Shown here one piece after another: positions 1-64,000 of a stretch of DNA of 64,000 nucleotides. The DNA is from Lentimicrobiaceae bacterium (GTDB taxonomy: Bacteria; Bacteroidota; Bacteroidia; Bacteroidales; UBA4417): contig JBGSUB010000080.1 of assembly GCA_041753535.1 (NCBI GenBank), forward strand, positions 92,208 through 156,207, written 5' to 3'. The notes under the pieces are model-generated. The model did not search any database and had not been told where the DNA came from. It saw nothing but the letters and a program-made list of their open reading frames with translations. The translations under genes and the position numbers were made by a program. Each line of letters starts with the position of its first letter. Position 1 is the stretch's first letter.

Positions 1-1
1 C

Positions 2-2083
2 CGCGACCTTTCGGGAATGGCCGAATTGCATTTCTTCGATGCGCTAACTTTGAAACCGGTAGATGCTGATCTGGGTTTAACCCAAATGCAAATCCCGTTT
101 ACAGTAAAGAAAGGACAAAGCTCGCCGGTAAGCTGGAAAATAAGTATTCCCGAAGGATTGCAGGCCGTTGTTTACCGCATCACTGCTACTTCTGATGCTT
201 TCAGTGATGGAGAGGAGGCAGCCATTCCGGTCCTGACTAATCGTATGCTGGTAACCGAAAGTTTGCCTTTGCCGGTTAACGGAATGCAGCAAAAGAAATT
301 TAATTTCGAAAAGCTGGTCAACTCCGCGAAAGCGGGTTCAACCATGCGTAATTACAGACTTTCGCTCGAATATACTTCAAATCCTGCCTGGTATGCTGTA
401 CAAGCTCTTCCTTACCTGATGGAGTATCCATACGAATGTGCCGAGCAGATTTTCAGCCGGTATTATGCCAATAGCCTGGCTACTCATATAGCCAACAGCG
501 ATCCGAAAATTAAGCGCGTGTTCGAAAGCTGGAAAAGCATTTCACCCGATGCTCTTAAATCGAACCTCGAAAAGAATGAGGAACTGAAATCAGTTCTTCT
601 GCAGGAAAGTCCCTGGGTGCGCGAAGCCAGCAATGAAAGCGAGCGTAAACAGCGCATTGCCTTGCTTTTCAACCTTAACCGTATGGCTTCGGAACAGACT
701 TCGGCCCTTAAAAAACTACGCGATATGCAGAACCCGAATGGCGGTTGGCCCTGGTTTCGCGGAATGCCCGAAAGCCGCTATATCACACAGCATATCGTAA
801 CCGGTCTTGGTCATCTTTACTATCTGGAAGTGATGAATCCGGTTGAAAACACTGAGATACAGGAAATGCTTAAAAAAGCAATCAGTTTTCTGGATGAAGA
901 GATAAAAATCAATTTCGAAAAACTAAAAAAAGATGATAAGGAATACCTCAAAAATAATCATCTGGGTTATGATGATATTCAGTATTTGTATGCACGGACT
1001 TACTTTATGGCTGATTTCCCAATAGCGAAAGAAAACTATGAAGTGCTTGAATATTATAAATCGCAATCCGCAAAATACTGGAAGTCGCAGAACAATTACA
1101 TGAAAGCGATGATAGCTTTGTACATGAACCGTTTTGGTGACGAAAAAACAGCCTCTCTGGTAATGCGTTCATTGAAAGAAACAGCCTTGCATAACGAGGA
1201 AACGGGAATGTTCTGGCGAAATGAACAACGCGGCTGGAACTGGTACCAGGCACCGGTCGAAACACAAGCTTTGCTTATTGAAGCTTTCGACGAGGTAAGT
1301 GACGATCAGAAATCGGTGGAAGAAATGAAAATATGGCTGCTGAAGCAAAAGCAAACCCAGGACTGGAAAACCACCAAAGCCACAACTGAAGCAGTGTACG
1401 CATTATTACTTCGCGGAACTTCATTACTTGCGTCCGACAAGCAAGTTGAGGTTACATTAGGGACAGAAAAAGTTGATCCTTACAAACAGGACGGTTCGAA
1501 ACCCGAAGCCGGAACAGGATATTTTAAAACCAGCTGGGACGCTGCGTCCATAAAACCTGAAATGGGAAAAGTTACTGTTAACAATCCAAACCCAACAGTT
1601 GCCTGGGGCGCACTGTACTGGCAGTATTTCGAACAACTTGATAAAATTACACCGGCGCAAACGCCGCTCAGTATTTCGAAAAAGCTGTTCCGCGAAGTCA
1701 ACACACCAACTGGTCCGGTTATTGAACCTGTTACTGAAAATACGATTGTTAAAACCGGCGATAAAATTGTTGTCCGCGTTGAACTTCGCTCCGATCGCGA
1801 TATGGAATATATCCATTTGAAGGATATGCGCGCATCAGCTTTTGAACCGGTAAATGTACTTTCAGGATACCGCTACCAGGATGGACTTGGATATTACGAA
1901 TCAACACGGGATGCTTCCACCAACTTCTTCATTTCCTATCTCCCGAAAGGAACCTATGTGTTCGAATACAAATTGGTTGCCACACAAAAAGGCGATTTCT
2001 CGAACGGAATAACTTCGGTGCAATGCATGTATGCGCCTGAGTTTTCAGCACATTCGGAAGGCGTGAGAGTTACGGTGGAATGA
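2..2083 (+). CDS. alpha-2-macroglobulin family protein, C-terminal ~690 aa (5' end lies outside the window)
   Basis: Reading frame is open to the window edge. Thioester-type motif context YPYECAEQ, followed by a long C-terminal region typical of bacterial A2M. Stop at 2081-2083. Confidence 0.85.
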   Translation, partial: RDLSGMAELHFFDALTLKPVDADLGLTQMQIPFTVKKGQSSPVSWKISIPEGLQAVVYRITATSDAFSDGEEAAIPVLTNRMLVTESLPLPVNGMQQKKFNFEKLVNSAKAGSTMRNYRLSLEYTSNPAWYAVQALPYLMEYPYECAEQIFSRYYANSLATHIANSDPKIKRVFESWKSISPDALKSNLEKNEELKSVLLQESPWVREASNESERKQRIALLFNLNRMASEQTSALKKLRDMQNPNGGWPWFRGMPESRYITQHIVTGLGHLYYLEVMNPVENTEIQEMLKKAISFLDEEIKINFEKLKKDDKEYLKNNHLGYDDIQYLYARTYFMADFPIAKENYEVLEYYKSQSAKYWKSQNNYMKAMIALYMNRFGDEKTASLVMRSLKETALHNEETGMFWRNEQRGWNWYQAPVETQALLIEAFDEVSDDQKSVEEMKIWLLKQKQTQDWKTTKATTEAVYALLLRGTSLLASDKQVEVTLGTEKVDPYKQDGSKPEAGTGYFKTSWDAASIKPEMGKVTVNNPNPTVAWGALYWQYFEQLDKITPAQTPLSISKKLFREVNTPTGPVIEPVTENTIVKTGDKIVVRVELRSDRDMEYIHLKDMRASAFEPVNVLSGYRYQDGLGYYESTRDASTNFFISYLPKGTYVFEYKLVATQKGDFSNGITSVQCMYAPEFSAHSEGVRVTVE

Positions 2084-2321
2084 AAGTGTAATTTATAGTC
2101 TGAAAAATCAGGGAATTTTATTTTCTGAAATACACGAACTGTTGCAAGACTGATAGAATCATTAATTCATTTCAAGGATGAATTATTATGGACAATAGGA
2201 AAAGAGATTTTTGGGACTTATACGCGGATTTTAAGTTCTATTCGATAATTATTGTGATAATAGTACTCTTATTACTAACACTTTTCTAAATTACCTATTC
2301 CTTCATTTACATCATTTTATT

Positions 2322-2351
2322 AAACCTGACAGGCTTTTAAAACCTGACAGG
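2322..2351. promoter_or_regulatory. 12-bp direct repeat AAACCTGACAGG x2 (2322-2333 and 2340-2351), about 100 bp upstream of xdhC
   Basis: Exact 12-mer occurs twice, 18 bp apart start to start, in the noncoding gap before the xdh operon. Candidate regulator binding site or member of the word-repeat family. Confidence 0.3.
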
Positions 2352-2452
2352 TATAGCACTTATCAAGACCCAAATCCTTCCCGATAAAATAAACAGTCTC
2401 TTTAATTAAATGGCGGTCATTTTTTTATAATTTAGCAGGATAATATAAGTTC

Positions 2453-3223
2453 ATGCAGGAAATTTTTAAAGATCTGAGATCAGTTATTGAGCAGGGAATT
2501 CCGGCTGTTTTATGTATAGTAACCCAAACTACCGGATCTACTCCACGAAAAGCCGGATCAAAAATGCTTGTATTTCAGGATGGTTCAATTAAGGGTACGA
2601 TTGGCGGTGGAAGTATTGAATACCAGGTTATTCAGGATGCTTTGAAAATTATTTCGTGCGGAATGCCATTTTCGCGTGAATTTCACCTCGAAGATGACCT
2701 GAAAATGCACTGCGGAGGATCCATGGAAGTATATTTCGAGCCTGTTGGATGCCTGCCTAAACTTTACATATTCGGTGGCGGACATATAGGCAAAGCCCTT
2801 GCCGACTACGCATCAGGGCTTGGATTCAGGCCGTTTGTATTTGATCAGCGCGAAGATATTTTCGAAACCTGGAATTTGAGCGGAATTGAAACACGAACCG
2901 GCGATTTTTTACAAATAATTGATTCGCTTGCGTTCGACAACAGCACGTATATTGCCATAGTCACTCATAAGCACGAATTCGATGAGACGGTTTTACTGGC
3001 CTGCCTTCCCCGCGAATTTGCCTACCTTGGAATGATAGGAAGCAAACGAAAAGTAGCTGAAATCAGGAAAAATGCACTGGAAAACAAATCTGTATCCGCA
3101 GACCGGCTAAACATGGTTGATATGCCCATCGGTATTCCATTTGCCGCCGAAACGCCAGCCGAAATTGCCATCAGCATTATTGCCAGAATGATTGACGTGA
3201 AAAACACCCTGAAAAAATCATGA
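2453..3223 (+). CDS. xdhC: XdhC/CoxI-family xanthine dehydrogenase accessory (Mo-cofactor insertion) protein
   Basis: N-terminal XdhC_CoxI-like LCIVTQTTGSTPRKAGSKMLV...GTIGGGSIE, then Rossmann-like LYIFGGGHIGKAL. 4-nt ATGA overlap with the next gene. Confidence 0.85.
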   Translation: MQEIFKDLRSVIEQGIPAVLCIVTQTTGSTPRKAGSKMLVFQDGSIKGTIGGGSIEYQVIQDALKIISCGMPFSREFHLEDDLKMHCGGSMEVYFEPVGCLPKLYIFGGGHIGKALADYASGLGFRPFVFDQREDIFETWNLSGIETRTGDFLQIIDSLAFDNSTYIAIVTHKHEFDETVLLACLPREFAYLGMIGSKRKVAEIRKNALENKSVSADRLNMVDMPIGIPFAAETPAEIAISIIARMIDVKNTLKKS

Positions 3224-4671
3224 GCTCCACGCACAATAAAATTCAGTTTGTATTGAACGACCAGATTGTTACGGTTGATTTTAATACAAATCCTGAATTA
3301 AAGCCAACAACCACGGTGCTTAATTACCTTCGGTCGTTACCTGGTCATAAAGGTGTAAAAGAAGGCTGTGCCGAAGGTGATTGTGGCGCATGTACCGTGG
3401 TTATTGCAGAAATTACCGATGAAAAACTTGCATATAAGACCATCGACAGCTGCCTGGTTTTCCTTCCCATGATTCATGGTAAACAACTGATCACTGTTGA
3501 AAATCTGGCGGATGACAACCAGCTTCATCCTGTTCAGCTGGAAATGGTAAACCACAATGGAAGCCAGTGCGGGTATTGCACTCCGGGCGTTGTAATGTCG
3601 TTGTTCGGGCTTTACAAAAACCATCATAACCCGGGTCGGGAAATGATTGAAGATTCACTCACGGGCAATCTTTGCCGTTGCACTGGTTATCAATCAATAA
3701 TTAAAGCCGCTGAACATGCCTGTTCGTGCGTTGATACGGATAAATTCAAACTTCACGAAACAAAAATTATCGATTTGCTCCGTGAAATAAACCGGGATAA
3801 ATCGACTATCGAAGTATCAACTCCTGATCAGAATTATTACAAGCCACTGACATTGATTGCTGCACTTGCATTGCGGCGGAAATATCCACACGCAACACTC
3901 GTTGCCGGTGCTTCAGATACCGCGCTCAGGCAGACAAAAAAGCACGAGTTATTAAACGAAATTATTGATATTTCAGATATTGCTGAACTGAAGTCTTTTG
4001 TTGAAGATGAAAATAGTTTCAAAATCGGCGCTGGCTTGAATCTTGAACAACTGAAGTCACATTCAGTTGAAAAACTTCCTGCTCTGTATAAAATGCTGCA
4101 GATTTTCGGATCACTTCAAATCCGGAACCTGGCAACCATCGGGGGTAATATTGGTTCTGCATCACCCATCGGCGATATGCTTCCGGTGCTCATGGCTTAC
4201 AAAGCACATATTAAATTACAATCGGAAACTTCCGAAAGAATGGTTTGGATTGAAGAATTTATAAAAGGATACCGTTCCACCGATATCCGATCCGACGAAA
4301 TGATTACTACCGTGCATATTCCAAAACTCCCGGGAGATACTTTTGTGTATTCCTATAAAGTTTCGAAGCGGAAAGACCTTGACATCTCAACCGTTAGCGG
4401 AGGGTTTTCACTGAAACTTGAAAATGGACATGTGAAAGAAATAATACTCGCCTTTGGCGGAATGGCCGATCAGCCGAAGCGTGCTTCCGAAACTGAGCAT
4501 TATCTTCAATGGAAGTCCTGGACGAGAACGAATGTGGAACATGCCATAAAAATACTCGTACATGAGTTTACACCCTTGAGTGATGCCCGCTCAGGTGCTG
4601 AATACCGCAGACTTGTTGCCGGCAATCTTTTACTGAAATTCTATACAGAAACTTCAACTCCCGGGCTATGA
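3220..4671 (+). CDS. xdhA: xanthine dehydrogenase small subunit (two 2Fe-2S domains plus FAD-binding domain)
   Basis: Plant-type 2Fe-2S CAEGDCGACTV. Second cluster CGYCTPG...CRCTGY. FAD-binding/CO-dehydrogenase flavoprotein-like region LVAGASD...ATIGGNIGSASPIGD. ATGA overlaps on both sides. Confidence 0.9.
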   Translation: MSSTHNKIQFVLNDQIVTVDFNTNPELKPTTTVLNYLRSLPGHKGVKEGCAEGDCGACTVVIAEITDEKLAYKTIDSCLVFLPMIHGKQLITVENLADDNQLHPVQLEMVNHNGSQCGYCTPGVVMSLFGLYKNHHNPGREMIEDSLTGNLCRCTGYQSIIKAAEHACSCVDTDKFKLHETKIIDLLREINRDKSTIEVSTPDQNYYKPLTLIAALALRRKYPHATLVAGASDTALRQTKKHELLNEIIDISDIAELKSFVEDENSFKIGAGLNLEQLKSHSVEKLPALYKMLQIFGSLQIRNLATIGGNIGSASPIGDMLPVLMAYKAHIKLQSETSERMVWIEEFIKGYRSTDIRSDEMITTVHIPKLPGDTFVYSYKVSKRKDLDISTVSGGFSLKLENGHVKEIILAFGGMADQPKRASETEHYLQWKSWTRTNVEHAIKILVHEFTPLSDARSGAEYRRLVAGNLLLKFYTETSTPGL

Positions 4672-6992
4672 AAACTGGAGAGATGAAACACGACAGCGCC
4701 ATAAAACATGTAACCGGACAATCGGTTTACGTGAACGATATTGAGATGAACCATCAGCTGGTCGGAAGGGTTGTTTACAGTCCGGAAGCACATGCACGTA
4801 TAAGTTTAATCGATACAAAAGCTGCGTTAAAACTGAATGGTGTTGTTGCCATCCTTACTTATAAGGACATTCCCGGCGCGAACCAGATGGGCCCGGTGGT
4901 ACATGACGAACCTTGTCTTGCCGAAGATGAGGTTACTTTTATTGGCCAGGCCATCGCCCTGATTGCGGCTGAAACCGAAGAATCGGCCATTAAAGCTGAA
5001 AAGCTGATCCGCGTTGAGTTTGAAGAGCTCGAAACCATTCTAGATCTCCGTGAAGCTATTGCAAAAAATAACCTGATCACGTCTCCGCGAATTATCGAAT
5101 GTGGAAAAGTTGCCGAAACGCTGAAATCGGCACCACACGTAATTTCCGGTGAGATCGAAACCGGTGCCCAGGAACATTGGTACCTCGAAACACAATCGGC
5201 ACTTGCCATTCCCGGTGAAGGGAAGGAAATGCTGATCCATGCTTCGAGCCAGAACCCTACCGAAACCCAGGCCATTGTTGCCGAAGTGCTTGGAATTGCC
5301 AAAAATGAAGTGGATGTTGAAGTCCGCAGAATGGGTGGCGGTTTTGGTGGAAAAGAAACGCAGGGAAATCATGTGGCCGCATGGGCTGCCTTGCTTGCAT
5401 ACGCTACCCGCAGACCTGTTGCCATCCACCTTTTCCGCGACGACGACCAGAAAATTACCGGCAAACGGCACCGTTTTCTTTCAAAATACCAGATCGGGTT
5501 TAATGACGAAGGTAAAATTCTTGTTTATTCCGTCGAACTGAACTCCGATGCCGGTTCCTCAACTGATCTGAGTCGTGCCATTCTCGAACGGGCAATGCTT
5601 CATGCAGAAAACGCCTATTATATTCCGAATGTTAAAATTGTTGGTAAGGCATATAAAACCAATCTGCCTTCAAATACTGCTTTCCGCGGTTTTGGAGGGC
5701 CACAGGGCATGGCTGTTATTGAAACTGCAATTGATAAAATTGCCCGCTTCCTGAAAAAAGACCCGGCAGATATTCGTAAGCTTAACTTTTATGGAATCGG
5801 TGAGATGCACATCACGCCTTATGGCGAAATTGTCGCAAATAGCCGCCTTCATGTGATGTTCGACCAGTTAATAGCTTCTTCAGATTATTTCGAACGCAGG
5901 AAAGTTATTTCTGAATTCAACCAGAAAAACGAATTTGTAAAACGAGGTATTTCGCTTACGCCGGTAAAATTTGGCATTTCGTTTACAACTGCTTTTCTCA
6001 ACCAGGCCGGTGCATTGGTAAATATCTTTAATGACGGAACCATTGCCATAAACCATGGCGGAACCGAAATGGGGCAAGGTCTGAATACTAAAATTCATGG
6101 GATTGCAGCCGCCGAATTCGGAGTTTCTCCTGAATTAATAAAAATAAGTGTTACCAATACTTCAAAAGTCCCGAACACGTCTGCAACAGCCGCTTCTTCA
6201 GGCAGCGACCTGAATGGTATGGCTGTAAAAAATGCAATTGAAAAACTTAAAAAACGCCTCGCAGAAATAGCTGCTGAGGAACTGAAAGCTTTACTTAAAA
6301 AGGATAACATCACTGCTGACCAGGTTATTTTTGATGAGAATTCAGTTTTTGATTTTGCGCATCCGGAAATAAAAATATCATTCTCAGAACTTGTGAAACA
6401 GGCCTATCTGAAACAGGTAAGCTTAAGTGCAACAGGGTTTTATAAAACACCGGGTATCTTTTACGACCGCGAACTTGGCAAAGGCAACCCTTTCTATTAT
6501 TATGCTTATGGAATGGCGGTTTCCGAAGTGGAAGTGGACACGCTCACCGGGGAATCAAGACTTTTACGTTCCGATGTTTTACACGATGTAGGCGATTCGT
6601 TAAACAAAGAAATTGATATCGGGCAGATTGAAGGCGGTTTTATCCAGGGTGTTGGTTGGGTTACAACCGAAGAAATAAAATGGGACAAACGCGGCCACCT
6701 GATTACTCATTCGCCCGATACGTATAAAATACCTACGGTAAATGATATCCCCGATATTTTCAATGTTGAACTGTTAACAGGTTACCCTAACGAAGGCACC
6801 ATCCGAAAAAGCAAAGCCGTAGGCGAGCCTCCGCTGATGCTGGCATTTTCAGTATGGCTGGCAATTAAAGATGCCGTTTCAGCTGTTGGAAATCACTTGT
6901 TCGAACCTTCGTTTTCGCTGCCTGCAACGGCGGAAGTTGTTCTTTTAAGTATCGAAGAAATTAAAAAAAAGGGATTGGGTGTTAGGGTTTAG
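4668..6992 (+). CDS. xdhB: xanthine dehydrogenase molybdopterin-binding subunit
   Basis: Motifs RRMGGGFGGKETQ, AFRGFGGPQGM, HGGTEMGQGL and AVGEPP, typical of the XDH/aldehyde oxidase large subunit. The last codons and the TAG stop lie inside a G-rich repeat. Confidence 0.92.
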   Translation: MKTGEMKHDSAIKHVTGQSVYVNDIEMNHQLVGRVVYSPEAHARISLIDTKAALKLNGVVAILTYKDIPGANQMGPVVHDEPCLAEDEVTFIGQAIALIAAETEESAIKAEKLIRVEFEELETILDLREAIAKNNLITSPRIIECGKVAETLKSAPHVISGEIETGAQEHWYLETQSALAIPGEGKEMLIHASSQNPTETQAIVAEVLGIAKNEVDVEVRRMGGGFGGKETQGNHVAAWAALLAYATRRPVAIHLFRDDDQKITGKRHRFLSKYQIGFNDEGKILVYSVELNSDAGSSTDLSRAILERAMLHAENAYYIPNVKIVGKAYKTNLPSNTAFRGFGGPQGMAVIETAIDKIARFLKKDPADIRKLNFYGIGEMHITPYGEIVANSRLHVMFDQLIASSDYFERRKVISEFNQKNEFVKRGISLTPVKFGISFTTAFLNQAGALVNIFNDGTIAINHGGTEMGQGLNTKIHGIAAAEFGVSPELIKISVTNTSKVPNTSATAASSGSDLNGMAVKNAIEKLKKRLAEIAAEELKALLKKDNITADQVIFDENSVFDFAHPEIKISFSELVKQAYLKQVSLSATGFYKTPGIFYDRELGKGNPFYYYAYGMAVSEVEVDTLTGESRLLRSDVLHDVGDSLNKEIDIGQIEGGFIQGVGWVTTEEIKWDKRGHLITHSPDTYKIPTVNDIPDIFNVELLTGYPNEGTIRKSKAVGEPPLMLAFSVWLAIKDAVSAVGNHLFEPSFSLPATAEVVLLSIEEIKKKGLGVRV

Positions 6993-7002
6993 GGTTTAGT
7001 GG
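6971..7002 (+). repeat. G-rich TTAGGG/TTTAGGG-like word repeat (GGGATTGGGTGTTAGGGTTTAGGGTTTAGTGG) overlapping the xdhB stop
   Basis: Read directly. Four G3 runs separated by 3-5 nt (canonical G-quadruplex pattern). Imperfectly complementary to the C-rich element at 7047-7086. Confidence 0.8.
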
Positions 7003-7046
7003 AACAAGATTTTCCTTTCAAAGCACATACTCCACGCTAGCACAAT

Positions 7047-7086
7047 CCCACCCTAAAACCTAACCCCCAAAGCCTAACCCCATAAA
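7047..7086 (+). repeat. C-rich CCTAA-type word repeat, copy 1 of a direct repeat bracketing the TA cassette
   Basis: CCCACCCTAAAACCTAACCCCCAAAGCCTAACCCCATAAA. Shares an identical 19-mer CCTAACCCCCAAAGCCTAA (7059-7077) with 7827-7845. Confidence 0.85.
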
Positions 7087-7183
7087 TAGAGTATATAATG
7101 GAAGAAATTTATTTAGAACTAAAATTCTCAACTGCCTGGGCTTTTATTCTAAAAAATTCTAAAGAAAATACAAATGTCTATAA

Positions 7184-7215
7184 TTTGTACTTAAATTTGT
7201 ACTCAATAATGTACA
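7184..7215. promoter_or_regulatory. candidate yefM-yoeB operator (TTTGTAC x2 plus TGTACA palindrome)
   Basis: TTTGTAC at 7184-7190 and 7196-7202, TGTACA at 7210-7215, 17-48 bp upstream of the yefM ATG. E. coli yefM-yoeB operators are built on TGTACA cores. Confidence 0.5.
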
Positions 7216-7231
7216 AATAAAATATAATATC

Positions 7232-7486
7232 ATGTTAACAACAACAATTTCCGATTTCCGAAAAGATATCAAAAGATATCTTGACCGGGTGACTGAAAAC
7301 TTTGAGACATTGATAATTAACAGGGGTAAAGACAGTGGTGTAGTAATCATGTCTTTAGACGAGTACAATTCGCTGAATGCAACCTATCACGAATTGTCAT
7401 CCAAGATAAATGAGAAAAGATTAGATTCAGCTATCGAAAAGCTCAAAACCGGCTCATCATTTCAAAAAGACCTTATAGAAGAATGA
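7232..7486 (+). CDS. yefM: type II antitoxin, Phd/YefM family
   Basis: 84 aa. N-terminal ISDFRKDIKRYLDRV...VVIMSLDEYNSL typical of YefM. 4-nt overlap with the downstream toxin gene. Confidence 0.88.
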   Translation: MLTTTISDFRKDIKRYLDRVTENFETLIINRGKDSGVVIMSLDEYNSLNATYHELSSKINEKRLDSAIEKLKTGSSFQKDLIEE

Positions 7487-7740
7487 GATATACTTTTGTT
7501 GATGAGTCGTGGGAAGATTATTTATACTGGCAAAAAACCGAGAAGAAGATTTTGTCAAAAATAAATGATTTGCTGAAGGACATTTCACGAACTCCTTTCA
7601 CAGAACTGGGAAAACCAGAACCATTAAAACATAAATATAAAGGATATTGGTCGCGCAGAATTAATGGCGAACACCGATTGATTTATAAAGTTAAAGGTGA
7701 TGAAATATTAATTGCCAAATGCAGATTTCATTATGACTAG
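7483..7740 (+). CDS. yoeB: type II toxin, Txe/YoeB family mRNA interferase
   Basis: 85 aa. SWEDYLYWQKTEKKILSKINDLLKDISRTPF...GKPEPLKHKYKGYWSRRINGEHRLIY...CRFHY matches the YoeB family pattern, including the C-terminal H-Y. Confidence 0.9.
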   Translation: MRYTFVDESWEDYLYWQKTEKKILSKINDLLKDISRTPFTELGKPEPLKHKYKGYWSRRINGEHRLIYKVKGDEILIAKCRFHYD

Positions 7741-7818
7741 CGATTAATAAAAGAACTTGACAACTGCAATTATCTGTAAATATGCCTATTTGGATGGTGT
7801 GTTTTAGCAGGTTTCCAG

Positions 7819-7857
7819 CCCTAAATCCTAACCCCCAAAGCCTAAAACCCCTATAAA
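7819..7857 (+). repeat. C-rich CCTAA-type word repeat, copy 2, abutting the ygeY start codon
   Basis: CCCTAAATCCTAACCCCCAAAGCCTAAAACCCCTATAAA. Only one G between 7819 and the ATG at 7859. Confidence 0.85.
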
Positions 7858-7858
7858 A

Positions 7859-9046
7859 ATGGAAGATATTTTTCAAAAAATCAACACCCTCTCACACAAG
7901 TACAGAGACTACACTGCTCAAAACCTCTCAAAACTGGTTAAGATCAAATCGACCAGCATGTACGAAAAAAATGTCCAGCTGGAGCTGAAACGGCAGATGG
8001 AAGAAGCCGGTTTCGACGAAGTTCGTATCGACGGGCTCGGAAATGTGATCGGCCGTATCGGAAACGGAAAACGCATCCTGGCCATTGACGGCCATATGGA
8101 TACCGTGGATGTTGGCAACGCCGCAAACTGGACTTTTGATCCTTTCGGTGGAGAAATAAAAGATGGCTACGTTTTTGGTCGTGGCACCGTGGATCAGAAA
8201 GGTGGTCCGGCAGCAGCTGTTACCAGCGGACGAATTCTGAAAGAACTCGGTTTCGACCGCGACCTTACCGTATTAGTAGTCGGAAGTGTTATGGAGGAAG
8301 ACTGCGACGGACTTTGCTGGAAATACCTCGTTGAAGAAGAAAATGTACGGCCTGATTTTGCCATCAGCACAGAACCAACCAACCTGAATATTTACCGAGG
8401 CCACCGCGGTAGGATGGAAATACTGGTAAGATTTAAAGGCCTTTCCTGTCATGGCAGCGCTCCCGAACGTGGCATCAACGCTATTTATATGGCTGCTAAA
8501 GCGGCTCTCGAAATCGAGAAATTAAATGAACGTTTAGCTACTGACGAATTCCTTGGAAAAGGCTCTGTTACCATTTCGGAAATCAAATCCGGAAGTCCTT
8601 CACTCTGCGCTGTAGCTGATTATGCTGAGTTCCATCTCGACCGTCGCCTTACCTGGGGCGAGACCAAGGAATCAGCCGTTGCCGAAATCCAGGAAATCAT
8701 CAAAGACATGGATGCTACCGTTGAAGTGTTGCATTACGAAGAAGTTGCTTACACCGGCCTGAAATACGGTATGGAGAAATACTATCCGACCTGGAAAATC
8801 CCGGCAGAACATATTGCTGTAACTACCGGTGTGGAAGCTTATAGACAGCTTTTTCACAAAGATCCGATTGTTGATAAATGGACATTTTCCACCAACGGCG
8901 TAACTATTAACGGATATTACGGAATCCCTATCATAGGTTTTGGTCCGGGCAACGAGGTATTTGCCCATGCACCAAACGAAAAAGTTCCTATCGAACATCT
9001 GGAAACCGCAGCAGCTTTTTATGCGGCGTATGCTTTCCTGATATAA
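7859..9046 (+). CDS. ygeY: YgeY-family M20 peptidase-type hydrolase (selenium-metabolism-linked hydrolase family)
   Basis: Collinear with E. coli YgeY as I recall it: EEDCDGLCWKYLVEE, YRGHRGRMEI...SCHGSAPERGINAI, VDKWTFSTNGV...GFGPGNEVFAHAPNEK. Confidence 0.9.
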   Translation: MEDIFQKINTLSHKYRDYTAQNLSKLVKIKSTSMYEKNVQLELKRQMEEAGFDEVRIDGLGNVIGRIGNGKRILAIDGHMDTVDVGNAANWTFDPFGGEIKDGYVFGRGTVDQKGGPAAAVTSGRILKELGFDRDLTVLVVGSVMEEDCDGLCWKYLVEEENVRPDFAISTEPTNLNIYRGHRGRMEILVRFKGLSCHGSAPERGINAIYMAAKAALEIEKLNERLATDEFLGKGSVTISEIKSGSPSLCAVADYAEFHLDRRLTWGETKESAVAEIQEIIKDMDATVEVLHYEEVAYTGLKYGMEKYYPTWKIPAEHIAVTTGVEAYRQLFHKDPIVDKWTFSTNGVTINGYYGIPIIGFGPGNEVFAHAPNEKVPIEHLETAAAFYAAYAFLI

Positions 9047-9244
9047 CAAAATATTCTGTAAAAAACTTTGCGCCCTTAGCGATCAACTTTGCGTCATTGC
9101 GGTAAAATTTTTAACACAAAGACGCAAGGAAAAAGCAAAGAACGCTAAGTGCTTAAAAGTTCATTTTACTGAATATCTGAAAAAAGAAAAAAACATATCT
9201 ACCTCTTTTTACCTATTTCCCCATTAACTGTTAACTACCTAAAT

Positions 9245-10435
9245 ATGAAATCATTCAACCAAATCCTGGAAGCAATTCAACAGCTGAAGTCCAACCTGCA
9301 TTCAAACGATTTCCTCCTGACCTGGGATAAAACCGAAGACGAACTTAAACAAACCCTGCTTGTAGCAGAAGCACTGAAATTTCTTCGTGATCACAATATT
9401 TCCACGAAAGTCTTCGACTCAGGCCTGGCAGTTTCCAATTTCAGGGATAATTCTACACGCACCCGATTTTCGTTTGCATCAGCCTGTAACCTGCTTGGTC
9501 TTGAAGTTCAGGACCTTGACGAAGGTAAATCACAAATCGCTCATGGAGAAACCGTACGTGAGACAGCGAATATGATCAGCTTCTTAACCGATATTATCGG
9601 CATCCGCGACGATATGTTCCTTGGCGAAGGTCATACTTATATGAAAGAAGTTGGCGATGCGCTTGATGATGGTTTTAAACACGGCGTACTTCCGCAGCGC
9701 CCAGGGATCGTGAACCTGCAATGTGATATCGATCATCCCACCCAGTCTATGGCTGACCTGATGCACCTGGCCGGTTATTATGGTGGTCTTGAAAACCTGA
9801 AAGGTAAAAAAATTGCCATGACCTGGGCGTATTCACCAAGTTACGGGAAACCATTGTCGGTTCCACAAGGAATAATTGGTTTGATGACACGTTTCGGGAT
9901 GGAAGTAGACCTTGCCTATCCTGAAGGATACAATTTAATTTCTGATGTTGTGGACCTGGCAGGTAAAAACGCAGCTGCTTCCGGCGGAAAATTCCGTGTT
10001 GTGAACAGCATGGATGAAGCTTTCCAAGAAGCAGATATTGTGTATCCAAAAAGCTGGGCACCATTTTCGGTGATGCAGCGCCGCACTGAATTGCTGAAAA
10101 ACAGCGACAAGGATGGGCTTAAAATCTTGGAACAGGAATGCCTTGCCAACAATGCCCGTTTTAAAGATTGGGAATGCACCGAAGAAAAAATGAAACTTAC
10201 CAAAGATGGCAAAGCTTTGTATATGCACTGCCTGCCAGCAGATATTTCAGGCGTTTCGTGTAAAGAAGGCGAAGTGGCAGAATCAGTTTTTGACAGGTAC
10301 CGAATCGAAACATACAAAGAAGCTGGATTTAAGCCATATATTATTGCAGCTATGATTTTCAATAATAAATTCAAGGATGCTGCAGGAATGCTGAACAAAT
10401 TGAACGAAAGAGGGGTGAAGAGGATTCTGGGATAG
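9245..10435 (+). CDS. ygeW: YgeW-family knotted carbamoyltransferase
   Basis: Near-collinear with E. coli YgeW as I recall it: NFRDNSTRTRFSFASA, DEGKSQIAHGETVRETANMISF, NLQCDIDHPTQSMADL, KKIAMTWAYSPSYGKPLSVPQGIIGLMTRFGM, YMHCLPADISGVSCKEGEV. Confidence 0.92.
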   Translation: MKSFNQILEAIQQLKSNLHSNDFLLTWDKTEDELKQTLLVAEALKFLRDHNISTKVFDSGLAVSNFRDNSTRTRFSFASACNLLGLEVQDLDEGKSQIAHGETVRETANMISFLTDIIGIRDDMFLGEGHTYMKEVGDALDDGFKHGVLPQRPGIVNLQCDIDHPTQSMADLMHLAGYYGGLENLKGKKIAMTWAYSPSYGKPLSVPQGIIGLMTRFGMEVDLAYPEGYNLISDVVDLAGKNAAASGGKFRVVNSMDEAFQEADIVYPKSWAPFSVMQRRTELLKNSDKDGLKILEQECLANNARFKDWECTEEKMKLTKDGKALYMHCLPADISGVSCKEGEVAESVFDRYRIETYKEAGFKPYIIAAMIFNNKFKDAAGMLNKLNERGVKRILG

Positions 10436-10473
10436 AGGGCTGTTGCAGGTATATAATCTTAAACAACGATATA

Positions 10474-11316
10474 TTATTTTATCGTCTCAAATCCCCAACC
10501 ATTCCCTTTAAAATAAACCACCTCATCAATACCTGCTTCCTTTAAAATCGAAAATCCATACCCGAATTCTCCGTCAAGTTCATGCGGTTTGTGCGCATCC
10601 GAATTTACCATTACCGGAATTCGAAGTTCCTTAATCTGCTTCAAAATTTCTAATCCCGGATAAGTGGTTTCTGAACGTTGTTTATAGATTCCACGTGTAT
10701 TTACTTCCACTATAATATCCCGATCCTGTATCAGCGAAAGCGTTTCGTTTACCAGCGACTGGTACCATTCTTCATCTTCCTTGAAAAACCGGTCGCGGTT
10801 GTGCATTTTTATCTTATCAAAATGACCGATAATATCAAAATGCTGGGTTTCAATCATTGCGTTCAACTGGCTGTAGTAAGCGGTAACTGCTTTCCGAATG
10901 TCACCACCAAATAATTCATTAAGCCCTTTGTCGTAAGTTCTGTAGTCGGGACCATCGGTAAACCAAAGTTCTTCATTATCTGTTGGTTTTACCAGGTGAA
11001 CCGATCCGATCAGGTAATCCAGTTTATATTCAGCTTTTACTTTTGAGAAATTCTCCGACATCCCGGGGATATAATCCATTTCCATGCCTGCATAAACAGC
11101 AATCTGTGAACTATATTTTTGTTTCAGGTTTTGCATCAGAGCAACATATTCCTCCCTGTTCTCCTGTCTAAATGAAAATGTATTTTCGAATGGCAAAGGC
11201 GAATGTTCTGTAAAACCAAGAATATGGAATCCTTTGGAAACAGCTTCAATAATGTATTCTTCCGGCTTTGATGAGCCATCGGAGTAAAGGCTATGGGTAT
11301 GATGATTTGTTATCAT
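10474..11316 (-). CDS. PHP-domain histidinol-phosphatase (HisJ-like) family protein
   Basis: N-terminal HHTHSLYSDG metal-binding motif, GFTEHSP, SVHLV, VNSDAHKPHE. 280 aa, typical for the family. Confidence 0.8.
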   Translation of the reverse strand: MITNHHTHSLYSDGSSKPEEYIIEAVSKGFHILGFTEHSPLPFENTFSFRQENREEYVALMQNLKQKYSSQIAVYAGMEMDYIPGMSENFSKVKAEYKLDYLIGSVHLVKPTDNEELWFTDGPDYRTYDKGLNELFGGDIRKAVTAYYSQLNAMIETQHFDIIGHFDKIKMHNRDRFFKEDEEWYQSLVNETLSLIQDRDIIVEVNTRGIYKQRSETTYPGLEILKQIKELRIPVMVNSDAHKPHELDGEFGYGFSILKEAGIDEVVYFKGNGWGFETIK

Positions 11317-11378
11317 TTGGAATGTGAATGGTGGATGTGCGATGTCTATCTTGGAATTTGAGACTTGGAATTTATAAC

Positions 11379-12620
11379 TTACTCACTTGAAACAATCTTA
11401 TACACCTTATCTCTTCTTCGCACTGTCCTCGAAACCGGGAAAGTTGGCTCTTCTCCTTTAACCGCAATCTCGCATGCCTGCTCATTTTTAACCAAACCAG
11501 TAACAACAGATTCATACACACCGGTTGTAGGTCCGATAATTTCAATAGAATCGCCATTCGAAATATCGTGCGAATCCATTCGAACATGAGCAATGCCGGA
11601 TTTTGCAAAATAATTGGCAACCATTCCCACATAAATTTTTTTTGTGGTAGCCAAAGAGCCATGTACCGGCGACCATTCGCCCAATTTGTCACCCATATAA
11701 TAACCCTCCCAGAAACCACGGTTATAAACAGTTGATAGTTCTGTGTTCCAACGTTCGATATTTTCGGGTATAAATTCATTGTTGAAATAAGCAGTTACGG
11801 CCTCACTGTAGCAACGGGTTACGGTTTTTACATATTCCGGCGAGCGGCCACGGCCTTCAATCTTTAGCACGGTGACACCAGCATCAAGGACCTTATCAAG
11901 CAGCTGTATGGTTTTTAAATCCTTTGGCGACATTATATACTCATTGTCGATTTCCAGTTCGGTATCACTTTCCTTATCCTTTACGATATAGGATCGGCGG
12001 CAGTCCTGCAGGCAGGCACCGCGGTTGGCGGAAGTGTTATGGTTGTGCAGGCTGAGATAACATTTACCACTGACTGCCATGCAAAGAGCGCCATGAACAA
12101 AAACTTCAATCTTAACCAGCTCTCCTTTCGGCCCGCGGATATTATGTTCCCTGATTTGTCGGGTAATGGCTGAAACCTGGTCGAGTGTAAGTTCGCGGGC
12201 CGTAACCATTACATCAGCATAACGCGAATAGAACTTCACTGCCGAGATATTGGTAATATTACATTGTGTGGATATATGAATTTCGACCCCTTGTTCCCTG
12301 GCATATTCCAGAACTGCAAGATCGGAAGCAATAACGGCGGTAACACCATTGGCTTTCGCAGCATCAATTGTGCGTTGAACTTCCTCTATCTCGTTGTCGT
12401 AAATAACGGTATTCAGTGTCAGATAGCTTTTCACTTTAAACTGGCGACAGATGCGGGTTATTTTTGCAAGGTCTTCCAAAGTGAAATTCACGCTGGAACG
12501 CGCACGCATATTGAGTTTACCAACCCCGAAATAAACGGAACCTGCACCTCCTTGTATGGCAGCCACAAGCGACTCGTAAGAGCCAACGGGCGACATGATT
12601 TCTATTTCGTGTAAAGACAT
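11379..12620 (-). CDS. peptidase U32 family protein (YegQ/TrhP-like)
   Basis: U32 pattern: EIMSPVGSYESLVAAIQGGAGSVYFG, CMAVSGKCYLS, LKIEGRGRSPEYV. C-terminal beta-barrel-like extension. Confidence 0.85.
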   Translation of the reverse strand: MSLHEIEIMSPVGSYESLVAAIQGGAGSVYFGVGKLNMRARSSVNFTLEDLAKITRICRQFKVKSYLTLNTVIYDNEIEEVQRTIDAAKANGVTAVIASDLAVLEYAREQGVEIHISTQCNITNISAVKFYSRYADVMVTARELTLDQVSAITRQIREHNIRGPKGELVKIEVFVHGALCMAVSGKCYLSLHNHNTSANRGACLQDCRRSYIVKDKESDTELEIDNEYIMSPKDLKTIQLLDKVLDAGVTVLKIEGRGRSPEYVKTVTRCYSEAVTAYFNNEFIPENIERWNTELSTVYNRGFWEGYYMGDKLGEWSPVHGSLATTKKIYVGMVANYFAKSGIAHVRMDSHDISNGDSIEIIGPTTGVYESVVTGLVKNEQACEIAVKGEEPTFPVSRTVRRRDKVYKIVSSE

Positions 12621-12680
12621 TTTTTTGTTTTGTGCAAAAGTAATGGAATATGAATTGACAGGAAATGAGCTGAGGAAATC

Positions 12681-12723
12681 AAAATAAAAAGTCAGGACTT
12701 AAACACAATGTAAAGCCCTGACT
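12681..12723 (-). terminator. intrinsic terminator of aspS
   Basis: On the minus strand, AGTCAGG...CCTGACT 7-bp stem (12690-12696 / 12717-12723) followed by TTTTTATTTT. Confidence 0.6.
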
Positions 12724-12740
12724 TCATTATCATTAAGTAA

Positions 12741-14486
12741 TTAAATTGATACCTTCAGACTCAGCTCCTTAAGCTGATCATCCGAAATACGTGAAGGTGA
12801 ATCAATCATCACGTCGCGGGCGGCGTTATTTTTAGGAAAGGCTATATAATCGCGGATAGATTCGCTGCCACCAAACAAGGAACAAAGGCGGTCGAAACCA
12901 AATGCAATACCTCCGTGAGGAGGAGCACCGAATTCGAAAGCATTCATCAGGAATCCAAACTGTGCCTGTGCATCTTCCTCGCTGAAACCAAGTAATTTCA
13001 ACATTTTGTGCTGCAGCGGTTTGTTGTGGATACGTATAGAACCTCCTCCAACTTCAACACCATTGATAACCATATCGTAAGCGTTGGCACGAACGGAACC
13101 CGGGTCGCTGTCAAGCAAAGCAATATCTTCAGGTTTTGGAGAAGTGAAAGGGTGGTGCATGGCATAAAAACGGTTGGTATCTTCGTCCCACTCGAGTAAT
13201 GGAAAATCATACACCCAAAGCGGGGCAAAGGTTTCAGGGCTACGCAAGCCTAGCCGATTACCCATTTCGAGACGGAGTTCATTTAGTGCTTTACGGGTTT
13301 TATTGGCTTTACCGGCAAGGATAAGCATCAAATCGCCTGGCTTGGCACCAAAAGCTTCAGCCCATTTTTTTAGTTCTTCTGGCGTGTAAAATTTATCAAC
13401 CGATGATTTCAAAGTTCCATCAGCAGCGTAACGAACATAAATTAACCCACCTGCTCCGATTTGAGGTTTCTTCACAAAATCTGTAAGTTCGTCGATTTGC
13501 TTACGGGTGTATTCAGCACAACCTTTAGCATTGATGCCGACGACAAGTTCGGCTTCGTCGAAAACTTTAAAATCTTTTCCTTTTACGAGATCGGTTAATT
13601 CCGTGAATTTCATTCCGAAGCGGATATCGGGTTTATCGCTGCCGTAATATTTCATGGCATCGGCCCAGGTCATTCGCGGCAGTTTAATTACATTAACATT
13701 TTTCACGGTTTTGAAAAGGTGTACAACCAACCCTTCGAATGTATCGAAAATATCCTCCTGGGTAACAAACGACATTTCGCAATCTATCTGGGTAAATTCT
13801 GGCTGGCGGTCAGCCCTTAGGTCTTCATCACGAAAGCATTTCACAATCTGGAAATAGCGGTCATAACCGGCAACCATAAGCAATTGCTTAAAAGTTTGAG
13901 GTGATTGTGGAAGTGCATAAAATTCGCCCGGGTTTACACGTGAGGGAACAACATAATCGCGGGCTCCTTCGGGTGTGCTTTTAATCAGAACAGGGGTCTC
14001 TATCTCAATAAAATTGAGGCTGTCCATATAGTTACGTGTCTGGAATGCCAGCCGGTGCCGAAGTTCCATATTGTGTTTTACAGTATTGCGGCGCAGGTCG
14101 AGATAGCGGTATTTCATACGAAGTTCGTCGCCGCCGTCAGTGTTATCTTCAATGGTAAAAGGAGGAGTTTTCGACTCGTTAAGTATCTCAAGTTTATCGA
14201 CAATAATTTCAATATCGCCGGTTTTCATTTTTGCATTTTTATTGCTTCTTTCGGCTACTTTTCCCGCAACCAGGATCACAAATTCGCGCCCAAGTTTACG
14301 CGCTTGTTCACATAGAGCTGAATTAGTTTCCATGTTGAAAACCAGCTGTGTTATTCCATAGCGGTCGCGAAGGTCAACAAAGGTCATTCCTCCAAGGTCT
14401 CTCGAACGCTGCATCCAGCCGGTTAAAACAACATTACTGCCAACGTGGGCCATTTTCAGTTCTCCACAGGTGTGTGTACGAAGCAT
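12741..14486 (-). CDS. aspS: aspartate--tRNA ligase
   Basis: Class II aaRS: [10 protein letters not shown] start, [18 protein letters not shown] (motif 2 region), [10 protein letters not shown] (motif 3). The ORF-track start at 14579 is a spurious extension into the structured leader. The ATG at 14486 gives the canonical N-terminus. Confidence 0.95.
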
Positions 14487-14500
14487 AGTTTCAGTTTTTT

Positions 14501-14700
14501 GAAGGTGCAAAAGTAAGAATTTTTTAAAGACAAAGAAGGTGAAGTGCAATCCCGTCTGGTCCCGGCTCAGCTCGACCAACGGGATAGTTGTTGCCAGTCA
14601 AGGGCTCGTTTGAGACTGATGTATCAGATTCCGGTGACCGCATGGAGCCGAGGTCACCACTTGTAGCGAGGTGCACTTCAAACAGCACCTTGGAGAGTTT
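14501..14700 (-). promoter_or_regulatory. candidate structured RNA / 5' leader upstream of aspS (class unknown, strand not proven)
   Basis: Nested perfect helices read from the sequence: 14549-14555/14579-14585 plus 14557-14561/14574-14578; 14633-14639/14652-14658; closing helices 14541-14548/14672-14679 and 14536-14540/14687-14691. Alternative partner at 14502-14508. Confidence 0.35.
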
Positions 14701-14812
14701 CCCTTTTCAAGAAACATATTTTAATTGAATATTTTTACTTTATGATCTAAAAATAAATACACCATATTTTCATAAAAAGCGTTAAAAGCCAGAGTTAACC
14801 TACTCCAAACAC

Positions 14813-14843
14813 TTGATTTCCGCCCCCAAATTCATTACCTTTG
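14813..14843 (+). promoter_or_regulatory. candidate Bacteroidota-type promoter of queA (TTG ... TAccTTTG)
   Basis: TACCTTTG at 14836-14843 fits the TAnnTTTG -7 box. TTG at 14813-14815 lies 20 nt upstream. About 37 nt before the queA ATG. Confidence 0.35.
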
Positions 14844-14879
14844 CACACTTTTGCAAATTCAGATAAAAATACTCCCCAT

Positions 14880-15935
14880 ATGAAACTATCCCAATTCAGG
14901 TATCATCTGCCAAACGAGCTGGTAGCACTGCATCCGGTCGAAAACCGGGATGAAGCGCGCATGATGGTACTCGACCGAAAAACACAAACCATTGAACACA
15001 AAACCTTCAAGGATATATTGAATTATTTCGGCGACGGGGATGTTTTTCTCTTAAACAATACCAAAGTCTTTCCGGCATTATTGCTTGGTGAAAAAGAAAA
15101 AACCGGAGCCAAGATAACTGTTTTTCTCCTTCGCGAACTGAACAGTGAAGCCCGTTTATGGGACGTACTTGTTGATCCTGCGCGTAAAATCCGAATAGGC
15201 AACAAACTATATTTTGGCGATGACGATTCATTAGTTGCCGAAGTAATTGACAATACCACTTCACGCGGACGTACGCTGCGGTTCCTGTTCGACGGTCCTT
15301 ACAGTGAATTTAAACGAACCATCGAATCCTTAGGCCGTACTCCACTTCCCGAAGAGTTGCAACGCCTTCGCGATATTGAACCTGGCGACAAAGAACGTTA
15401 CCAGACCATCTACGCTAAAAATGAAGGTGCTGTTGCAGTACCTTCGGCAGGGCTCCATTTCAGCCGTGAACTTATGAAACGCCTCGAATTACAGGGAGTT
15501 AATTTTGCTGAAGTAACACTGCACGCCGGTCTGGGGAATTTCCGCGCCATTGATGTGGAAGATCTTACTAAATACAAAATGGATTCGGAAGAGTTGCTAA
15601 TAGAAGAAGATCAAACGCTGATCGTAAACCGCGCTATCGAATCACGTAGGAAAGTTTGTGTAGTTGGCACCACTACCATGAAAGCAGTTGAATCGTCAGT
15701 AACCATATCCGGACAACTAAAACCTTACAGCGGATGGAGTAATAAGTTTATCTTTCCTCCCTATGATTTCAGCATAGCATCAAGTATGATTACCAATCTG
15801 CATTTACCACAATCGCCTATGATGATGATGGTGGCTGCCTATGCCGGGTATGATCTGCTGATGAAAGCTTACAAAGAAGCAGTTGCGCAGAAATATCGTT
15901 TTTTCACTTATGGAGATGCGATGCTAATACTTTAA
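14880..15935 (+). CDS. queA: S-adenosylmethionine:tRNA ribosyltransferase-isomerase
   Basis: [47 protein letters not shown]. The first in-frame ATG, at 14880, is preferred over the TTG at 14841. Confidence 0.93.
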
Positions 15936-15954
15936 TTACTGAAAAGCTTTAATA

Positions 15955-15963
15955 TTATTTGTT
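15955..15963. repeat. target-site duplication, left copy (TTATTTGTT)
   Basis: Identical 9-mer directly abuts both ends of the IS (15955-15963 and 17270-17278). Confidence 0.85.
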
Positions 15964-17269
15964 CATTAGTGATGCGTTAACTTTCTGATTTTACTCGTAA
16001 ATTATTGATATGTATTTAATTGTAGACGTTCTTTGATTTTTTGATTTGATTTGCGCGGTAGCTTTGTGAGAAATCACAAGTTTATGAATAGCGGGAAGTA
16101 TGTTTTTACTCAAGTTTTATCTCAGGTAAATAGTTATGAGTTTAATAAATGTGTAAAGCGTTACAAAGGCAATTACCGGACACGGGAACTGAATTGTTGG
16201 AATCAATTTGCTCAACTCTTTTTCGGACAGCTAACTGCTCGCAACGGTTTGAGAGATATTTGCCTCTGCCTGAATGCTCACAAAAATAGTTTGTATCATT
16301 TGGGAATCAAACAGAGTGTCAATCAATCAACACTATCTCGCGCTAACGAGAATCGTGATTGGCGGATCTTTGCAGACTTCGGAGCTTACCTAATTAAACT
16401 TGTTCAGCCCCTGTATGCCAACAACCCTGTGCCGCATTTGGAGATCGATAACGATATTTTTGTCCTCGATTCAACAACCATTTCACTTAGCCTCACACTT
16501 TGGAGATGGGCAAGGGGTAAACGCTCTCGGGGAGCTATAAAAGTTCATACGCTCCTAGACTTGCGTGGCAACATACCAACCTTTATTTACATAACCGATG
16601 GGAAGTATCACGATGTAAATGCTCTTGATGAAATTGAAATCATACCCAATGCTATCTATGTTATGGATAAAGCTTATGTTGATTTCAAACGTCTATACAC
16701 ATTGAATGAAGCAGATGCATTCTTTGTTATTCGAGCAAAGGATAATTTTCGGTTTAAGGTCATTAAGTCACGGAAAGTCGATAAAAGTATCGGGTTACGT
16801 TGTGATCAAACAATCAAGTTGGTGATTTACAAAAGCAAAAAACAATACCCTGAAAAGCTAAGAAGGATCAAATACTACGACAGCGAAAAGGATATTACCC
16901 TTGTTTTCTTGACCAATAACTTTGAAGTGGAAGCATTGGAGGTGGCTGCTCTTTACAAAAATCGTTGGCAAGTCGAACTGTTTTTCAAATGGATAAAACA
17001 GAATTTACAAATAAAGACTATTTGGGGCCATTCTGAAAATGCAGTAAAAATCCATATTTGGGTAGCTGTTTGCACATACTTGCTGGTAGCATACCTAAAA
17101 TATCAACTTCGTAGTCCCTATTCTGTTTATGAAATGATGCAGATATTAGGAATTTCTGCTTTTGCTAAAACACCTATAAATGAACTACTTACAAAAACAC
17201 AAATCAAACAAAATGTCAAAGAACAACTTAACTTATTTAATATCAATGAAATATTAACGCATCAGTAAT
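15964..17269 (+). mobile_element. intact IS4/IS5-superfamily insertion sequence (1306 bp)
   Basis: Terminal inverted repeats CATTAGTGATGCGTTAA (15964-15980) and reverse complement of TTAACGCATCAGTAATG (17253-17269) match at 16/17. Single DDE transposase ORF. Flanked by a 9-bp direct repeat. Confidence 0.88.
16084..17268 (+). CDS. IS4-family DDE transposase (DUF4372-like N-terminus plus DDE_Tnp_1-like core)
   Basis: MNSGKYVFTQVLSQV...FNKCVKRY N-terminus typical of Bacteroidota IS4-type transposases. DDE-type core (VLDSTTISL, YVMDKAY, YKNRWQVELFFKWIKQ). Confidence 0.88.
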   Translation: MNSGKYVFTQVLSQVNSYEFNKCVKRYKGNYRTRELNCWNQFAQLFFGQLTARNGLRDICLCLNAHKNSLYHLGIKQSVNQSTLSRANENRDWRIFADFGAYLIKLVQPLYANNPVPHLEIDNDIFVLDSTTISLSLTLWRWARGKRSRGAIKVHTLLDLRGNIPTFIYITDGKYHDVNALDEIEIIPNAIYVMDKAYVDFKRLYTLNEADAFFVIRAKDNFRFKVIKSRKVDKSIGLRCDQTIKLVIYKSKKQYPEKLRRIKYYDSEKDITLVFLTNNFEVEALEVAALYKNRWQVELFFKWIKQNLQIKTIWGHSENAVKIHIWVAVCTYLLVAYLKYQLRSPYSVYEMMQILGISAFAKTPINELLTKTQIKQNVKEQLNLFNINEILTHQ

Positions 17270-17278
17270 GTTATTTGT
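17270..17278. repeat. target-site duplication, right copy (TTATTTGTT)
   Basis: See left copy. Confidence 0.85.
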
Positions 17279-17281
17279 TTT

Positions 17282-17310
17282 GAAATCCCTTCGGAAGAGG
17301 GGATTTTTTT
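17282..17310 (+). terminator. intrinsic terminator, probably the original queA terminator, now separated from queA by the IS
   Basis: AAATCCCTTCGGAAGAGGGGATTTTTTTT: GC-rich stem with one bulge, followed by T8 on the plus strand. Confidence 0.7.
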
Positions 17311-17403
17311 TGACCTTTGCTTTCATTATTTATTGTTGCGGCTAATGTTTTGCATTCAATAAAAACACTGAATTCAGAAATAAGAATAGTAAAGAAAAAC
17401 AAG

Positions 17404-18597
17404 ATGGAATCTATAAGAAAAATATATAAAACCGGTCTCGGTCCCTCAAGCAGCCATACCATGGGGCCACGATTTGCTGCTGAAAAATTCAGGGCCAAAA
17501 ATGAGCCCGCAACAGTTATAAAGATAACTCTTTATGGAAGCCTTGCCGCAACCGGGAAAGGCCACCTGACAGATAAAGTTCTGCGGGAATCATTTCCTGA
17601 AGATAAGGTGAAAATATTCTGGGAAAAAGATACTGTACTTCCGCAACATCCGAACGGGATGAAATTTGAAGCACTGGATGATAAAGGCACTCTGATCGAT
17701 GAATGGACAGTTTTCAGCGTTGGCGGAGGAGATATTGAAGATGATGAAATCAAATCGCAGAAAGTTACAGTTTATCCCCATACCAAGATGACCGATATCC
17801 TGAAATGGTGCCAGCTAAACGGCCGCACACTCTGGGAATATGTCGAAATTCATGAAGGAGAGGGCATCTGGGATTTTTTGTCTAAAGTATGGAAAACCAT
17901 GAAGGAATCTATTTTACGCGGGCTGGAGCACGAAGGTGTACTGCCTGGAATATTGCACCTTCCGCGAAAAGCCTCTTCGTACCACATAAAGGCTAAAAGT
18001 TCAGCCGGGAGTCTGCAGAAACGTGCTTTGTTATTTGCTTACGCACTTGCAGTTTCGGAAGAAAATGCAGGCGGTGGAACAATTGTAACAGCACCTACAT
18101 GCGGATCATGCGGTGTAGTTCCGGCAGTATTATACCATGTGCAGAATACTTATGATTTCTCGGATACAAAAATTCTCCGTGCACTTGCAACAGCTGCATT
18201 GATTGGAAACCTGGTGAAGGAAAACGCATCCATTTCGGGTGTCCAGGTTGGGTGCCAGGGCGAAGTCGGGGCAGCCTGTTCAATGGCTGCCGGAGCTGCC
18301 GCACAGCTTTTCGGTGCAACCCCTTCGCAGGTTGAATATGCTGCCGAAATGGGCCTGGAACATCACCTCGGACTCACCTGCGATCCTGTTGCCGGACTTG
18401 TACAGATTCCCTGCATCGAACGAAATGCCATCGGTGCCGGCCGTGCCATGGATGCCAGCGCATATGCCTTGCTTTCTGATGGGCAACATCGGGTAAGTTT
18501 CGATAAAACCTGCCTGGCTATGAACCAAACCGGTCACGATCTTCCTGATATTTACAAGGAAACATCAGAGGGTGGATTGGCGTTATTGATTAAATAA
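17404..18597 (+). CDS. sdaA: L-serine ammonia-lyase (iron-sulfur dependent, single chain)
   Basis: GLGPSSSHTMGP, TAPTCGSCGVVPA, GVQVGCQGEVGAACSMAA, CDPVAGLVQIPCIERN. The ATG at 17404 gives the canonical N-terminus. Confidence 0.9.
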   Translation: MESIRKIYKTGLGPSSSHTMGPRFAAEKFRAKNEPATVIKITLYGSLAATGKGHLTDKVLRESFPEDKVKIFWEKDTVLPQHPNGMKFEALDDKGTLIDEWTVFSVGGGDIEDDEIKSQKVTVYPHTKMTDILKWCQLNGRTLWEYVEIHEGEGIWDFLSKVWKTMKESILRGLEHEGVLPGILHLPRKASSYHIKAKSSAGSLQKRALLFAYALAVSEENAGGGTIVTAPTCGSCGVVPAVLYHVQNTYDFSDTKILRALATAALIGNLVKENASISGVQVGCQGEVGAACSMAAGAAAQLFGATPSQVEYAAEMGLEHHLGLTCDPVAGLVQIPCIERNAIGAGRAMDASAYALLSDGQHRVSFDKTCLAMNQTGHDLPDIYKETSEGGLALLIK

Positions 18598-18600
18598 TAA

Positions 18601-18722
18601 AACCACTAAGGCACTGAGGTACACTAAGAAACACTAAGAAATACATCTTGTGCAGAAACAATCTCAAATTCATTCACTTTTAACACTCAGTGCATCTAAG
18701 TGAGCTAAGAGTGTCAGTGGGT
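18601..18722. repeat. CACTAAG/CACTGAG word array with an imperfect inverted arm (CTCAGTG/CTAAGTG words)
   Basis: Words at 18604, 18612, 18622 and 18632. Inverted-type words at 18685-18720. 18611-18641 is repeated at 19411-19440. Confidence 0.8.
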
Positions 18723-18736
18723 TAAAAAAATCAGCG

Positions 18737-19417
18737 ATGGGGAAATACGCAATAATAGTTGCCGGTGGAACCGGAACCCGCATGAAAGGCGAAGTTCCCA
18801 AACAGTTCATGCTTTTAAACGGTAAGCCGGTTATATTATATTCGATTGAGGCTTTCAATGCCTGTGATACAGCAGTTCAGATCATTCTTGTTGTACATCC
18901 TGACTATCTGAATTATTGCAAGCAGTTGTGTGAAGAATTTAAGATTCCTGGGCCTTTAAAGATTGTCGCAGGTGGTGAAACCCGTTTCGATTCAGTAAAA
19001 AACGGGTTGAAATTTATTGATGCGGATGGACTTGTGGCTATTCACGATGCTGCACGCCCGGTTATCACTGCTGAATTTATAAGTAGTTTATTTTCCGAAG
19101 CCGAAAAATACGGATCGGCTATTCCAGGCATACCTTTGAATGACACAATCAGGGTGATAGAAGGCGATACTTCGCGACAGATAGACAGAACCTTTTTACG
19201 AGCCATGCAAACACCGCAGGTTTATAAAATCACAGAATTAAAAAAGGCTTATGAACAGCCATTCCTACCTTTTTTTACCGACGACGCTTCGGTAATGCAA
19301 TCGGCAGGTTTTCATCTGCATCTGACTGAAGGCAGTGCTTTGAATATCAAAATAACCAATCCTGAGGATATAATTTTAGCAGAAACATTTTTGAAAAGGG
19401 AACCATTCAGGCACTGA
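18737..19417 (+). CDS. ispD: 2-C-methyl-D-erythritol 4-phosphate cytidylyltransferase
   Basis: AIIVAGGTGTRM, PKQFMLLNGKPV, IHDAARP. The stop codon lies inside a CACTGAG word. Confidence 0.92.
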   Translation: MGKYAIIVAGGTGTRMKGEVPKQFMLLNGKPVILYSIEAFNACDTAVQIILVVHPDYLNYCKQLCEEFKIPGPLKIVAGGETRFDSVKNGLKFIDADGLVAIHDAARPVITAEFISSLFSEAEKYGSAIPGIPLNDTIRVIEGDTSRQIDRTFLRAMQTPQVYKITELKKAYEQPFLPFFTDDASVMQSAGFHLHLTEGSALNIKITNPEDIILAETFLKREPFRH

Positions 19418-19455
19418 GGGCACTAAGAACCACTAAGAAATTTTCAGAAAAGATA

Positions 19456-20598
19456 TTATTGTGACTTAAAGGATGATTTTCTTCCCTTCCATTCATACTT
19501 TCCAAAATTTCCGACAATTCCGATAAAAAGCGTATAAACTGCATTCAACAGTTCCATCGCAGGGAGTAGCCACATTAAAGCAGCGCTTCTCTGAAACCTG
19601 CTGTAACTGAGCATCAATGGCAAATCAACAATCAATTTTGTGAAGAAAAACAATAAGAAAAACTTGTAAAATGCCGGAAATAGAAGGGCTGAAATGCCTG
19701 CAGCAACCAGGCATACATTAGCGATAAAAACCAAAACCGATGTCATAATAAGCAAAGGATCAGAATATCCCCGGCTTTTTGAAACCCATCGCATTCGTTG
19801 CTGAAGAAATGGTTTCATTCCCCTGGCTGAAGGAGTGCTGACAATAGCTTCAGATGATTTTATAAACCGAATTGAGATAGAACCGAATTTCCTTTTAATA
19901 TTCATCATCAGGAACATATCATCGCCCGACGGGAATTGCAAATTGCCTGAAAACCCTCCGCAGCTATCGAACGCCTGGCGTGTAAAAGCAATATTTGCCC
20001 CGTTTGCCATCAGTGGAAACCCGGCAGAGCACGATCCGGCTGCCGATGAAAGAAGGCTTATAAACTCAAGTGACTGGAGCTTCCCAAAGAAAGTACCTCC
20101 ATCCGTCATCCGAACCGGTCCGAGGATCATTTGCGGCTTATATTCAGCATAGAACGATGCCAGGCTCTGTATCCAGGAAAACCCTGCAGTACAATCGGCA
20201 TCGGTGATTACGATCAGTTCACCGGATGAAGATTTGATTCCCTTGCTTAACGCTGCCTTTTTGCCAATTCTGTCTTCCTCGGCAAGTGACAAAACTTTCA
20301 GATCTTGTCCGGTCCTTAAATTTTCAGATATTTCTTCAAGCAATCGGATTGTATCATCTGTTGAATGATCGTCAACAATAATTATTTCGAGATGCCGATA
20401 TTCCTGCTGAAGCAGACTATGAAGCAGTGTTTTTATATTTCCGGCTTCATTACGGACAGCAACTATCACACTTACGTTGATTTCCTGATTTAATCCTGAT
20501 TTTTTGAACACTTTCAGCCTGTACCAGCCGATAGAAATAGCAATAATCAATATTGAATAAAAAGCTAAAACTAAAGATGCAAAAAGCGGAAAGATCAT
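19456..20598 (-). CDS. family 2 glycosyltransferase, membrane-associated
   Basis: VSVIVAVRNE, IIIVDDHSTDDT, VITDADC (DxD), C-terminal TM helices. The start at 20598 forms an ATGA overlap with the upstream gene's stop. The longer track ORF (to 20961) overlaps that gene and was trimmed. Confidence 0.85.
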   Translation of the reverse strand: MIFPLFASLVLAFYSILIIAISIGWYRLKVFKKSGLNQEINVSVIVAVRNEAGNIKTLLHSLLQQEYRHLEIIIVDDHSTDDTIRLLEEISENLRTGQDLKVLSLAEEDRIGKKAALSKGIKSSSGELIVITDADCTAGFSWIQSLASFYAEYKPQMILGPVRMTDGGTFFGKLQSLEFISLLSSAAGSCSAGFPLMANGANIAFTRQAFDSCGGFSGNLQFPSGDDMFLMMNIKRKFGSISIRFIKSSEAIVSTPSARGMKPFLQQRMRWVSKSRGYSDPLLIMTSVLVFIANVCLVAAGISALLFPAFYKFFLLFFFTKLIVDLPLMLSYSRFQRSAALMWLLPAMELLNAVYTLFIGIVGNFGKYEWKGRKSSFKSQ

Positions 20599-21605
20599 CG
20601 CCTGAAAAATTTTAACCTGAAAATAACCAGAACACCTGCCAGAGAAGGAATCGCTATATTTATCAGCCAGATTAAAGTTGAGGCGGAAACCACCGCTAAA
20701 GCCGCCGCTGCATCCAGGCCATTCGCACCGGCAAGCATGCCAAAAAGAAAAACAGAAACTGATCCCCGAATGCCCAGTTCGGTTAAGGCCACGGTAGGTA
20801 TGGCTGCCAGCACTAGATAAATTACCGGGATCACCATCATGCATTGCAATGCTGTGAAGTTCAATCCCATCAAGCGGATGCTGAGATAAAACTGGGTTGA
20901 AAATACCATATAACGAAATGTACTCAGTAAAACTACTTTCAGCAAAAGCTGCTTCGGACATGTTGCAACAGCTTCGATACTGTTTTTAATTTTTTCGCTG
21001 TATTTTGCCGGGATAAGGATAGAGATACGATGCAAAACGGAGATATTGAAAAAAGCGAATATCATCATCAGGCTTATCGTTATCAGCGTGATCGAAAATC
21101 CATTTACAAGCCAGGCGCTGCCGGGTATCATATTTGTCAGGTATCGTGGTGCAAATACACTATAAGCTATCGTCCCTATAACAATGGTAACCAGCAGCTG
21201 GCTGAAACTTCCCACGATTGTGAGTAGTATGGCTTTGAGCGGATCCGTTCTTTTTAAAATAAAAACTCTTCCCAAAAATTCGCCTACCCTGTTAGGTGTA
21301 AATACACTTACTGCCAACCCGCCCAGCACGGCCTGGTATGCGTTATTGAAACTTACCTTTTCCGACTGGTTGATAAGCAGTTTCCACTTCACCGATTCAA
21401 TTCCCCAGTTGATAATCATCAAAAATATCAGCAAAAGGGATATATATTTAACCTCATCTCCACTGAGTACTGAATTCATAAATGTACTCACCTGCCCTGC
21501 AGGAAGTTCATAAATACGGTAAAAAATATACGAAAGCGATAGCGTGGCTATTAATAACCGGGTGGCGATATCCAGTGTTTTTCGTACTTTTGGGGTTAAT
21601 TTCAC
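20595..21605 (-). CDS. polytopic membrane protein, flippase-like / lysylphosphatidylglycerol-synthase-TM (UPF0104)-like
   Basis: About 8 hydrophobic segments, no soluble domain. This family is commonly paired with a GT2 gene. GTG start at 21605. Confidence 0.65.
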   Translation of the reverse strand: MKLTPKVRKTLDIATRLLIATLSLSYIFYRIYELPAGQVSTFMNSVLSGDEVKYISLLLIFLMIINWGIESVKWKLLINQSEKVSFNNAYQAVLGGLAVSVFTPNRVGEFLGRVFILKRTDPLKAILLTIVGSFSQLLVTIVIGTIAYSVFAPRYLTNMIPGSAWLVNGFSITLITISLMMIFAFFNISVLHRISILIPAKYSEKIKNSIEAVATCPKQLLLKVVLLSTFRYMVFSTQFYLSIRLMGLNFTALQCMMVIPVIYLVLAAIPTVALTELGIRGSVSVFLFGMLAGANGLDAAAALAVVSASTLIWLINIAIPSLAGVLVIFRLKFFRR

Positions 21606-21608
21606 TTT

Positions 21609-21642
21609 AGGGGATTAGGAGTTGGGGATTAGGTTTTAGTGG
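21609..21642 (+). repeat. G-rich TTAGG-type word repeat (GGGGATTAGGAGTTGGGGATTAGGTTTTAGTGG)
   Basis: Plus strand is C-free from 21606 to 21644, so there is a 39-nt G-free sense-strand leader directly upstream of the minus-strand GTG at 21605. Confidence 0.8.
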
Positions 21643-21722
21643 TTCATGAATCTGGAATCAGGAACCTGAAACATATTATAACAGAGCGATCTACACATTT
21701 TACACATAACTACCGCAACCCT

Positions 21723-22274
21723 TTGGCAAGCGAACGTATCATTTTAGGCATAGACCCCGGAACCAACATCATGGGTTTCGGATTAATTGTGGATAAAGGT
21801 AAGAAAATTGAACTGATTGCGCTTGATGTTATAAAACTTGACCACCTGGATACACAGCCGCTGAAGTTGAAGAGCATATTTGAAAAAGTTCTTGCTCTTA
21901 TTGACAATTTCCATCCCGATGAAGTTGCACTAGAAGCACCGTTTTTCGGCAAAAACGTGCAGAGTATGCTCAAACTGGGACGGGCGCAGGGAGTAGCAAT
22001 GGCAGCCGCCTTGTACCGCGATATCCCCATTTTTGAATATTCGCCTCGTAAAGTTAAACAATCCATAACAGGGCATGGGAATGCATCGAAAGAACAGGTT
22101 TCGGCTATGATTAACCGCTTGGTTGTAATTGCCGAGCAGCCAAAATACTTCGATGCTACTGATGCAGTGGCAGTTGCCTGCTGCCATTATTTCCAAAGGA
22201 CAGCGGAAGGGCCGGCCACAAGTTATACGGGATGGGGGGCGTTTGTGAATAATAATCCGGGGAGGGTGAAATGA
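21723..22274 (+). CDS. ruvC: crossover junction endodeoxyribonuclease RuvC
   Basis: ILGIDPGTNIMGFG, ALEAPFFGKNVQS, DATDAVAVACCHY. There is no in-frame ATG near the conserved N-terminus. TTG at 21723 gives a typical ~183-aa RuvC; the GTG at 21639 (ORF track) lies inside the G-rich repeat. Start is uncertain. Confidence 0.85.
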   Translation: MASERIILGIDPGTNIMGFGLIVDKGKKIELIALDVIKLDHLDTQPLKLKSIFEKVLALIDNFHPDEVALEAPFFGKNVQSMLKLGRAQGVAMAAALYRDIPIFEYSPRKVKQSITGHGNASKEQVSAMINRLVVIAEQPKYFDATDAVAVACCHYFQRTAEGPATSYTGWGAFVNNNPGRVK

Positions 22275-22306
22275 TTGCGGATTGACGATTGCGGATTACG
22301 GAATTG
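22273..22306 (+). repeat. tandem 7-nt period array GATTGCG-GATTGAC-GATTGCG-GATTACG-GAATTG
   Basis: Read directly. The array begins inside the ruvC TGA stop (22272-22274). Confidence 0.85.
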
Positions 22307-22389
22307 TTTCAAATCATTACTTGTTATGATCAATGGGTTGTCGTATAATGCCCTGATCCAAAGTTCTTCCTGCTATTCAGGATCAAATC

Positions 22390-23565
22390 CTACATCAACT
22401 TCTGATACGCCTGCCACCAGCGGTCGGGGATCTCGTCAGTAAGGGCAGTTTGGTAATCTTCGGCTGAACAGGGAACAATGTAATGCCGGCGGTATTTTTC
22501 ACGGATATTATCGGTGCATTTCAGTTCCATCCACCAGCGCTCAGTGGCTTTGCTTTTGTAAAATACAATTCCATCTTCAAAATCGGTAACCTGCACTGTG
22601 TAACGGATATAATTATCGGTTCCAGCCGAAGGATGGTCGTCCTGCCGGTGATAGAATCCATCAATAAAATACCATATTATCTGAGCCAACAGATGGGCTG
22701 TCTGCCCGTTTCGGTCGAGGGCGGGATTCATTTCGAAAAACCCGGCAGAAGAAATTTTGTCGCTCATGCCTGCATAGCGCGCCATCTGGCAGGCTTCTTC
22801 ACCATAAAATCCATTGGGCGTGGCATTGGCGTTTCCGGGAGCATCGCTTTGCCGGATAGCGGCCATATCGAACGTAAAAAGATCGGCATTCCGGACCAGC
22901 GGTTCAACCTGAGTAATATCGCTATGTAAAACACCCAAACGGTAAATATCGAAAAAGAGATTGTGCATCAGGTCAATAGCTCCCTGCTCAACAAAATACG
23001 TCTGGTAACCTATGTTGGTATAGTTAAATAAATAGTTGGGTTTGTGAAGGATAATATGGCTGAGGTACGACCGGGAATTAAGCTGGGCTTCACTTTCACC
23101 CAGATCGAACATAGGATCGACAGCTGCTATGTTAATGATATTCTTACGGTTTTTGTATGCGCGGTACATTGCATACGTTAAATCCTGGCCACCACCAATT
23201 ATAACAGGAACAATATTTAGCTCGAGCAATGCCTCAACCACGGCGGTTACAGCAAAATAGGTATCCTCAACGCTATCACCGCGCATGATATCACCCAGAT
23301 CGGCGACATTAGTTTTGTATGTCCCCGGTAAAAGCCGGTACAAGTATTCACGCACACTTTGAGAGGCACTGGCACATCCCTGGTTATCTACTGCGCTGCG
23401 GTCATCATCCACTCCGAACAGTGCAATATCAACATCTGAAAGATCCGGAAACCCGTTTTCGGAATCGTAGGCATCGAAAACCTCGCCTAATCGTTTTCCG
23501 GTATGCGCTGCCACATGTGGCAAACTGATATCCTGAACCGGTTTAAAGTAGCTGGAGATATGCAT
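22390..23565 (-). CDS. arginase/ureohydrolase-family protein (formimidoylglutamase-like)
   Basis: 391 aa. Ureohydrolase-type segments VPVIIGGGQDLTY and FTFDMAAIR. Substrate not assignable from sequence alone. Confidence 0.7.
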   Translation of the reverse strand: MHISSYFKPVQDISLPHVAAHTGKRLGEVFDAYDSENGFPDLSDVDIALFGVDDDRSAVDNQGCASASQSVREYLYRLLPGTYKTNVADLGDIMRGDSVEDTYFAVTAVVEALLELNIVPVIIGGGQDLTYAMYRAYKNRKNIINIAAVDPMFDLGESEAQLNSRSYLSHIILHKPNYLFNYTNIGYQTYFVEQGAIDLMHNLFFDIYRLGVLHSDITQVEPLVRNADLFTFDMAAIRQSDAPGNANATPNGFYGEEACQMARYAGMSDKISSAGFFEMNPALDRNGQTAHLLAQIIWYFIDGFYHRQDDHPSAGTDNYIRYTVQVTDFEDGIVFYKSKATERWWMELKCTDNIREKYRRHYIVPCSAEDYQTALTDEIPDRWWQAYQKLM

Positions 23566-23671
23566 GGAATGAGTTAAAAGTTATGAGCTAAGAACTGGTG
23601 CTTACCTGAAATACAGAAAAATTTTAAGGTTAACAGATATGGAATATACCCATTATCGTATGTACACACTT

Positions 23672-25993
23672 TTACTTTTTTCCCCGTGGGACAAATTTCT
23701 TTTTAGCCGGTGCCGGTGCATCACCAAGTTTCAGGCAATCCTCCAGGGTAAGCATCGCAGGTTCAGTTCCTTTAGGTATTTTAATGTTATTTTTTCCTAT
23801 TGAGATGTAAGGGCCATACCGGCCATTAAGCACAAGTACATCAGGACGTTCGGCAAACGATTTGATGGTACGGTTTGCTCCTTCGGTCCGTTTTTCCTCA
23901 ATCAGTTCAATAGCTCGTTCAGTTGTTATTGTAGCAGGGTCATCCGTCTTTTTAAGTGAGCAGAATTTGGATTTATGCAAAACATACGGGCCGAAACGTC
24001 CGATACCAATGGTAATATCGGCATCTTCGAACTGTCCTAAAAGGCGCGGGAAATCGAATAATTTTAAAGCTTCTTCCAGCGTAATAGTTTCAAGGGTTTG
24101 TCCTTTGCGAAGTCCTGCAAATTTTGGTTTATCAGGCGAATCGGTTTCTCCCATCTGAGCGATAACGCCAAACCGGCCCAGTTTTACATAAATATTAATT
24201 CCTGTTGCAGGGTCGACGCCAAGCAGTTTTTCGCCCTTGGCCTTTTCGCCGCTTTCGAGGGTTTCGACTACTTTTTTATGAAAAGGCGAATAAAACTCGC
24301 TGATCATCTGGTTCCATACTTTCAACCCGTCAGCAATTTCATCAAATTCCTTTTCAACACTGGCAGTAAAGTTGTAATCCATTATATCTTCGAAATACTG
24401 CTGCAGGAATCGCGTTACCAGTTCGCCCGTATCAGTAGGAAAAAGCTTCGATTTTTCGAAACCGAACTTTTCGTGTTTCACGGTTTCTTTTATCTTGCCG
24501 TCCTTCAGCAACAATTGTTTTATGTCGCGTGTATTGCCATCGCGATCCTCTTTAACAACATACTCGCGTTTTATGATGGTCGAAATGGTAGGAGCATAAG
24601 TCGAAGGTCGTCCGATACCCAGTTCTTCAAGTTTTTTTACAAGGCTGGCTTCGGTATATCGCGGCTGGCTGGCAGTAAACTTCTGTACAGCTTCAATGTA
24701 CTGCATATCAAGTTTTTCTCCTTTTTTAACAGGTGGGAGCAAGCCTTCCGTTTGTTCGGTATCATCATCGGTCGATTCCATGTAGACTTTAAGGAATCCG
24801 TCGAACTTTATCACTTCTCCGAGTGCAACAAATTGCTCCTTGCTGTTAGAAAGGTCAATATTTATATTCGTTTTTTCCAGGATTGCATCAGCCATCTGCG
24901 AAGCTATAGTTCGTTTCCAGATGAGTTCGTAAAGTCGTTTCTGTGAAGTATCACCATCAATCGAGCTGGCATTCATATAAGTAGGACGTATGGCTTCATG
25001 TGCCTCCTGTGCTCCTTTACTCTTGCTAGCATATTGACGCGATTTATGGTATTCCTTGCCATATTGCGACGTAATTTCTTCCTTTGCCATACCAAGAGCT
25101 GTTTGCGACAGGTTTACCGAGTCGGTACGCATATAGGTAATTTTACCGCTTTCGTAAAGCTGCTGGGCGACAGTCATGGTGCGGCTTACCGAGAAACCAA
25201 GCTTGCGGCTGGCTTCCTGCTGCAAGGTAGAGGTGGTGAAAGGTGGTGCCGGCGAACGCTTGCCGGGTTTTTGTTCAACATCGGCAACTGTGTACATTGC
25301 TTTGCTGCATAATTCAAGAAATTTGCGTGCTTCTTCGAGGGTTGTAAACCGTTTTGGAAGGTCAGCTTTAAAAACGCCATTTCCTTTTTCATTATTCACG
25401 GCAAACAATCCGCTTACCTTATACGCAAAAGTTGACTGGAATGCCCGGATATCTTCTTCCCGCTCTACAATTAACTTCACGGCAACACTTTGAACGCGGC
25501 CTGCTGATAATGCTGGTTTTACCTTTTTCCAAAGTATGGGCGAAAGTTCAAAACCAACTAGCCTGTCGAGCACACGACGTGCCTGTTGTGCATTAACAAG
25601 GTTGATATCAATTTTGCGCGGGGTTTTAATTGCTTCAGAAATTGCTGATTTGGTTATTTCATGAAATACAATCCTGTTTGTTTTAGCTATATCAAGCTTT
25701 AAGACCTCTGCAAGGTGCCACGAAATGGCTTCCCCTTCCCGATCCTCGTCAGTGGCAAGCCATACAGTTTCGGAACTGTCAGCCAGTTTTTTCAGCTCAC
25801 TTATCACTTTTTTCTTGTCGGACATTACCTCATATACCGGCTTGAACTGGTTATTAACTTCAATCCCCAGTTCTTTGGTCGAAAGATCGCGCACATGGCC
25901 GAAGCTGGACTTTACTGTAAAATCCTTCCCCAGGTATCCTTCAATAGTTTTTGCCTTGGCCGGTGATTCAACAATTACAAGATTTTTACTCAT
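23672..25993 (-). CDS. topA: DNA topoisomerase I
   Basis: TOPRIM LVIVESPAKAKTIEGYLG, LATDEDREGEAISWH, active-site region ITYMRTDS, C-terminal repeated domains. The ATG at 25993 is preferred over the track start at 26074. Confidence 0.95.
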   Translation of the reverse strand: MSKNLVIVESPAKAKTIEGYLGKDFTVKSSFGHVRDLSTKELGIEVNNQFKPVYEVMSDKKKVISELKKLADSSETVWLATDEDREGEAISWHLAEVLKLDIAKTNRIVFHEITKSAISEAIKTPRKIDINLVNAQQARRVLDRLVGFELSPILWKKVKPALSAGRVQSVAVKLIVEREEDIRAFQSTFAYKVSGLFAVNNEKGNGVFKADLPKRFTTLEEARKFLELCSKAMYTVADVEQKPGKRSPAPPFTTSTLQQEASRKLGFSVSRTMTVAQQLYESGKITYMRTDSVNLSQTALGMAKEEITSQYGKEYHKSRQYASKSKGAQEAHEAIRPTYMNASSIDGDTSQKRLYELIWKRTIASQMADAILEKTNINIDLSNSKEQFVALGEVIKFDGFLKVYMESTDDDTEQTEGLLPPVKKGEKLDMQYIEAVQKFTASQPRYTEASLVKKLEELGIGRPSTYAPTISTIIKREYVVKEDRDGNTRDIKQLLLKDGKIKETVKHEKFGFEKSKLFPTDTGELVTRFLQQYFEDIMDYNFTASVEKEFDEIADGLKVWNQMISEFYSPFHKKVVETLESGEKAKGEKLLGVDPATGINIYVKLGRFGVIAQMGETDSPDKPKFAGLRKGQTLETITLEEALKLFDFPRLLGQFEDADITIGIGRFGPYVLHKSKFCSLKKTDDPATITTERAIELIEEKRTEGANRTIKSFAERPDVLVLNGRYGPYISIGKNNIKIPKGTEPAMLTLEDCLKLGDAPAPAKKKFVPRGKK

Positions 25994-26230
25994 ATTATTT
26001 TGATTTAAACCATAAAATCGGCTGCAAAGTAACGCAATAATATTACAACTGAGCGGACATATTGTTGTGTACACCTTAATAATGTGAAATTTTTACCGTT
26101 CAGCCATAGGAGATTTTACATATAAGACAGCAATTAATATATCACAATTACAGGAAGTTAGCCTCAATCATTCGTGACTAAATTTGTTGTAATTTTGCAA
26201 ATCTAAAAAAAATCAGTAATTACTCTTAAT

Positions 26231-27577
26231 TTGTGGAATATTGACGTGGAAAACAAAAAGAAAGCCTATATAGAGACCTATGGATGCCAGATGAATTTTT
26301 CGGACAGCGAAATAGTAGCCTCAATACTTGAAACCCAGGATTACGAGCAAACAACCGATATAAAAAGTGCCAACCTCATTTTATTAAATACCTGTTCGAT
26401 ACGCGATAATGCTGAACAGCGGGTTCGCAACCGCCTTAATGAACTTCATGCTCTTAAGCGCAGGCAACCCGGATTGATAATCGGGCTTTTGGGGTGTATG
26501 GCCGAGCGCCTTAAAGACAAACTTCTGGAAGAAGAACGCCACATTGACCTTATTATTGGTCCCGATGGTTACCGCCAATTGCCTCAATTACTCGAGCAGG
26601 TCGAAAGCGGACAAAAAGCGATCAATGTATTGCTTTCGGCTGACGAAACTTATGCTGATATAAATCCTGTGCGTACAGGTGGCAGTGGTGTTACGGCCTT
26701 TATAAGTATCATGCGCGGATGCGAGAATTTCTGTTCCTACTGTGTTGTGCCCTACACCCGCGGAAAAGAGCGTAGTCGCAATCCTCAAACCATTGTAAAA
26801 GAAGCCGTTGAACTCTTCTCCCAGGGCTTTCGTGATATTACCCTGTTGGGCCAGAATGTGAACTCATACCATTGGGAAGAAAATGGAATACCAATTGAAT
26901 TTCCGGCATTGCTCGAAGAAGTGGCATTGGTAAATCCGCTATTGCGGGTTCGGTTTGCAACTTCACACCCGAAGGACATTTCCGACGATCTGTTAGAGGT
27001 CATTGCTGCTCACAATAATATCTGCAAATCAATCCACCTGCCCGTTCAATCGGGGAGTACGGAAGTACTAGCTAGGATGAAGCGCGGTTATACCCGCGAA
27101 TGGTACATGGATCGCATAGCGGCTATAAAAAGAATTATTCCGGGTTGTGCTATTACTACCGATATCATTGCCGGATTTTGTGCTGAAACGGAGGAAGATC
27201 ATTCCCAAACAATTTCTGTCATGCGCGAAGTTGCCTACGATTACGCTTATATGTTCAAATATTCTGAAAGGCCGAATACCATTGCCGCAAAGAAATATCC
27301 TGACGATGTACCCGAAGAAGTTAAAAGTCGCCGGCTGGACGAAATTATAGCTTTGCAGCAGGAGCTTTCGCTGAAAAGCAATAAACTTGATATAGGCAAA
27401 GAATTTGAGGTGCTCACCGAAGGCGTTTCGAAACGTTCGGATCAGCAACTTTTTGGCCGGACAAGCCAGAATAAGGTGGTCGTTTTTCCGCGCGAATCCT
27501 ATGGTCCGGGAGATTATGTGAAGGTGAAAATCCTTTCATGCACTGCGGCAACACTTAAAGGGGACCTTATAAAATAA
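26231..27577 (+). CDS. miaB: tRNA (i6A37) methylthiotransferase MiaB
   Basis: YIETYGCQMN (N-terminal MTTase domain), radical-SAM CENFCSYCVVPYTRG, C-terminal TRAM. Start uncertain (TTG at 26231 or GTG at 26246). Confidence 0.92.
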   Translation: MWNIDVENKKKAYIETYGCQMNFSDSEIVASILETQDYEQTTDIKSANLILLNTCSIRDNAEQRVRNRLNELHALKRRQPGLIIGLLGCMAERLKDKLLEEERHIDLIIGPDGYRQLPQLLEQVESGQKAINVLLSADETYADINPVRTGGSGVTAFISIMRGCENFCSYCVVPYTRGKERSRNPQTIVKEAVELFSQGFRDITLLGQNVNSYHWEENGIPIEFPALLEEVALVNPLLRVRFATSHPKDISDDLLEVIAAHNNICKSIHLPVQSGSTEVLARMKRGYTREWYMDRIAAIKRIIPGCAITTDIIAGFCAETEEDHSQTISVMREVAYDYAYMFKYSERPNTIAAKKYPDDVPEEVKSRRLDEIIALQQELSLKSNKLDIGKEFEVLTEGVSKRSDQQLFGRTSQNKVVVFPRESYGPGDYVKVKILSCTAATLKGDLIK

Positions 27578-27683
27578 TTGAACCAATAAATTTTATCCAA
27601 ACTTTTTAAATAAAAATCCATTCTATTTATTATATCTTTGCTGCTTTTCGTTGTTTTTTAAAGATTTGTTAACATTGGCTTCT

Positions 27684-28472
27684 ATGAAAATTAGTTTACT
27701 TGCTTTTAAGCTGTTTTGTTTGTCAATCATTGGCTTAGCCCTGTTTTCGTGTGTACCACAGGCTAAAATGAAATATCTGCAGGATAAGGAAGGAGATACT
27801 GCAAAGTATGAATTTCAGACGTTAAGACCTGACTATAAGATTAAGCCGGGCGATTATTTATATGTCAGGATACTTTCACTCGACCAGAAAAGCAACGAGT
27901 TATTCGCTACCATAGCCGGTTCGTCAGCAGCAAACTATAACATGAACATTACTGACCAGAACCTTTATCTTACAAGCTATATGGTCACCGATTCGGGGTA
28001 TATCGATTTCCCCTTATTCGGAAAAATTTATGCCAACGGACTTACAATTACTGAGATGCAGCAAACCCTGACTAAAGAGGTATCAGAGATCATTATTGGT
28101 GCCAGTGTGGTTGTAAAACTGGTCATGTATAATATTTCAGTACTTGGTGAAGTAAAATCACCCGGTAAATACTCCATATACAATAACCGGGTAAATATTT
28201 TTGAAGCCTTAGCCCTTGCTAAAGACCTTACACCTTATGCCGACCGCAGTAAAGTGCAAATTGTTCGTACTGAAGGTAATAAAACCAATGTAGTCGTTTT
28301 TAACCTGCTCAACAAGGATATTCTTGCTTCTCCTTACTACTACCTTCAGCCTAACGATATATTATATGTTGAACCACTGAAAGAAAAGTCTTTTGCGTTT
28401 GAAACCTTTCCTTACGCTCTGGTATTATCCTCAGTCAGTTTATTACTTGTTGTCTTAACATTCTTTAAATAA
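27684..28472 (+). CDS. polysaccharide export outer-membrane protein (Wza/BexD family)
   Basis: Signal peptide with ALFSC, Poly_export-type YKIKPGDYLYVRI, SLBB-like ISVLGEVKSPGKY. 1-nt TAATG overlap with the next gene. Confidence 0.85.
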   Translation: MKISLLAFKLFCLSIIGLALFSCVPQAKMKYLQDKEGDTAKYEFQTLRPDYKIKPGDYLYVRILSLDQKSNELFATIAGSSAANYNMNITDQNLYLTSYMVTDSGYIDFPLFGKIYANGLTITEMQQTLTKEVSEIIIGASVVVKLVMYNISVLGEVKSPGKYSIYNNRVNIFEALALAKDLTPYADRSKVQIVRTEGNKTNVVVFNLLNKDILASPYYYLQPNDILYVEPLKEKSFAFETFPYALVLSSVSLLLVVLTFFK

Positions 28473-30949
28473 TGGATAATAATCTCCCCAACTACAACGA
28501 AATTCAGCAGGAGCAATCCGTTGACATTAAAGCCCTGTATTACAAGTTTCTTAGCTACTGGTACCTGTTTTTCATCACAATAGTACTTGTGATGATTATT
28601 GCATTTTTATTTAATAAATATACCAAACCGGTATATAAAGTTAAGTCAACAGTACTCATAACCGAAGAAAAAGGAGGCCTTAGCGATGCCCAGTCGTTGC
28701 TTGGATTCGGGAATATTACCAATACACAAAAACTACAGAACCAGATCGGAATATTAAAATCACGTTCCCTTGTTTCGCGAACGCTGAAATCACTGAACTT
28801 TAATGTTTCGTGTTACCAGGAGGATAATTTTATTACTTCTGAAATTTATGAAGAATCACCGTTTAATGTGATAATTGACACTTCCCATCTGCAACCGGTC
28901 GGAAACGTGAAATTTTATATAACAATCTTATCCGATAGGGAATACCGGCTTGAAGCTGAGGGACAGGAACTGATGCTATACGATTACAGGACTTTCGCTG
29001 ATATAAATAAAAAAATCCCTTTACTGAAGTATGACAAAAAACATAGTTTCGGTGAAAATGTTGCTAACGAGGCGTTTGGTTTTCGTTTGGAAAAAAGTTT
29101 AAAATTCGATCCTAAAACATCCGTCAATATTCGTTACTTTTTTACTTTCAACACGTTAAATGCAATGATAAGCCAGTTTTCGGGTTATGAAATAGAACCA
29201 ATAAACAAAGAGGCTTCTATTGTTGAAATATCGCTGAAAGGCAATAATTCGCAAAAGGCGGTTGATTTTCTCAATCAGCTTACGCAAGAATATATCAGGC
29301 AAGGCCTGGAAAAGAAAAACCAGATTGCTATAAATACTATTCTTTTCATTGATAGTCAGTTACTTGAAATACGTGACTCACTTAATACAAACGAGACGGT
29401 CTTACAGAATTTCAGGACAAACAACCAGATTATGAATCTTGACGTTCAAGCACAACAGGTTTATACAAGTATTACCGAGCTTGAAAAAGAAAAGGCAATC
29501 CTGCTTGTTAAAGCAAAGTATTACGCTAACCTGAAAGAATATATTCAGAAAAATAAAGATGACATCAATGGAGTGGTTGTCCCTTCATCAATGGGTATTG
29601 ACGATCCGGTTTTGACACAGATTCTGAACCAACTTCAGGAGCTTTATACTGAAAAAGCAGAACGGCTTATAAGTACCAAGCCCAACAATCCCATGGTTTT
29701 GGCAATAGATCAGAAAATAGCTAATACTAAAAAAGCACTTACTGAAAGTATAAATAATATTGTAAAGACCTCGGACATAAGTATTAAGGATATTGAATCA
29801 CGTATTGATAAACTCTCCGGATTTTTCCGTAACCTTCCCGCCACGCAGCGGCAATTGATCGGGTTTGAAAGAAAATATAATCTGAACGATGCCATATACA
29901 CTTACCTGCTTCAAAAACGTTCGGAAGCTGCCATTACCAAAGCAAGCAATACTCCTGATAATGAAATAGTTGATATTGCTGATCCGGTAGTTAAAGAGCA
30001 GGTTTTTCCTAAAACAAGTCTCAATTATACCATTGCATTTCTGTTGGGCTTTATCATTCCACTTCTCTATATTTTAGGTAAGGATTACCTGAATGATAAG
30101 ATTGTAAACAAAAACGATATCGAAAAACATACCAATCTGCCTGTTATAGGGCACGTGCTGCACAACAAACACGAAAGCAATATTGTGGCTTACAATTCCC
30201 CAAAATCAGCAATTGCCGAATCGTTCAGGGCACTTCGCACTAACCTGCAATATATGACACCGGGGAAAGAGAGATTCACAATTCTTATAACCAGCACCAG
30301 TGTGAGTGAAGGAAAAACATTTACCTCCATGAACCTGGCTTGTATTTACGCACAGTTTAACCGTAAAACCTTACTGATGGGTTATGATTTGCGTAAGCCA
30401 AAAATTTACCAGGATTTTGGGCTTAAGAATACTGCCGGTATATCCTCTTTCCTTATCGGTAAACATACACTTGAAGAGATTATCCAGAAATCGTCGATAC
30501 CCAGTCTTGATATTATTTCAGCTGGACCGGTTCCTCCAAATCCTGCAGAACTTATCGCTTCACCCCTCAATGTTACCTTATTGAAACAGTTGCAGGAAAT
30601 ATACGACTATATTATTATTGACACTCCACCGGTAGGTATTGTTACTGATGCTTTCCTGCTTATTCCATACACGGATGTAAATATTTTACTCGTTCGCCAA
30701 AACCTGACGAATAAAAAGGTTTTTGAATCCATTGCCAGTGATTTTGAAAAGCGGAATGTGCCTCATACCACCGTACTTGTTAATGATGTGAAACCCGACA
30801 GGGCCGGTGCCGGTTACGGATATGGCTACGGTTATGGTTACGGTTATGGTTACGGTTACGGACATGGATACGGATATGGTTACTATTCGGATGATGCAAA
30901 GAAAGATGAAGAAGCCACCTTGTTTAACCGTATGTTCAATAAGTCATGA
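28472..30949 (+). CDS. polysaccharide co-polymerase / tyrosine autokinase (Wzc/GumC-like)
   Basis: Two TM segments flanking a coiled-coil chain-length-determinant region. C-terminal P-loop kinase (ITSTSVSEGKT, YIIIDTPP). Tyr-rich tail (GY)8-GH-(GY)3-Y. Confidence 0.9.
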   Translation: MDNNLPNYNEIQQEQSVDIKALYYKFLSYWYLFFITIVLVMIIAFLFNKYTKPVYKVKSTVLITEEKGGLSDAQSLLGFGNITNTQKLQNQIGILKSRSLVSRTLKSLNFNVSCYQEDNFITSEIYEESPFNVIIDTSHLQPVGNVKFYITILSDREYRLEAEGQELMLYDYRTFADINKKIPLLKYDKKHSFGENVANEAFGFRLEKSLKFDPKTSVNIRYFFTFNTLNAMISQFSGYEIEPINKEASIVEISLKGNNSQKAVDFLNQLTQEYIRQGLEKKNQIAINTILFIDSQLLEIRDSLNTNETVLQNFRTNNQIMNLDVQAQQVYTSITELEKEKAILLVKAKYYANLKEYIQKNKDDINGVVVPSSMGIDDPVLTQILNQLQELYTEKAERLISTKPNNPMVLAIDQKIANTKKALTESINNIVKTSDISIKDIESRIDKLSGFFRNLPATQRQLIGFERKYNLNDAIYTYLLQKRSEAAITKASNTPDNEIVDIADPVVKEQVFPKTSLNYTIAFLLGFIIPLLYILGKDYLNDKIVNKNDIEKHTNLPVIGHVLHNKHESNIVAYNSPKSAIAESFRALRTNLQYMTPGKERFTILITSTSVSEGKTFTSMNLACIYAQFNRKTLLMGYDLRKPKIYQDFGLKNTAGISSFLIGKHTLEEIIQKSSIPSLDIISAGPVPPNPAELIASPLNVTLLKQLQEIYDYIIIDTPPVGIVTDAFLLIPYTDVNILLVRQNLTNKKVFESIASDFEKRNVPHTTVLVNDVKPDRAGAGYGYGYGYGYGYGYGYGHGYGYGYYSDDAKKDEEATLFNRMFNKS
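30812..30886 (+). repeat. imperfect hexanucleotide (GGN-TAY) repeat encoding the (Gly-Tyr)n tail of the autokinase
   Basis: 12 consecutive GGN-TAY/CAT units plus TAT. Codons alternate ggt/gga/ggc and tac/tat. Confidence 0.9.
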
Positions 30950-30985
30950 TTTGATTGACAGCAAAAGCTACATACCTGAAATTTT

Positions 30986-31016
30986 AAAAAGGGGCTGTTT
31001 ATAACAGCCCCTTTTT
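30986..31016. terminator. bidirectional intrinsic terminator between convergent genes
   Basis: AAAAA-GGGGCTGTT-TAT-AACAGCCCC-TTTTT: perfect 9-bp stem (30991-30999 / 31003-31011) flanked by A5 and T5. Confidence 0.85.
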
Positions 31017-31038
31017 AATGTATATCTGACGTGAAATT

Positions 31039-34000
31039 CTACTTGAATGCTTTCTCAAGCAAGCCATCACCGCTCAGCTTCAGCCTGTCGAAATAGGAAG
31101 GAACTTCCTTACCCATCAGTTTGTCGACATAAATTTTTGCAAGATATTGACCAAGCATAAATCCCTGTCCGCGGAAACCGACAAATAGTCCAAGGTCGGG
31201 ATCGAGAATCATGCGTGGTTCAACATAATAACCGGCCCATACCGCCTGAAAACCAACCGACGAAAGTTGTGGCAACCAGTCGACAAATACCTCAGAAACT
31301 ATTTCGAGAAATTCCTTGGAGTTTATTTTCAGATTTTTATCCGTTTCCATTGGCTCAACCTGGGGCGATGCACAACCGATAATCTGGCCGGTTTCACCCA
31401 ACTGCTGGCCGTAAACGGCAGTAAAACCTTTGTATTTCCGGCGATCGATAAGCATATCGAGCGGTTGCCCGTTAATTCCCATATTTGGCAGGCGCCGGGT
31501 TATAAATGCCTGGTGTTTAACAGGATATAAACCAGTTTCTATACTAAGCTGCTTTGAGAATTTATCCGCTTCGGGGCCTAAAGAGTTAACAAAATGAGGT
31601 GTGTGGAATTCAACATATTTCTTTTCGTGATCCCTGGTCAGGACGATAAATTTTCCGTTTTCTTTTCTAACATCAAGAAGCTGGCAATCTTCATAAATTC
31701 GTCCGCCCTTTTCAACTCCAATTCGTCGGATCAGGTCGATAACACGGCCTGGTGTGGCCTGCCAGCAATCGCGGGTGATAAGCGCAGCCTGGTAATGCTT
31801 GCCAAGGGTTGGATTGATATTAGGCGAAATCTCTTTTTGATAATCTTTTGGGTCAACCATATATGCATCTGACCAGGAACGGGAATCTTCCAAAGCCTTG
31901 AATGTTGCATCATCGTGCGCAAAGTTTACATACCTGGTCGAAAGGAAATTAATATCACGGATTTTCTGCAGTTCCTTGAAAATTTCGAGGTTGTGGCGGG
32001 CTATATCAGCAATTTCGGGTAAACTGAATGCTGGGCGGCCACCGGCAATATTCCGCCATGATGCACCACGTCCATAATTGATCAATGCAGGTTTTAACCC
32101 GGCTTCGGCCATATACCGGAACAATGCGCTTCCACCGATTCCGCCCCCGGCTATCAAAGCGTGAACTTCTACAATTCGTGCAGCGCTTTTGCTGTTGTTG
32201 ATAATGATATTTTCACGTACATTTTTGGGAAACAATTCTCCCATTGCCAACTGGTTGCTTAACGGGCCACGTGGTGTAGCATCGCCAACAATGCTGACTC
32301 CCTTGTTACGCATAACTTGTTTAAGCCTTCGGATGCAGCGCTTTCCGCGGCAGGCACCCATTCCCAAACGAGTGGTATGTTTTATTTCGTCAACCGAAAT
32401 AAATTTTCTGTCACCAATGGTTGTTACAATTTCACTTAAAGTAACATCATCGCAATGGCATACATACATTTCGTGCCCACTTTCGTACGAAGTAGATTTC
32501 ATGACGATGGTTTCGGGGTATTTTTCTTTTAAAATAAATCCGCGGACATCAAGAAGTGTTTCACCATGAATATCAAGGGCTTTCACTCGTGCTATATCTG
32601 TTTTATTCGGTTTTTTAAGTATTTTTTCAATAATGCCGTTACCAAGTATTTTACCCTGGTTATCAACAAGGTACACTTCTTTCTTCTCTTCGGCAAAGTA
32701 CTCGATGGGAAGGAAAACCCAGTCTTTTTTTGGTGCATACCCGAAAATTGCCAGACCAGGGCATTGATACACACAATCCATACAGCCCACACATTTTTCG
32801 AAATCGAGCTGAGGAACCGTGCTTGTTGAGGTTTTGGTAATAGCTCCGTGCGGACAGGCGAATTCGCATGGATTGCAGGCGAAACCATATAAGCAGTCGA
32901 TCTGCACAAATGGTTTTTCATTAAATCGTTCCTTCGTCGGGCGGTATGGTTCCTGTATTACCCGGTGCGGATGTTGCTGCGAATCAATATATTCCTTCGA
33001 AACATTCAGATAAGCATCATAATTGATATTTTCACCCATATCCTGCAATATCTCGTAAGCAACCTGGTTGCCGCGCAACACAGCACTGGTTCCTTCACCT
33101 ATGCGGATCGCATCGCCTGCCCCGTAACAATTGCGCCCAAAAATTTCATTTCCTTTAATGATAAGCTGATCATCAGCTACAAGCCCTGTGCAGATATTTA
33201 TTACATCTATATCCCCTATTATTTTCTCCGTTCCCGGAACGGGTTCAAAGTTTTTACAATCGGCGACAACGGCACCAATAATTCCGGTATTGTCTTCGTT
33301 AGGCAAGGCTTTCAGAAGTATGTGCGATGTCAGAATCGGAATTCCCAAACGACGGACACGGTTAGCCTGTACCGGGAAACCGCCTTCGTTGGGCTGAGCT
33401 TCGATAATGGCTTTAACTTCGGCACCGGCCTGCATGAGCTGATAGGAAGTAAGATAACCAATATTTCCGGCTCCTACAGTAAGCACTTTTTTGCCAAGAA
33501 GGGTGAGTTCGTTGTTCATCATTTTCTGAACAACGGCGGCAGTATAAACGCCAGGCAGATCATCGTTTTCGAATGTCGGCATGAAAGGTACAGCTCCTGT
33601 GGCAACCACCATATATTCGGCATCGACGTAGTAGATTTCTTCCGTTTCGATGTTTTTTACGGCAATTCGCTTGCCTTCGAGTATGTCCCAGACTGTGCTG
33701 TTGAGAAAAATCCCTTCGTGGTTGTCACCGGCTAAAGTTTTAGCAATATCAAACCCGCGCATGCCGCCAAACTTCTTCTCTTTTTCGAAAAAGAAAAACT
33801 GGTGCGTCTGCATCAGGAACTGTCCGCCGATTTTATCATTGTTATCGATAACAATATTGTCAACTCCCTGTTTCAGCAACTCCTCGCGGCAAGCTAATCC
33901 GGCAGGGCCTGCACCGATAATGGCAACGGTTGTTTTATAAACATCAATAGGTTTTTCGGTATTAACCGGACGTGCTTCGGGTGAAAAATCGTGAGGGATT

Positions 34001-34290
34001 TCGCTTACCTCTTTCACATTGTCCACCTTGGTGATGCAGATACGACGGATCTGGCCGTCGACAAGCATTTCGCAGGCACCGCATTTCCCGATTCCGCATT
34101 CGAGGCTTCGCTCGCGATTTGATAAACTATGGCTATGCACAGGGAAACCTGCCTGGTGTAAAGCAGCCGCTATGGTAAATCCTTTTTCGCCGGTTACAGT
34201 TGTTCCTTCAAATTTAAAGCTAAGCTTTTCGAAAACAGGTATTTCAAGGATAGGATGTTCAGTAATTTTATTCATATTCGCTGAATTCAA
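31039..34290 (-). CDS. 1083-aa fused multi-cofactor oxidoreductase: 2Fe-2S (HcnA-like), pyridine-nucleotide-disulfide oxidoreductase, 4Fe-4S dicluster, BFD-like 2Fe-2S (HcnB-like) and DAO-type FAD oxidoreductase (HcnC / sarcosine-oxidase-beta-like)
   Basis: ECGIGKCGACEMLVDG; VAIIGAGPAGLA and LTVGAGNIGYL Rossmann motifs; CNPCEFACP...CVGCMDCVYQCP; CHCDDV...GACRGKRC; ALIAGGGIGGSA followed by a DAO-like C-terminal half. Confidence 0.8.
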   Translation of the reverse strand: MNSANMNKITEHPILEIPVFEKLSFKFEGTTVTGEKGFTIAAALHQAGFPVHSHSLSNRERSLECGIGKCGACEMLVDGQIRRICITKVDNVKEVSEIPHDFSPEARPVNTEKPIDVYKTTVAIIGAGPAGLACREELLKQGVDNIVIDNNDKIGGQFLMQTHQFFFFEKEKKFGGMRGFDIAKTLAGDNHEGIFLNSTVWDILEGKRIAVKNIETEEIYYVDAEYMVVATGAVPFMPTFENDDLPGVYTAAVVQKMMNNELTLLGKKVLTVGAGNIGYLTSYQLMQAGAEVKAIIEAQPNEGGFPVQANRVRRLGIPILTSHILLKALPNEDNTGIIGAVVADCKNFEPVPGTEKIIGDIDVINICTGLVADDQLIIKGNEIFGRNCYGAGDAIRIGEGTSAVLRGNQVAYEILQDMGENINYDAYLNVSKEYIDSQQHPHRVIQEPYRPTKERFNEKPFVQIDCLYGFACNPCEFACPHGAITKTSTSTVPQLDFEKCVGCMDCVYQCPGLAIFGYAPKKDWVFLPIEYFAEEKKEVYLVDNQGKILGNGIIEKILKKPNKTDIARVKALDIHGETLLDVRGFILKEKYPETIVMKSTSYESGHEMYVCHCDDVTLSEIVTTIGDRKFISVDEIKHTTRLGMGACRGKRCIRRLKQVMRNKGVSIVGDATPRGPLSNQLAMGELFPKNVRENIIINNSKSAARIVEVHALIAGGGIGGSALFRYMAEAGLKPALINYGRGASWRNIAGGRPAFSLPEIADIARHNLEIFKELQKIRDINFLSTRYVNFAHDDATFKALEDSRSWSDAYMVDPKDYQKEISPNINPTLGKHYQAALITRDCWQATPGRVIDLIRRIGVEKGGRIYEDCQLLDVRKENGKFIVLTRDHEKKYVEFHTPHFVNSLGPEADKFSKQLSIETGLYPVKHQAFITRRLPNMGINGQPLDMLIDRRKYKGFTAVYGQQLGETGQIIGCASPQVEPMETDKNLKINSKEFLEIVSEVFVDWLPQLSSVGFQAVWAGYYVEPRMILDPDLGLFVGFRGQGFMLGQYLAKIYVDKLMGKEVPSYFDRLKLSGDGLLEKAFK

Positions 34291-34391
34291 AATGTTTTGT
34301 TAATTGCTCTTTTCAGAGTTTCACGGAGCAAAATTATGTTTTTTATCCGCCTGTTATTCAAATAACAGATAATTTAGAAAGAGTATTTATT

Positions 34392-34430
34392 GGAGGGGTT
34401 AGGAGTTAGGGGTTAGGGATTGGGGATGGG
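34392..34430 (+). repeat. G-rich TTAGGG-type word repeat (GGAGGGGTTAGGAGTTAGGGGTTAGGGATTGGGGATGGG)
   Basis: Read directly. The last four G-runs, GGGG-tta-GGG-att-GGGG-at-GGG, fit a canonical G-quadruplex pattern. Lies in the divergent promoter region. Confidence 0.8.
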
Positions 34431-34523
34431 AGAAAAAGAATAATTAAGTTGATGATTGCTTTTATATCCAATAAATTTATATGTATTTTTGAAATAAATT
34501 CTCAGATTAAACTTTGTTAATCT

Positions 34524-35609
34524 ATGGAAAAATTTTATGATAACCTTCTGTTAATCTATTATTCCGGCACCGGTAACTCGAACCGTGTATCGGAATGGAT
34601 ACAGGAAGTTGCACAAAAAGGCGAAATGAAAACCCATATCGCTTCTTTTCATCAATTCAATCCGGATGATATAGCTGACTTTGAAGGAAAAACCCTCATC
34701 GGGTTTTTCTCTGCAACGCATGGCTTTAATATGCCACATTCCATGCTTAAATTCCTTTTTGGATTTAAGTTGCTGAAAGGATCAGATGTATTTATCGGGA
34801 ATACACGAGCCGGGATGAAACTATGGAAACTTTTTATGCCAGGTCTGAGTGGAATTGCCATGTATTTCCCTGCATTGATCATGCTATTAAAAGGATATAA
34901 ACTAAAAGCCATGTACCCGGTTGACCTGCCATCGAACTGGATTTCGCTTCACCCTGGCCTGCGGAAGAAAGTGATTGATTCGATGGCTGAACATTACGAG
35001 AAACTTACAAAAAATTTTGCCGGAAAAGTCCTTTTAGGTAAACGGGTATTTCTTAAATCCTTTGTTCTACTTCCCCTCGACATTTTGGTTGCACCCATAG
35101 CTTTCGGGTATTATTTTGTCGGAAGGTACATAATTGCCAAAACATTTATTGCCAACAGTAACTGTAACCTTTGTGGAATATGTATTGAGCAATGTCCTAC
35201 GAAGTCTATTATTCTGGCCGACAACCGACCTTACTGGAAATTCAGTTGCGAAAGCTGTATGAAATGCATGAATTATTGCCCTCAAAGAGCAATTGAAACA
35301 GCGCATTCTATGTTATTCCTTATACTTCTGGTTCTTATTCAGTTTGTTAACCCTTTCATTTCTGACAAGGTTACCGACTTGGTTGCGTCGTTATTCGGAC
35401 ATTCCCGTGTAGCTTTCGAATCCATTTATTTTGTGATTCAATGGTCGGTTGCATTGTTGTTTTTCTTTTTGGGGTACAAACTGCTGCATTACCTGATGGG
35501 ATTCCCAAGGGTTAATAAAATACTGACTTACACTACATTAACAACATGGAAATTCTGGAGGCGGTATAAAATGCCGAAGCATGTGTCTGCACACCCGAAG
35601 GGTGACTGA
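34524..35609 (+). CDS. EFR1-family ferredoxin (flavodoxin-like domain, 4Fe-4S dicluster, C-terminal TM helices)
   Basis: LLIYYSGTGNSNRV flavodoxin-like N-terminus. CNLCGICIEQCP and CESCMKCMNYCP clusters. Hydrophobic C-terminal segments. Confidence 0.75.
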   Translation: MEKFYDNLLLIYYSGTGNSNRVSEWIQEVAQKGEMKTHIASFHQFNPDDIADFEGKTLIGFFSATHGFNMPHSMLKFLFGFKLLKGSDVFIGNTRAGMKLWKLFMPGLSGIAMYFPALIMLLKGYKLKAMYPVDLPSNWISLHPGLRKKVIDSMAEHYEKLTKNFAGKVLLGKRVFLKSFVLLPLDILVAPIAFGYYFVGRYIIAKTFIANSNCNLCGICIEQCPTKSIILADNRPYWKFSCESCMKCMNYCPQRAIETAHSMLFLILLVLIQFVNPFISDKVTDLVASLFGHSRVAFESIYFVIQWSVALLFFFLGYKLLHYLMGFPRVNKILTYTTLTTWKFWRRYKMPKHVSAHPKGD

Positions 35610-35664
35610 ACACATGCTGGCTTGCAGGATTGTAAATTATAAAAAATTTGGATTTTACTTTGGG

Positions 35665-35709
35665 GAGTTTTGTGTGCAGACACCTTTCAGGTGTTCAGAC
35701 ACAAAACTC
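35665..35709. terminator. long hairpin between convergent genes (probable bidirectional terminator)
   Basis: GAGTTTTGTGT...ACACCT-ttc-AGGTGT...ACACAAAACTC: 11-bp plus 6-bp helices with an internal loop. No strong U-tract. Confidence 0.5.
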
Positions 35710-35727
35710 ACCTCTGCAAACACAAAG

Positions 35728-38073
35728 CTAAAACATAACCGGTAAATTCATAGCAACTTTCACAGGTTTGCCATTTTGCATACCTGGTTTCCATTTCCCA
35801 CTGGTAAGTTTTATAACTCTTAAGGCTTCCTCATCACAACCGCCACCAATACCGCGAAGGACTTTTACATCAGTAACTTTTCCTTTTTTATCGACTGTGA
35901 AACTGACATAAACACTTCCTTTTATGCCTTTCTCTTTTGCCTGTTGCGGATAGTTAATACTTGCAGCCAGAAATGCCTCTAAACCCATTTCTCCCCCGAT
36001 AAATTCCGGCATGGTTTCCACAACAATAAAAGGCATTTCACTTTCTTCTTTTACCTTGATTACGTCATTGGATTGAACTTCCTGAACGGTACATCCAGTT
36101 GATCTTTTCTCCATTGGAACTTTGTAAGCCGAAATAGTAACACCTCCAACTGCATGATCACTAACACCTTCAGGCAGAGGCAATGGCTGGTTAACTGTTG
36201 TTGAATTGCTTTCCTTGTTACGGATGTCATTATCAATCGCTATAAACGACGTATAGGCCGTCAACAGGTTGTATTTCAGCCCAAGTTCAATAATGGCTGG
36301 CTTATACTCATCTGTGCCATTGTATCCGCTTGATGCATAATCGCTTAATGTTCGTATGCGTTCCCGGGCCCACAGATACCTGATTGCTGAATTCGATTCT
36401 GATATTTTTGCTGTGCTGGCAAGTAGTCTGCTTTCATATTCACCTTCGCCGTTCAGGCCTTTTATAGTAATATTACCCGATGGTGTGCCCCTGTATTTGC
36501 CAAAAATAATCACTGGCCTTTCGGAAAAAACATCCGGAACGCTAAGGGGTTCTAAATCATAAACATCAAAATTGTTGTAGCTTACGCTGATATGCGTTAA
36601 TACAGGGTTTTGAACATATTTCCTGAACTTTTCAGCAATTGCTTCAGCTTCATCGGGTTTTGTTATCACGAAAGGCATTCCCATTCCAACATGAGCCAAG
36701 CCTTCTATTAATAAACGATTAACTGAAGTCCCTATTCCGAAAGCGAAGAAATTGGCTTTGTCCATGTTTTTACGAATAAGGTCAAAAGCTTCCTTTTCGA
36801 CAGTTACATATCCATCGGTTGCAATTACAAAGCTCCGGGCAAAACCTTCAGTACCTTTCAAATTGAGTGCTCTTTTCAAGGCTGGCAACAGTTCAGTACC
36901 ACCTCCACCCTGCTCGTGATCAATAAAATTTATAGCTTTTTCAATATTGGCTCCATTGGCCGAAAGCGAAGTTTCACTTAACAGATTTGAAGCTCCGGCA
37001 AATAATAAAACATTAAAGCGATCAGTCGAATGCAGGTTTCCGATAAGATCGCGAAGCAGCTTTTTCGAAATATCAAGAGGGTAGCCATTCATGGAACCTG
37101 ATACGTCAACAATAAATACGTATTCACGCGGAGGAATTACTGAGAGTTTAACTTGTTTTGGAGGCTGAATCATTGCCAGGAAGAAATTTTCATCCTTTCC
37201 TGGGTAAAACAGTATTCCTGACTGTACCTTATTACCTGCCAGCCGGTATTTCAGGATAAAATCGCGGTTACCACCCTGCTTTTCTTCCGGCTTTAGCCTA
37301 ATAACGGCATCAGAAGGACTGTCAAATTTTATATCCGTTTTGTGCGAGGTACACATTACATCACTTACCGGCATTCCTGCATTAAGATCACATTTCAGGC
37401 TGAAGGTGTACAATGGATTTTCACCTTCGTGTGTATACGGATTGCCAACCCACTGCTCGCGGGGCGTAGCCGTAACTGCAGGCTGGTTGCTATAGCGGGG
37501 ACCAACTACGGTAGGATAAACAAATTCATAAACGCCGTCTTCGGGTACCAGCAGTTCTGTGTACCTGAGTTCAACACGGATGCGATCGCCGGGCATTATA
37601 TTGGCAACGTTCATCTGGAAAACATTGGGCCTTTCCTGCTCCAGCAGCGAAGCACTTTTACCCTGCTGTTTGGCGGCTTCGTAATCGAGTTGTGCTTGTT
37701 CGCGTTCCGAAATTTTTGCAATTATTGTGCGTTCACCTATTGTCATTTTCATACTGTAAACAGCAGCGCGGGTCGAAGCCGGAAACACATAAATCGCTTC
37801 AATCGGTTTTTTGCCTTCGTTGGCATATTCCTGAACCACGCTTACATCGGCTATAACTCCTGCGATATTTACCTCCGCCGAAGTAGCCTTAAGCGGAAGC
37901 TGATCGAGGTTCGGATTATCGGATTTTACAAAGAAATAGGGTGAAAGGGTTTTATCAGGTTCGGACTTCTGAGCGGGAGAGAATTGCCGTGAGGAGGCAA
38001 TCATGGTTCCTGCTGAAATAAGTATTATTGGCAGCGCACCAAATAATGTATGGAAAATAAGTCTTGTTTTCAT
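35728..38073 (-). CDS. VIT domain, von Willebrand A domain and C-terminal TonB_C domain protein
   Basis: N-terminal signal/TM. VIT-like SPYFFVKSD...LPLKATSAEVNIAGVIADVSVVQEY. vWA with MIDAS FIVDVSGSM. C-terminal ETMPEFIGG...GSVYVSFTVDKKGKVTDVKVLRGIGGGCDEEALRVI...KPGMQNGKPV. Confidence 0.85.
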   Translation of the reverse strand: MKTRLIFHTLFGALPIILISAGTMIASSRQFSPAQKSEPDKTLSPYFFVKSDNPNLDQLPLKATSAEVNIAGVIADVSVVQEYANEGKKPIEAIYVFPASTRAAVYSMKMTIGERTIIAKISEREQAQLDYEAAKQQGKSASLLEQERPNVFQMNVANIMPGDRIRVELRYTELLVPEDGVYEFVYPTVVGPRYSNQPAVTATPREQWVGNPYTHEGENPLYTFSLKCDLNAGMPVSDVMCTSHKTDIKFDSPSDAVIRLKPEEKQGGNRDFILKYRLAGNKVQSGILFYPGKDENFFLAMIQPPKQVKLSVIPPREYVFIVDVSGSMNGYPLDISKKLLRDLIGNLHSTDRFNVLLFAGASNLLSETSLSANGANIEKAINFIDHEQGGGGTELLPALKRALNLKGTEGFARSFVIATDGYVTVEKEAFDLIRKNMDKANFFAFGIGTSVNRLLIEGLAHVGMGMPFVITKPDEAEAIAEKFRKYVQNPVLTHISVSYNNFDVYDLEPLSVPDVFSERPVIIFGKYRGTPSGNITIKGLNGEGEYESRLLASTAKISESNSAIRYLWARERIRTLSDYASSGYNGTDEYKPAIIELGLKYNLLTAYTSFIAIDNDIRNKESNSTTVNQPLPLPEGVSDHAVGGVTISAYKVPMEKRSTGCTVQEVQSNDVIKVKEESEMPFIVVETMPEFIGGEMGLEAFLAASINYPQQAKEKGIKGSVYVSFTVDKKGKVTDVKVLRGIGGGCDEEALRVIKLTSGKWKPGMQNGKPVKVAMNLPVMF

Positions 38074-38138
38074 AGCGGGTAAATTTGAAGTAATAAGTGT
38101 TGAAATAATTGTTGAATAATTTCTTCTAAATCAGTTTC

Positions 38139-38822
38139 CTATTGCAATTTGAAGATTACCGGTATCGTGAACGAAACCCTGACCGGTTTGCCTTGCTGGC
38201 TACCAGGTTTCCATGCCGGCAACATGCTGATTACCCGTTCTGCTTCTTTATCACAATCATCGTTTATGCCGCGGAGGGTTTTGATATTGCTGACTTTCCC
38301 ATCTCTTTCAACAACAAAATAGACATATACTGTTCCCTGTATTCCGGTTTGAACAGCTGTGGAAGGAAAATCAATATTTTTCGCAAGAAAGGCTTGCAGC
38401 GCACTGATGCCTCCCGGAAATTCAGGCATAATTTGCACTACAACAAGAGGAATGTCATCTTTAACAGATTCTTCGTCAGCAAGCTTAATTGTTGCAGGAG
38501 GTGTATAAATAGGTATTTCGTACCCGGGATTAATTTCCATGTCAATATCCGGTACATCTTTTGTTGGATCATCGTTACTAACAAAGTTGAGCATGGGTGC
38601 CAAAACAGGTTTAGGCGCCGGTTTCTGGTCCTCTATAACGGTATTTTTAATAACTATATCATCCTCAACACCTTCCCATTGATCAATTACAGCTATTTGT
38701 TTAACCGGCGATTCCCACTCAAAAGCTGCGAGCGACAGCCCGAGTGCAACAATAAGTCCAACCTGCAAAAAAATACTTTTCTTTGGCTCGAGGTCGACGC
38801 GTTTCGATTTCTTTGTTTCCAT
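38139..38822 (-). CDS. tonB: energy transducer TonB
   Basis: N-terminal TM anchor, Pro-containing linker, TonB_C: QIMPEFPGG...GTVYVYFVVERDGKVSNIKTLRGINDDCDKEAERVI...KPGSQQGKPV. Confidence 0.88.
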   Translation of the reverse strand: METKKSKRVDLEPKKSIFLQVGLIVALGLSLAAFEWESPVKQIAVIDQWEGVEDDIVIKNTVIEDQKPAPKPVLAPMLNFVSNDDPTKDVPDIDMEINPGYEIPIYTPPATIKLADEESVKDDIPLVVVQIMPEFPGGISALQAFLAKNIDFPSTAVQTGIQGTVYVYFVVERDGKVSNIKTLRGINDDCDKEAERVISMLPAWKPGSQQGKPVRVSFTIPVIFKLQ

Positions 38823-38950
38823 GGCTAGTGATATTAGAGGGTTAGCAATTTGTGTTTACAAACAGGAGATGCGCGTAAACAGGAATTTCCATAAATGCAT
38901 GAAAAACTTTTTTTAACTGCCTTCGTAACCCTTACTCTAATCACTCTATG

Positions 38951-39021
38951 CATTCTCCCTAAATCCTAAATCCTAAATCCTAACTAACCCCTAACCCCCA
39001 ACCCCTAAATACTATATCTTT
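38951..39021 (+). repeat. 71-nt G-free leader built of CCTAA(A/C) words directly upstream of the sigma-factor start
   Basis: No G between 38951 and 39021. (CCTAAAT)3 then CCTAACTAACCCCTAACCCCCAACCCCTAAAT. TAA triplets fall in all three frames. Confidence 0.9.
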
Positions 39022-39658
39022 GTATAAATTCCTCCAAAACGTGGCCCTCCGTTTTTTCCGTAAAGACGATAAAAAAGAACTGCTTTCTTTACCTGATGAG
39101 CAGCTGGTAGCGCGCTATGCCCGGACACACGACAAGGAAATAATTGGTGTACTTTACGAACGTTATACTCACCTGCTGTTTACAGTTTGTTACAAATACC
39201 TGGGCAACGATGCGGATGCCGAGGATACGGTGATGCTGGTATTCGAAAAGCTTTTCGAGTTGCTTAAGAAGTCAGAAATCAATAATTTTAAAAGCTGGGT
39301 TTATACCATTACCAAAAACGAATGCCTGATGCAGCTCAGGCACAAAAAATCCGGCGAACGTGTAAAAGAAGAGAACTTAAAAAAACTGGACTTTGAAATT
39401 ATGGAATCCGCGGAGCCTGATCATCTGTTAAATGGTGGAAATGGCTCAGGAGAACACCGCATACGCTGCCTCGAAACCGCTATAACCGGTCTGAGTTCAG
39501 AGCAAAAACAATGCATTGAATTGTTTTACCTGGACGAAAAATCGTACCGAGAGGTTGAACAGATAACAGGATTTACCTATAACGAAGTTAAAAGCCATAT
39601 TCAAAACGGCAAACGCAATCTGAAGCAAATGATGGAAAGGATAGAACGCTATGAGTGA
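39020..39658 (+). CDS. RNA polymerase ECF-type sigma-70 family factor
   Basis: Region 2-like YERYTHLLFTVCYKYL...DAEDTVMLVFEKL. Region 4 HTH CIELFYLDEKSYREVEQITGFTYNEVKSHIQNGKRNL. Start uncertain (TTG at 39020 or GTG at 39041). Confidence 0.85.
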   Translation: MYKFLQNVALRFFRKDDKKELLSLPDEQLVARYARTHDKEIIGVLYERYTHLLFTVCYKYLGNDADAEDTVMLVFEKLFELLKKSEINNFKSWVYTITKNECLMQLRHKKSGERVKEENLKKLDFEIMESAEPDHLLNGGNGSGEHRIRCLETAITGLSSEQKQCIELFYLDEKSYREVEQITGFTYNEVKSHIQNGKRNLKQMMERIERYE

Positions 39659-40901
39659 CACGAATAACAAGTCGTCGGCTCCCTTCACGCCCTCCGGTTG
39701 CCTTTCAGGCGATGCGCTGATGCTGTTCGTTACCGGATCGCTTTCGGATTCCGATCTGAAGCTGGCACAGCAACATATCTCTGAATGTCCTTTATGCGCC
39801 GATGCTGCCGACGGGCTAAAAATGTGGCTTCAGGAGCAAACGCCTGATCAGCAGGACTCGGTAAAAGAGTCAGATAGTTTAAAATCCGAAACGTCCGGAT
39901 TATCGGTGAAACCGCCTCTTGAAAAAGGATATAAAAGTAAATCTCCGGGCACAGCAGCTTATAAATTCCATACTCGGACAGAAGGAATTAATGAGCGTAT
40001 TAAGCAACGGGTGAATTTCCATAAAGAAGTTGACGCAGTTCAACACAAACGCAGGCAAATAAAACCCTATGCGTGGATAGGAGCAGCTGCAACGGTAGTG
40101 CTTTTCCTGAGTATTTTTTATATTCTACGTGTACAAAACCTGTTCGACAAACAGGAATTGGCTCGGAAAAATATCATTCAGGAAAAAGAACAGAACTCAA
40201 TTATTGAAAACTCAGACTCCATCTTAAAATCTTCAAACCTTGCGTTAAAAGAGGAAAACCAATTTAAAGTGAAACGGTCCTCCGAAATACCCAATGCTAT
40301 ACCTGTAATTAGTAATGATGAAATATCCAGTTATCAGAATAACAGTATTATAGAAGATTTATCCTTGGAAGAGATAGCTGAAGCAGAAAAGTTTGATACA
40401 TCTGTAACCGAAAACAACAATTCTCCGACTGAAGTAGCTGGTACGGTGATCACAGCTTATAAAGTTCCTTTGGAGAAAAAGTCAACGGGATATGCCGTTA
40501 TGGAAGAAAAACCTGTACCGGAGATTGATGGGGTTAAGGTTAATAAATCGAAAAGAAGTGAGAATAAGGAAAAGGAATCAGAAGAAGTGATTTTTACTAT
40601 TGTTGAACAAATGCCTGAATTTCCGGGCGGACAGGAAAAAATGCTTGATTTTCTCTCTGAAAATCTCAAATACCCCGATTCAGCAAAAGAAAGCGGAATA
40701 CAGGGAACCGTTTATATTTCTTTCGTGGTACGAAAGGATGGCCGGATTTCGGAGGTTAAAGTTTTAAGAAGCATAGGCGGAGGATGCGACGAAGAGGCTG
40801 TGCGCGTTGTAAAAAAAATGCCCCGATGGAAACCTGCAACCCAAAGAGGGAAAAAAGTGGATGTATTGTTTAATTTGCCGATAGTATTTAAACTTGATTA
40901 G
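39651..40901 (+). CDS. anti-sigma factor (zf-HC2-like) with one TM segment and a C-terminal TonB_C domain
   Basis: 8-nt overlap with the sigma gene. HISECPLCADAADG. TM segment YAWIGAAATVVLFLSIFYIL. C-terminal EQMPEFPGG...GTVYISFVVRKDGRISEVKVLRSIGGGCDEEAVRVV...KPATQRGKKV. Confidence 0.8.
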   Translation: MSDTNNKSSAPFTPSGCLSGDALMLFVTGSLSDSDLKLAQQHISECPLCADAADGLKMWLQEQTPDQQDSVKESDSLKSETSGLSVKPPLEKGYKSKSPGTAAYKFHTRTEGINERIKQRVNFHKEVDAVQHKRRQIKPYAWIGAAATVVLFLSIFYILRVQNLFDKQELARKNIIQEKEQNSIIENSDSILKSSNLALKEENQFKVKRSSEIPNAIPVISNDEISSYQNNSIIEDLSLEEIAEAEKFDTSVTENNNSPTEVAGTVITAYKVPLEKKSTGYAVMEEKPVPEIDGVKVNKSKRSENKEKESEEVIFTIVEQMPEFPGGQEKMLDFLSENLKYPDSAKESGIQGTVYISFVVRKDGRISEVKVLRSIGGGCDEEAVRVVKKMPRWKPATQRGKKVDVLFNLPIVFKLD

Positions 40902-41031
40902 TACTTTACGATTTTTATTTATCGGCTAAGCATTTCATTGTGCCTGGTTCCATTATCGTATTCGGCCAAATTACTTCACAAAAAACATTACTTTTGTTTA
41001 TACCTGTTTTGTTAACCAAAAACTGTTTCTT

Positions 41032-44000
41032 ATGAAACCAGCATTTACAGTCTTATGCAGTTTACTTTCAGTTTTACTTACCGCAATTATTGTACCTCAA
41101 AAAGCATATTCCCAGGTAGTTATAAATGAATACTCCTGTTCTAATTTCGACAGTTTTCCTGACGACTTTATGGAGTACGGCGACTGGCTGGAATTGTATA
41201 ACACAGGAAGCAATGCTGCCAACATATCAGGATATTACCTCAGCGATAATCCCGCTGCACCGCAGAAATGGCAAATCCCGGCCGGGGCAGTTATTCCTGC
41301 AAACGGCTTTCTTCGTTTTTGGGCATCGGGCCGCGACCTGGCAAATCCCGAAAATTTTCATACCAGTTTTAAATTTACCCAGACCAAAACGACACCTGAG
41401 TCCATAGTTTTTGCCGACCCATCAGGAATAATTATCGACCAGCAACAGCTCTCCATCACACAGAAAGGACATTCGAATGGACGGAAACCAAATGGCGGTA
41501 ACGAATGGAATGTTTTTACAACGCCAACTCCCGGAGGACCCAACAATACAACTGCCTATTTTCGCTATACCGAAAAACCGGTTATGAGTAGTACAAGTGG
41601 TTTCTATGATAACAGCCTGACAGTAAGTATCTCCACCAACGAACCGAACGCTAAAATACGTTACACTACAAATGGCAACGAACCTAATGCAACATCATCG
41701 CAATACACAGCCCCCATATCGGTAAGCGCGACCAAAGTATTAAAAGCCAGGGTCTTCAGCAACGATGCCACCATTCTTCCTGGTCTTATCGAGTTCAACA
41801 CATATTTTATCAACGAAAATTTTACATTACCGGTAATATCTATTTCTGCCAATGACCTGACCACTCTTTTAAATGGAAACGGGAACATCACTCCATGGGG
41901 ATCAATCGAATATTTTAATGCTGATAAAATCCGAACCACAACGGGTTATGGAGAATTCGACAGGCACGGACAGGATTCATGGGCACATCCTCAGCGAAGC
42001 CTCGATTATAAAATGCGCGACGAATGCGGGTACAATTATGCTTTACTCGAAAAGCTGTTTTCGGATACCGACAGGGATGAATATCAGAAAGTGATACTGC
42101 GTGCCTGTGGTGATGATAACTACCCCGGAATTGACTCAAGTGCCCAGGTTCGTGATGATTTTGTACAAACCGTTTCGGTAAAAGCCGGAATGAGTCTCGA
42201 TGAGCGCAAATCGGCACGGTGTATCATTTTTGCAAACGGTCAGTATTGGGGAGTTTATTCTATCCGCGAAAAACCAAATGACCACGATTACACAAAGTAC
42301 TATTACGACCAGGAAAAATATGATTTGTATTACCTGATGCTTTGGGGTAGTACCTGGGCCGAATATGGCGGCCAGGAAGCTTTTGACGACTGGAATGCAC
42401 TTTATACTTACATTATGACCCATAATATGGCGGTTCAGTCGAACTTTGATTATGTTGAGTCGCAGTACGATCCCACAAGCCTGACCAACTATATGCTGCT
42501 CAACTCATTCGTAGTATGTTCCGACTGGCTCAACTGGAATGTGGGATGGTGGAAAGGAACCAATCCAAACGGCAGCCATAAACGCTGGGGATATATGCTC
42601 TGGGACGAAGATGCAACCTTTAGCCATTATATTAATTATACCGGGATTCCGGCCCAGGATCCCTATGTGGCTCCCTGTTTCCAGGAAGATATTACCGGTT
42701 CGTCCGATCCCGAAGGACATGTGAAAGTGCTGAACAGGTTGTTGCAGAATCCGGGCTTTAAGCAATATTACATCTCGCGGTATGCCGATCTGCTGAATAC
42801 CGCTTTTAAACCTTCGAATATGATCCCGCTTTTCGACAGCCTCGTTGGACTGATTGCTCCCGAAATGCAGAGACATTGTACCCGCTGGGGAGGCAATGTT
42901 TCGCAATGGAACGAAAATGTGCAGAAAATACGCAATTTTGTCACAACAAGGTATAGTGTTGTTTCGGCGGGCATTAACGAATGTTATTCGGTAACTGGAC
43001 CATACCAGCTGGTTGTGAATATGGAGCCCCCTGCAGCCGGACAGGTTCAGGTTAATTCGCTTACGCTGAATAATTTGCCATGGTCAGGTAATTATTATGG
43101 TGGAATGGACACAAAACTTTCGGCAATTGAAACAAACCAGCAATATAAATTCGATCACTGGACTGTGAATAACAATGTTATTTTACCTTTTGATACAGCC
43201 CAGAATATCAGGATTAAATTAACTTCGGCTGACACCGTAACGGCCGTATTTATACCCAGGGTTTTCTCTGATTCATTGGTTATCAACGAAATAAATTACA
43301 ATTCCGCGCCCGATTTTGATCCTGGTGATTGGGTTGAATTGTACAATCCTATGGATCATTCAGTGGATATTTCAGGATGGGTTTTTAAGGATGAAGACGA
43401 TCTACACGCCTATACATTTGCTTCCGGCACACAAATTCCGTCGAAGGGCTATATTGTTATTGCTAATGATATGACGGCATTTCATAATTTATTCCCAATG
43501 GTTACCAATTATGTCGGTTCTATGGGATTTGGATTTGCCGGTGGCGGAGAACTGTTAAGGGTTTTTAATAATTCAGGAACCCTGATAGATACTGTTAATT
43601 ACGATGATGTTGCTCCCTGGCCAACCCGGCCTGACGGTCAAGGTGCGACCTTGGAATTGATTTCGCCTGACCTGGATAATGCCCTTGGCCAGAACTGGAA
43701 AGCCAGCGGAATAACAACGCATGGAACACCGGGTGAAGGAAACAGTATAAATGTTGGGCTCGATACACCTGTTGCCGCCGAAAAACTTACATTAACCATT
43801 TATCCGAATCCTTTCCGTAACACGGCAATGTTGAAAATTAATACGGCCTCCGTGATTAATGACGGTATGTTGGAAATCTACAACCTTGCCGGGCCGAAAG
43901 TTCAGCAGTTTGATCATATTTCATCGAAGCAGGTGGAGCTTAACAGAAGCGGGCTTCAGCCGGGTTGTTATATTCTCCGGTTTACAAATCTTGCCGGAAA

Positions 44001-44034
44001 CCTTACAGGCGTTGGAAAGATGATGGTGGAATGA
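41032..44034 (+). CDS. secreted CotH-family protein with two lamin-tail (LTD) domains, a chitobiase/hexosaminidase-C-like domain and a T9SS C-terminal sorting domain
   Basis: Signal peptide. LTD VVINEYS...GDWLELYNTG...ISGYYLSD and again LVINEINYNS...GDWVELYNPMD...ISGWVFKD. CotH-like core (RSLDYKMRDE...YWGVYSIREKPN). C-terminal LTIYPNPFRNTAMLKI... Confidence 0.8.
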   Translation: MKPAFTVLCSLLSVLLTAIIVPQKAYSQVVINEYSCSNFDSFPDDFMEYGDWLELYNTGSNAANISGYYLSDNPAAPQKWQIPAGAVIPANGFLRFWASGRDLANPENFHTSFKFTQTKTTPESIVFADPSGIIIDQQQLSITQKGHSNGRKPNGGNEWNVFTTPTPGGPNNTTAYFRYTEKPVMSSTSGFYDNSLTVSISTNEPNAKIRYTTNGNEPNATSSQYTAPISVSATKVLKARVFSNDATILPGLIEFNTYFINENFTLPVISISANDLTTLLNGNGNITPWGSIEYFNADKIRTTTGYGEFDRHGQDSWAHPQRSLDYKMRDECGYNYALLEKLFSDTDRDEYQKVILRACGDDNYPGIDSSAQVRDDFVQTVSVKAGMSLDERKSARCIIFANGQYWGVYSIREKPNDHDYTKYYYDQEKYDLYYLMLWGSTWAEYGGQEAFDDWNALYTYIMTHNMAVQSNFDYVESQYDPTSLTNYMLLNSFVVCSDWLNWNVGWWKGTNPNGSHKRWGYMLWDEDATFSHYINYTGIPAQDPYVAPCFQEDITGSSDPEGHVKVLNRLLQNPGFKQYYISRYADLLNTAFKPSNMIPLFDSLVGLIAPEMQRHCTRWGGNVSQWNENVQKIRNFVTTRYSVVSAGINECYSVTGPYQLVVNMEPPAAGQVQVNSLTLNNLPWSGNYYGGMDTKLSAIETNQQYKFDHWTVNNNVILPFDTAQNIRIKLTSADTVTAVFIPRVFSDSLVINEINYNSAPDFDPGDWVELYNPMDHSVDISGWVFKDEDDLHAYTFASGTQIPSKGYIVIANDMTAFHNLFPMVTNYVGSMGFGFAGGGELLRVFNNSGTLIDTVNYDDVAPWPTRPDGQGATLELISPDLDNALGQNWKASGITTHGTPGEGNSINVGLDTPVAAEKLTLTIYPNPFRNTAMLKINTASVINDGMLEIYNLAGPKVQQFDHISSKQVELNRSGLQPGCYILRFTNLAGNLTGVGKMMVE

Positions 44035-44160
44035 TGCCTGACGGGGCCGCGACTTTGAGTCGCACTCCGGCTAAGAAGTCGCAACAGTCATAGTTTCACG
44101 AGATGTGAAATCCTGATTAATCTTTACCTGTAATGGATTTCAGGAAAACCCCATTTATAA

Positions 44161-45111
44161 CTAAAATGTGTTGTTAAGATAAAATCCGATTGTGAAACTA
44201 TTTATCACTTTAGGTTTTGGGTTCACGTTGATATCATATAAAAACTTGGTACGTAATGTTAAGCGGAAGTGTTTCAGTAATTTAAAGTGAAATGCGTTGT
44301 TAATATCAGCTTTGTAATACTTTAGGAATTTGATATCAGACCTATTTACATTAAACTGGCTAAAATTTTCCAGGTATAAGTTTTTTAAAATCTCATGCGA
44401 TGGAACTGTAAAAACGAGGTTAAGACCAAATTCCATTTTGGTTACCTCGCCTTTTTCCAGTCCGTATAATTTTTTCGCTTCCCTGGTTTCGAATATGGCC
44501 TGATTTTTTATACGGGTCTTCCTGCCGTTAACTAAACCAAGTTCAATGGTACAATAATCACCGGCATCATATTTTATGCCTGCAGACAAATTGTTGTATC
44601 CCGGTGACAAATAGGATGTGTATAAAAAGGGGACCATCACGCCAGTACTATCTGCTTTATAGTCCTTATGCTTGAAGTACTGGCTTTTGGAATTTGTAAC
44701 AATATTGAAAGCAAACCTCGATTTGCCAAACCGGTAGGATAAGTTGTTTTTAAAATTATACTGATCTTCAGAAATGGAGGAGATGCTATCTACAAATTTT
44801 TTAAACCCGAATTCAGTGAAATAATAATTGGACATCATAAATTTACCGGCACTTACCTTATTATTTATTGTTAAATTATAGTACAGGTAGAGGCTGTTTT
44901 TTTCGTTGGAGGTTTGCCCGTTAATAAACTGTATGCTGGCAAACGTTGTATAAAAATCGATAATAGTTACTGCTTTAATTTGTCTTTCGGGAATAACCAA
45001 AGCACGGTTTGTACTGTCCTGCCCGGATACATTACTAAAAGAATGTGACAGGATCAGATAAAGAAGCAAATGTTTGGGTTTAGCTGAAATGAACATATTA
45101 AGGTTCAACAC
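44161..45111 (-). CDS. hypothetical protein, putative outer-membrane beta-barrel
   Basis: 316-aa ORF with N-terminal hydrophobic segment, alternating Tyr/Phe-rich strands and C-terminal ...YLNNTF (terminal Phe). No family recognised with confidence. Confidence 0.6.
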   Translation of the reverse strand: MLNLNMFISAKPKHLLLYLILSHSFSNVSGQDSTNRALVIPERQIKAVTIIDFYTTFASIQFINGQTSNEKNSLYLYYNLTINNKVSAGKFMMSNYYFTEFGFKKFVDSISSISEDQYNFKNNLSYRFGKSRFAFNIVTNSKSQYFKHKDYKADSTGVMVPFLYTSYLSPGYNNLSAGIKYDAGDYCTIELGLVNGRKTRIKNQAIFETREAKKLYGLEKGEVTKMEFGLNLVFTVPSHEILKNLYLENFSQFNVNRSDIKFLKYYKADINNAFHFKLLKHFRLTLRTKFLYDINVNPKPKVINSFTIGFYLNNTF

Positions 45112-45292
45112 TTTCCTGTAAATTCAATTAGGCTGGATATGGCTTACATTATTTTTTTACCAAATCCCGAACTTTTGGATTTTAGAATATAATATTCACT
45201 CCTTGAAAGAGCAATAATTCTTATATGGTAACGGCTTGGTTTGATGAAGAAACGGGAGGCTTTTCAGGAATTAAGAAAGCCTCCCTAAAATT

Positions 45293-45712
45293 TTATAAAG
45301 GGATTTCAATGCAATATTTACCATTCAGAAAGGTCAGGTTATATTCCCCTTTTTTAATTACCAGAGGTTTCGATGCTTGAACGGCAGTATTAATCTCAGT
45401 CGAAAAGGCAAAGTCCTCCGTAATCAGAACTTCGCTTTTATTAGTAAAGAAAACCAATTTATCGGGCTGAACATTTTGCAAATCCGTTTTATTAATGCTG
45501 AGTATCAGGCTTCCCCTTTCTTCATCAAAATCTAATGTCCCATTCACGGAGCCATCGTTATAGGATGTTGTTTTTTGTGCTGAACAAACACCAAAACCTG
45601 CACAATTCTGGCTCTTTTTCCCAATAGTAAGGGTTGTGGTTATTACAATCCCCGCAAAGGTTGATAATCCTAGCGTCAGTACAATTATTAATATATAGAA
45701 CTTTTTCATCAC
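45293..45712 (-). CDS. hypothetical small secreted protein (139 aa)
   Basis: MMKKFYILIIVLTLGLSTFA signal-like N-terminus. CAGFGVC motif. Preceded by the conserved upstream module, copy A. Confidence 0.65.
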   Translation of the reverse strand: MMKKFYILIIVLTLGLSTFAGIVITTTLTIGKKSQNCAGFGVCSAQKTTSYNDGSVNGTLDFDEERGSLILSINKTDLQNVQPDKLVFFTNKSEVLITEDFAFSTEINTAVQASKPLVIKKGEYNLTFLNGKYCIEIPL

Positions 45713-45882
45713 TTATAGCAATTAGTGATTGTCCTTACTTTTTACATCTCAAGGAATCAGGATGGGTTTCCATTTTCGCAGTCAACCAGGCACATGGAAC
45801 TCCAATAGCTAACCAGCGCGGATACGCTTCACTTTTTATGAAAAAATTTCCGGTTTAATTTATCGATTCAGCCTGCTGATGT

Positions 45883-45959
45883 TTTTGGTTCGTACTTAGT
45901 TAATTCGCGTTGACAATACACCTCAGGGGGAGGCTTTTTTATTTAGGGTGGCTAACCCC
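45883..45959. repeat. conserved ~80-bp element, copy A (includes a plus-strand terminator-like hairpin and GGGTGGCTAACCCC)
   Basis: TTTTGGTTCGTACTTAGTTAATTCGCGTTGACAATACACCTCAGGGGGAGGCTTTTTT...GGGTGGCTAACCCC. About 90 percent identical by eye to 48254-48333. Confidence 0.9.
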
Positions 45960-45996
45960 ATAATTAAAATAAGTAAACTGACCTCATTAAATCAGT

Positions 45997-47247
45997 TTAC
46001 TCTATAACAGTTTTAATTTTTTCAATCAATTGGGTTGTTCCACTATAATCTTCATCTTCAGCTTTGGCCAAAGAAATAGCCTTTTCTGCTGTTTCGATTG
46101 CCTGTTTGTATTTCCCTTCTTTAAATAAAAGCCATGCATATGTATCATTATAAGCATAATTGTTATTAATTGCTATTGCCTGTTCAATCCACTTTTCGGC
46201 GTCATTAAGTTTTTGTTTATCGGTTATGTTTTGCACAAAAGTCCAGGCCATGCCATTCAATGCTTCGGGATTATTGCTGTTCTCATCTTCAAATTTTTGG
46301 CTCAATTCATTATATTTTTTTTCATCGCCAATTATACTATGATAGATTATATTATTAGCCAGATGGTCATTTTTTGTGTAGAATAAGATGCTTTTATAAA
46401 CCCCGTTTACATCATTCACACGGTAATAATTTGTCGAAATATAGTCGGAGAGTATATTCAAGCACTCTTGCATTTTGTTGAAATCCTTTTCTTTAATGGC
46501 ATACTGAAAATGTTGTGTTGCAATCCAAACAATTCGGCCATCAACCTGGGTAGTATCGTAATATTGATAGAATAACTCTGGCTGAGTTTTCAGTAATTCA
46601 AAGGCTGGTGATGAAATATTAAAGTTGGCTTTCGTATTTGTAATAGCATAGGTATAAATAAATTGAATATTATCCTTTGACCTTAAATCCTCTGGTTTTT
46701 GAGTAGCTAAATATTCATTAACTGTTATTGAGTCAATTTCATTTGCTCCATATAGCAGATAACAATAATCATACAAAAAATCAGCTGAGCGATTACCTTG
46801 CTTATATATTTCCCGCATCCCGGCGAGTGAAGTGTTGCGGTTGATAGATATGTTGCAGAAATGTAAAAATTCATCAACAGATAAAAAACCCACATTTTTC
46901 CCAATTACGACACCAATTGTATCACAAATAATAATTGTAGGATAAGATAGGGGTTTATAAATTTTACTTATTTCAATCCCTTCACCTTTTCTTGCATTTA
47001 TATTGCAACAAATGAAGTTCTCACTAAGATATTCAGCAACAACCGTATCCCCAAAAACCTTTTTCTCCATTTGACGACAGGCACCGCAGTTGTCAATATG
47101 AAAGTAAAGAAATGTAGGTTTGTTTTCAGCCTTTGCTTGTTTCAGCACCTGTTCAAATTTAATGTTGCTGTTTATCAATATATTACATTGAGCAAATGAA
47201 TTAGTCGTTACACTCAAAATTAGTGCTGTAAGGAAAATATATCTCAT
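45997..47247 (-). CDS. thioredoxin-fold (CxxC) protein with TPR-like C-terminal half
   Basis: Signal peptide. KPTFLYFHIDNCGACRQMEKKVF thioredoxin-like motif. C-terminal helical repeats (AEKWIEQAIAINNNYAYNDTYAWLLFKEGKYKQAIE). Confidence 0.75.
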   Translation of the reverse strand: MRYIFLTALILSVTTNSFAQCNILINSNIKFEQVLKQAKAENKPTFLYFHIDNCGACRQMEKKVFGDTVVAEYLSENFICCNINARKGEGIEISKIYKPLSYPTIIICDTIGVVIGKNVGFLSVDEFLHFCNISINRNTSLAGMREIYKQGNRSADFLYDYCYLLYGANEIDSITVNEYLATQKPEDLRSKDNIQFIYTYAITNTKANFNISSPAFELLKTQPELFYQYYDTTQVDGRIVWIATQHFQYAIKEKDFNKMQECLNILSDYISTNYYRVNDVNGVYKSILFYTKNDHLANNIIYHSIIGDEKKYNELSQKFEDENSNNPEALNGMAWTFVQNITDKQKLNDAEKWIEQAIAINNNYAYNDTYAWLLFKEGKYKQAIETAEKAISLAKAEDEDYSGTTQLIEKIKTVIE

Positions 47248-47430
47248 TTTTTCAGTATTTTCAGTATTTCGGTTCCCGCAGTGTAAATTTTTACAAGTCC
47301 TGACGTGTTTTTACGGTGTAAAAGATTCTGAGTTATCTTTTTAAGGTTTATTTTTTTATTAGTTAAGGAAAACTCTACAATAATTTTTATTAAACCCTGA
47401 GTTTTATTTCACTGGATACTGTAGAGTATC

Positions 47431-47478
47431 ACTTAATCTTTGGTGGATATATATTTACAATTCCACCAAAGATTAAGT
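47431..47478. terminator. perfect 17-bp hairpin (ACTTAATCTTTGGTGGA / TCCACCAAAGATTAAGT), 14-nt loop
   Basis: Read directly. Lies 41 nt downstream of the stop of the 47519-47989 gene. No U-tract on either strand. Confidence 0.45.
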
Positions 47479-47518
47479 TAGAAAAAACAAATATTTATCT
47501 CAAAATAGATTTTAACTA

Positions 47519-47989
47519 TCAGAAATAGCTATTTTCCCCAATAGTACCTGTTTCGGTTTTATTACATTCACCTTGACCTTCAGGGATGCAAGGAGTACAT
47601 TTATAACCCGCTGATCCATATTCAACAGAACACCCTTCAGTGCATCCCCCACTTCCTGTGCAAGTTACTACTATACTTGTTCCTGAGGCAAAAAGAAGTG
47701 ATCCATTGTTGCTCAAAGATATTCCATAGGTCGATACAAATCCTGATCTAATTGTTCTATCTTTAGAAACTATTAAATATTTTCCGTTCGATTCCTTTAT
47801 TAAAAATGAGTATAAATTAGCATCATTTACTCCAGTCGTCTTTAGAAAATTTTCCCATTTAGATTTGAGAATATTTACATCAATGGTCATTTGAGCAACA
47901 CCATTTTCAATTTTTCCTATTTGTGTTTGAGCACTAACATAGCAACTCATTAAGAAAACTACAATAGTACTTAATAAGATTTTTTTCAT
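47519..47989 (-). CDS. hypothetical secreted protein with Cys-rich C-terminus (156 aa)
   Basis: Signal peptide MKKILLSTIVVFLMSCYVSA. C-terminal VVTCTGSGGCTEGCSVEYGSAGYKCTPCIPEGQGEC. Preceded by the conserved upstream module, copy B. Confidence 0.65.
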   Translation of the reverse strand: MKKILLSTIVVFLMSCYVSAQTQIGKIENGVAQMTIDVNILKSKWENFLKTTGVNDANLYSFLIKESNGKYLIVSKDRTIRSGFVSTYGISLSNNGSLLFASGTSIVVTCTGSGGCTEGCSVEYGSAGYKCTPCIPEGQGECNKTETGTIGENSYF

Positions 47990-48253
47990 TTTTTAGGGTT
48001 TTTATTTCCTCACGACTTAGTTACATCTTCTGAGGTACAGATGCTTTTCCACTCTCGCAGTCAATAAACTTGCAGCCAAATGGCAGCCATAACCGGCGCC
48101 GGTTCATTTGCAGCCTGGGGCTGCTACAAAGCACATTAAAACCGGTAATGATGTGCAGTGCTGGCCTTTTGATATCTAGGAATATCGGTAAAAACTGCTG
48201 AGCAGGTCAGTCATCTGAGCAATTTTGTTGTATCTTTGCAGAGCCTTTCTCGG

Positions 48254-48333
48254 TTTTGGTTCGTACTTAGTTAATTCGCGTTGACAATAAACCTCCGGGG
48301 GAGGCTTTTTTTATGCTCGGGGTGGCTAACCCC
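48254..48333. repeat. conserved ~80-bp element, copy B
   Basis: TTTTGGTTCGTACTTAGTTAATTCGCGTTGACAATAAACCTCCGGGGGAGGCTTTTTTT...GGGGTGGCTAACCCC. CCTCC-GGG-GGAGG stem followed by T7 on the plus strand. Confidence 0.9.
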
Positions 48334-48884
48334 TGGTTATAAACAAGTATACTAAAGTTTACTTTTCGGGCAGAAAATCCAATATTCTGTTCCGGTTTCA
48401 GTTCAATATTTCTTCTTAAATTATTTGGCTTAGGGGATTAATTATTTTTTGGGTTGAAACAAGTTTAAAAGGTATATTAATCGTTGATGATAAATTATTC
48501 TGAATTTTTACGCTACTAATAGTATATGTTTTGCGAGACAAATATAGTGTATGAGAATAGAAAAAGCAATAGGGGGGGGGTAAAAAAATACAAATAATTT
48601 TTATCTTGTAAAACTATAAACAACTGAAATACAGTAGTTAAAATACAATACAAAAACCAAGCATACAAATTAAGTGTGCTCAAGATAAAATATTTCAATA
48701 CTAAAAGATATTAAATCAATACCTTACATCTCTGTTCCTGATTTTCGTTTTTGTAAATATGCCTTTAACCCTTTATCCAAAAAAACGAAAAAGGTGATAC
48801 GGATATATGAAATTTAGAAGCATTCTAAATTAATTTTGCTGTTAAGTCAAAAGGTATCGGTTCGTGCACAAATCCATCCGCGAA

Positions 48885-49682
48885 TTAATCAAGCAACTCA
48901 GGGTTTTTCACTATTTTTTTCAGATACCTGAACAGTAGTCCACCGTGCGATGCATCCACCACCCGGTGGTCGAGGGCTGCGCCAATAGATAATATGGTCC
49001 GGGGCAGAATCTGGTCGCCAACCACGGCAGGCTTTCGGTTTACCCCGCCAAGTATCAGCACAAACGACACATTCGACGAAGGGAACAAAGCCGGATACCC
49101 CATATCGAGCCCAACATTACCAATATTTGAGACAACGAACGAACCGAAACTGTTGGCTGAAAGTCCAAGTGATAGAAAAGAGAACCCCCAGTCCATTGTT
49201 ACTGTTTTAATCAGGCGAAATATCCACCCTCTCAGTGGCCAGGGGATGCGTGCCAGTTTGTCTTTCATTTTCATGGTTTTATTTTCGGAGCCCTGCCGCG
49301 AACGCTTTATTTCATCACCCATTACCTTAACAAGTTCTGCCAGCGAAAGCTTATCCGCATCCTTAATCAGTACCGATCCCATTTGCGATTCGCGCAATAA
49401 AACACTAACCATCACATCGATATGTTCACGCAACACAACATTACCCCGTTTTATATAGGTGTTTAATTCAGGAACTTCATTTTTCAAAGCACGGGCAGCA
49501 GCCAATACAAAAACATGGGTTAGCGTTGCTTTTACACCGCTTTTACGTTTTTCGGCTATGTATGTTTGCAACTCGGTTATATCAATTTCGACCGAGCCAA
49601 AAATCTTTGAGTCAGTCGGCCTGCGGTAAATGGATGATGCGACTTTACGCCATCCGGAATTGAGTTCAGCGGGAGATTTCAT
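48885..49682 (-). CDS. 2-oxoacid dehydrogenase acyltransferase catalytic-domain protein (no lipoyl domain)
   Basis: 265 aa. C-terminal catalytic motif LDHRVVDASHGG... Confidence 0.75.
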   Translation of the reverse strand: MKSPAELNSGWRKVASSIYRRPTDSKIFGSVEIDITELQTYIAEKRKSGVKATLTHVFVLAAARALKNEVPELNTYIKRGNVVLREHIDVMVSVLLRESQMGSVLIKDADKLSLAELVKVMGDEIKRSRQGSENKTMKMKDKLARIPWPLRGWIFRLIKTVTMDWGFSFLSLGLSANSFGSFVVSNIGNVGLDMGYPALFPSSNVSFVLILGGVNRKPAVVGDQILPRTILSIGAALDHRVVDASHGGLLFRYLKKIVKNPELLD

Positions 49683-49764
49683 AAGGTAAAAATAGAATAT
49701 TTCGAACTTAGGAAGCCTGGAACGCTTTCATTTTTTATCTTTGAATAAATTAGGTTAAAAAATC

Positions 49765-50883
49765 ATGAGAAATTCATTTTCAGGGAGGCTGGTTTTCTGC
49801 ATTCTGATCTTTTTGTTTTTAACGGGGATTAATTCATGCGAACCCCTGGCAACAGGGTTCGATGATGTGGAAAATGCCAATATGTATACCAAAAGTATTC
49901 AGGTTGATCCTCCAGTGCCTGACTCAACCATTAGGGTCATGACATGGAATATCCGCTTTGGAATTGGCCGGCAGCCCTGGTTTGGCGACGCTTGCGGCGA
50001 TAATACCATTTTTAAGAAAGAAGAGGTTACACCCGGGCTGGAAGCTGTGGTTGCGCGAATTAAAGAAGTAAACCCCGATATTCTTTTCCTCCAGGAATGT
50101 GATGTTAAATCGAACCGTACAGCGTATATTGATGAGTTGCAATTCATCCTCGACAATACCTATTTTAACTATGCCGCCTATGTTTCGGAATGGAAATCGG
50201 AGTTTATACCCAGTGATGGACTTGGCCGAATGGATATGGGGTTGGTAATACTTTCGCCCTGGCCGATTACAGATGCCAAGCGTATCAATCTTGCCACACG
50301 GGAAGACCAGGCTGGTATTGTGAATTATTTTTATCTCCATTCCTGTATTGTTACCGGAAGGATAAAAATTCCAGGATTTAAAGAAATTCCCCTGCTCAAT
50401 ATTCATGCTTCGGCGTTCGCTACTGATGATACCAAGAAAAAGCATTACGAAGAGTTTAAAGCGGAAATGGATAAGCTGGATGCTGTCGGTGAGTACTTTG
50501 TTGCCGGTGGTGACCTGAATGAATTACCTCCTGGAAGTGACTCCACCGATTTTTGCTATGAGGACATGTGCCCCGGCGAGTCATTCCACCAGCCAGGCGA
50601 TGACCCGCAACACAAGGCCGGAAGCGATTATACACCTGAGATTGAATGGCTGAGGCCAATTTATAATACATACAAATGTGCCATTCCACTGGATGAATAC
50701 CAGCAAAACCAACCGGCTTATTTCACACATACCACGCGACCTGACCACACCTGGGACCGCACCCTCGATTACCTTTTCACCAACCATCGCTGGCGAGCCG
50801 GTTCAGTTGTCACCCACCAGGAGTTTTTCGGCGAATCGGATCATGCGGCTGTTAGCTCAGAATTTGTTTTGATTAAGGAGTAG
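49765..50883 (+). CDS. endonuclease/exonuclease/phosphatase (EEP) family protein, probably a lipoprotein
   Basis: LTGINSC lipobox-like. VMTWNIRFG, ILFLQECD, GGDLNE, SDHAAVS EEP motifs. Confidence 0.8.
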   Translation: MRNSFSGRLVFCILIFLFLTGINSCEPLATGFDDVENANMYTKSIQVDPPVPDSTIRVMTWNIRFGIGRQPWFGDACGDNTIFKKEEVTPGLEAVVARIKEVNPDILFLQECDVKSNRTAYIDELQFILDNTYFNYAAYVSEWKSEFIPSDGLGRMDMGLVILSPWPITDAKRINLATREDQAGIVNYFYLHSCIVTGRIKIPGFKEIPLLNIHASAFATDDTKKKHYEEFKAEMDKLDAVGEYFVAGGDLNELPPGSDSTDFCYEDMCPGESFHQPGDDPQHKAGSDYTPEIEWLRPIYNTYKCAIPLDEYQQNQPAYFTHTTRPDHTWDRTLDYLFTNHRWRAGSVVTHQEFFGESDHAAVSSEFVLIKE

Positions 50884-51005
50884 TTGCTGATGAGTGGTGA
50901 ATAAAAATAATGTGTTAATGTTGGAGTTCGGCAATGAAATGAACACCTGGTCCGCTATTTGAATTTATTAAATGATCAACCGCTTTGCGGGAAAAAATCG
51001 CAACC

Positions 51006-51788
51006 ATGTTAAGAAAATTAATATTTTGTATAATTCTTGTTTTCTGCATCAAAGCCGGATTTGCCCAGGATACGGCTTTACTTAAAAAGTGGAGTTACAA
51101 CACGGCTTACCTGATGCCTGCCGGCAAATGGGAGAGCGGGCTTTTTCAAACTTTCAGGTATGGGATTAACCCCAAAATGGAAGTATTCACCAATGTGCTT
51201 ATGCTACCGTTAATTCCTTCTGCCGGACTCAAATATGCACATGGGACCTGGAATGATTTTGTTTTAGCAAGCGAGCACAGCTTAAGCGTCCCTACTCCAT
51301 TTCTTACTATTATGAGCCGTAAAGGTATTGGCGGACTGATATCGCCTGAGTATACCTTCCCGTTTATTCTTTCCGTAAGTAACTCAATACTTGGAACCCG
51401 GAAAATCGCGCGTTCTCTTTTGTTTACAGCAAAGGCAGGATTTGTATTTGCACTTCGCACCGGAAAACCTAATCCACAATCTACCATTGACCTGCCGGTT
51501 TTCTACCCGCGTATGGCACATTATTATGAAGGTGCATCCATCAGGCTTGGAGCAAGTGTTAAAGGGAGTGTGGGGGCAAAATGGTTTTACGAAGAAGGTG
51601 TTCAGGCATTTATTATTACACGGCCTGAGAATAATTTCTTTTTCGAAAACACAGGTACAATTATGTGGGCTTTAGGCAAGTCGCTGCGGATCAGGGGAGG
51701 TTACATACTGGCCTACGGTGAATATCCTTACGAGAATCCAAAATGGCAGCTGTGGCCGACATTGGATTTTGTGTTCGGGAGTAAATAA
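51006..51788 (+). CDS. hypothetical secreted / outer-membrane protein
   Basis: ATG at 51006 gives signal peptide MLRKLIFCIILVFCIKAGFAQD. No recognisable family. Confidence 0.6.
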   Translation: MLRKLIFCIILVFCIKAGFAQDTALLKKWSYNTAYLMPAGKWESGLFQTFRYGINPKMEVFTNVLMLPLIPSAGLKYAHGTWNDFVLASEHSLSVPTPFLTIMSRKGIGGLISPEYTFPFILSVSNSILGTRKIARSLLFTAKAGFVFALRTGKPNPQSTIDLPVFYPRMAHYYEGASIRLGASVKGSVGAKWFYEEGVQAFIITRPENNFFFENTGTIMWALGKSLRIRGGYILAYGEYPYENPKWQLWPTLDFVFGSK

Positions 51789-51830
51789 TGTTTAAGTTAG
51801 GCATCATCCCTCAGATACCAATCAGAGCAA

Positions 51831-53567
51831 TTATTTATTCTCTGTTCCTAACGTGAGCAGTATATGCGGATCAAATATAAAATATGCCTTGCTGTTAAAT
51901 GAAAACAGGAAGGCGTTATCTTCGTTATAAAAATTATACTCCGCCATATAATTGGAAAGTTCCGGGTGTTCGACGAGTTTTTTCTCTGCCATATCTAATT
52001 CAAAAACTTTACATTGCTCCGTGCAAAAGAACCTGTTACCAATCTTGAAAAAGCAACTGCTTGTATTTTTTAACCCCAGAATATTCACAGGTATGAAAGT
52101 ATCAGTTGCCATCTCGTACTTGTACAAATCATTACTGTTTGTGCCTTTGAAAAAATAATAGTTACCCATATAATTAAAAACAGTTGTATTCGCATCAAAA
52201 TTAGGCAAAATACAATTTGACATCGTCCAGCTATCCGTAGCGGGCTCGTAAACTCCTTTTTGATTGCTACCATTCAGGAAAGCATATACTTTCTGGGAAA
52301 TAACAACTGTTGTAATATGACCGGTATTATTTGGAACCGGAAGTTTCGCCTTTGAAATCCAAATGTTGTTTTGCGCGTCGTATTTAAAAAAATTTGTGTT
52401 TTGTCCCGTCACAACCGAGAATCCGGCATATATTTCACCCACACAAACAACCAATGATTGGTTAAATGCTGCATATGTTGGATAATCACTCAATTTTACC
52501 CATTGATCTGATAGTGTGTTATATTTCCAGAATTCTGAATTCGGGAAGGTCGGGGTCATTTCAAGTATATAGGCTGCATCATTTATCATAACGGCTTTTG
52601 AACTTAATGCAGGAGCTGCAGGATTCAATTTATACCAATGTCCCATCATGCTTACACCGAAATCCGTTGACAAATGCTGAAACACCCCATTCCCATTTGT
52701 ACTGAGTATTCTGAAGGCAATGTTATGGGTTGCCCGGCAGGCAACTGCGTCGGGCAGTTTAAGCTTAAGTTCTGATTCACCGAAGCTGACAAGTTCGTAT
52801 TCCAAATTATTGTTCATTATGGGTATTATCCGATCCGAGTATTCAGTCCTGAACTTCCCAATTAACGAGATCGTATCCCCGTAATAAATCCATCCGGGGT
52901 TCACCGAAGTTATTTTTGGTATTGCATTTTCTATCTCTGCGGTATTGGTAAAAGGCTGGTTATTCATAAGAACCCTGACAGCAAGATTACCCGGAGTCCG
53001 TGAAAACGGCATTATTACTCGTATTTCATTCACATCAGCATATATAGGCACAATTTCACTGTATTCAATAATCACTTTAATATCCTGGTAGTTTACTTTG
53101 GGCTCAAGATTTTTAACCTTGATTTTAACCGTATCTCCCCACAAGGCATAAGTCCGGTTAAGCGAAACTATTTCGGGTTTAATGGTTGCTTCTCCATAAA
53201 AATATGTGGGTGCACTATAAAAATACTTTGAACCTGACCTTACCCAGGCTTTCACGATATATTCTTTGCCTGGATAGAGTTTTGCATTTTCACTGCACGA
53301 AAATTTCCTTTCATGAATTGCTCCTATGTGAATCTCTTTCAGGTTGTTACCTTGTTTTTCGCCCCAGAAGAATCCGCAATCTTCAACCAGAAGGGGATCA
53401 AGATGTTCGAATGTTGTTGAAAAGGAAACACTGTTAAATGAGATTTTTTCTACTACGCAACTTGTCATTACCGGGACATATTCCAAATCAAGAACCGGCG
53501 ATTTTTTACATCCGTTTACAAGAATTCCTGCGAAAATTAATACTATAAATGCACCTCTGTTAATCAT
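51831..53567 (-). CDS. lipoprotein with IPT/TIG-like repeats and a probable beta-propeller C-terminal half
   Basis: Lipobox ILVNGCKK. IPT-like PEIVSLNRTYALWGDTVKIKVKNL and PKITSVNPGWIYYGDTISLIGKF. Repetitive Trp/Tyr-rich C-terminal segments. Confidence 0.65.
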   Translation of the reverse strand: MINRGAFIVLIFAGILVNGCKKSPVLDLEYVPVMTSCVVEKISFNSVSFSTTFEHLDPLLVEDCGFFWGEKQGNNLKEIHIGAIHERKFSCSENAKLYPGKEYIVKAWVRSGSKYFYSAPTYFYGEATIKPEIVSLNRTYALWGDTVKIKVKNLEPKVNYQDIKVIIEYSEIVPIYADVNEIRVIMPFSRTPGNLAVRVLMNNQPFTNTAEIENAIPKITSVNPGWIYYGDTISLIGKFRTEYSDRIIPIMNNNLEYELVSFGESELKLKLPDAVACRATHNIAFRILSTNGNGVFQHLSTDFGVSMMGHWYKLNPAAPALSSKAVMINDAAYILEMTPTFPNSEFWKYNTLSDQWVKLSDYPTYAAFNQSLVVCVGEIYAGFSVVTGQNTNFFKYDAQNNIWISKAKLPVPNNTGHITTVVISQKVYAFLNGSNQKGVYEPATDSWTMSNCILPNFDANTTVFNYMGNYYFFKGTNSNDLYKYEMATDTFIPVNILGLKNTSSCFFKIGNRFFCTEQCKVFELDMAEKKLVEHPELSNYMAEYNFYNEDNAFLFSFNSKAYFIFDPHILLTLGTENK

Positions 53568-53570
53568 AAT

Positions 53571-54779
53571 TTATTTCAGCTTATTTCCTAAATAATAAGA
53601 GACTCCTGCTTTAATAACCAACTGGCTTTCAACACCGGCATATTCTGGCAGCAATTCGGAAATCCTGCTATACCTGGCTTCACATACTGCCGCAAACTGT
53701 TTGTCTATTTTATACCTAATTCCGAGGCCAGCTGTTATTCCCGGACGGAAGGTTTCATAATTCAAATATGCCGTTTCAACTTCATTCCCTGTCAGTATAT
53801 TACCTCCTTCGCCAGTGATTAACCAGCCTATGTTATTTTTATTTAATGAAATATCGAACTGTACTCCGGCACTTATAGTAAATGTCAGTTTTTTCCTGCA
53901 AACCGCATACCCTATCATTGCCGGAAGGCTCACAACAGCATAATCCTGTATCAACTGGTAATCGGGCGGATTGGCTCCCTGCGTATAATTTGTCACAAAT
54001 TTGTTGAAATTTATTTCCTGGTGGTAAAAAAGCGGGCGGTTTATCAATATCGGCATATTTGCTGCCAGGCTGTAGGTAACACTTTGCGCTTCAACAGCAT
54101 TCCATTCCGCAGGCAGGTTTACCCCAAGGTTAAGCGGAAGTTTCTGCCAGGTGAGTCCGACCTGGAAAGTTACATCCGGAAATGGAACTGCATTTTTTGT
54201 CGGTTTCTTCTTTATTACCACTCTCTGTTGTGTCTCCCCCTTTTCATTAGTTTTGCCGCTTATGATCTCTACCTCAACACTTTTCATGAATTTCATAGTC
54301 TGCTTTATACCTTGTTTGCTAAACCTGTAATGAACATGAGAAACAATAGCCGGCGAAATATCAAGGTACACGGCCAGCTGCTTTTTATATTCACCTTTCT
54401 TTTTCACCAGTTCAACTAACTCCTTTTTTTTCAATATGTAAAAATGCTTTCCTGATTTATCCTTCAGGTAATAAACCGGTGAATCGCCCTGCGCTAATGC
54501 CAGAAGGAACCTTGCGACCGAGTCATTTCCTGATTTAACGGTAAATGAATAATAATCTTTCTTGTCGCAGCCATAAGCCTGAATCTGCCCGGGACCGTAT
54601 GTGAGTGTTGGTGAACCGGAGTTCAACCTGAAGATACAGGTTTTGGCCGAACGGGTATCATTCTGCAAATAAATATAGCCCGAAATATAAGCTGTGTCGT
54701 TGCGGATGTAACCCAGTTTCTGTGCTGAAATGCTGCTGTATAATCCGGAAATAATTAAAAATAAAAATAGTTTCCTCAC
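53571..54779 (-). CDS. hypothetical protein with signal peptide and a C-terminal outer-membrane beta-barrel-like region
   Basis: MRKLFLFLIISGLYSSISAQ. C-terminal alternating pattern ending VIKAGVSYYLGNKLK. 3-bp gap to the downstream gene (operon). Confidence 0.6.
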   Translation of the reverse strand: MRKLFLFLIISGLYSSISAQKLGYIRNDTAYISGYIYLQNDTRSAKTCIFRLNSGSPTLTYGPGQIQAYGCDKKDYYSFTVKSGNDSVARFLLALAQGDSPVYYLKDKSGKHFYILKKKELVELVKKKGEYKKQLAVYLDISPAIVSHVHYRFSKQGIKQTMKFMKSVEVEIISGKTNEKGETQQRVVIKKKPTKNAVPFPDVTFQVGLTWQKLPLNLGVNLPAEWNAVEAQSVTYSLAANMPILINRPLFYHQEINFNKFVTNYTQGANPPDYQLIQDYAVVSLPAMIGYAVCRKKLTFTISAGVQFDISLNKNNIGWLITGEGGNILTGNEVETAYLNYETFRPGITAGLGIRYKIDKQFAAVCEARYSRISELLPEYAGVESQLVIKAGVSYYLGNKLK

Positions 54780-54973
54780 AAAATATTACGGTTACTGGTT
54801 CTACAAGTTGTGATCCGGTTCTTTTCCTTAAGGCTTTTTAAATTACTAAAAATCAAACCTGATTAACGTGTAAATATAAATGAATAATCAAACGACGAAA
54901 TCAGAATGTAAACAAAATGTATAAAAATAGTGTTTAGGTATGTATGTAATCATTTTATCTGTGTGGATTAATT

Positions 54974-56041
54974 ATGCTTGAAAACAGAGTAAACAAAGAA
55001 ATTCTCAAACAACGTCTTCATAATGAAACTTTTCGTCGGAAAACACTTTCATTTTACCGTTATGTAACTATTGAAAACCCGGTCGGATTCCGCGATGATT
55101 TATTTCGGCAATGGTCGGAACTGAATTGCTTTGGACGAATATATGTAGCCCGAGAAGGGATCAACGCGCAAATGAGTGTTCCTGAGCACAACCTGCAACA
55201 TTTCCTGCAACAACTTGATTCTGTTCCCGGCCTGTCGGAAATGCCAATAAAATATGCCCTGGTTGATAACGGAAAATCCTTTTATAAACTCACGATAAAG
55301 GTTCGGCCGAAAATTGTTGCCGATGGCCTCGATCATGGCACCTATGACCTTTCGAAAGTCGGGAACCACTTGTCCGCTCTCGAATTTCACGAACTGGCCG
55401 GTCAGCCCGAAACCCTGGTTATAGATATGCGTAACCATTACGAGAGCGAAATCGGAAGGTTCGAAAACGCAGTTTGCCCCGATGCGGATACCTTTAAAGA
55501 CGCTATTCAAATGGTGGTCCGTGATTTTGAGAAGGAAAAAGACAAAAGAATTCTCCTTTACTGCACAGGCGGCATTCGCTGCGAAAAAGCCAGCTCATAC
55601 CTGATTCATAACGGGTTTAAAGATGTTTCGCAGTTGTATGGCGGTATTATCGAGTATGCACAACAGATAAAACACCTTGGACTGCCATCCAGGTTTATCG
55701 GCAAGAATTTTGTTTTCGATGAACGCCTGGGGGAAACCGTGGATGGGCAAGTGATTTCCCATTGTCATCAGTGTGGCAAACCGGCTGATACGCATATTAA
55801 CTGTGCTAACAACGATTGCCACCTGCTCTTTATTCAGTGCAGCGTATGTGCTGAAAAATACGATAAATGCTGCTCGGAGGAATGTGCTGATATTAGTAAA
55901 CTACCTTTGGAATCCCGCCGTGAGTTGCGTATTGTTAATCACCGTAAATATGCCGGCAGTAAAATTTACAAGAGCAAACTTTCTCCAACTTTGCTGAAAA
56001 ATCATATAAACCTGGAACTACCTGCTGCCATTCATGGATAA
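54974..56041 (+). CDS. trhO: rhodanese-domain tRNA U34 hydroxylase (UPF0176 / TrhO, YceA family)
   Basis: FYRYVTIENP, GRIYVAREGINAQMSVP, rhodanese loop LLYCTGGIRCEKAS, Cys-rich C-terminal tail. Confidence 0.85.
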   Translation: MLENRVNKEILKQRLHNETFRRKTLSFYRYVTIENPVGFRDDLFRQWSELNCFGRIYVAREGINAQMSVPEHNLQHFLQQLDSVPGLSEMPIKYALVDNGKSFYKLTIKVRPKIVADGLDHGTYDLSKVGNHLSALEFHELAGQPETLVIDMRNHYESEIGRFENAVCPDADTFKDAIQMVVRDFEKEKDKRILLYCTGGIRCEKASSYLIHNGFKDVSQLYGGIIEYAQQIKHLGLPSRFIGKNFVFDERLGETVDGQVISHCHQCGKPADTHINCANNDCHLLFIQCSVCAEKYDKCCSEECADISKLPLESRRELRIVNHRKYAGSKIYKSKLSPTLLKNHINLELPAAIHG

Positions 56042-57044
56042 TTTCTGGCAAACCCTTACAAAACCGATCATTGCCCTGGCGCCCATGGAAGATGTTACCG
56101 ACACCGTTTTCCGTGAGGTGGTTCTCTCGGTTTCGGATGCCGATGCATTGAACGTGGTTTTTACCGAATTTACCTCCACCGATGGTTTGTGCCACGAAAA
56201 AGGCCGGCCGAAAGTAATTGAACGCCTGCTTGTAAACGCGAGTGAAATGCAGTTACTGAAATCGCGTAATACGAAACTGGTGGCACAAATCTGGGGCAGC
56301 GATCCGGAGAATTTCCGGCAGAGTGCAAAACTAATAACCGAAATGCAGCTTTTCGATGGCATCGATATCAATATGGGATGCCCGGTAAAAAAAGTGGTGA
56401 AAAACCGTAGCTGCGCCAATCTTATCAATTTCCCGGAACAGGCTAAAGAAATTATATACGCCACAGCTGAATCAACGCCTTTACCCGTAAGCGTAAAAAC
56501 CCGCATCGGTTTCAGCCGGGTAAATACGGAAGAGTGGATAGGGCATTTGCTCGAAACCGAACCCAAGGCAATCACCATACATGGCCGTACCCGAAAAATG
56601 ATGTCGAACGGGCCCGCGCTCTGGGACGAAATTGGTAAAGCAGTGAAACTACGAAACCAACTTGGAAAATCAACGGTGATGCTTGGAAACGGTGAAGTAT
56701 TCAGCTATTCCGAAGCTATGAGCCGTATAACGGATTATGGTGTGGATGGAGTTATGGTGGGAACAGGTGTTTTTAAGAACCCATGGATGTTCAATCCCAG
56801 CCCAGTCGAAATTACTGTTGAACGCCGCATTGAACTGATGTACAAACACATAACACTTTATCAGCAAACCTGGGGCAACGGCAAGGATTATAATGTACTG
56901 AAACGCTTTTTTAAAATTTACCTCAATGGTTTCGCTGGTGCAGCACATTGGCGCGATAGGTTTATGCGTGCACGCGATTATTCCGAAGCACTGGGGATAT
57001 TGGAAGAATTAAAATTTGAACAATCAATATCAGTTATTGCTTAA
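56034..57044 (+). CDS. tRNA-dihydrouridine synthase
   Basis: ALAPMEDVTD, IDINMGCPVKKV, ITIHGRT. 8-nt overlap with trhO. Confidence 0.88.
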   Translation: MDNFWQTLTKPIIALAPMEDVTDTVFREVVLSVSDADALNVVFTEFTSTDGLCHEKGRPKVIERLLVNASEMQLLKSRNTKLVAQIWGSDPENFRQSAKLITEMQLFDGIDINMGCPVKKVVKNRSCANLINFPEQAKEIIYATAESTPLPVSVKTRIGFSRVNTEEWIGHLLETEPKAITIHGRTRKMMSNGPALWDEIGKAVKLRNQLGKSTVMLGNGEVFSYSEAMSRITDYGVDGVMVGTGVFKNPWMFNPSPVEITVERRIELMYKHITLYQQTWGNGKDYNVLKRFFKIYLNGFAGAAHWRDRFMRARDYSEALGILEELKFEQSISVIA

Positions 57045-57481
57045 ATTGCAAAAAGCGACTAATCATTATATTGTAAATCAGCACATTAAAAATAAAACAG
57101 GAGTGCATTGCATTAAAGCATACCTTTGCCCCGCTGATTTTAATTAAAATCTATTACAGTATCCATTTCTATTAAGCAGATTTTTACACCAAAGCGTGTA
57201 AATAAAGTAACAATCAGTTTCAATATCTTCTGCAAAAGCAGGCAAACTGGCCACACAATGTTACTTAAATAAAAATAATGGACACCGGAAATCAATTAAT
57301 GAAAGCGCGAAGCCGCATGTAAAAGCCATGTTTATTGGTTTACCCTGAAGGTTTCAACTGCAAAAGTCTGCTGATTTTTATAACAGGAGACCCGAAAAGC
57401 AAAAAAGAATTCCTTTTCAACCGGCCGGCGATTAAGAACCTTTCAATTTATAAATTTTACCGGCCGATTAATTACTCATAC

Positions 57482-58762
57482 ATGTCATTTGAAAATTTAA
57501 ATTTAATTGAGCCAATCCTCAAGGCTTTAAAAACTGAGGGATACACCATACCCACACCAATACAGGCCGAAGCGATTCCCCTGGTTCTGCGCCGGAAAGA
57601 TGTATTGGGATGCGCCCAGACCGGAACCGGAAAAACAGCAGCCTTTGCCATTCCAATCATTCAACTTCTTTGCGAACAGCAGCTTCCGGTACACGGACGC
57701 CGCCCGATACGGAGTTTAATACTTACCCCGACGCGCGAGTTAGCCATTCAGATTGGAGAAAGCTTTGCCAATTACGGTAAAAATACAAGCTTAAGATACC
57801 AGGTAATATTCGGTGGAGTAAACCAGCATTCACAGGTTGCGGCATTACTAGCTGGTATTGATGTTTTAATTGCCACACCGGGCCGTTTGCTCGACCTGAT
57901 GGACCAGAAATACATCAACCTGAGTAACGTTCAGTTTTTTGTCCTCGACGAAGCCGACCGAATGCTGGATATGGGTTTTGTACATGATGTAAAAAAAATC
58001 ATAGCAAAACTTCCTGCCAAAAGGCAATCGCTTTTCTTTTCGGCAACCATGCCACCACCTATTGTACAACTGGCTGCAACCATACTGGTGAATCCTTCAA
58101 CGGTTTCAGTTACTCCTGTTTCGAGCACGGTAGATATAATAAACCAGGTAGTTTATTTTGTAGATAAAGGAAACAAGAGGCACCTGCTTCTGGAAGTACT
58201 GAAAGACAAAAAGATCGACAGGGCACTTATTTTTACCCGCACAAAACATGGTGCCGACAGAGTAGCCAAGGATCTGACACGCGCCGGGATAAATGCCCAG
58301 GCCATACACGGCAACAAAACGCAGAATGCGCGGCAAAATGCTTTGAATAATTTCAAATCGCGCTTAACGCGTGTGCTGGTTGCCACCGATATTGCCGCCC
58401 GCGGAATTGATATCGACGATCTTTCGCATGTAATTAATTACGAATTGCCGAATATCCCTGAATCGTATGTTCACCGCATTGGCCGTACAGGACGTGCAGG
58501 AGCCAGCGGCATAGCCATTGCTTTTTGCGATGCCGAGGAAAAGGAATACCTCAAAGATATTCAGAAACTGATCAACAAACAAATACCGGTAATTGACGAC
58601 CATTTCTATCCCCTGATGGACCATGTTGTGGTGAAAGCCGCAGCCAGGCCACAACGCCCGCAACGCGAACAAGGCAGCAGGAATTCAACGGCGAAAAGTG
58701 AAAAAAGAGCACCTGCTTCAAACGGCGATTACCCGCGAAAACGGACGTTCAGATCTTACTAA
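57482..58762 (+). CDS. rhlE: DEAD-box ATP-dependent RNA helicase (RhlE-like)
   Basis: Q-motif F..L...GY..PTPIQ, AQTGTGKT, VLDEADRM, SAT, HRIGRTGRAG, basic C-terminal tail. The ATG at 57482 gives the canonical N-terminus. Confidence 0.93.
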   Translation: MSFENLNLIEPILKALKTEGYTIPTPIQAEAIPLVLRRKDVLGCAQTGTGKTAAFAIPIIQLLCEQQLPVHGRRPIRSLILTPTRELAIQIGESFANYGKNTSLRYQVIFGGVNQHSQVAALLAGIDVLIATPGRLLDLMDQKYINLSNVQFFVLDEADRMLDMGFVHDVKKIIAKLPAKRQSLFFSATMPPPIVQLAATILVNPSTVSVTPVSSTVDIINQVVYFVDKGNKRHLLLEVLKDKKIDRALIFTRTKHGADRVAKDLTRAGINAQAIHGNKTQNARQNALNNFKSRLTRVLVATDIAARGIDIDDLSHVINYELPNIPESYVHRIGRTGRAGASGIAIAFCDAEEKEYLKDIQKLINKQIPVIDDHFYPLMDHVVVKAAARPQRPQREQGSRNSTAKSEKRAPASNGDYPRKRTFRSY

Positions 58763-58789
58763 AAACAGAATAGATTTTGTTTGTGAAAA

Positions 58790-58815
58790 CCCTGTCGTGA
58801 TGGCGGGGTTTTTTT
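58790..58815 (+). terminator. intrinsic terminator of the helicase gene
   Basis: CCCTGTC-gtgat-GGCGGGG stem (two G-U pairs, valid only on the plus strand) followed by T7. Confidence 0.7.
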
Positions 58816-58976
58816 GTGTTAAGCCCCGACTGTATTAGTATATTTCACTACTTTTTAGATTCTTTGTTTAAAATTAAAGTTTGGCTGCTATTCCTTTTAT
58901 TGCTAGTGTATCGTTAGGAATTCGAAAAAAAACTCTTACCTTTACTGGACAACAATGGTTATTAAAATTTAAATTT

Positions 58977-60239
58977 ATGAAAAACTCTGCCATCTTCATT
59001 TTCTTATTCCTTGCTGTGTTTAAAATCCATGCACAGGACTACCTGATCAGTTTCGAAGGTTCAGGTGATACTACCGTGGTTACCACCGTAAAAGTTGAAA
59101 ACCTGACAAGCGGAGCTACTGTTATCCTTAACGGGGGTGAAATTTTACATTTAATCCCTTCATTGGGAATTGATGCCCTTGTTTCTGAAAACGGGTCTGT
59201 TCAGCTTTATCCGAATCCGATGACAGAGCAGTCATTGTTAACATTTTTTGCTCCGGAAGCAGGCGCTGTTGTTATTTGCATAGTTGATTTATCCGGAAGA
59301 AACATTTATCAGAACATTACAACGCTATCGCCTGGAACACACAGCTTTAATATTTCAGGTATTAAACAGGGAATGTATGTATTAAAAATTGACGGAGAAA
59401 ACTATAACTATGCCACAAAACTGATAAGTGGATGCAGCAGGCAAAGCGAGGCAAGAATAGAATATGTTTCAACCTTCGCAAATAACATAAATAATCACAC
59501 AAAAAGCACAACCACTACTATTGATATGCCTTATACTGATGGGGATATATTAAAGTACAAAGGTATATCAGGGCAGTACAGTACAATTGTAACCGATATC
59601 CCAACCGCCAGCAAAAAAATAACTTTTCCTTTTTTTACCTGCACGGACAGCGATGGTAACCATTATGCAACGGTACAGATAGGTACAGGTAAATTCTCCC
59701 AAACCTGGATGGCAGAAAACCTGAAAGTCGGGATCGGAATCGACATAACTCAGCTACCAACGGATAATGGTATTATCGAATATTATTGTTATGAAGACAA
59801 TGTAAACCTTTGTGGCGTATATGGTGGTTTGTATAAGTGGGATGAGATGATGAATTACATAGATACAGAGGGTTCACGGGGTATTTGTCCGAATGGATGG
59901 CATGTACCCACCAATCAGGAATTTTATGACCTTGAGAACTTTCTGGGCGGATGGCTTGTAGCAGGGGGGAAACTGAAAGAGACCGGTACGACCCATTGGA
60001 ATGCCAATAATGTGGGTGCAACGAACGAAACAGGCTTCACAGCTCTTCCCGGGGGCGAATTAGATTCATGGGGTCCGGTTTACGGCCTGCTCGGCATAAA
60101 AGCATGGTTCTGGTCTTCATCGCCAGGTATTACGGGAGGATCCCACTTTTATATGTCTGTTGACAACATAACTGAAAAACTATACAGGAGTGAAGAAGCG
60201 TTCGGATCGTCTTATTCTTGCCGGTGTATCCACGATTGA
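58977..60239 (+). CDS. FISH (Fibrobacter succinogenes major paralogous) domain protein with an internal T9SS-CTD-like beta-sandwich
   Basis: Signal peptide MKNSAIFIFLFLAVFKIHAQ. Internal LYPNPMTEQSLLTF...DLSGRNIY...GMYVLKIDGENYNYATKLI. C-terminal DSDGNHYATVQIG...WMAENL...YGGLYKW...CPNGWHVPT...GFTALPGG. Confidence 0.8.
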   Translation: MKNSAIFIFLFLAVFKIHAQDYLISFEGSGDTTVVTTVKVENLTSGATVILNGGEILHLIPSLGIDALVSENGSVQLYPNPMTEQSLLTFFAPEAGAVVICIVDLSGRNIYQNITTLSPGTHSFNISGIKQGMYVLKIDGENYNYATKLISGCSRQSEARIEYVSTFANNINNHTKSTTTTIDMPYTDGDILKYKGISGQYSTIVTDIPTASKKITFPFFTCTDSDGNHYATVQIGTGKFSQTWMAENLKVGIGIDITQLPTDNGIIEYYCYEDNVNLCGVYGGLYKWDEMMNYIDTEGSRGICPNGWHVPTNQEFYDLENFLGGWLVAGGKLKETGTTHWNANNVGATNETGFTALPGGELDSWGPVYGLLGIKAWFWSSSPGITGGSHFYMSVDNITEKLYRSEEAFGSSYSCRCIHD

Positions 60240-60522
60240 ACAACTCTCGTGCGTAAATAGAACCTTATTGAACAAGCATGCTTCTGTTGGCGATTATTTG
60301 CAATGTGTGCCGACACAATTAAAGTTGTTTATAGAATATGAAATTTTACTTTCAAGCGACAATAACCTTATCAGCAAAAGCATTTCCAATAAATCGTTAC
60401 CGGCTATGTTGATTTACAGCTAAATACCACGCAACTTTGCGAAGCGGGTAATCCGCCACTTTTCGTTCTTCGGCGGCAAGAAACCAGTATGAAACTTAAA
60501 TAACAACTATCTGTAATTTAAA

Positions 60523-61464
60523 ATGAGTGAGGAAAAAACATTAAATACGGAATACATATCCCGGATCAACAGAACAATTGATTACATCGAATCAAATCTT
60601 GAAAAATCAATGACATTGGAAGAATTAGCGGCAGTAGCTAATTTTTCTAAATTTCATTTCAACCGGATTTTTCACTCCATAGTGGGAGAAACTCCTTTTC
60701 AGTTTATCTTGCGGGTCAGGATCGAAAAGGCAGCAAACCATATTTCGGTAAATAAAAATGCAGGCATTTCCGAAATAGCTTATAAATGTGGTTTTTCCGA
60801 CATTTCGGTATTCTCCCGGAATTTTAAACATTATTTTCAAATCTCTGCCACTCAGTACAGAGCAAAGAAATCGCACGATAGCAATTTAAGTCAACAAGAT
60901 AGCAATAACCATCAACCTGATGATAAACCGACACTTTATTTTTGTCCTGAATTAAAAACTATTAAATGGAGGACAAATATGAAACTAAACAAAGGTGTGG
61001 AAGTAAAAGAACTTCCTGAAATGACGCTTGCCTACATCAGGCATATTGGCCCGTATAAGGGTGACGATAAACTATTCGAGGGCTTGTGGAATAAATTATT
61101 TTCATGGGCCGGTCCACGTGGTTTAATTGGTGGAAAAGATTTCAGATCCCTGGTAATTTATCACGATGACCCCAATGTGACTATTGAAGATAAACTCAGG
61201 ATGAGTGTTTGCATCACAGTACCTGCTAAAACGAAAGTTGACGGTGCAATCGGAAAAATGGAAATTGAGGCTGCAAAATACGTCATCGCCCGTTTTGAAC
61301 TTACCGCCATGGACTTTCAACAGGCATGGGACTGGGTTTACGGACAGTGGTTCCCAACAAGCGGGTATCAGCCCGACGATAAGCCATGTTTCGAAATGTA
61401 CCCGGAGGAACCCAAAGATGGAAAATTTATTGTTGATATTTGTGTTCCTGTAAAACCAATCTGA
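60523..61464 (+). CDS. AraC-family transcriptional regulator with GyrI-like effector-binding domain
   Basis: HTH LEELAAVANFSKFHFNRIF and ISEIAYKCGFSDISVFSRNFKHYF. C-terminal GyrI-like (LAYIRHIGPY...CFEMYPEEP...VDICVPV). Confidence 0.85.
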   Translation: MSEEKTLNTEYISRINRTIDYIESNLEKSMTLEELAAVANFSKFHFNRIFHSIVGETPFQFILRVRIEKAANHISVNKNAGISEIAYKCGFSDISVFSRNFKHYFQISATQYRAKKSHDSNLSQQDSNNHQPDDKPTLYFCPELKTIKWRTNMKLNKGVEVKELPEMTLAYIRHIGPYKGDDKLFEGLWNKLFSWAGPRGLIGGKDFRSLVIYHDDPNVTIEDKLRMSVCITVPAKTKVDGAIGKMEIEAAKYVIARFELTAMDFQQAWDWVYGQWFPTSGYQPDDKPCFEMYPEEPKDGKFIVDICVPVKPI

Positions 61465-61476
61465 AAAACGAAAAGC

Positions 61477-61507
61477 GAGCCAGCCCAAACGGCTGGTTCT
61501 TTTATTT
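61477..61507 (+). terminator. intrinsic terminator after the AraC-family gene
   Basis: GAGCCAGCC-caaac-GGCTGGTTC 9-bp stem (one G-U pair, plus strand only) followed by TTTTATTT. Confidence 0.7.
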
Positions 61508-61523
61508 AAAAATGGAGGGAAAA

Positions 61524-62198
61524 ATGGGATATTATATTGATTTAGAGAAGATAACAATTGATGGGTATCGAAATAAATTAGAATCAGCCTATCTGCCACC
61601 GAGCAGGATGATGCTGAAAGATAACCTGGAAGAGCGATTTGGTTACTTTAAAAGTATCGGGCTCAATAATGTAAAAGAACTGCTTCTGTTACTCAAAAAG
61701 AAGGATAAGATTGCTGAATTACAAAAAGTTGCATGCGTTCAAGGCGAATATCTGATCATTTTGTTAAGGGAGTTGAACAGTACACTCCCAAAGCCAAACA
61801 AGATTTCTGAATTTACAGGTATCTCAAAAGACATCATCGCCAGATTGGAAAGAATTGGAATCAGCAATACTGAGAAATTGTATTACAGAATTATAACGGA
61901 GGATAATAGACAAGAGCTTGCTGAATCCACGGGAATAAAAGATTCTGATATTTTAGAATTAGCCAGATTATCAGATTTATCACGATTAAAATGGGTCGGG
62001 GTAACATTTGCACGGATGTTATATGATTTGGGAATTGATACCGCTGAGAAAGTATCCAAAGCTGACCCGCTTGATCTACATGCAAGGATTAACCAGTTAA
62101 GTAAAGTGAAAAGAATCTTTAAAGGGCAGATTGGACTAAACGACATTAAAATATTGGTAAATGCCGCGAAAGAGATCCCTTTTGAGATTGAATATTAA
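61524..62198 (+). CDS. DUF4332-like helix-hairpin-helix protein
   Basis: MGYYIDLEKITIDGYRNKLESAYLPPSR N-terminus and repeated HhH-like segments. Family call is from memory. Start at 61524 or 61512. Confidence 0.6.
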   Translation: MGYYIDLEKITIDGYRNKLESAYLPPSRMMLKDNLEERFGYFKSIGLNNVKELLLLLKKKDKIAELQKVACVQGEYLIILLRELNSTLPKPNKISEFTGISKDIIARLERIGISNTEKLYYRIITEDNRQELAESTGIKDSDILELARLSDLSRLKWVGVTFARMLYDLGIDTAEKVSKADPLDLHARINQLSKVKRIFKGQIGLNDIKILVNAAKEIPFEIEY

Positions 62199-62294
62199 AA
62201 AAGACAAAATCCCATAATTTAACAAGTGTTATCCAATGAGGATTTAAACCCTTCACCCGGTTCGATACAATTATTCACAAATATTAAACTTAAA

Positions 62295-62380
62295 CACAAA
62301 AGGCACAAAGCCTGTCACAAAGCATACAAAGAAAAACAACCCAGGACTATTTAGATAAAACCTTTGAGCTCTTTGTGCCT
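62295..62380. repeat. CACAAAG word array with inverted partner (GGCACAAAG 62302-62310 / CTTTGTGCC 62371-62379)
   Basis: CACAAAA, CACAAAG, CACAAAG and TACAAAG words at 62295-62331. Perfect 9-bp complement 60 nt downstream. Confidence 0.75.
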
Positions 62381-62709
62381 GTTTAAACCCCAAACCATGG
62401 GGTATTTTCAAATTTATTTTTTTCCCTTGTAGGGTTAAAACCCGTTTCAAGTGTCTTATATGCAACGGATTTAAATTTAAGTACATTAATCTGTTCACAC
62501 CTAAGAAAATTTGTTCATGTTCGGCTCTTCTTCCAATGCATGCGGAGAAAATTCACTCAATCATAATACAGGAATAGATACCAATTGAGAAAATAATTGA
62601 GAGCCCAGTATTGAAATAATTTGTGTCACACAGTCTGAAAAGAAGAGCTTAAAGGAGAAATGCTTATAAATATCACGAAAGAATCGGCCCACCCTCTAAA
62701 AAAGAAATT

Positions 62710-63360
62710 ATGGCAAACCTTGAAATGAACTTACCAGGAAATAAACTGACATTGAAACTAATACTGATATCCCTTTTGCTTTTTATTGGTTTTTCCTGCG
62801 AAAAAGAAAAGGAACCGGATTTAACTTTCGATTTGCAGGTGACTGATATTGCCTGTTACCCAGGAAACAATATTTCAATCACTTTCAATGTTAATCCCAA
62901 AGGAAATTATAGCCCGTTTGGAATAAAATGGTACAAGCCCGCTGATTTTCAGGGAACAGGCCCTTTTTCTGTTACAACAAAAACTGATTTCGAACTGGAT
63001 TTTGAAATTACAGATTCAAAAAACAACAGTAGCAGATATACTTATACAATTAGAACAGATACAATCGATTCGTTAAAATATGATTACAGAAACCAATATA
63101 CCGGGAACTATAGCTGTGATGGAACCTATAGCTATAATGGAAATGAAGAGTATTTTCATGATACATTAATAGTAACAAAAAACGATAATTTTAAGGTTGT
63201 AACTATTTCAAACTTTCAGATGATCTACAATGGATCAGCTAATTTTTTTGGATATCATTCATTTGCCAGGTTTGTAAACGATAGTATTTATTTCTCTGAA
63301 AGCGGTCCGTTAGGCTATTACTACACCAATTATTACCGGGGAATAAGGATTAAAGAATAG
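62710..63360 (+). CDS. hypothetical lipoprotein
   Basis: LLLFIGFSCEKE lipobox. 216-aa ORF. Start at 62710 or 62725. Confidence 0.6.
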   Translation: MANLEMNLPGNKLTLKLILISLLLFIGFSCEKEKEPDLTFDLQVTDIACYPGNNISITFNVNPKGNYSPFGIKWYKPADFQGTGPFSVTTKTDFELDFEITDSKNNSSRYTYTIRTDTIDSLKYDYRNQYTGNYSCDGTYSYNGNEEYFHDTLIVTKNDNFKVVTISNFQMIYNGSANFFGYHSFARFVNDSIYFSESGPLGYYYTNYYRGIRIKE

Positions 63361-63420
63361 AAACTGAAGGACTAACAGCTTTTTTAATAAAAAGAAAGTC
63401 CGATAATAACAGATTTAACT

Positions 63421-63897
63421 ATGTTCCACAGAATTGAAACCATACCAGATAAGAAACTTATTGGAAAACGTATTAAAATGTCGTTTGCCGATAACAGAAC
63501 GATTGAACTCTGGCGGAATTTTATGCCCTGCCGAAAGGAAATACTGAACCACCTGAGTAATGATTTGATTTCCATGCAGATTTATCCCGTATCCTTCGAC
63601 TTTAATCCGGGTATAGAATTCGAAAAATGGGCTGCGGTGGAGGTTGCCAATTTTAGAAACATTCCTGCCGAAATGGAAAAATTTCTTTTGCAGGGCGGGC
63701 TTTATGCTGTGTTCCTGCATAAAGGATCGAGTACTGATAACAGTACATTCCGGGATATTTTCACATCCTGGCTTCCGGCTTCAGATTATATTTTAGATAA
63801 CAGGCCTCATTTTGAGATTTTAGGGGCAAAATACAAAAACCAGGACCCGGATTCGGAAGAGGAAATCTGGATACCCATTAAGCCAAAAGCGAAATAA
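63421..63897 (+). CDS. GyrI-like small-molecule-binding domain protein (stand-alone AraC effector-binding-type domain)
   Basis: 158 aa. IETIPDKKLIGKRIKMSF...WRNFMP...FEILGAKY...EEEIWIPIKP pattern, typical of GyrI-like/SOUL-fold proteins. Confidence 0.7.
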   Translation: MFHRIETIPDKKLIGKRIKMSFADNRTIELWRNFMPCRKEILNHLSNDLISMQIYPVSFDFNPGIEFEKWAAVEVANFRNIPAEMEKFLLQGGLYAVFLHKGSSTDNSTFRDIFTSWLPASDYILDNRPHFEILGAKYKNQDPDSEEEIWIPIKPKAK

Positions 63898-64000
63898 TGG
63901 CATCGAAGCGCTAATTTGAAATGCGTGGATTTGAAATGTCGGAACAACAATAGTACTCCATCGAAATACGGGCCTATACTTTATTCTGAGTAACAGGCAA

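Follow-up and report, generated by a model that had tools for sequence, protein, structure and literature searches.

An anti-sigma factor that itself ends in a TonB domain is encoded in the DNA analysed here (the window, a 64-kb stretch from a Lentimicrobiaceae bacterium), a form of ECF signalling for which we found no published description. The gene belongs to a cassette that is real, widespread in Bacteroidota and uncharacterised: the first-pass annotation knew of no described anti-sigma factor with a TonB C-terminal (TonB_C) domain, the published literature likewise yielded none, and no earlier description of the sigma/anti-sigma-TonB_C cassette was found there. With somewhat better than even confidence, we read the cassette as an ECF sigma/anti-sigma module with a TonB-type sensor, outputs driven by a conserved promoter-like dyad, and TonB-box occupancy as its input.

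All four genes reported by the first-pass annotation are present in the open reading frame list where it had placed them. The minus strand carries the gene of a 781-aa VIT-vWA-TonB_C protein (35728..38073) and that of a small, 227-aa TonB paralogue (38139..38822). Divergent from them on the plus strand are the ECF sigma gene (39041..39658), which encodes 205 aa from the GTG at 39041, also the start in the public gene call, in a frame open from the TTG at 39020, and the gene of the anti-sigma factor with its TonB-like periplasmic part (39651..40901; 416 aa). The 8-nt overlap between the latter two is real (39651-39658). The sigma factor matches Pfam Sigma70_r2 (6.9e-14) and r4_2 (1e-10) and scores 82 bits against TIGR02937, over its cutoff of 42.9. 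Its gene appears to have a housekeeping-type promoter, with TATCTTTG (39015..39022, plus strand) as a -7-type element 19 nt upstream of the GTG that matches TAnnTTTG, which we take to be the consensus of the Bacteroidota housekeeping -7 element. The element is kept at the same place in the window and in loci L084, L085, L087, L001 and L003, and is enriched 55-110 nt upstream of the start of the sigma match.

Full-length orthologues of the anti-sigma factor were found at 36-77% identity. Its cytoplasmic domain (aa 11-63; 39681..39839, plus strand) contains C17, H42, C46, C49 and G55; the last four are invariant in 33 anti-sigma sequences, and at least 90% of these also have C17. As for the zf-HC2-like motif assigned to it at first pass, the window protein alone matches only weakly (E=0.18), but HISECPLC (H-x3-C-x2-C) is present and the call holds for the family, with 24 of the 33 N-terminal domains matching zf-HC2. 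The family profile matched two anti-sigma factors in the PDB, DdvA (0.0017) and RslA (0.0077), and Foldseek matched the AF2 model of aa 11-63 (three helices, pLDDT 83-90) to RslA with a probability of 0.98. Judged by family profile and predicted fold, the identification as an anti-sigma factor holds. A single predicted transmembrane helix (aa ~139-163, YAWIGAAATVVLFLSIFYILRV; 40065..40139, plus strand) is a hydrophobic stretch inside AF2 helix 102-186; orthologue alignment shows W142, A146 and A147 to be invariant in this region, and the helix lacks a TonB-type S-x3-H motif. The TonB_C domain (aa 338-415; 40662..40895, plus strand) is matched by Pfam (1.5e-21) and, among PDB sequences, matches P. 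aeruginosa TonB (3.6e-6). It is modelled at pLDDT >90, and its nearest fold in Foldseek is a TonB captured on the TonB box of a transporter (6i97_D; TM 0.75, rmsd 1.8 A).

Pfam confirmed the remaining domains that had been read from the sequence, namely VIT, vWA and TonB_C in each of the three proteins. In the VIT-vWA-TonB_C protein, whose domains are all encoded on the minus strand, VIT is matched over its full length (PF08487, 1e-34; aa 61-171; 37561..37893), vWA by VWA, VWA_2 and VWA_3 (VWA_3, 2e-14; aa 319-475; 36649..37119), and TonB_C by both PF03544 (4.3e-20) and TIGR01352 (8.7e-12; aa 706-781; 35731..35958). The MIDAS is indeed intact, with D323-x-S325-x-S327, T393 and D420 invariant in an alignment of 12 diverse orthologues. 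PARP4 and ITIH4 are the nearest solved relatives, and the VIT-vWA body matches TIGR03788 at 412 bits, under its cutoff of 551. The protein is presumably secreted, having an N-terminal signal-like hydrophobic segment and no lipobox Cys. Its TonB_C ending, which the first-pass annotation took to be unusual, is not so: proteins 57-100% identical to the window protein make up at least 120 clusters at the 90%-identity level, almost all of them with PF03544 listed, and species-representative genomes contribute at least 595 relatives. Beyond Bacteroidota, the VIT-vWA body terminates in a TonB_C-like AgmX/PglI domain. The small TonB consists of a transmembrane helix (aa ~16-37), a linker and TonB_C (aa 149-226; Pfam 1.3e-16), and its N-terminal FLQ(I/V)G...AFEW is conserved in 13 orthologues. 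Unlike in the S-H-L-S motif of E. coli TonB, the His is replaced by Q or E, and no exbBD gene was found, either conserved in cis in the loci surveyed or among those window ORFs that were tested. We regard the protein as no more than a putative energised TonB. The three TonB_C domains are paralogous, as proposed, at 40-53% identity to one another.

The linkage of the four genes was borne out across Bacteroidota loci, where synteny was far above chance: on many contigs, the sigma/anti-sigma-TonB_C pair recurs beside TonB, VIT-vWA-TonB_C or both. The proposal made at first pass had hinged on the TonB_C calls, which hold, and on synteny in related genomes, which is found. Four- or three-gene arrangements occur in a Lentimicrobiaceae MAG, in Bacteroidales and Chitinophagales MAGs and in many metagenome contigs; gene order varies, and an anti-sigma gene of the present type comes after the sigma gene essentially always. 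Sigma and anti-sigma-TonB_C genes lie within 5 kb of ~11 of ~29 Bacteroidota VIT-vWA-TonB_C loci, and of the 52 sigma-centred metagenome loci that extend at least 1 kb upstream, ~21 have a divergent vWA gene by a hand count from tables.

These loci contain a conserved ECF-promoter-like dyad, TATGGAAW-N14-GCATC. Its only perfect match in the window, TATGGAAATTCCTGTTTACGCGCATC (38868..38893, minus strand), has its 3' end 46 nt upstream of the ATG of the small TonB gene and presumably acts as the promoter of the tonB/VIT-vWA-TonB_C operon. The motif has 75 strict matches across 3.9 Mb, whereas 20 shuffles gave 0-5 and the reversed motif gave 1. A PWM scan recovers most of the remaining loci, with scores of 16-22 where the background median is 1.8. 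In many loci the dyad lies, in a specific orientation, 30-60 nt ahead of the gene that opens the divergent operon, whether TonB or VIT-vWA, and it also precedes VIT-vWA-TonB_C genes with no sigma gene within 10 kb (L005, L011, L014, L016, L017 and L019). A second copy, TATGGAATCCGCGGAGCCTGATCATC (39400..39425, plus strand), has a single mismatch, T instead of G before CATC; it lies in the linker codons of the sigma gene and precedes the ATG of the anti-sigma gene by 225 nt. Such intragenic dyads occur in many sigma genes of both the TonB_C-type and TPR-type subfamilies, 199-229 nt upstream of the anti-sigma start (mode 211-214). Among 81 distinct sigma genes, they are conserved at the nucleotide level at synonymous and variable-residue positions: codon 2 ends in T in 71 of 81 although it encodes ~10 different residues, Glu is encoded by GAA in 78 of 81 at codon 4 but by GAG in 6 of 7 at codon 9, CAT outnumbers CAC for His by 71 to 4, and codon 11 begins with C in 66 of 81, whether it specifies L, H, Q or P. 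Because it is under selection at the nucleotide level, the intragenic dyad is probably a sigma-dependent feedback promoter for extra anti-sigma factor, for which the second sigmaE promoter upstream of rseA provides a precedent (PMC1312014). The placement of the motif suggests that the sigma factor turns on the TonB paralogue, the VIT-vWA-TonB protein and extra anti-sigma factor.

Evidence bearing on the input comes from a SusC-type TonB-box-like segment that many of the anti-sigma factors have directly upstream of TonB_C. The sole PDB match of its canonical form in orthologues, VEGVVVTALGI(T/S)R(D/E)KKSLGY, is the N-terminal segment of the SusC-like BT_2264 (aa 22-43), presumably its TonB box, and the SusC N-terminus is complete in more distant anti-sigma factors (matching TIGR04056 over positions 3-95, with E down to 3e-28). 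The window copy, EVAGTVITAYKVPLEKKSTGYAV (aa 261-283; 40431..40499, plus strand), is a degenerate TonB-box/plug-start-like segment. So is GGVTISAYKVPMEKRSTGCTV in the VIT-vWA-TonB_C protein (aa 643-663; 36085..36147, minus strand), a segment also found in the anti-sigma factor; it resembles the canonical segments of orthologous anti-sigma factors, a likeness that for the window copy is one of alignment only. The segment is facultative and is missing in anti-sigma orthologues of ~394 aa, such as that of L001. Its presence inside both proteins indicates that the TonB_C/TonB-box interaction may be partly internal to the module. AF2 places strands at aa 260-269 of the anti-sigma factor, but their pLDDT is ~40, so docking in cis is unsupported by AlphaFold.

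In the circuit that we propose, the sigma factor would be expressed from its housekeeping-type promoter in translational coupling with the anti-sigma factor, a single-pass, zinc-finger, class-I-like protein that would hold it at the inner membrane. The periplasmic part of the latter is TonB-like, comprising a long disordered linker and then TonB_C, plus the degenerate TonB-box/plug-start copy; at rest, this TonB_C would have no partner or would be latched onto the in-cis mimic. The input, which is the least certain step, would most likely be its occupation by TonB-box-type strands, with the exposed TonB boxes of ligand-loaded, unserved transporters, or other periplasmic proteins that bear a TonB box, engaging it to cause release. 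By analogy with RseA, RsiW and FecR, the sigma factor may be set free by regulated proteolysis. It would then initiate at its dyad promoters, one driving the divergent operon for the TonB paralogue and the secreted VIT-vWA-TonB_C protein and the one inside the sigma gene driving extra anti-sigma factor for negative feedback and reset. The response would supply more TonB together with a periplasmic binding protein that has a MIDAS and docks via the same TonB_C module.

The first-pass annotation had instead cast the anti-sigma and VIT-vWA proteins as parallel sensors that compete with TonB for the TonB boxes of ligand-loaded outer-membrane transporters, so that transporter occupancy is relayed to sigma release. 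This is plausible in that all three proteins have a bona fide TonB_C domain with a YP motif, the nearest fold being TonB bound to a TonB box, and the three domains are 46-55% similar within one genome, the same as orthologues between genomes, which fits a shared target. We nevertheless consider it rather unlikely, since the dyad makes TonB and VIT-vWA-TonB_C look like outputs of the sigma factor and not only co-sensors. In addition, about half of the VIT-vWA-TonB_C genes have no adjacent sigma gene, and the sigma pair is often found without VIT-vWA. To our knowledge every known cell-surface signalling system has a transporter gene in cis, whereas across 40 loci no such gene is conserved in cis, and the window ORFs tested include none.

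Somewhat less probable still is that TonB_C serves for passive docking or anchoring (to peptidoglycan, the outer membrane or another TonB_C) in a generic envelope-stress ECF circuit, with large periplasmic binding or trapping proteins as effectors and TonB-box recognition no part of the signal. Repeated recruitment of the SusC N-terminal extension and TonB box beside TonB_C, as well as recurrence of the TonB paralogue in the putative regulon, argue against this view. On the other hand, many members of the sigma/anti-sigma family have TPR repeats in place of TonB_C, making it one of several interchangeable sensor tails that is not essential to the core logic of the family. The divergent target can be swapped as well, for a YfbK-type vWA protein (the dyad is found in 12 of 13 such loci); in one locus the dyad stands upstream of an alpha-2-macroglobulin-like protein, and proteobacterial relatives of the VIT-vWA body have a sortase anchor in place of TonB_C (TIGR03788). 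These swaps of tail and target suggest that the C-terminus is an anchoring device.

It is improbable that the dyad serves an unrelated regulator as operator or promoter, or acts at the RNA level, and only happens to accompany these genes. Its -10-like half, GCATC, is not the commonest ECF -10 form, and its link to the sigma factor rests on co-distribution, from which we infer that it is read by the sigma factor of the cassette and not by another. However, the dyad is asymmetric, keeps strictly to one orientation and lies close to start codons, its halves spaced like -35 and -10 elements. It follows the sigma family even into the sigma gene of both subfamilies, and it is missing from the corresponding positions of non-Bacteroidota operons, which gave just two stray matches. 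Accidental adjacency of four unrelated genes sharing a common domain was rejected as most improbable: although TonB_C domains abound in Bacteroidota and flanks common to the closest relatives mean that some synteny is descent, the arrangement persists with reordered genes and different flanks across Bacteroidota orders, is associated with a shared dyad, and has an operon form in other phyla (sigma, zf-HC2 anti-sigma and VIT-vWA-AgmX/PglI in Desulfobacterota, Nitrospirota and related loci).

Between the predicted promoters of the sigma gene and the tonB operon sit two short arrays of tandemly repeated heptamers, CCTAAAT x3.7 and CTAACCC x3.6 (38958..39008, no strand assigned; Tandem Repeats Finder), and the C/A/T-rich stretch at this position is partly common to loci L084 and L003.

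The best-supported reading of this divergent cluster is an ECF circuit in which the sigma factor is held by a zinc-finger anti-sigma factor, has predicted targets of its own, and is connected to a sensor end made of a TonB_C domain. Its regulatory architecture is computationally well supported, and the signal and mechanism discussed below are put forward as hypotheses. The four reading frames lie exactly where the first-pass annotation had placed them. On the minus strand are a 781-aa VIT-vWA-TonB_C protein (35728–38073) and a 227-aa small TonB (38139–38822). On the plus strand, the ECF sigma gene (39041–39658; 205 aa from the publicly called GTG at 39041, with the frame open from a TTG at 39020) overlaps by 8 nt the gene for the 416-aa anti-sigma factor (39651–40901). 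A Pfam and NCBIfam domain search bore out the VIT domain (E = 1e-34) and the vWA domain (2e-14) of the 781-aa protein, as well as all three proposed TonB_C domains (PF03544; 4e-20 in the VIT-vWA protein, 1.3e-16 in the small TonB and 1.5e-21 in the anti-sigma factor). The MIDAS site is intact as had been claimed, with D323, S325, S327, T393 and D420 invariant across 12 orthologues of 58–79% identity, and the asserted paralogy of the three window TonB_C domains is reflected in their 40–53% identity. In a comparison for concerted evolution, the three domains mostly clustered by protein type, with some within-genome pairs being unusually alike. For example, in the Lentimicrobiaceae MAG locus L001, the TonB_C domains of the anti-sigma factor (8001–9185) and the small TonB (3889–4677) are 76% identical. 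This is far above the usual 45–55% and suggests that the domain was recently exchanged between the two genes.

The sigma factor matches Sigma70_r2 (6.9e-14) and Sigma70_r4_2 (1e-10) in Pfam without an r3 or r1 region, and scores 82.4 bits against TIGR02937 (cutoff 42.9). Because it has only the sigma-2 and sigma-4 domains in about 200 aa, it is an ECF (group 4) sigma-70 factor. The small TonB carries its TonB_C domain at residues 149–226 and an N-terminal transmembrane helix that is conserved among 13 orthologues. The helix has the pattern S16-x3-Q20-x6-L27-x2-S30, to be compared with the S-x3-H-x6-L-x3-S motif through which TonB couples to ExbB/ExbD; the position of E. coli His20 is a conserved Q or E. 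The transmembrane helix of the anti-sigma factor has no S-x3-H/Q pattern, and the N-terminus of the VIT-vWA protein is merely signal-like and lacks a TonB-type anchor; these two are TonB_C-domain proteins, not TonB proper. No exbBD genes were conserved across 40 compared loci or found among ten window ORFs tested, and they may be encoded elsewhere.

The zf-HC2-like motif ascribed to the anti-sigma factor was upheld: the window protein alone falls below threshold (E = 0.18), but the family as a whole and the predicted fold both agree with the assignment. In the family alignment, H42, C46, C49 and G55 do not vary and C17 hardly does, and 24 of 33 family N-terminal domains match zf-HC2 (PF13490). 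A family profile searched against the PDB retrieved the anti-sigma factors DdvA (0.0017) and RslA (0.0077). AlphaFold gives a confident three-helix domain at residues 11–63, for which Foldseek returned RslA with a probability of 0.98 and also RsiW and ChrR. On alignment and modeling grounds, the domain belongs with the class I zinc-binding type. No match to FecR, DUF4880 or DUF4974 was found in the protein with Pfam and NCBIfam, TonB_C being the only domain detected, and the modeled C-terminal domain best superimposes on FoxA-bound TonB (6i97_D, TM 0.75, rmsd 1.8 Å).

A VIT-vWA protein ending in TonB_C had been regarded as exceptional. This view was rejected: there are at least 120 clusters at 90% identity, spanning 57–100% identity and all but one listing PF03544, and at least 595 VIT-vWA relatives in a scan of one genome per species. 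Searching with the anti-sigma factor recovered dozens of full-length orthologues (36–77% identity) together with many Peptidase_M56-TonB_C proteins. The sigma and anti-sigma-TonB_C genes lie within 5 kb of a VIT-vWA gene in about 11 of some 29 Bacteroidota loci (L001/L004, L007, L012, L020 from Chitinophagales, L022, L027, L031, L032, L070, L073 and L076). A small TonB is present in a subset of these and the gene order differs. In the 3-Mb genome of L003, the TonB, sigma and anti-sigma genes are present and the VIT-vWA gene is absent. In a sigma-centered metagenome scan, the sigma gene was followed by an anti-sigma gene of the same type in virtually every one of about 90 orthologous loci, with a periplasmic tail that consists of TonB_C in about 24 cases and of TPR repeats elsewhere. 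The divergent neighbor comes in two kinds, VIT-vWA-TonB_C (accompanied by TonB or not) and a CarboxypepD_reg/vWF_A/VWA/YfbK_C protein, which together occur in about 21 of the 52 loci with enough upstream sequence. Apart from sigma and the TonB_C proteins, clustering of 557 ORFs from 40 loci found nothing conserved in more than 7 of the 40. In one metagenome locus (L154, 2117–3688), a BlaR1-like Peptidase_M56/CarboxypepD_reg/TonB_C protein is encoded two genes from a YfbK-type sigma module and therefore represents a second kind of TonB_C-tailed signal transducer in the same neighborhood.

Outside Bacteroidota (Desulfobacterota, Syntrophales, Nitrospirota and Acidobacteriota), the VIT-vWA body ends in an AgmX/PglI C-terminal domain, which is a relative of TonB_C. 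There, the ECF sigma, zf-HC2 anti-sigma and VIT-vWA genes form a single operon, and the periplasmic end of the anti-sigma factor is DUF4349-like, not TonB_C. Desulfobacterota/Syntrophales operons of this sort with an AgmX/PglI (GltG/GltJ-type) tail, such as L082 (8185–12262), L055, L049, L037 and L069, appear to be an equally uncharacterized cross-phylum counterpart of the module.

Counting of gapped dyads in 87 regions upstream of sigma genes yielded the motif TATGGAAW-N14-GCATC. In its strict form it has 75 matches in 3.9 Mb, compared with 0–5 in 20 composition-preserving shuffles and 1 for the reversed pattern. It is strictly oriented, with its 3' end mostly 30–60 nt before the start codon of whichever gene leads the divergent operon, TonB or VIT-vWA-TonB_C. 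The window has a single perfect copy, on the minus strand at 38868–38893, whose 3' end lies 46 nt before the TonB ATG. A PWM scan detected variants in most of the remaining loci with scores of 16–22 (background median 1.8, 95th percentile 13.7). With an upstream half containing GGAA, a spacing of about 15 and a short downstream half, the motif has the shape of a putative ECF-type promoter, and its orientation and distance from the start codon fit as well. The same motif is found ahead of VIT-vWA-TonB_C genes that lack a sigma gene within 10 kb (L005, L011, L014, L016, L017 and L019). Slightly altered versions (GTATC, TGTGGAA) stand before the YfbK-type vWA gene at 12 of 13 loci. The distribution of the motif tracks the sigma family of the module, and we infer that this sigma factor reads it.

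Several features in or near these intergenic regions deserve mention. In L149 (236–4786), the motif is divergent from sigma and lies 69 nt before the gene for a 1493-aa alpha-2-macroglobulin-like protein with MG2, A2M and TED domains and an inserted CarboxypepD_reg domain, which hints that the sigma family generally targets large periplasmic proteins with a binding or trapping role. In L161 (974–1772), it is found 46 nt before a 250-aa ORF that consists of CarboxypepD_reg and Plug alone, i.e. a transporter N-terminus without the barrel, and ends 10 nt before sigma. This ORF could be a stand-alone periplasmic protein bearing a TonB box or a truncated gene. Between the divergent ECF-type promoter and the sigma -7 box of the window, tandem heptamers (CCTAAAT, 3.7 copies, then CTAACCC, 3.6 copies) occupy 38958–39008; a similar C/A/T-rich stretch occurs in L084 and L003, and the arrays could serve as a spacer or a variable-length element. 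A candidate autoregulatory promoter for sigma (TGAAAAAC-N16-CGTAAC, 38900–38929, plus strand) was not visibly conserved in close relatives when judged by eye and was therefore discarded.

A second copy of the dyad, in sense orientation, lies within the coding sequence of sigma, 199–229 nt (mode 211–214) before the anti-sigma start, in the TonB_C-type and TPR-type subfamilies alike. The window copy (39400–39425) has one mismatch. The dyad encodes the sigma linker motif x-(M/V)-E-x5-H-(L/Q/H/P), and codon usage in 81 distinct sigma genes ruled out that it is a by-product of protein conservation. The codon before M/V has T as its third base in 71 of 81 genes even though the residue varies over about ten amino acids. 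The motif Glu is GAA in 78 of 81, with GAG used in 6 of 7 cases for the Glu before His, and the motif His is CAT in 71 genes versus CAC in 4. The residue following His varies (L, H, Q, P), yet its codon begins with C in 66 of 81. Because conservation acts at the nucleotide level, the best explanation for the intragenic dyad is a functional element in the DNA, and the simplest one a putative sigma-dependent promoter supplying additional anti-sigma factor. It would provide a clean example of a regulatory element constraining both codon usage and protein sequence across a family.

The sigma gene itself has a different kind of upstream signal. The sequence TATCTTTG, which matches the Bacteroidota housekeeping -7 element TAnnTTTG, is enriched upstream of sigma and lies about 19 nt before its start codon in the window and five relatives. 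The ECF-type motif is rare ahead of sigma (L138 and L146). For these two reasons, sigma looks to be made constitutively, with output and feedback under its own control. The arrangement resembles rpoE-rseABC of E. coli, where a second sigmaE promoter upstream of rseA results in sigma-driven negative feedback (PMC1312014). Unlike in that system, most module loci have no motif ahead of a sigma gene that looks housekeeping-driven, and positive autoregulation therefore seems to be absent; moreover, the putative embedded promoter would constrain sigma codon choice and linker sequence family-wide.

In the window, the anti-sigma factor (residues 261–283) and the VIT-vWA protein (residues 643–663) share a motif before TonB_C that is absent from the small TonB (EVAGTVITAYKVPLEKKSTGYAV and GGVTISAYKVPMEKRSTGCTV). 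The corresponding segment in anti-sigma orthologues of 416–437 aa reads VEGVVVTALGI(T/S)R(D/E)KKSLGY. The sole PDB match for the segment from L084, a weak one (E = 0.21), was to residues 22–43 of the SusC-like protein BT_2264, QIDEVVVTAMGIKRSEKALGYA, which we take to be the TonB box of that transporter. In the more distant anti-sigma factors of L157, L145, L129 and L113, a stretch of some 100 residues preceding TonB_C aligns with positions 3–95 of TIGR04056 (SusC/RagA) with E-values of 3e-28 to 2e-15; these positions presumably correspond to the N-terminal extension and TonB box of SusC-type transporters. A loose regular expression for the box had 10 matches in 9,081 ORFs, with 7 of the 10 located just before TonB_C in an anti-sigma or VIT-vWA protein. 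The segment is facultative, as anti-sigma orthologues of about 394 aa do without it, and the window copies are degenerate, resembling a box by alignment only and giving no TIGR04056 match. Docking of the segment on TonB_C in cis is not supported by the AlphaFold model of the anti-sigma monomer, in which strands appear at residues 260–269 with a pLDDT of about 40. Since the region before TonB_C in several anti-sigma factors also matches the small TonB linker, the periplasmic half of the anti-sigma factor is essentially that of a TonB.

In the circuit we favor, sigma would be expressed from a housekeeping promoter and held by the zinc-finger anti-sigma factor, and its predicted direct targets would be the divergent tonB/VIT-vWA-TonB_C operon and, via the embedded promoter, the anti-sigma gene. 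The likeliest input would be the engagement of the anti-sigma TonB_C domain by TonB-box-type strands, which may belong to ligand-loaded transporters unserved by TonB, to the internal mimic or to foreign TonB-box proteins. Judging from other class I anti-sigma factors, regulated proteolysis would probably then release sigma. A TonB paralogue among the outputs would fit a supply-and-demand loop, and the secreted VIT-vWA-TonB_C protein would dock via TonB_C and bind something via its MIDAS site.

A more conservative alternative is that TonB_C serves for docking and nothing more, in a generic envelope circuit with large periplasmic binding proteins as its effectors. Tails and targets are indeed interchangeable, and the motif precedes an alpha-2-macroglobulin-like gene in one locus, but the recurrence of a SusC N-terminus adjacent to TonB_C argues against this simpler view. 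The model from the first-pass annotation, in which the anti-sigma factor and VIT-vWA protein compete with TonB for the TonB boxes of transporters, survives as one version of the input step. Against it, TonB and VIT-vWA look like outputs, and no cognate transporter in cis was identified in the 40-locus clustering, among ten window ORFs searched with Pfam, or with the TonB-box expression run over the ORFs and the window. Finally, we consider it unlikely that the module is a complete trans-envelope switch operating without an outer-membrane transducer, in which an energized TonB paralogue or foreign TonB-box proteins (e.g. bacteriocins entering the periplasm) would engage the mimic (as plug) and TonB_C (as socket) of the anti-sigma factor, force or competition would expose the anti-sigma factor to proteolysis, and the released sigma would yield more TonB, a MIDAS-bearing periplasmic trap that docks via TonB_C, and fresh anti-sigma factor from the hidden promoter. 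If true, transcription would be linked to the activity or the hijacking of TonB in a new manner.

Like FecI/FecR/FecA and the SusC-linked PUL pairs of Bacteroides, the module has an ECF sigma predicted to be held by a single-pass inner-membrane anti-sigma factor whose periplasmic end would talk to the TonB/TonB-box machinery, TonB-box exposure being part of how such systems signal (see PMC9249621). It differs in having no FecR/DUF4974 sensor, no STN-domain transporter and no transporter of any kind in cis, and in using an anti-sigma factor of the zf-HC2 class I type that carries TonB_C and often a TonB-box-like segment. The module works like cell-surface signaling, yet it has neither the FecR domain nor the signaling transporter by which such systems are recognized. 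With the class I anti-sigma factors RslA, RsrA, ChrR, RsiW and DdvA it shares the N-terminal helical H-x3-C-x2-C domain and a gene directly downstream of, and overlapping, that of the ECF sigma. Its domain is, however, short (three confident helices) and contains an additional SGCL motif that is conserved (C17); none of those five is described as having a TonB-like tail in the periplasm. The closest TonB_C-tailed signal transducers are the BlaR1-like Peptidase_M56-TonB_C proteins, sometimes with a CarboxypepD_reg domain, which along with TonB1, 7, 10 and 11 of B. thetaiotaomicron have a membrane transducer N-terminus fused to a periplasmic TonB_C. Their output is an M56 protease and BlaI-type repressor, whereas that of the module is an anti-sigma domain and an ECF sigma. 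For the Bacteroidota "TonB with extra domains", signaling has been proposed and never shown (PMC10350073).

The VIT-vWA body is homologous to those of PARP4 (2e-32), ITIH4 (2e-23), the marine proteobacterial sortase target family TIGR03788 and the AgmX/PglI-tailed proteins, the last two also sharing a C-terminal anchoring or docking module. Against TIGR03788 the window protein scores 412.7 bits, below the cutoff of 551.65, with the match ending at residue 651; it has no sortase signal and its C-terminus is a canonical TonB_C. The AgmX/PglI-tailed relatives in Desulfobacterota and related phyla share an operon with an ECF sigma and zf-HC2 anti-sigma gene, unlike the window gene, which is divergent from sigma and preceded by the promoter motif. 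A 2025 study, Origin and Evolution of Bacterial Periplasmic Force Transducers, suggests that vWA domains act as TonB-like force transducers and, for Bacteroidota as well as other phyla, ties them to the world of TonB and TolA (PMC12204202). There, the vWA domain takes the place of the TonB C-terminal domain on a protein that is anchored in the membrane and coupled to a motor, whereas here VIT-vWA is N-terminal to TonB_C in a secreted protein with no motor genes nearby. An anti-sigma factor fused to vWF and DUF3520 in ECF289 of the ECF reclassification (PMC7826278) supports, in Rosetta-stone fashion, a functional tie between anti-sigma factors and vWA proteins. In the part of the literature covered, we found no description of an anti-sigma factor with TonB_C, of the motif or the TonB-box mimic, or of an association of VIT-vWA proteins with ECF sigmas or YfbK with sigma factors.

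Bacteroidota have many TonB paralogues and "TonB with extra domains" with uncharacterized roles (PMC10350073), and few ECF sigmas with recognizable class I anti-sigma factors nearby (PMC7406223). The module is a concrete case: its sigma/anti-sigma pair is defined, its promoter motif and small regulon (a TonB paralogue, VIT-vWA-TonB_C and the anti-sigma factor) are predicted, and the ligands of its sensor domain, TonB_C, belong to a known class, TonB-box strands. If the anti-sigma factor senses TonB-box availability, cells could match TonB supply to transporter demand or, alternatively, detect TonB-hijacking toxins, in either case without a dedicated signaling transporter.

An ORF at 17–2083 (plus strand), about 35 kb from the module and with no motif copy nearby, ends in a bacterial alpha-2-macroglobulin MG10 domain; it probably encodes the C-terminal end of a large alpha-2-macroglobulin that the window edge truncates. 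Immediately after the anti-sigma gene comes one for a 1000-aa protein with CotH, two Lamin-tail and CHB_HEX_C_1 domains and a T9SS sorting tail (41032–44034, plus strand). The same gene also follows the anti-sigma gene in L003. Because no promoter motif precedes it, the CotH-type gene is probably a neighbor by descent. On the other side of the module (31039–35609) are genes for a 1083-aa Fer2_4/Pyr_redox_2/DAO fusion (minus strand) and an EFR1-family flavodoxin-ferredoxin protein (34524–35609, plus strand). Both occupy the same position in L001 and L003, and in L001 a HepT/nucleotidyltransferase toxin-antitoxin pair is inserted between them.

What the first reader, a model, noticed from the sequence alone, without database searches (positions are those of the whole stretch)
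36076..40508. Both TonB_C fusion proteins carry an internal segment resembling the TonB-box / plug N-terminus of SusC-type receptors
VIT-vWA-TonB_C has GGVTISAYKVPMEKRSTGCTVQEV (aa 643-666, nt 36076-36147, minus strand). The anti-sigma has GTVITAYKVPLEKKSTGYAVMEE (nt 40440-40508). The two segments align without gaps, and each sits a short linker upstream of the protein's own TonB_C domain. The stand-alone TonB lacks the segment. As I remember it, the start of Bacteroidota TonB-dependent receptor plugs reads roughly VVVTALGIKREKKSLGYAVQEV, and the pattern V-(I/V)-T/S-A-x-x-x-x-x-E-K-(K/R)-S-x-G-(Y/C)-(A/T)-V is strikingly similar. A TonB-box-like strand placed next to a TonB_C domain suggests two possibilities. 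One is intramolecular auto-inhibition, relieved when a real receptor TonB box displaces the strand. The other is a hand-off between the cluster's TonB_C proteins.
Basis: inference. Interest (0 to 1): 0.65.

Follow-up and report, generated by a model that had tools for sequence, protein, structure and literature searches.

The report
TonB-box-like motif in TonB_C fusion proteins
Two neighbouring envelope proteins, an anti-sigma factor and a VIT-vWA protein, each carry a diverged copy of the short "TonB box" strand of SusC-type outer-membrane transporters in a floppy linker just before their own TonB-type domain, which suggests the transporter/TonB docking pair has been reused to wire a signalling cluster together.

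Summary
Both segments exist at the stated coordinates and align without gaps (15 of 23 identical).

The resemblance to SusC-type TonB-box/plug N-termini is real, but it shows only through relatives:
- Pfam Plug, NCBIfam SusC, PDB and tblastn give nothing significant for the window's own segments.
- Orthologues of both proteins carry a canonical VVVTALGIxRxKKSLGY at the same position (E 1e-14 against an HMM of 12 annotated SusC/RagA proteins).
- A graded series of intermediates leads to the window's TVITAYKVPLEKKSTGY.
- A window-type profile matches a transporter profile (hhalign 96.5%, 32 ungapped columns).

The motif is a 29-residue island of conservation in a variable linker. It is confined to a Lentimicrobiaceae-like clade.

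The two copies co-vary within genomes. The anti-sigma copy occurs only where the VIT-vWA-TonB_C gene is present.

AlphaFold2 leaves the segment disordered (pLDDT 35-48) beside a confident TonB_C, so cis auto-inhibition gains no support.

Best reading (about 0.45): a TonB-box-type linear motif bound in trans by a TonB_C domain of the cluster.

This is a new variant of a known kind, of moderate interest.

The parts
35728..38073 (-). VIT-vWA-TonB_C protein, 781 aa, with a hydrophobic N-terminus (signal peptide or anchor)
   Evidence: Pfam VIT 1e-34, VWA_3 2e-14 and TonB_C 4e-20. NCBIfam TIGR03788 scores 412 bits, below its 552 cut-off. The gene is syntenic in 10 related loci.
36076..36147 (-). 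TonB-box/plug-start-like segment of the VIT protein, GGVTISAYKVPMEKRSTGCTVQEV (aa 643-666)
   Evidence: Translation. Orthologues read NGVVVTALGISREKKSLGY here: L093 E 1.4e-14, L104 and L106 about 1e-14 with the transporter HMM. AlphaFold2 gives pLDDT 40-46, coil.
35731..35958 (-). TonB_C domain of the VIT protein (aa 706-781)
   Evidence: Pfam PF03544 covers profile positions 3-77 of 79. AlphaFold2 pLDDT is 96-98.
38139..38822 (-). Stand-alone TonB, 227 aa, without the segment
   Evidence: Pfam TonB_C 1.3e-16. The alignment shows no counterpart of the motif, and the transporter HMM gives no hit.
39020..39658 (+). ECF sigma factor
   Evidence: Pfam Sigma70_r2 7e-14 and Sigma70_r4_2 1e-10. Its stop overlaps the anti-sigma start.
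39651..40901 (+). Anti-sigma factor built like a TonB: cytoplasmic HxxxCxxC domain, one TM helix, about 125 disordered periplasmic residues, then TonB_C
   Evidence: H42, C46 and C49 are invariant in 50 orthologues. zf-HC2 is a weak hit (E 0.22). The AlphaFold2 model has helix 102-185, pLDDT <50 over 188-311, and TonB_C at pLDDT >94.
40440..40508 (+). TonB-box/plug-start-like segment of the anti-sigma factor, GTVITAYKVPLEKKSTGYAVMEE (aa 264-286)
   Evidence: Translation. It is a 29-column insertion and an island of conservation in 27 of 50 orthologues. Transporter-HMM scores fall in a graded series across orthologues from 1.8e-14 to 0.075. hhalign gives 96.5%. AlphaFold2 gives pLDDT 35-42, coil.
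40662..40895 (+). TonB_C domain of the anti-sigma factor (aa 338-415)
   Evidence: Pfam PF03544 1.5e-21, profile positions 2-79 of 79. PDB TonB C-terminal domains match at E 4e-6.
41032..44034 (+). CotH / lamin-tail / T9SS-sorted protein downstream of the sigma/anti-sigma pair; a likely regulon member (inference)
   Evidence: Pfam CotH 2e-32, LTD 4e-31 and Por_Secre_tail 5e-9. It holds the same position in L094-L097 and L099.

Best explanation
What it is (high confidence, about 0.9): each segment is a diverged copy of the N-terminal signature of SusC/RagA-type TonB-dependent transporters. That signature is the TonB-box strand (VVVTA) plus the roughly 12 residues leading into the plug (LGIxRxKKSLGY). 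Here it sits as a short linear motif in a disordered periplasmic tether just upstream of a TonB_C domain.

How it most likely works (inference, about 0.45): the motif is a docking strand bound in trans, by beta-augmentation, by a TonB_C domain encoded in the same cluster. The most likely partner is the TonB_C of the other fusion protein. In that case the VIT-vWA protein and the TonB-like anti-sigma factor are physically coupled, and the state of the VIT-vWA protein can be relayed to the ECF sigma factor.

What is shown: the homology, the linker location, the conservation, the co-variation and the co-occurrence. What is inferred: the binding itself and its partner.
For: Homology
- Orthologues of the anti-sigma factor read VEGVVVTALGI[ST]R[ED]KKSLGY at the aligned position.
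- They score E 1.8e-14 to 1e-7 against an HMM of 12 annotated SusC/RagA N-termini. Intermediates (VVVTAYGIAKEKKSLGN, IVISAYKVPMEKKSLGY) lead stepwise to the window's form.
- tblastn of the L001 segment against 7.3 Gb of plasmids returns 35 records. Almost every annotated feature under the match is a SusC/RagA or TonB-dependent receptor.
- VIT orthologues likewise read NGVVVTALGISREKKSLGY.
- hhalign of the window-type profile against the transporter profile gives prob 96.5%, E 8e-10, 32 ungapped columns.
- In Bt1763 the matching VDEVVV is the experimentally required TonB box (PMC7782687).

Selection
- The motif is an island of conservation (mean top-residue frequency 0.66-0.70) in a linker at 0.3-0.45.

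Not a folded domain
- AlphaFold2 puts it in a disordered tether.

Link between the two proteins
- The two motifs resemble each other more within a genome than between genomes. The summed within-genome (matched-pair) alignment score exceeds all but 3 of 720 permutations among motif-bearing genomes, and all but 5 of 40,320 with 8 genomes.
- The TonB_C domains behave as ordinary orthologues: 68-76% identity between genomes against 47-56% within.
- The anti-sigma factor has a full or short motif in 10/10 loci that encode VIT-vWA-TonB_C. It has none in 3/3 loci that lack that gene, although a TonB is present in all.

Precedent
- TonB boxes outside transporters are known to bind TonB in colicins (PMC11658791).
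Against: - No binding was tested, and no complex could be modelled.
- The window's own segments are individually insignificant against transporter models.
- The co-occurrence and co-variation follow clades, so they may reflect only two or three evolutionary events.
- Local gene conversion could produce the within-genome similarity without any shared partner. Same-codon use is 10/14 in the segment against 20/49 in TonB_C.
- The motif is missing from most of the wider VIT-vWA-TonB_C family: only 4 of 75 metagenome relatives have it. It is also missing from about half of the anti-sigma orthologues. It is therefore not essential to either protein.
Confidence: 0.45

Rival explanations
1. Cis auto-inhibition. 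The segment folds back onto the TonB_C of its own chain and occupies the beta3 edge until a real transporter TonB box displaces it.
For: The motif always lies 14-52 residues upstream of the protein's own TonB_C, and the flexible linker is long enough to reach back. The motif is transporter-like, so it is a plausible competitor.
Against: Two AlphaFold2 runs used orthologue alignments of 50 and 24 sequences. Both leave the segment as coil at pLDDT 35-48, while TonB_C is at >95. A cis role also does not explain why the anti-sigma motif is absent exactly where the VIT gene is absent.
Confidence: 0.15
2. Handle for the energised TonB. The stand-alone TonB/ExbBD motor grips the segment and pulls on the tether. 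This would mechanically expose the anti-sigma factor to proteolysis or dislodge the VIT-vWA protein, by analogy with TonB-driven release of the FecR C-terminal fragment.
For: A TonB gene lies between the two fusion genes in every locus examined. TonB-driven force is known to trigger anti-sigma cleavage in the Fec system (bioRxiv 10.1101/2025.01.06.631622).
Against: Loci with a TonB and the sigma/anti-sigma pair but no VIT gene have no motif in the anti-sigma factor (L099, L100, L103). The motif therefore tracks VIT, not TonB. Two different TonB types (227 aa, and 262 aa with the 1TM_TonB_rel family) accompany motif-bearing proteins.
Confidence: 0.15
3. Decaying relic or unrelated role. The segment would be what remains of a larger transporter N-terminal module once fused to TonB_C, as in CarbopepD_reg-TonB box-Plug-TonB_C proteins. 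It now has no TonB_C-binding function, or serves something else such as a protease site.
For: Fusions of transporter N-terminal domains with TonB_C exist (P0070, P0020, P0024). The motif decays along the family to EEVxVMKEESK and then to nothing. Most VIT-vWA-TonB_C relatives lack it.
Against: It is the best-conserved stretch of an otherwise free-running linker across 27 orthologues. It is kept in two different proteins of the same genome, and the two copies change together.
Confidence: 0.2
4. Chance or purely convergent resemblance with no relation to transporter TonB boxes.
For: Direct searches with the window's own segments find nothing.
Against: Canonical copies occur at the homologous position in orthologues at E 1e-14, with a continuous series of intermediates. 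The profile-profile match is in a single ungapped register.
Confidence: 0.03

Closest known systems
TonB box plus plug N-terminus of SusC/RagA-family TonB-dependent transporters (e.g. BT_2264, PDB 5fq6; Bt1763 TonB box VDEVVV)
   Same: The sequence signature is the same: (D/E/G)-V-V-V-T-A-L-G-I-x-R-x-K-K-S-L-G-Y. It is canonical in orthologues and diverged in the window. The register also matches.
   Different: No NTE domain, no plug fold and no barrel follow it. It lies in the periplasmic linker of inner-membrane or periplasmic proteins that themselves end in a TonB_C domain.
TonB boxes of TonB-dependent colicins and pyocins (e.g. colicin M)
   Same: Both are TonB-box strands in proteins that are not transporters, set in a disordered region and used as a docking site for TonB (PMC11658791).
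   Different: Those are imported toxins. Here the motif is in endogenous envelope proteins, next to a TonB_C domain in the same chain. It includes the SusC-specific extension after the box.
Cell-surface signalling of the FecA/FecR/FecI type
   Same: An ECF sigma factor is paired with a single-pass anti-sigma factor whose periplasmic part contacts the Ton system.
   Different: There is no FecR domain, no transporter signalling domain and no transporter in the window. The anti-sigma periplasmic part is a TonB-like tether plus TonB_C, and the partner gene is a VIT-vWA protein.
Bacteroidota multi-domain proteins that fuse transporter N-terminal modules with TonB_C (P0070: CarbopepD_reg_2 - LDEVVVVGYGT - partial Plug - 3x TonB_C; M56/BlaR1-TonB_C-CarbopepD_reg proteins)
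   Same: A TonB-box-like strand and TonB_C domain(s) lie in one polypeptide.
   Different: Those keep recognisable NTE or Plug domains. The window proteins keep only about 25 residues, in a different host architecture (a ZAS anti-sigma factor and a VIT-vWA protein). I found no paper on the function of either kind.

Membership tests
TonB-dependent transporter (SusC/RagA; Pfam Plug PF07715 plus barrel PF00593; NCBIfam TIGR04056) | Plug domain followed by a 22-strand barrel | tested here: not met
   Neither protein, nor the isolated segments, gives a Plug, barrel or SusC hit, even at E<=10. They are not transporters.
TonB box (functional motif) | Sequence signature of the SusC-type box and its downstream extension | tested here: met
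   hhalign 96.5%, E 8e-10. Orthologues score E 1e-14 with the transporter HMM, with graded intermediates. The window sequences alone are weak: E 0.075 among 262 proteins and 5.6 among 19,516.
TonB box (functional motif) | Binds the beta3 edge of a TonB C-terminal domain as an added strand | not testable with these tools
   Only single-chain AlphaFold2 was available, and no cis docking was predicted. Trans complexes could not be modelled.
TonB family (TonB_C, PF03544) | C-terminal TonB_C domain | tested here: met
   E 4e-20, 1.5e-21 and 1.3e-16 for the three proteins, covering nearly the full profile. PDB TonB C-terminal domains match at E 4e-6. AlphaFold2 pLDDT is >95.
TonB family (energy transducer) | N-terminal TM helix coupled to ExbB/ExbD | not tested
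   No exbB or exbD gene was looked for. The anti-sigma TM helix follows a cytoplasmic anti-sigma domain, which argues against a motor role (inference only).
ZAS-type anti-sigma factor (zf-HC2, PF13490) | HxxxCxxC motif, a gene directly downstream of and overlapping an ECF sigma gene, and a single TM helix | tested here: met
   H42, C46 and C49 are invariant in 50 orthologues. The overlap is 39651 against 39658. The TM helix is in the model. The Pfam score itself is below threshold (E 0.22).
Marine proteobacterial sortase target (TIGR03788, VIT-vWA) | Full-length match above the curated cut-off, and a C-terminal sortase signal | tested here: not met
   412.7 bits against a cut-off of 551.65. 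The C-terminus is a TonB_C domain instead of a sorting signal.

The most novel reading that the evidence does not exclude
The TonB-box/TonB_C pair has been taken out of its transport context and reused as a plug-and-socket connector. A VIT-vWA sensor protein and a TonB-shaped ZAS anti-sigma factor would hold each other by reciprocal box-into-TonB_C docking, or compete for one TonB_C. This would form a previously undescribed envelope signalling route to an ECF sigma factor that needs no transporter signalling domain and no FecR-type domain.
Probability: 0.25. Interest if true: 0.75.

Novelty: new variant of a known kind. Interest (0 to 1): 0.55.

Why it matters
TonB boxes are known as the handle by which TonB grips outer-membrane transporters, and as a handle copied by colicins. 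This finding would add two things.

- A conserved, co-evolving SusC-type box inside endogenous proteins that themselves carry TonB_C would mean the box/TonB_C interaction also serves as a general periplasmic protein-protein connector.
- It would give a concrete, testable hypothesis for the many unstudied "TonB family protein" fusions of Bacteroidota: anti-sigma-TonB_C, VIT-vWA-TonB_C, and M56-TonB_C-CarbopepD_reg.

It also defines a conserved six-gene cluster whose output is probably a CotH/LTD protein secreted by the T9SS.

Tried and rejected
Searches that found nothing
- Word-indexed protein searches with the 46-residue segments found nothing, alone and as a 6-sequence alignment. The word filter needs three shared 5-mers.
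- Direct Pfam and NCBIfam scans of the proteins and of the isolated segments found no Plug or SusC hit.
- PDB phmmer with the window segment found only an irrelevant hit. A 6-segment profile placed BT_2264 second, in the right register, but at E 0.8.
- tblastn of both window segments against plasmids found no match.

Searches that were uninformative
- The HMMER scan of 1.84 billion representatives with segment plus TonB_C was swamped by multi-TonB_C proteins. It yielded only one informative orthologue, P0084.
- Literature searches found no description of a TonB box inside a TonB_C-bearing protein.

Leads considered and dropped
- The transporter inserted in locus L092 between TonB and sigma was considered as the cognate partner. 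Its TonB box (LPEVEIKAQ) is unlike the segment, and the gene is absent from the other loci.
- A second possible transporter-type motif occurs in distant VIT relatives (GETVVVGYGTSNHALQGRMAGV). It could not be substantiated: the only hit was one SusC protein at E 6.
- Whole-module gene conversion was rejected, because the TonB_C domains are more similar between orthologues than between paralogues. Conversion limited to the motif remains possible.

Full report
**Observation**

Translating the stated coordinates reproduces both peptides exactly. They belong to two ORFs.
- ORF 35728-38073(-) is 781 aa, with VIT, vWA and TonB_C domains.
- ORF 39651-40901(+) is 416 aa and ends in TonB_C.

The second ORF starts inside the stop region of an ECF sigma gene (39020-39658). 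It has H42-x3-C46-x2-C49 invariant in 50 orthologues. AlphaFold2 models it as a cytoplasmic helical domain, one long TM-containing helix (102-185), about 125 residues at pLDDT <50, and a TonB_C at pLDDT >94. It is therefore a ZAS-type anti-sigma factor whose periplasmic half is built like TonB.

A stand-alone TonB (38139-38822) lies between the two genes and lacks the segment. The two segments align without gaps in otherwise unalignable linkers.

**Is the resemblance to transporter N-termini real?**

Direct tests with the window's own sequences fail.
- Pfam Plug and NCBIfam SusC models give nothing even at E<=10.
- PDB gives nothing.
- tblastn against 7.3 Gb of plasmids gives nothing.
- There is no transporter gene in the window to compare with.

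It hits the SusC-like BT_2264 (5fq6; EVVVTAMGIKRSEKALGYA, E 1e-4). Twelve annotated SusC/RagA proteins fetched from plasmids give LDEVVVTALGIKREKKSLGYAVQEVKG. In Bt1763 the corresponding VDEVVV is the experimentally required TonB box (PMC7782687).

The decisive evidence comes from relatives.
- A genome scan and a protein search returned about 75 full-length orthologues of the anti-sigma factor.
- In the 27 closest, the position of the window's segment is occupied by VEGVVVTALGI[ST]R[ED]KKSLGY or graded variants. Examples are VVVTAYGIAKEKKSLGN, VVVTASKVASEKKSMGY, IVISAYKVPMEKKSLGY and TQITAYKIPMEKKSLGN.
- An HMM was built only from the 12 transporter N-termini. It scores these orthologues from E 1.8e-14 through 1e-7, 5e-6, 1e-3 and 4e-3 (a 76%-identical relative), down to 0.075 for the window protein, always at the same place.
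- Against 19,516 six-frame ORFs, the two Lentimicrobiaceae orthologues score 2e-11 and 3e-10. The window protein ranks about seventh at E 5.6.
- tblastn with one orthologue's 34-residue segment returns 35 plasmid records. The annotated feature under the match is almost always a SusC/RagA or TonB-dependent receptor.
- The VIT-vWA-TonB_C orthologues behave the same way. L093, L104 and L106 read NGVVVTALGISREKKSLGY (E about 1e-14), L107 scores 1.6e-8, and L094 keeps ...CKSLGYAVQEV (4.5e-7). The window protein scores 0.1.
hhalign gives probability 96.5% and E 8e-10.

The similarity is therefore real and best explained by common descent of the motif. The window carries a diverged form.

**Anatomy and distribution**

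In the orthologue alignment the motif is a clean 29-column block, present in 27 of 50 sequences. It is an island of conservation: mean top-residue frequency is 0.66-0.70, against 0.3-0.45 in the flanking linker.

Somewhat more distant orthologues keep only a short EEV[TA][VL]MKEESK. The most distant keep nothing.

Among 75 distinct metagenomic VIT-vWA-TonB_C relatives, only four have a significant motif, and large rumen clades have none. The motif is thus confined to a Lentimicrobiaceae-like clade of Bacteroidales.

**Gene context**

The cluster is conserved in all long contigs examined:
- an Fe-S/FAD oxidoreductase
- an Fe-S/flavodoxin membrane protein
- VIT-vWA-TonB_C plus TonB
- divergently, ECF sigma, the anti-sigma-TonB_C and (in most loci examined) a CotH/LTD or other T9SS-sorted protein

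**Two patterns that bear on mechanism**

First, the two motifs of one genome resemble each other more than they resemble their orthologues.
- The window has AYKVPxEK[KR]STG in both proteins.
- L093 has VVVTALGI[ST]R[ED]KKSLG in both.
- L094 has SLGYAVQE in both.
- L018 has KKSK in both.
- Register-free local-alignment scores of anti-sigma linker against VIT linker give a summed within-genome (matched-pair) score that is exceeded or equalled by only 3 of 720 permutations among six motif-bearing genomes. With eight genomes the figure is 5 of 40,320.
- The TonB_C domains do not show this. Orthologues are 68-76% identical and within-genome paralogues 47-56%.
- So either the motifs co-evolve with a shared partner, or a short tract is homogenised by gene conversion. 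The second possibility has mild support: 10 of 14 identical residues share the codon in the segment, against 20 of 49 in TonB_C.

Second, the anti-sigma motif tracks the VIT gene.
- The full motif occurs with an adjacent VIT gene carrying a motif in 7 of 7 loci.
- The short motif occurs with a VIT gene carrying a degenerate APMLEKKSxNY in 3 of 3 loci.
- No motif occurs together with no VIT gene in 3 of 3 loci, although a TonB gene is present in all.
- These groups are clades, so the number of independent events is small.

**Structure prediction**

Two AlphaFold2 runs were made.
- The full anti-sigma factor with 50 orthologues.
- The VIT C-terminal 163 residues with 24 motif-bearing modules.

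Both predict TonB_C at pLDDT >95. Both leave the segment as coil at pLDDT 35-48. The segment is therefore not part of another folded domain. It is also not predicted to augment the sheet of its own TonB_C. This weakens the cis auto-inhibition idea without excluding it. Complexes could not be modelled.

**Explanation**

I commit to the following. The segment is a SusC-type TonB-box/plug-start motif, kept under selection as a short linear motif in a disordered periplasmic tether. It most likely serves as a docking strand for a TonB_C domain in trans. That would couple the VIT-vWA protein to the TonB-like anti-sigma factor, either by reciprocal docking or by competition for one TonB_C (confidence about 0.45).

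Rivals:
- cis auto-inhibition (0.15)
- a handle for the energised stand-alone TonB, by analogy with TonB-driven release of the FecR fragment (0.15)
- a decaying relic or an unrelated role (0.2)
- chance (0.03)

**Comparison with what is known**

TonB boxes outside transporters are known in colicins (PMC11658791). Fusions of transporter N-terminal domains with TonB_C exist in the databases. Examples are P0070 (CarbopepD_reg_2, LDEVVVVGYGT, partial Plug, three TonB_C domains) and M56-TonB_C-CarbopepD_reg proteins.

I found no paper describing a TonB box within a TonB_C-bearing anti-sigma factor or VIT-vWA protein.

The proteins are not transporters, since Plug and barrel were tested and not met. 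They are members of the TonB_C superfamily and, for the second protein, of the ZAS anti-sigma factors.

**Verdict**

The finding is a new variant of a known kind and of moderate interest. It rests on solid sequence evidence for what the motif is, and on indirect evidence for how it works.

Noticed in passing
window 34524-44034; loci L092-L103: A conserved cluster recurs across Lentimicrobiaceae-like genomes. It comprises an Fe-S/FAD oxidoreductase, an Fe-S/flavodoxin membrane protein, VIT-vWA-TonB_C, TonB, ECF sigma, anti-sigma-TonB_C and, in most loci examined, a CotH/LTD/T9SS protein. The CotH/LTD protein (41032-44034) is a likely target of the sigma factor.
   Followed up: partly
P0070, P0020, P0024, P0037, P0137: Other Bacteroidota TonB_C proteins carry canonical TonB-box strands (LDEVVVVGYGT, KMLDEVVVVAY). 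Some also have CarbopepD_reg_2 and partial Plug domains next to 3-4 tandem TonB_C domains, and some sit in M56/BlaR1 sensors.
   Followed up: partly
P0239, P0243-P0262 (M56-TonB_C proteins), residues ~79-105: A conserved LNEVIVTPDGQPxLPEVTVTT, two TonB-box-like strands, sits in an N-terminal loop of BlaR1-like M56 proteins that end in TonB_C domains.
   Followed up: no
L098, L101, L102, L109, L111 and P0181-P0201: A sister clade has a shortened anti-sigma motif, EEV[TA][VL]MKEESK. Its VIT partner keeps only the second half, APMLEKKSxNY. The two halves of the transporter signature appear split between the partners.
   Followed up: partly
L151, L153, L160, L177 (VIT-vWA-TonB_C relatives): The linker reads GETVVVGYGTSNHALQGRMAGVSVSDVKGN. 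From memory this resembles the other SusC signature (VVVGYGT ... LQGRxAGV). The only tblastn hit was one SusC/RagA protein at E 6, so this is unproven.
   Followed up: partly
L006, L011, L012, L024, L026 (TonB) and L152, L162, L165, L168 (VIT relatives): Many Bacteroidota TonB linkers, and some VIT linkers, share FTPPVIKxDxEV ... ISVADVKGN ... VDIADVK. The ADVKG part faintly recalls the AVQEVKG that follows the transporter motif.
   Followed up: no
L092 5826-9292: One related locus has a lipoprotein gene and a non-SusC transporter (CarbopepD_reg_2, Plug, barrel) inserted between TonB and sigma. Its TonB box, LPEVEIKAQ, is unlike the segment. The VIT gene of that locus looks frameshifted inside the motif.
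   Followed up: partly
loci L094-L096, L098-L101, L103 versus window, L092, L093, L098, L102: Two different TonB types accompany the cluster: a 227-aa form as in the window, and a 262-289-aa form matching Pfam 1TM_TonB_rel. L098 has both.
   Followed up: no
window 38142-38828 (+) and 37342-37944 (+): Long ORFs (228 and 200 aa) lie antisense to the TonB and VIT genes. They have no domain evidence and are probably shadow ORFs.
   Followed up: no

Follow-up and report, generated by a model that had tools for sequence, protein, structure and literature searches.

The window analysed here, a 64,000-nt stretch of a Lentimicrobiaceae contig, contains two minus-strand genes (A and B; Table 1) that encode proteins of different families, both with signal-peptide-like N-termini. 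Each gene is preceded by one copy (A or B) of a composite non-coding module. A sequence-only reading had divided this module into a 44-nt box near the start codon, a variable core and a distal ~80-bp element, and had called the two genes unrelated small secreted-protein genes. A coordinate check of both copies located all three parts as described, and the view of the genes was borne out. Neither protein had a Pfam match, and for that of gene A no PDB fold match was obtained at E<=0.001 with an AlphaFold model (pLDDT 68). A homologue of gene B (in L028) also sits behind the module. A 32-nt core (GGTTCGTACTTAGTTAATTCGCGTTGACAATA) was found in 2 exact copies in the window (45887-45918 and 48258-48289; shuffles expect 0), as was the gene-proximal box TTTCCAYTYTCGCAGTCAA (45767-45785 and 48046-48064; 0.11 expected).

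Table 1. Genes and predicted RNA and promoter features of the two module copies (window positions)
Feature	Position	Strand	Remarks
Gene A, 139-aa signal-peptide protein	45293..45712	-	small family, 13 clusters
Pseudoknot and invariant box, copy A	45732..45789	-	hairpin 45745-45764; box 45765-45789
Pseudoknot loop pairing, copy A	45755-45751 with 45736-45732	-	UCCUU with AAGGA
Small-RNA unit, copy A, short form	45870..45940	+	P1 5' strand from 45870
Helices, copy A	P2a 45885-45898; P2b 45899-45914	+
Hairpin CCTC-AGGGG-GAGG and T6, copy A	45921-45940	+	hairpin 45921-45933; U6 45935-45940
hp2, copy A, GGG-TGGCTAA-CCC	45946..45958	.
Gene B, 156-aa signal-peptide protein, Cys-rich C-terminus	47519..47989	-	no Pfam family
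AUG of gene B	47989-47987	-
H-type pseudoknot, copy B	48008..48043	-	duplex covariation test
Pseudoknot hairpin, copy B	48043-48039 with 48028-48024	-	CAUCU/AGAUG
Pseudoknot loop pairing, copy B	48035-48031 with 48012-48008	-	CCUCA with UGAGG
Invariant box, copy B	48044..48065	-	gene-strand reading AUUGACUGCGAGAGUGGAAAAG
Multi-hairpin core, copy B, optional	48066..48230	-	covariation, wobbles, alifold
Core hairpins, copy B	H1 48072-48088; H2 48091-48104; H3 48110-48124	-
Core hairpin H4, copy B	48131-48156	-	conserved loop
Core hairpin H6, copy B	48161-48210	-	encloses H5 48171-48186 and H7 48195-48205
-7 box, copy B, TATCTTTG	48231..48238	+	exact match to Bacteroidetes sigma-ABfr TAnnTTTG
Predicted start of small RNA, copy B	near A48242	+
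Predicted ~71-nt small RNA, copy B	48242..48312	+	RNAalifold consensus
P1, copy B	48242-48253 with 48295-48306	+
P2a / P2b, copy B	48256-48269 / 48270-48285	+
Near-invariant block, copy B, TTTTGGTTCGTACTTAGTTAATTCGCGTTGACAATAAA	48254..48291	.	identical in copies A and B
Terminator hairpin, copy B	48292-48304	+	competes with P1; then U7 48306-48312
hp2, copy B, GGGG-TGGCTAA-CCCC	48319..48333	.	in almost all copies
Canonical Bacteroidetes promoter, gene strand	48539..48569	-	-7 TATATTTG 48546-48539; -33 TTG 48569-48567

Homologues were collected with exact 18- to 21-mer scans and protein-anchored look-ups, which recovered the whole composite module from many Bacteroidales/Lentimicrobiaceae MAGs and metagenome contigs. 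Most of these sequences come from exact-word scans that fix part of the near-invariant block; the block is also identical in L037 and L038, which were obtained through their proteins, without use of a DNA pattern. Chance matches of the scans (L001-L003, L005, L007, L009, L011-L013, L015, L016, L020 and L025) were discarded after their flanks had been inspected. Far from being confined to two locally duplicated copies, a possibility that the sequence-only reading had named as one that would refute it, the module was found in more than 25 loci of ~15 distinct lineages. Its position is constant, ~30 nt upstream of the start codon of a gene for a small protein with a signal peptide; at least four families of such proteins, unrelated to one another, follow the whole module. 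The module-associated proteins have 70-180 aa and no Pfam domains (nearly all have ~140-180 aa; the shortest, in L024, has 71 aa), and their neighbours are thioredoxin-TPR and PDZ proteins. A type I toxin-antitoxin locus, with a hydrophobic toxin of <60 aa, was rejected, as the proteins are larger and have cleavable signal peptides and predicted beta-rich folds.

An origin of the module as a mere repeat, from a recent segmental duplication or a MITE-like mobile element, is extremely improbable. The window copies are indeed 2.4 kb apart, and 2 copies per locus were found in L010, L041, L042 and L043, several within one gene cluster. However, copies from the same genome are less alike than orthologous copies elsewhere (copy B is closer to L014 than to copy A), flanks and downstream genes differ between copies, the modules occupy syntenic places in different genomes, neither terminal inverted repeats nor target duplications were found, and the 64 kb hold 2 copies only. 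A Bacteroidales inverton (invertible promoter) was also rejected: the only flanking inverted match is of 5 nt (GTCAA/TTGAC), and the orientation is identical in all ~25 copies.

Searches with Rfam 15 gave 0 matches at the gathering threshold across the whole window and, at E<=10 over 45600-48500, only chance matches outside the module; as far as Rfam 15 shows, the element is not a described one, as had been supposed. Single-sequence folding of each whole module gave no signal (z-scores of +0.45 to -2.4), and its structure emerged only from comparison. On these comparative grounds, the repeated module is taken to be genuine and conserved, a regulatory cassette of Lentimicrobium-like Bacteroidales that has apparently not been described before.

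The box and the core were assigned to the gene (minus) strand because of covariation in the pseudoknot and hairpins, strand-specific G-U wobbles and alifold energies. The alifold energy of the leader was -77.8 on the gene strand vs. -59.5 for the same columns on the opposite strand, and compensatory changes were present in 18 of the 60 predicted consensus pairs on the gene strand. The minus strand was favored 9:2 for H4 and 8:3 for H1. Thus, the long core does contain the local hairpins noted earlier, and these covary; their better fold, however, is that of the minus strand, whereas they had been read on the plus strand. The short-form copies lack the central stem-loops H3-H7 (ca. 90 nt) and keep simpler, H1/H2-like hairpins. 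The invariant box (gene-strand consensus UUGACUGCGARAGUGGAAA) is kept in all copies, even in L042, which is divergent, and in those that are degenerate. It is translated in some ORF calls ('IDCESGKAS' or 'ARVEKHL'); a coding function was rejected because it is not in a constant frame with the AUG from locus to locus and the compensatory changes are of the RNA type.

The pseudoknot is located 20-30 nt before the AUG and is formed by different complementary pairs across 19 variants (e.g. CCCCAA/UUGGGG, CUCCUUA/UAAGGAG and AUCCUG/CAGGAU). Because MAFFT loses register in the variable loop, column-based counts were impossible, and cognate duplexes were instead compared to non-cognate ones. The duplex energy was -8.97 kcal/mol for cognate vs. 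-6.19 kcal/mol for non-cognate pairs, a cognate value reached by 0 of 20,000 permutations, and pairing was better on the gene strand in a ratio of 13:4. With a conserved, covarying multi-helix structure on the mRNA strand upstream of a coding sequence, the 44-nt box and the variable core are, by the comparative evidence, probably a structured mRNA leader.

The distal ~80-bp element is probably a gene for a ~70-nt small RNA on the plus strand. The consensus for the sigma-ABfr -7 box, TAnnTTTG, was taken from PMC7366714; the box of copy B is the only exact match to it inside the module on either strand. Of 12 long-form homologues, 10 have an exact TAnnTTTG in one and the same column of the alignment, 3 nt before the first base of P1, and its two 'n' positions vary; the divergent L042a also has such a box (TAACTTTG). 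The short-form copies, including copy A, have no good -7 box, and the TTTG near -33 was not found, there being no TTG ca. 20 nt upstream of the box in the aligned sequences. At the other end of the element, the plus-strand hairpin with its T6-T7 withstood scrutiny: CCTCCGGGGGAGG with T7 (48292-48312) was the sole plus-strand terminator-like site that a terminator scan returned in the region, and copy A has its own hairpin and T6. A G+C-rich hairpin with a U-run, as expected of an intrinsic terminator, is present with varying stems in all variants except L037, which has no plus-strand terminator. The degenerate copies keep the block and the gene-proximal box and have no P1, terminator or -7 box.

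Folding favored the plus strand for this domain by ca. 11 kcal/mol in 12 of 12 single sequences, and the alifold energies of the distal domain were -52.7 (plus) vs. -35.5 (minus). In the small RNA, 85.5% of cells were paired, compared to 40-62% when the pairing was slid. When cognate and non-cognate P1 strands were compared, 4 of 20,000 permutations reached the cognate mean; wobble pairs made P1 pairing better on the plus strand in 11 of 13 variants (11:2). Double changes in P1 were observed in L042a (GCCUCACUGUGA/UCACAGGGAGGC) and L037 (CUGUUUUGA/UCAAAAAAG), and a change to UCAG in the hairpin loop of copy A is matched by CUGA in the 5' strand of P1. A column-based covariation test gave only a modest result for the small RNA (33 of 500 shuffles). 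Little single-stranded sequence is left in it for a classical seed. Separately, the P2b loop (UUCGCG) is complementary to the leader box (UGCGAR) over 5-6 bp, and both sides are invariant.

A plus-strand RNA of 220-330 nt encompassing the whole module, which had been proposed earlier, is hardly credible given these results. The terminator does lie on the plus strand, and conserved ends flank the variable core. However, the pseudoknot and the wobbles of H0, H1 and H4 are valid only on the minus strand, the spacing between the pseudoknot and the minus-strand AUG is fixed, no conserved promoter box was found between the start codon and the 44-nt box, and the sole plus-strand TAnnTTTG occurs ca. 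70 nt before the terminator; the -7 box, helices and terminator together give ~70 nt. The plus-strand RNA and a minus-strand promoter or operator with a long structured 5' UTR had been offered as mutually exclusive, yet each fits one half of the module: the box and core fit a minus-strand leader, and only the distal ~80 bp behave as a plus-strand unit.

In every variant, the 5' strand of P1 repeats the 5' arm of the terminator hairpin, and the GGAGG strand is common to both helices. This arrangement, together with a ~70-nt architecture that has a conserved core and with hp2, which lies beyond the U-run and whose loop covaries with the RNA 5' end, would suit a small riboswitch-like three-way junction. 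In such a device, a ligand would choose between P1 and the terminator hairpin, and read-through would send antisense transcripts into the promoter region or the gene upstream. This is a very improbable reading of the plus-strand unit: P1 also ends at the U-run, so both folds look terminator-competent, and neither a conserved plus-strand gene downstream of the unit nor an Rfam match was found.

The hp2 loop (GGCW) is complementary to WGCC at the small-RNA 5' end and covaries with the first base of WGCC in L006, L035 and L042a; this covariation fits either strand. If hp2 acted on the gene strand, the leader would span the whole module. The canonical gene-strand promoter of copy B is located ca. 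200 nt upstream of hp2, and in 9 long-form loci a gene-strand TTG-N20-TAnnTTTG stands about as far upstream; this far promoter may drive the leader. No canonical gene-strand promoter was found upstream of the short forms, no canonical gene-strand -7 box directly upstream of hp2, and no conserved small ORF (leader peptide) between the far promoter and hp2. In copy A, an upstream promoter would not fit, since the module is separated from the stop codon of the upstream gene (45997) by a terminator-like hairpin (46002-45971).

It is conceivable, though unlikely, that the whole module is one long gene-strand leader that starts at the far promoter and runs through hp2, hairpin, block, core, box and pseudoknot. 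Such a leader would be a cis-regulatory RNA that is riboswitch-like or binds a protein, and the hairpin might serve for attenuation. On the plus strand, the -7 box and U-run would then be incidental, or would only stop stray antisense transcription. The complete promoter of the nine long-form loci is consistent with this, as are the pairing of the hp2 loop with WGCC ca. 75 nt away (which would enclose the block on the gene strand), the occurrence of UUUAUUGU after the gene-strand hairpin in the common form, and the persistence of the block in degenerate copies. However, the G-U pairs of P1, P2a and P2b become C-A mismatches on the gene strand, where the distal domain is weaker in all 12 sequences by the margin given above; the gene-strand U-rich tail is lost in L042 and the short forms; the upstream promoter could not be accommodated in copy A; and coincidence hardly explains a TAnnTTTG whose 'nn' varies while its spacing to P1 is fixed.

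The core of the block, TAATTCGCGTTG, survives in degenerate copies without small-RNA features, and the block may therefore serve the gene strand, e.g. as a promoter or operator. That it is mainly such a DNA element of the secreted-protein genes, read perhaps by an ECF-type sigma factor (e.g. that encoded at 39020-39658), with the plus-strand helices as by-products and no functional small RNA, is improbable. The conservation is at the sequence level, also in loci fetched by protein, and extends to the degenerate copies. Read on the gene strand, the block has the pattern TGTCAAC-N16-CGAACC, which looks similar to the AAC-N16-CGT form of ECF promoters. Genes for an ECF sigma factor and an anti-sigma factor with a TonB_C domain occur ca. 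5 kb from copy A, with the same synteny in L006, and copy A needs a promoter after the terminator-like hairpin. Against this, the presumed spacer varies as little as the presumed -35 and -10 elements, the -10 'CG' is lost in L008, L022 and the degenerate copies, and L041 and L043 have no sigma gene within 10 kb. Upstream of the sigma gene itself, a canonical TATCTTTG promoter was found and nothing like the block, and an autoregulated ECF promoter was rejected for this reason. Finally, the P1 strands that flank the block covary to keep their pairing, which a promoter does not need.

The reading preferred here, with a probability of about 0.5, is that the module is a bipartite regulatory cassette whose halves would work on opposite strands. 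Conservation, structure and strand preference support it; from these, we infer that the halves are transcribed, in which direction they regulate, and with which partners. Most likely, the leader would control the downstream gene, and a small RNA, antisense or divergent, would act alongside it. On the gene strand, the optional multi-hairpin core would be followed by the invariant, single-stranded box and the H-type pseudoknot, and this leader would set the translation or stability of the secreted-protein mRNA, by binding of a factor or ligand or by refolding. On the plus strand, the sigma-ABfr -7 box would give rise to a compact ~70-nt RNA of three helices, its gene oriented away from the protein gene; P1 would close its 5' and 3' ends, P2a and P2b would form inner hairpins, and the 3' arm of the terminator could pair either locally or with the 5' end. 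Were the mRNA to start at the canonical promoter ca. 200 nt upstream, the small RNA would be fully antisense to the leader; were it to start inside the near-invariant block, the two promoters would overlap head to head. With either start, transcription of the small RNA, or the small RNA itself, would oppose expression of the downstream gene. As the copies within one genome all have the same block, they could be under common regulation. As a tentative extension, the module of these Lentimicrobiaceae-like Bacteroidales may be an RNA switch on two strands that was unknown before. It would consist of a new leader (box, pseudoknot and optional core), either riboswitch-like or protein-binding, and a new compact three-helix small RNA, arranged head-to-head or antisense within ~330 bp; together, they would control a regulon of uncharacterised secreted proteins, and the block would be constrained on both strands at once.

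Highly structured antisense RNAs that act on an mRNA leader are found in plasmid countertranscript systems (pT181 RNAI and pIP501 RNAIII). The module shares with them a compact, stem-rich RNA from the strand opposite a long leader and alternative pairings that involve a terminator-like hairpin. However, it is chromosomal and precedes secreted-protein genes, it has no evident kissing loop (both hairpin loops are of 4 nt), and gene-strand attenuation is unsupported in some variants. Riboswitches with an H-type pseudoknot near the start codon (preQ1 and SAM-II classes) and orphan structured leaders known from comparative genomics resemble the module in having invariant unpaired nucleotides beside covarying helices, a pseudoknot adjoining the translation start, an optional peripheral domain, and several copies per genome before different genes. 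The module differs in that it matches no Rfam 15 covariance model, its pseudoknot ends 20-30 nt before the AUG, and the downstream genes hint at no ligand. The TAnnTTTG box and the G+C-rich hairpin with U6-U7 are as in Bacteroidetes sigma-ABfr promoters and intrinsic terminators, except that the plus-strand promoter lacks the TTTG at -33 and the 3' arm of the terminator also pairs with the RNA 5' end (P1).

In Bacteroides polysaccharide utilisation loci, cis-antisense small RNAs of the DonS type (78-128 nt) are described as divergent to susC homologues and as repressing them (PMC7366714). The module likewise occurs in Bacteroidetes, with a predicted small-RNA gene that lies at the 5' region of the regulated gene and faces the other way; in both cases, the family recurs before several loci of one genome, and an ECF sigma/anti-sigma pair is near some loci. 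Compared to DonS by description only, the module RNA measures ~70 nt, has a three-helix fold that is conserved and a core that hardly varies, and is coupled to a long, structured leader with a pseudoknot; the genes are for small secreted proteins, not susC/susD.

To our knowledge, RNA-based regulation in Bacteroidetes is poorly charted outside the gut Bacteroides; as far as we know, these bacteria have no Hfq and rarely use Shine-Dalgarno pairing, so that the control of translation by leaders is largely unknown in them. The module provides two concrete RNA candidates, the leader with its pseudoknot and the ~70-nt RNA of three helices; comparative support is good for both, and both occur in abundant anaerobic-digester Bacteroidales. 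It also defines a candidate regulon of uncharacterised small secreted proteins and their thioredoxin-TPR and PDZ partners. If the two halves interact, the module would represent an unusually compact form of sense/antisense control, reused before unrelated genes.

A single composite stretch was found before both minus-strand genes A and B, as the sequence-only reading had claimed. Exactly two occurrences in the 64 kb were counted both for its 32-nt core (0 expected) and for its gene-proximal box (0.11 expected). Proteins A and B proved to be unrelated, as suspected by eye: they belong to different small families, both have signal-peptide-like N-termini, and neither has a Pfam domain. The module had not been recognised as a described element, and a search of Rfam 15 agreed, with no match at the gathering threshold or at E<=10. 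Homologous loci were taken from MAGs and metagenome contigs and are designated by handles (L006, L014 etc.). When one genome per species was scanned with an 18-mer, 5 of the 16 matches were true homologues, each in a Bacteroidales or Lentimicrobiaceae MAG; a metagenome scan with a 21-mer added 18 more. Box, core and distal element were present in every homologue from these scans, and in each the module ended ca. 30 nt short of an opposite-strand gene's start codon. Loci fetched through their proteins, and hence free of exact-word bias, also carried the module, among them L042, whose copies are divergent, and L041 and L043, which each have a second copy within the gene cluster. The copies in the window are old paralogues, since copy B resembles its orthologue in L014 more closely than it resembles copy A. 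With homologues in many MAGs and metagenomes, the module is a conserved family, not the local two-copy duplication that had been raised as an alternative.

Three forms were distinguished. Copy B is of the long form and copy A of the short form, in which ca. 90 nt of stem-loops are missing; a degenerate form retains nothing but the box and a portion of the distal block. Two module copies in L028 have 130 identical bases in common; one stops after GGTTCGTACTTAG and continues into unrelated sequence, and the other lies at the contig end. This break reflects either real recombination or chimeric assembly.

Coordinates of the features (window positions unless a locus handle is given)
Feature	Position	Strand	Remark
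Gene A	45293-45712	-	preceded by copy A
Gene B	47519-47989	-	preceded by copy B
-7 box match TATCTTTG	48231-48238	+	sole exact match inside the module on either strand
Predicted small RNA, copy B	48242-48312	+	~71 nt
Predicted small RNA, copy A	45870-45940	+	~71 nt
Near-invariant block	48254-48291		copy B
Hairpin hp2	48319-48333; 45946-45958		copy B; copy A
-7 box of far gene-strand promoter	48546-48539	-	
Nine-G run	48572-48580		C9 on the gene strand
Terminator-like hairpin	45971-46002	-	14 bp and U-rich tail; directly upstream of module A
Near-perfect ~19-bp hairpin	47431-47479		between gene B and the thioredoxin-TPR gene
CCTAAAT heptamers and related repeats	38958-39012		
ECF sigma gene, then anti-sigma-like protein with C-terminal TonB_C domain	39020-40901; L006 ~2000-3830		
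1000-aa protein	41032-44034		
Conserved gene order	44161-47989; L041:10001-13909; L043:10001-13884; L042:2606-6798		
Degenerate module type	L008:3950-4330; L022:3180-3560; L021:1080-1460	-; -; +	precedes another family-2-like gene
L028 module copies	L028:1960-2290; L028:1-199		

The gene-proximal half is, on comparative grounds, RNA structure on the gene (minus) strand. There the "44-nt box" resolves into an invariant UUGACUGCGARAGUGGAAA and, after it, a CAUCU...AGAUG hairpin, the loop of which is paired to a G-rich segment 8-10 nt further downstream. The resulting H-type pseudoknot ends 20-30 nt upstream of the AUG. Its pairing partners vary between copies with complementarity kept (CCUCA/UGAGG in copy B and UCCUU/AAGGA in copy A; CCCCAA/UUGGGG, CUCCUUA/UAAGGAG, AUCCUG/CAGGAU and GCCUCAC/GUGGGGC in other variants). 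For 19 variants, the mean energy of the loop/downstream duplex was -8.97 kcal/mol in cognate pairings vs. -6.19 in non-cognate ones, and the cognate mean was reached in 0 of 20,000 permutations. Wobble pairs were better accommodated by the gene strand in 13 variants and by the other strand in 4. Hairpins H1, H3, H4, H5 and H6 of the long core covary, with double changes in 18 of 60 consensus pairs, and the minus strand was preferred for H4 (9:2) and H1 (8:3). On identical columns, alifold returned -77.8 (56 pairs) for the minus strand vs. -59.5 (44 pairs) for the plus strand. The box was rejected as coding because the frame of the apparent peptide shifts between loci.

The distal half has the features of a small RNA gene on the plus strand, predicted from its -7 box, fold and terminator-like end. 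In 10 of 12 long forms, the Bacteroidetes -7 box consensus TAnnTTTG (as quoted in PMC7366714) is matched at one alignment column while its two free positions vary; in the divergent L042a the box reads TAACTTTG. At the fourth base past this box (three bases between) begins AGCCUYUCYCGG, which pairs with CCGGGGGAGGYU over 12 bp to form helix P1. The G-U pairs of P1 become C-A mismatches when read on the other strand, and the helix is retained despite many double changes in divergent copies (GCCUCACUGUGA/UCACAGGGAGGC in L042a, with 11 of 12 pairs; CUGUUUUGA/UCAAAAAAG in L037; CUGA/UCAG in copy A). The cognate mean of the P1 duplex (-13.35 vs. -10.91 non-cognate) was reached by 4 of 20,000 permutations, and the plus strand was better by 11:2. 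Within P1 are two short plus-strand hairpins, P2a (UUGGU-UCGU-ACYWA) and P2b (GUYAAU-UCGC-GUUGAC), in both of which changes preserve pairing. A small hairpin, CCUCC-GGG-GGAGG, overlaps the 3' strand of P1 and is directly followed by U6-U7 in all variants except one; as had been claimed, hairpin and T-run occur on the plus strand only. The plus strand of the distal domain was more stable in 12 of 12 sequences, by ca. 11 kcal/mol (alifold: plus -52.7 vs. minus -35.5). In a column-based count, 85.5% of cells were paired vs. 40-62% when slid; the covariation score was reached by 33 of 500 shuffles, a weaker result from an alignment in which indels shift divergent copies out of register.

Each of the two readings originally offered captured one half of the cassette. 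A structured minus-strand leader fits the gene-proximal half; the distal half behaves as a plus-strand unit, and the plus-strand small RNA of ~220-330 nt is reduced to a predicted ~71 nt. Beyond the U-run, the loop of hp2 (GGCW) is complementary to WGCC at the 5' end of the predicted small RNA and covaries with its first base (GGCA with UGCC in L006, L035 and L042a, three lineages). Permutations reached this level in 27 of 20,000 cases on the plus strand and 317 of 20,000 on the minus strand. The covariation suggests a long-range or pseudoknot contact on one strand or the other.

A complete gene-strand promoter, TTG-N20-TAnnTTTG, lies ca. 200 nt beyond hp2 in nine long-form loci; an mRNA from it would have a ~550-nt leader to which the small RNA is antisense over its whole length. 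In short forms there is no space for such a promoter. The terminator-like hairpin before copy A, which overlaps the 3' end of the thioredoxin-TPR gene lying upstream (stop codon at 45997), implies that gene A may need read-through or a promoter inside the module. Directly upstream of the far promoter's -33 TTG is a nine-G run, found at the equivalent relative position in L019 and L024 and absent from the closest relative, L014; it could confer slipped-strand (phase-variable) promoter activity.

The downstream genes encode small signal-peptide proteins from at least four families that are unrelated to one another, with a thioredoxin-TPR protein and a PDZ/aspartyl-protease-like lipoprotein as recurrent neighbours. 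One gene order is kept in four loci: a long module precedes a small secreted protein and then a PDZ or thioredoxin-TPR protein, after which a short module precedes a family-2 protein (the short-form downstream family) and a 316-330-aa protein without Pfam domains. This points to one functional cluster. The ~19-bp hairpin ACTTAATCTTTGGTGGA...TCCACCAAAGATTAAGT between gene B and the thioredoxin-TPR gene, which gave spurious microRNA matches in a permissive Rfam search, is probably the terminator of gene B. Between the cluster and the sigma/anti-sigma pair sits a 1000-aa protein that combines CotH with two lamin-tail domains and a C-terminal sorting domain for type IX secretion. The ECF sigma gene has a canonical TATCTTTG promoter, just upstream of which are tandem CCTAAAT heptamers and related CCCTAA-like repeats.

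The near-invariant block may also serve the gene strand, e.g. as a promoter or operator, because it is identical even in protein-anchored loci and survives in degenerate copies. The degenerate type in L008, L022 and L021 retains TCCACTTTCGCAG and GGTTTATACTTGGWTAATTCGCGTTGG but lacks P1, terminator, hp2 and -7 box, and its pseudoknot is replaced by a different hairpin. On the gene strand the block reads TGTCAAC-N16-CGAACC, and the sigma/anti-sigma pair keeps synteny, in the window and L006, with the short-form module, a family-2 gene and a 316/336-aa gene. Against this, "spacer" and "boxes" are equally invariant, and the pair is absent near the L041 and L043 modules.

The module was also considered as one long plus-strand RNA, as a mobile element, as an invertible promoter and as a type I toxin-antitoxin locus, and all four readings were rejected. 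Among described arrangements, the DonS cis-antisense RNAs of Bacteroides PULs (PMC7366714) come closest; the module differs from that family in its regulated genes, RNA fold and coupled pseudoknotted leader, and is therefore not a member. Comparative evidence supports its structure and strand preference: it is a real, conserved and apparently undescribed composite RNA regulatory cassette of predicted function. We infer that the invariant box and pseudoknot of the leader would control translation or stability of the secreted-protein mRNA, and that the predicted small RNA gene on the opposite strand, or its transcription, would oppose expression, possibly through antisense base-pairing to the leader or through competition between promoters. 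The block common to all copies could allow the family to be co-regulated.
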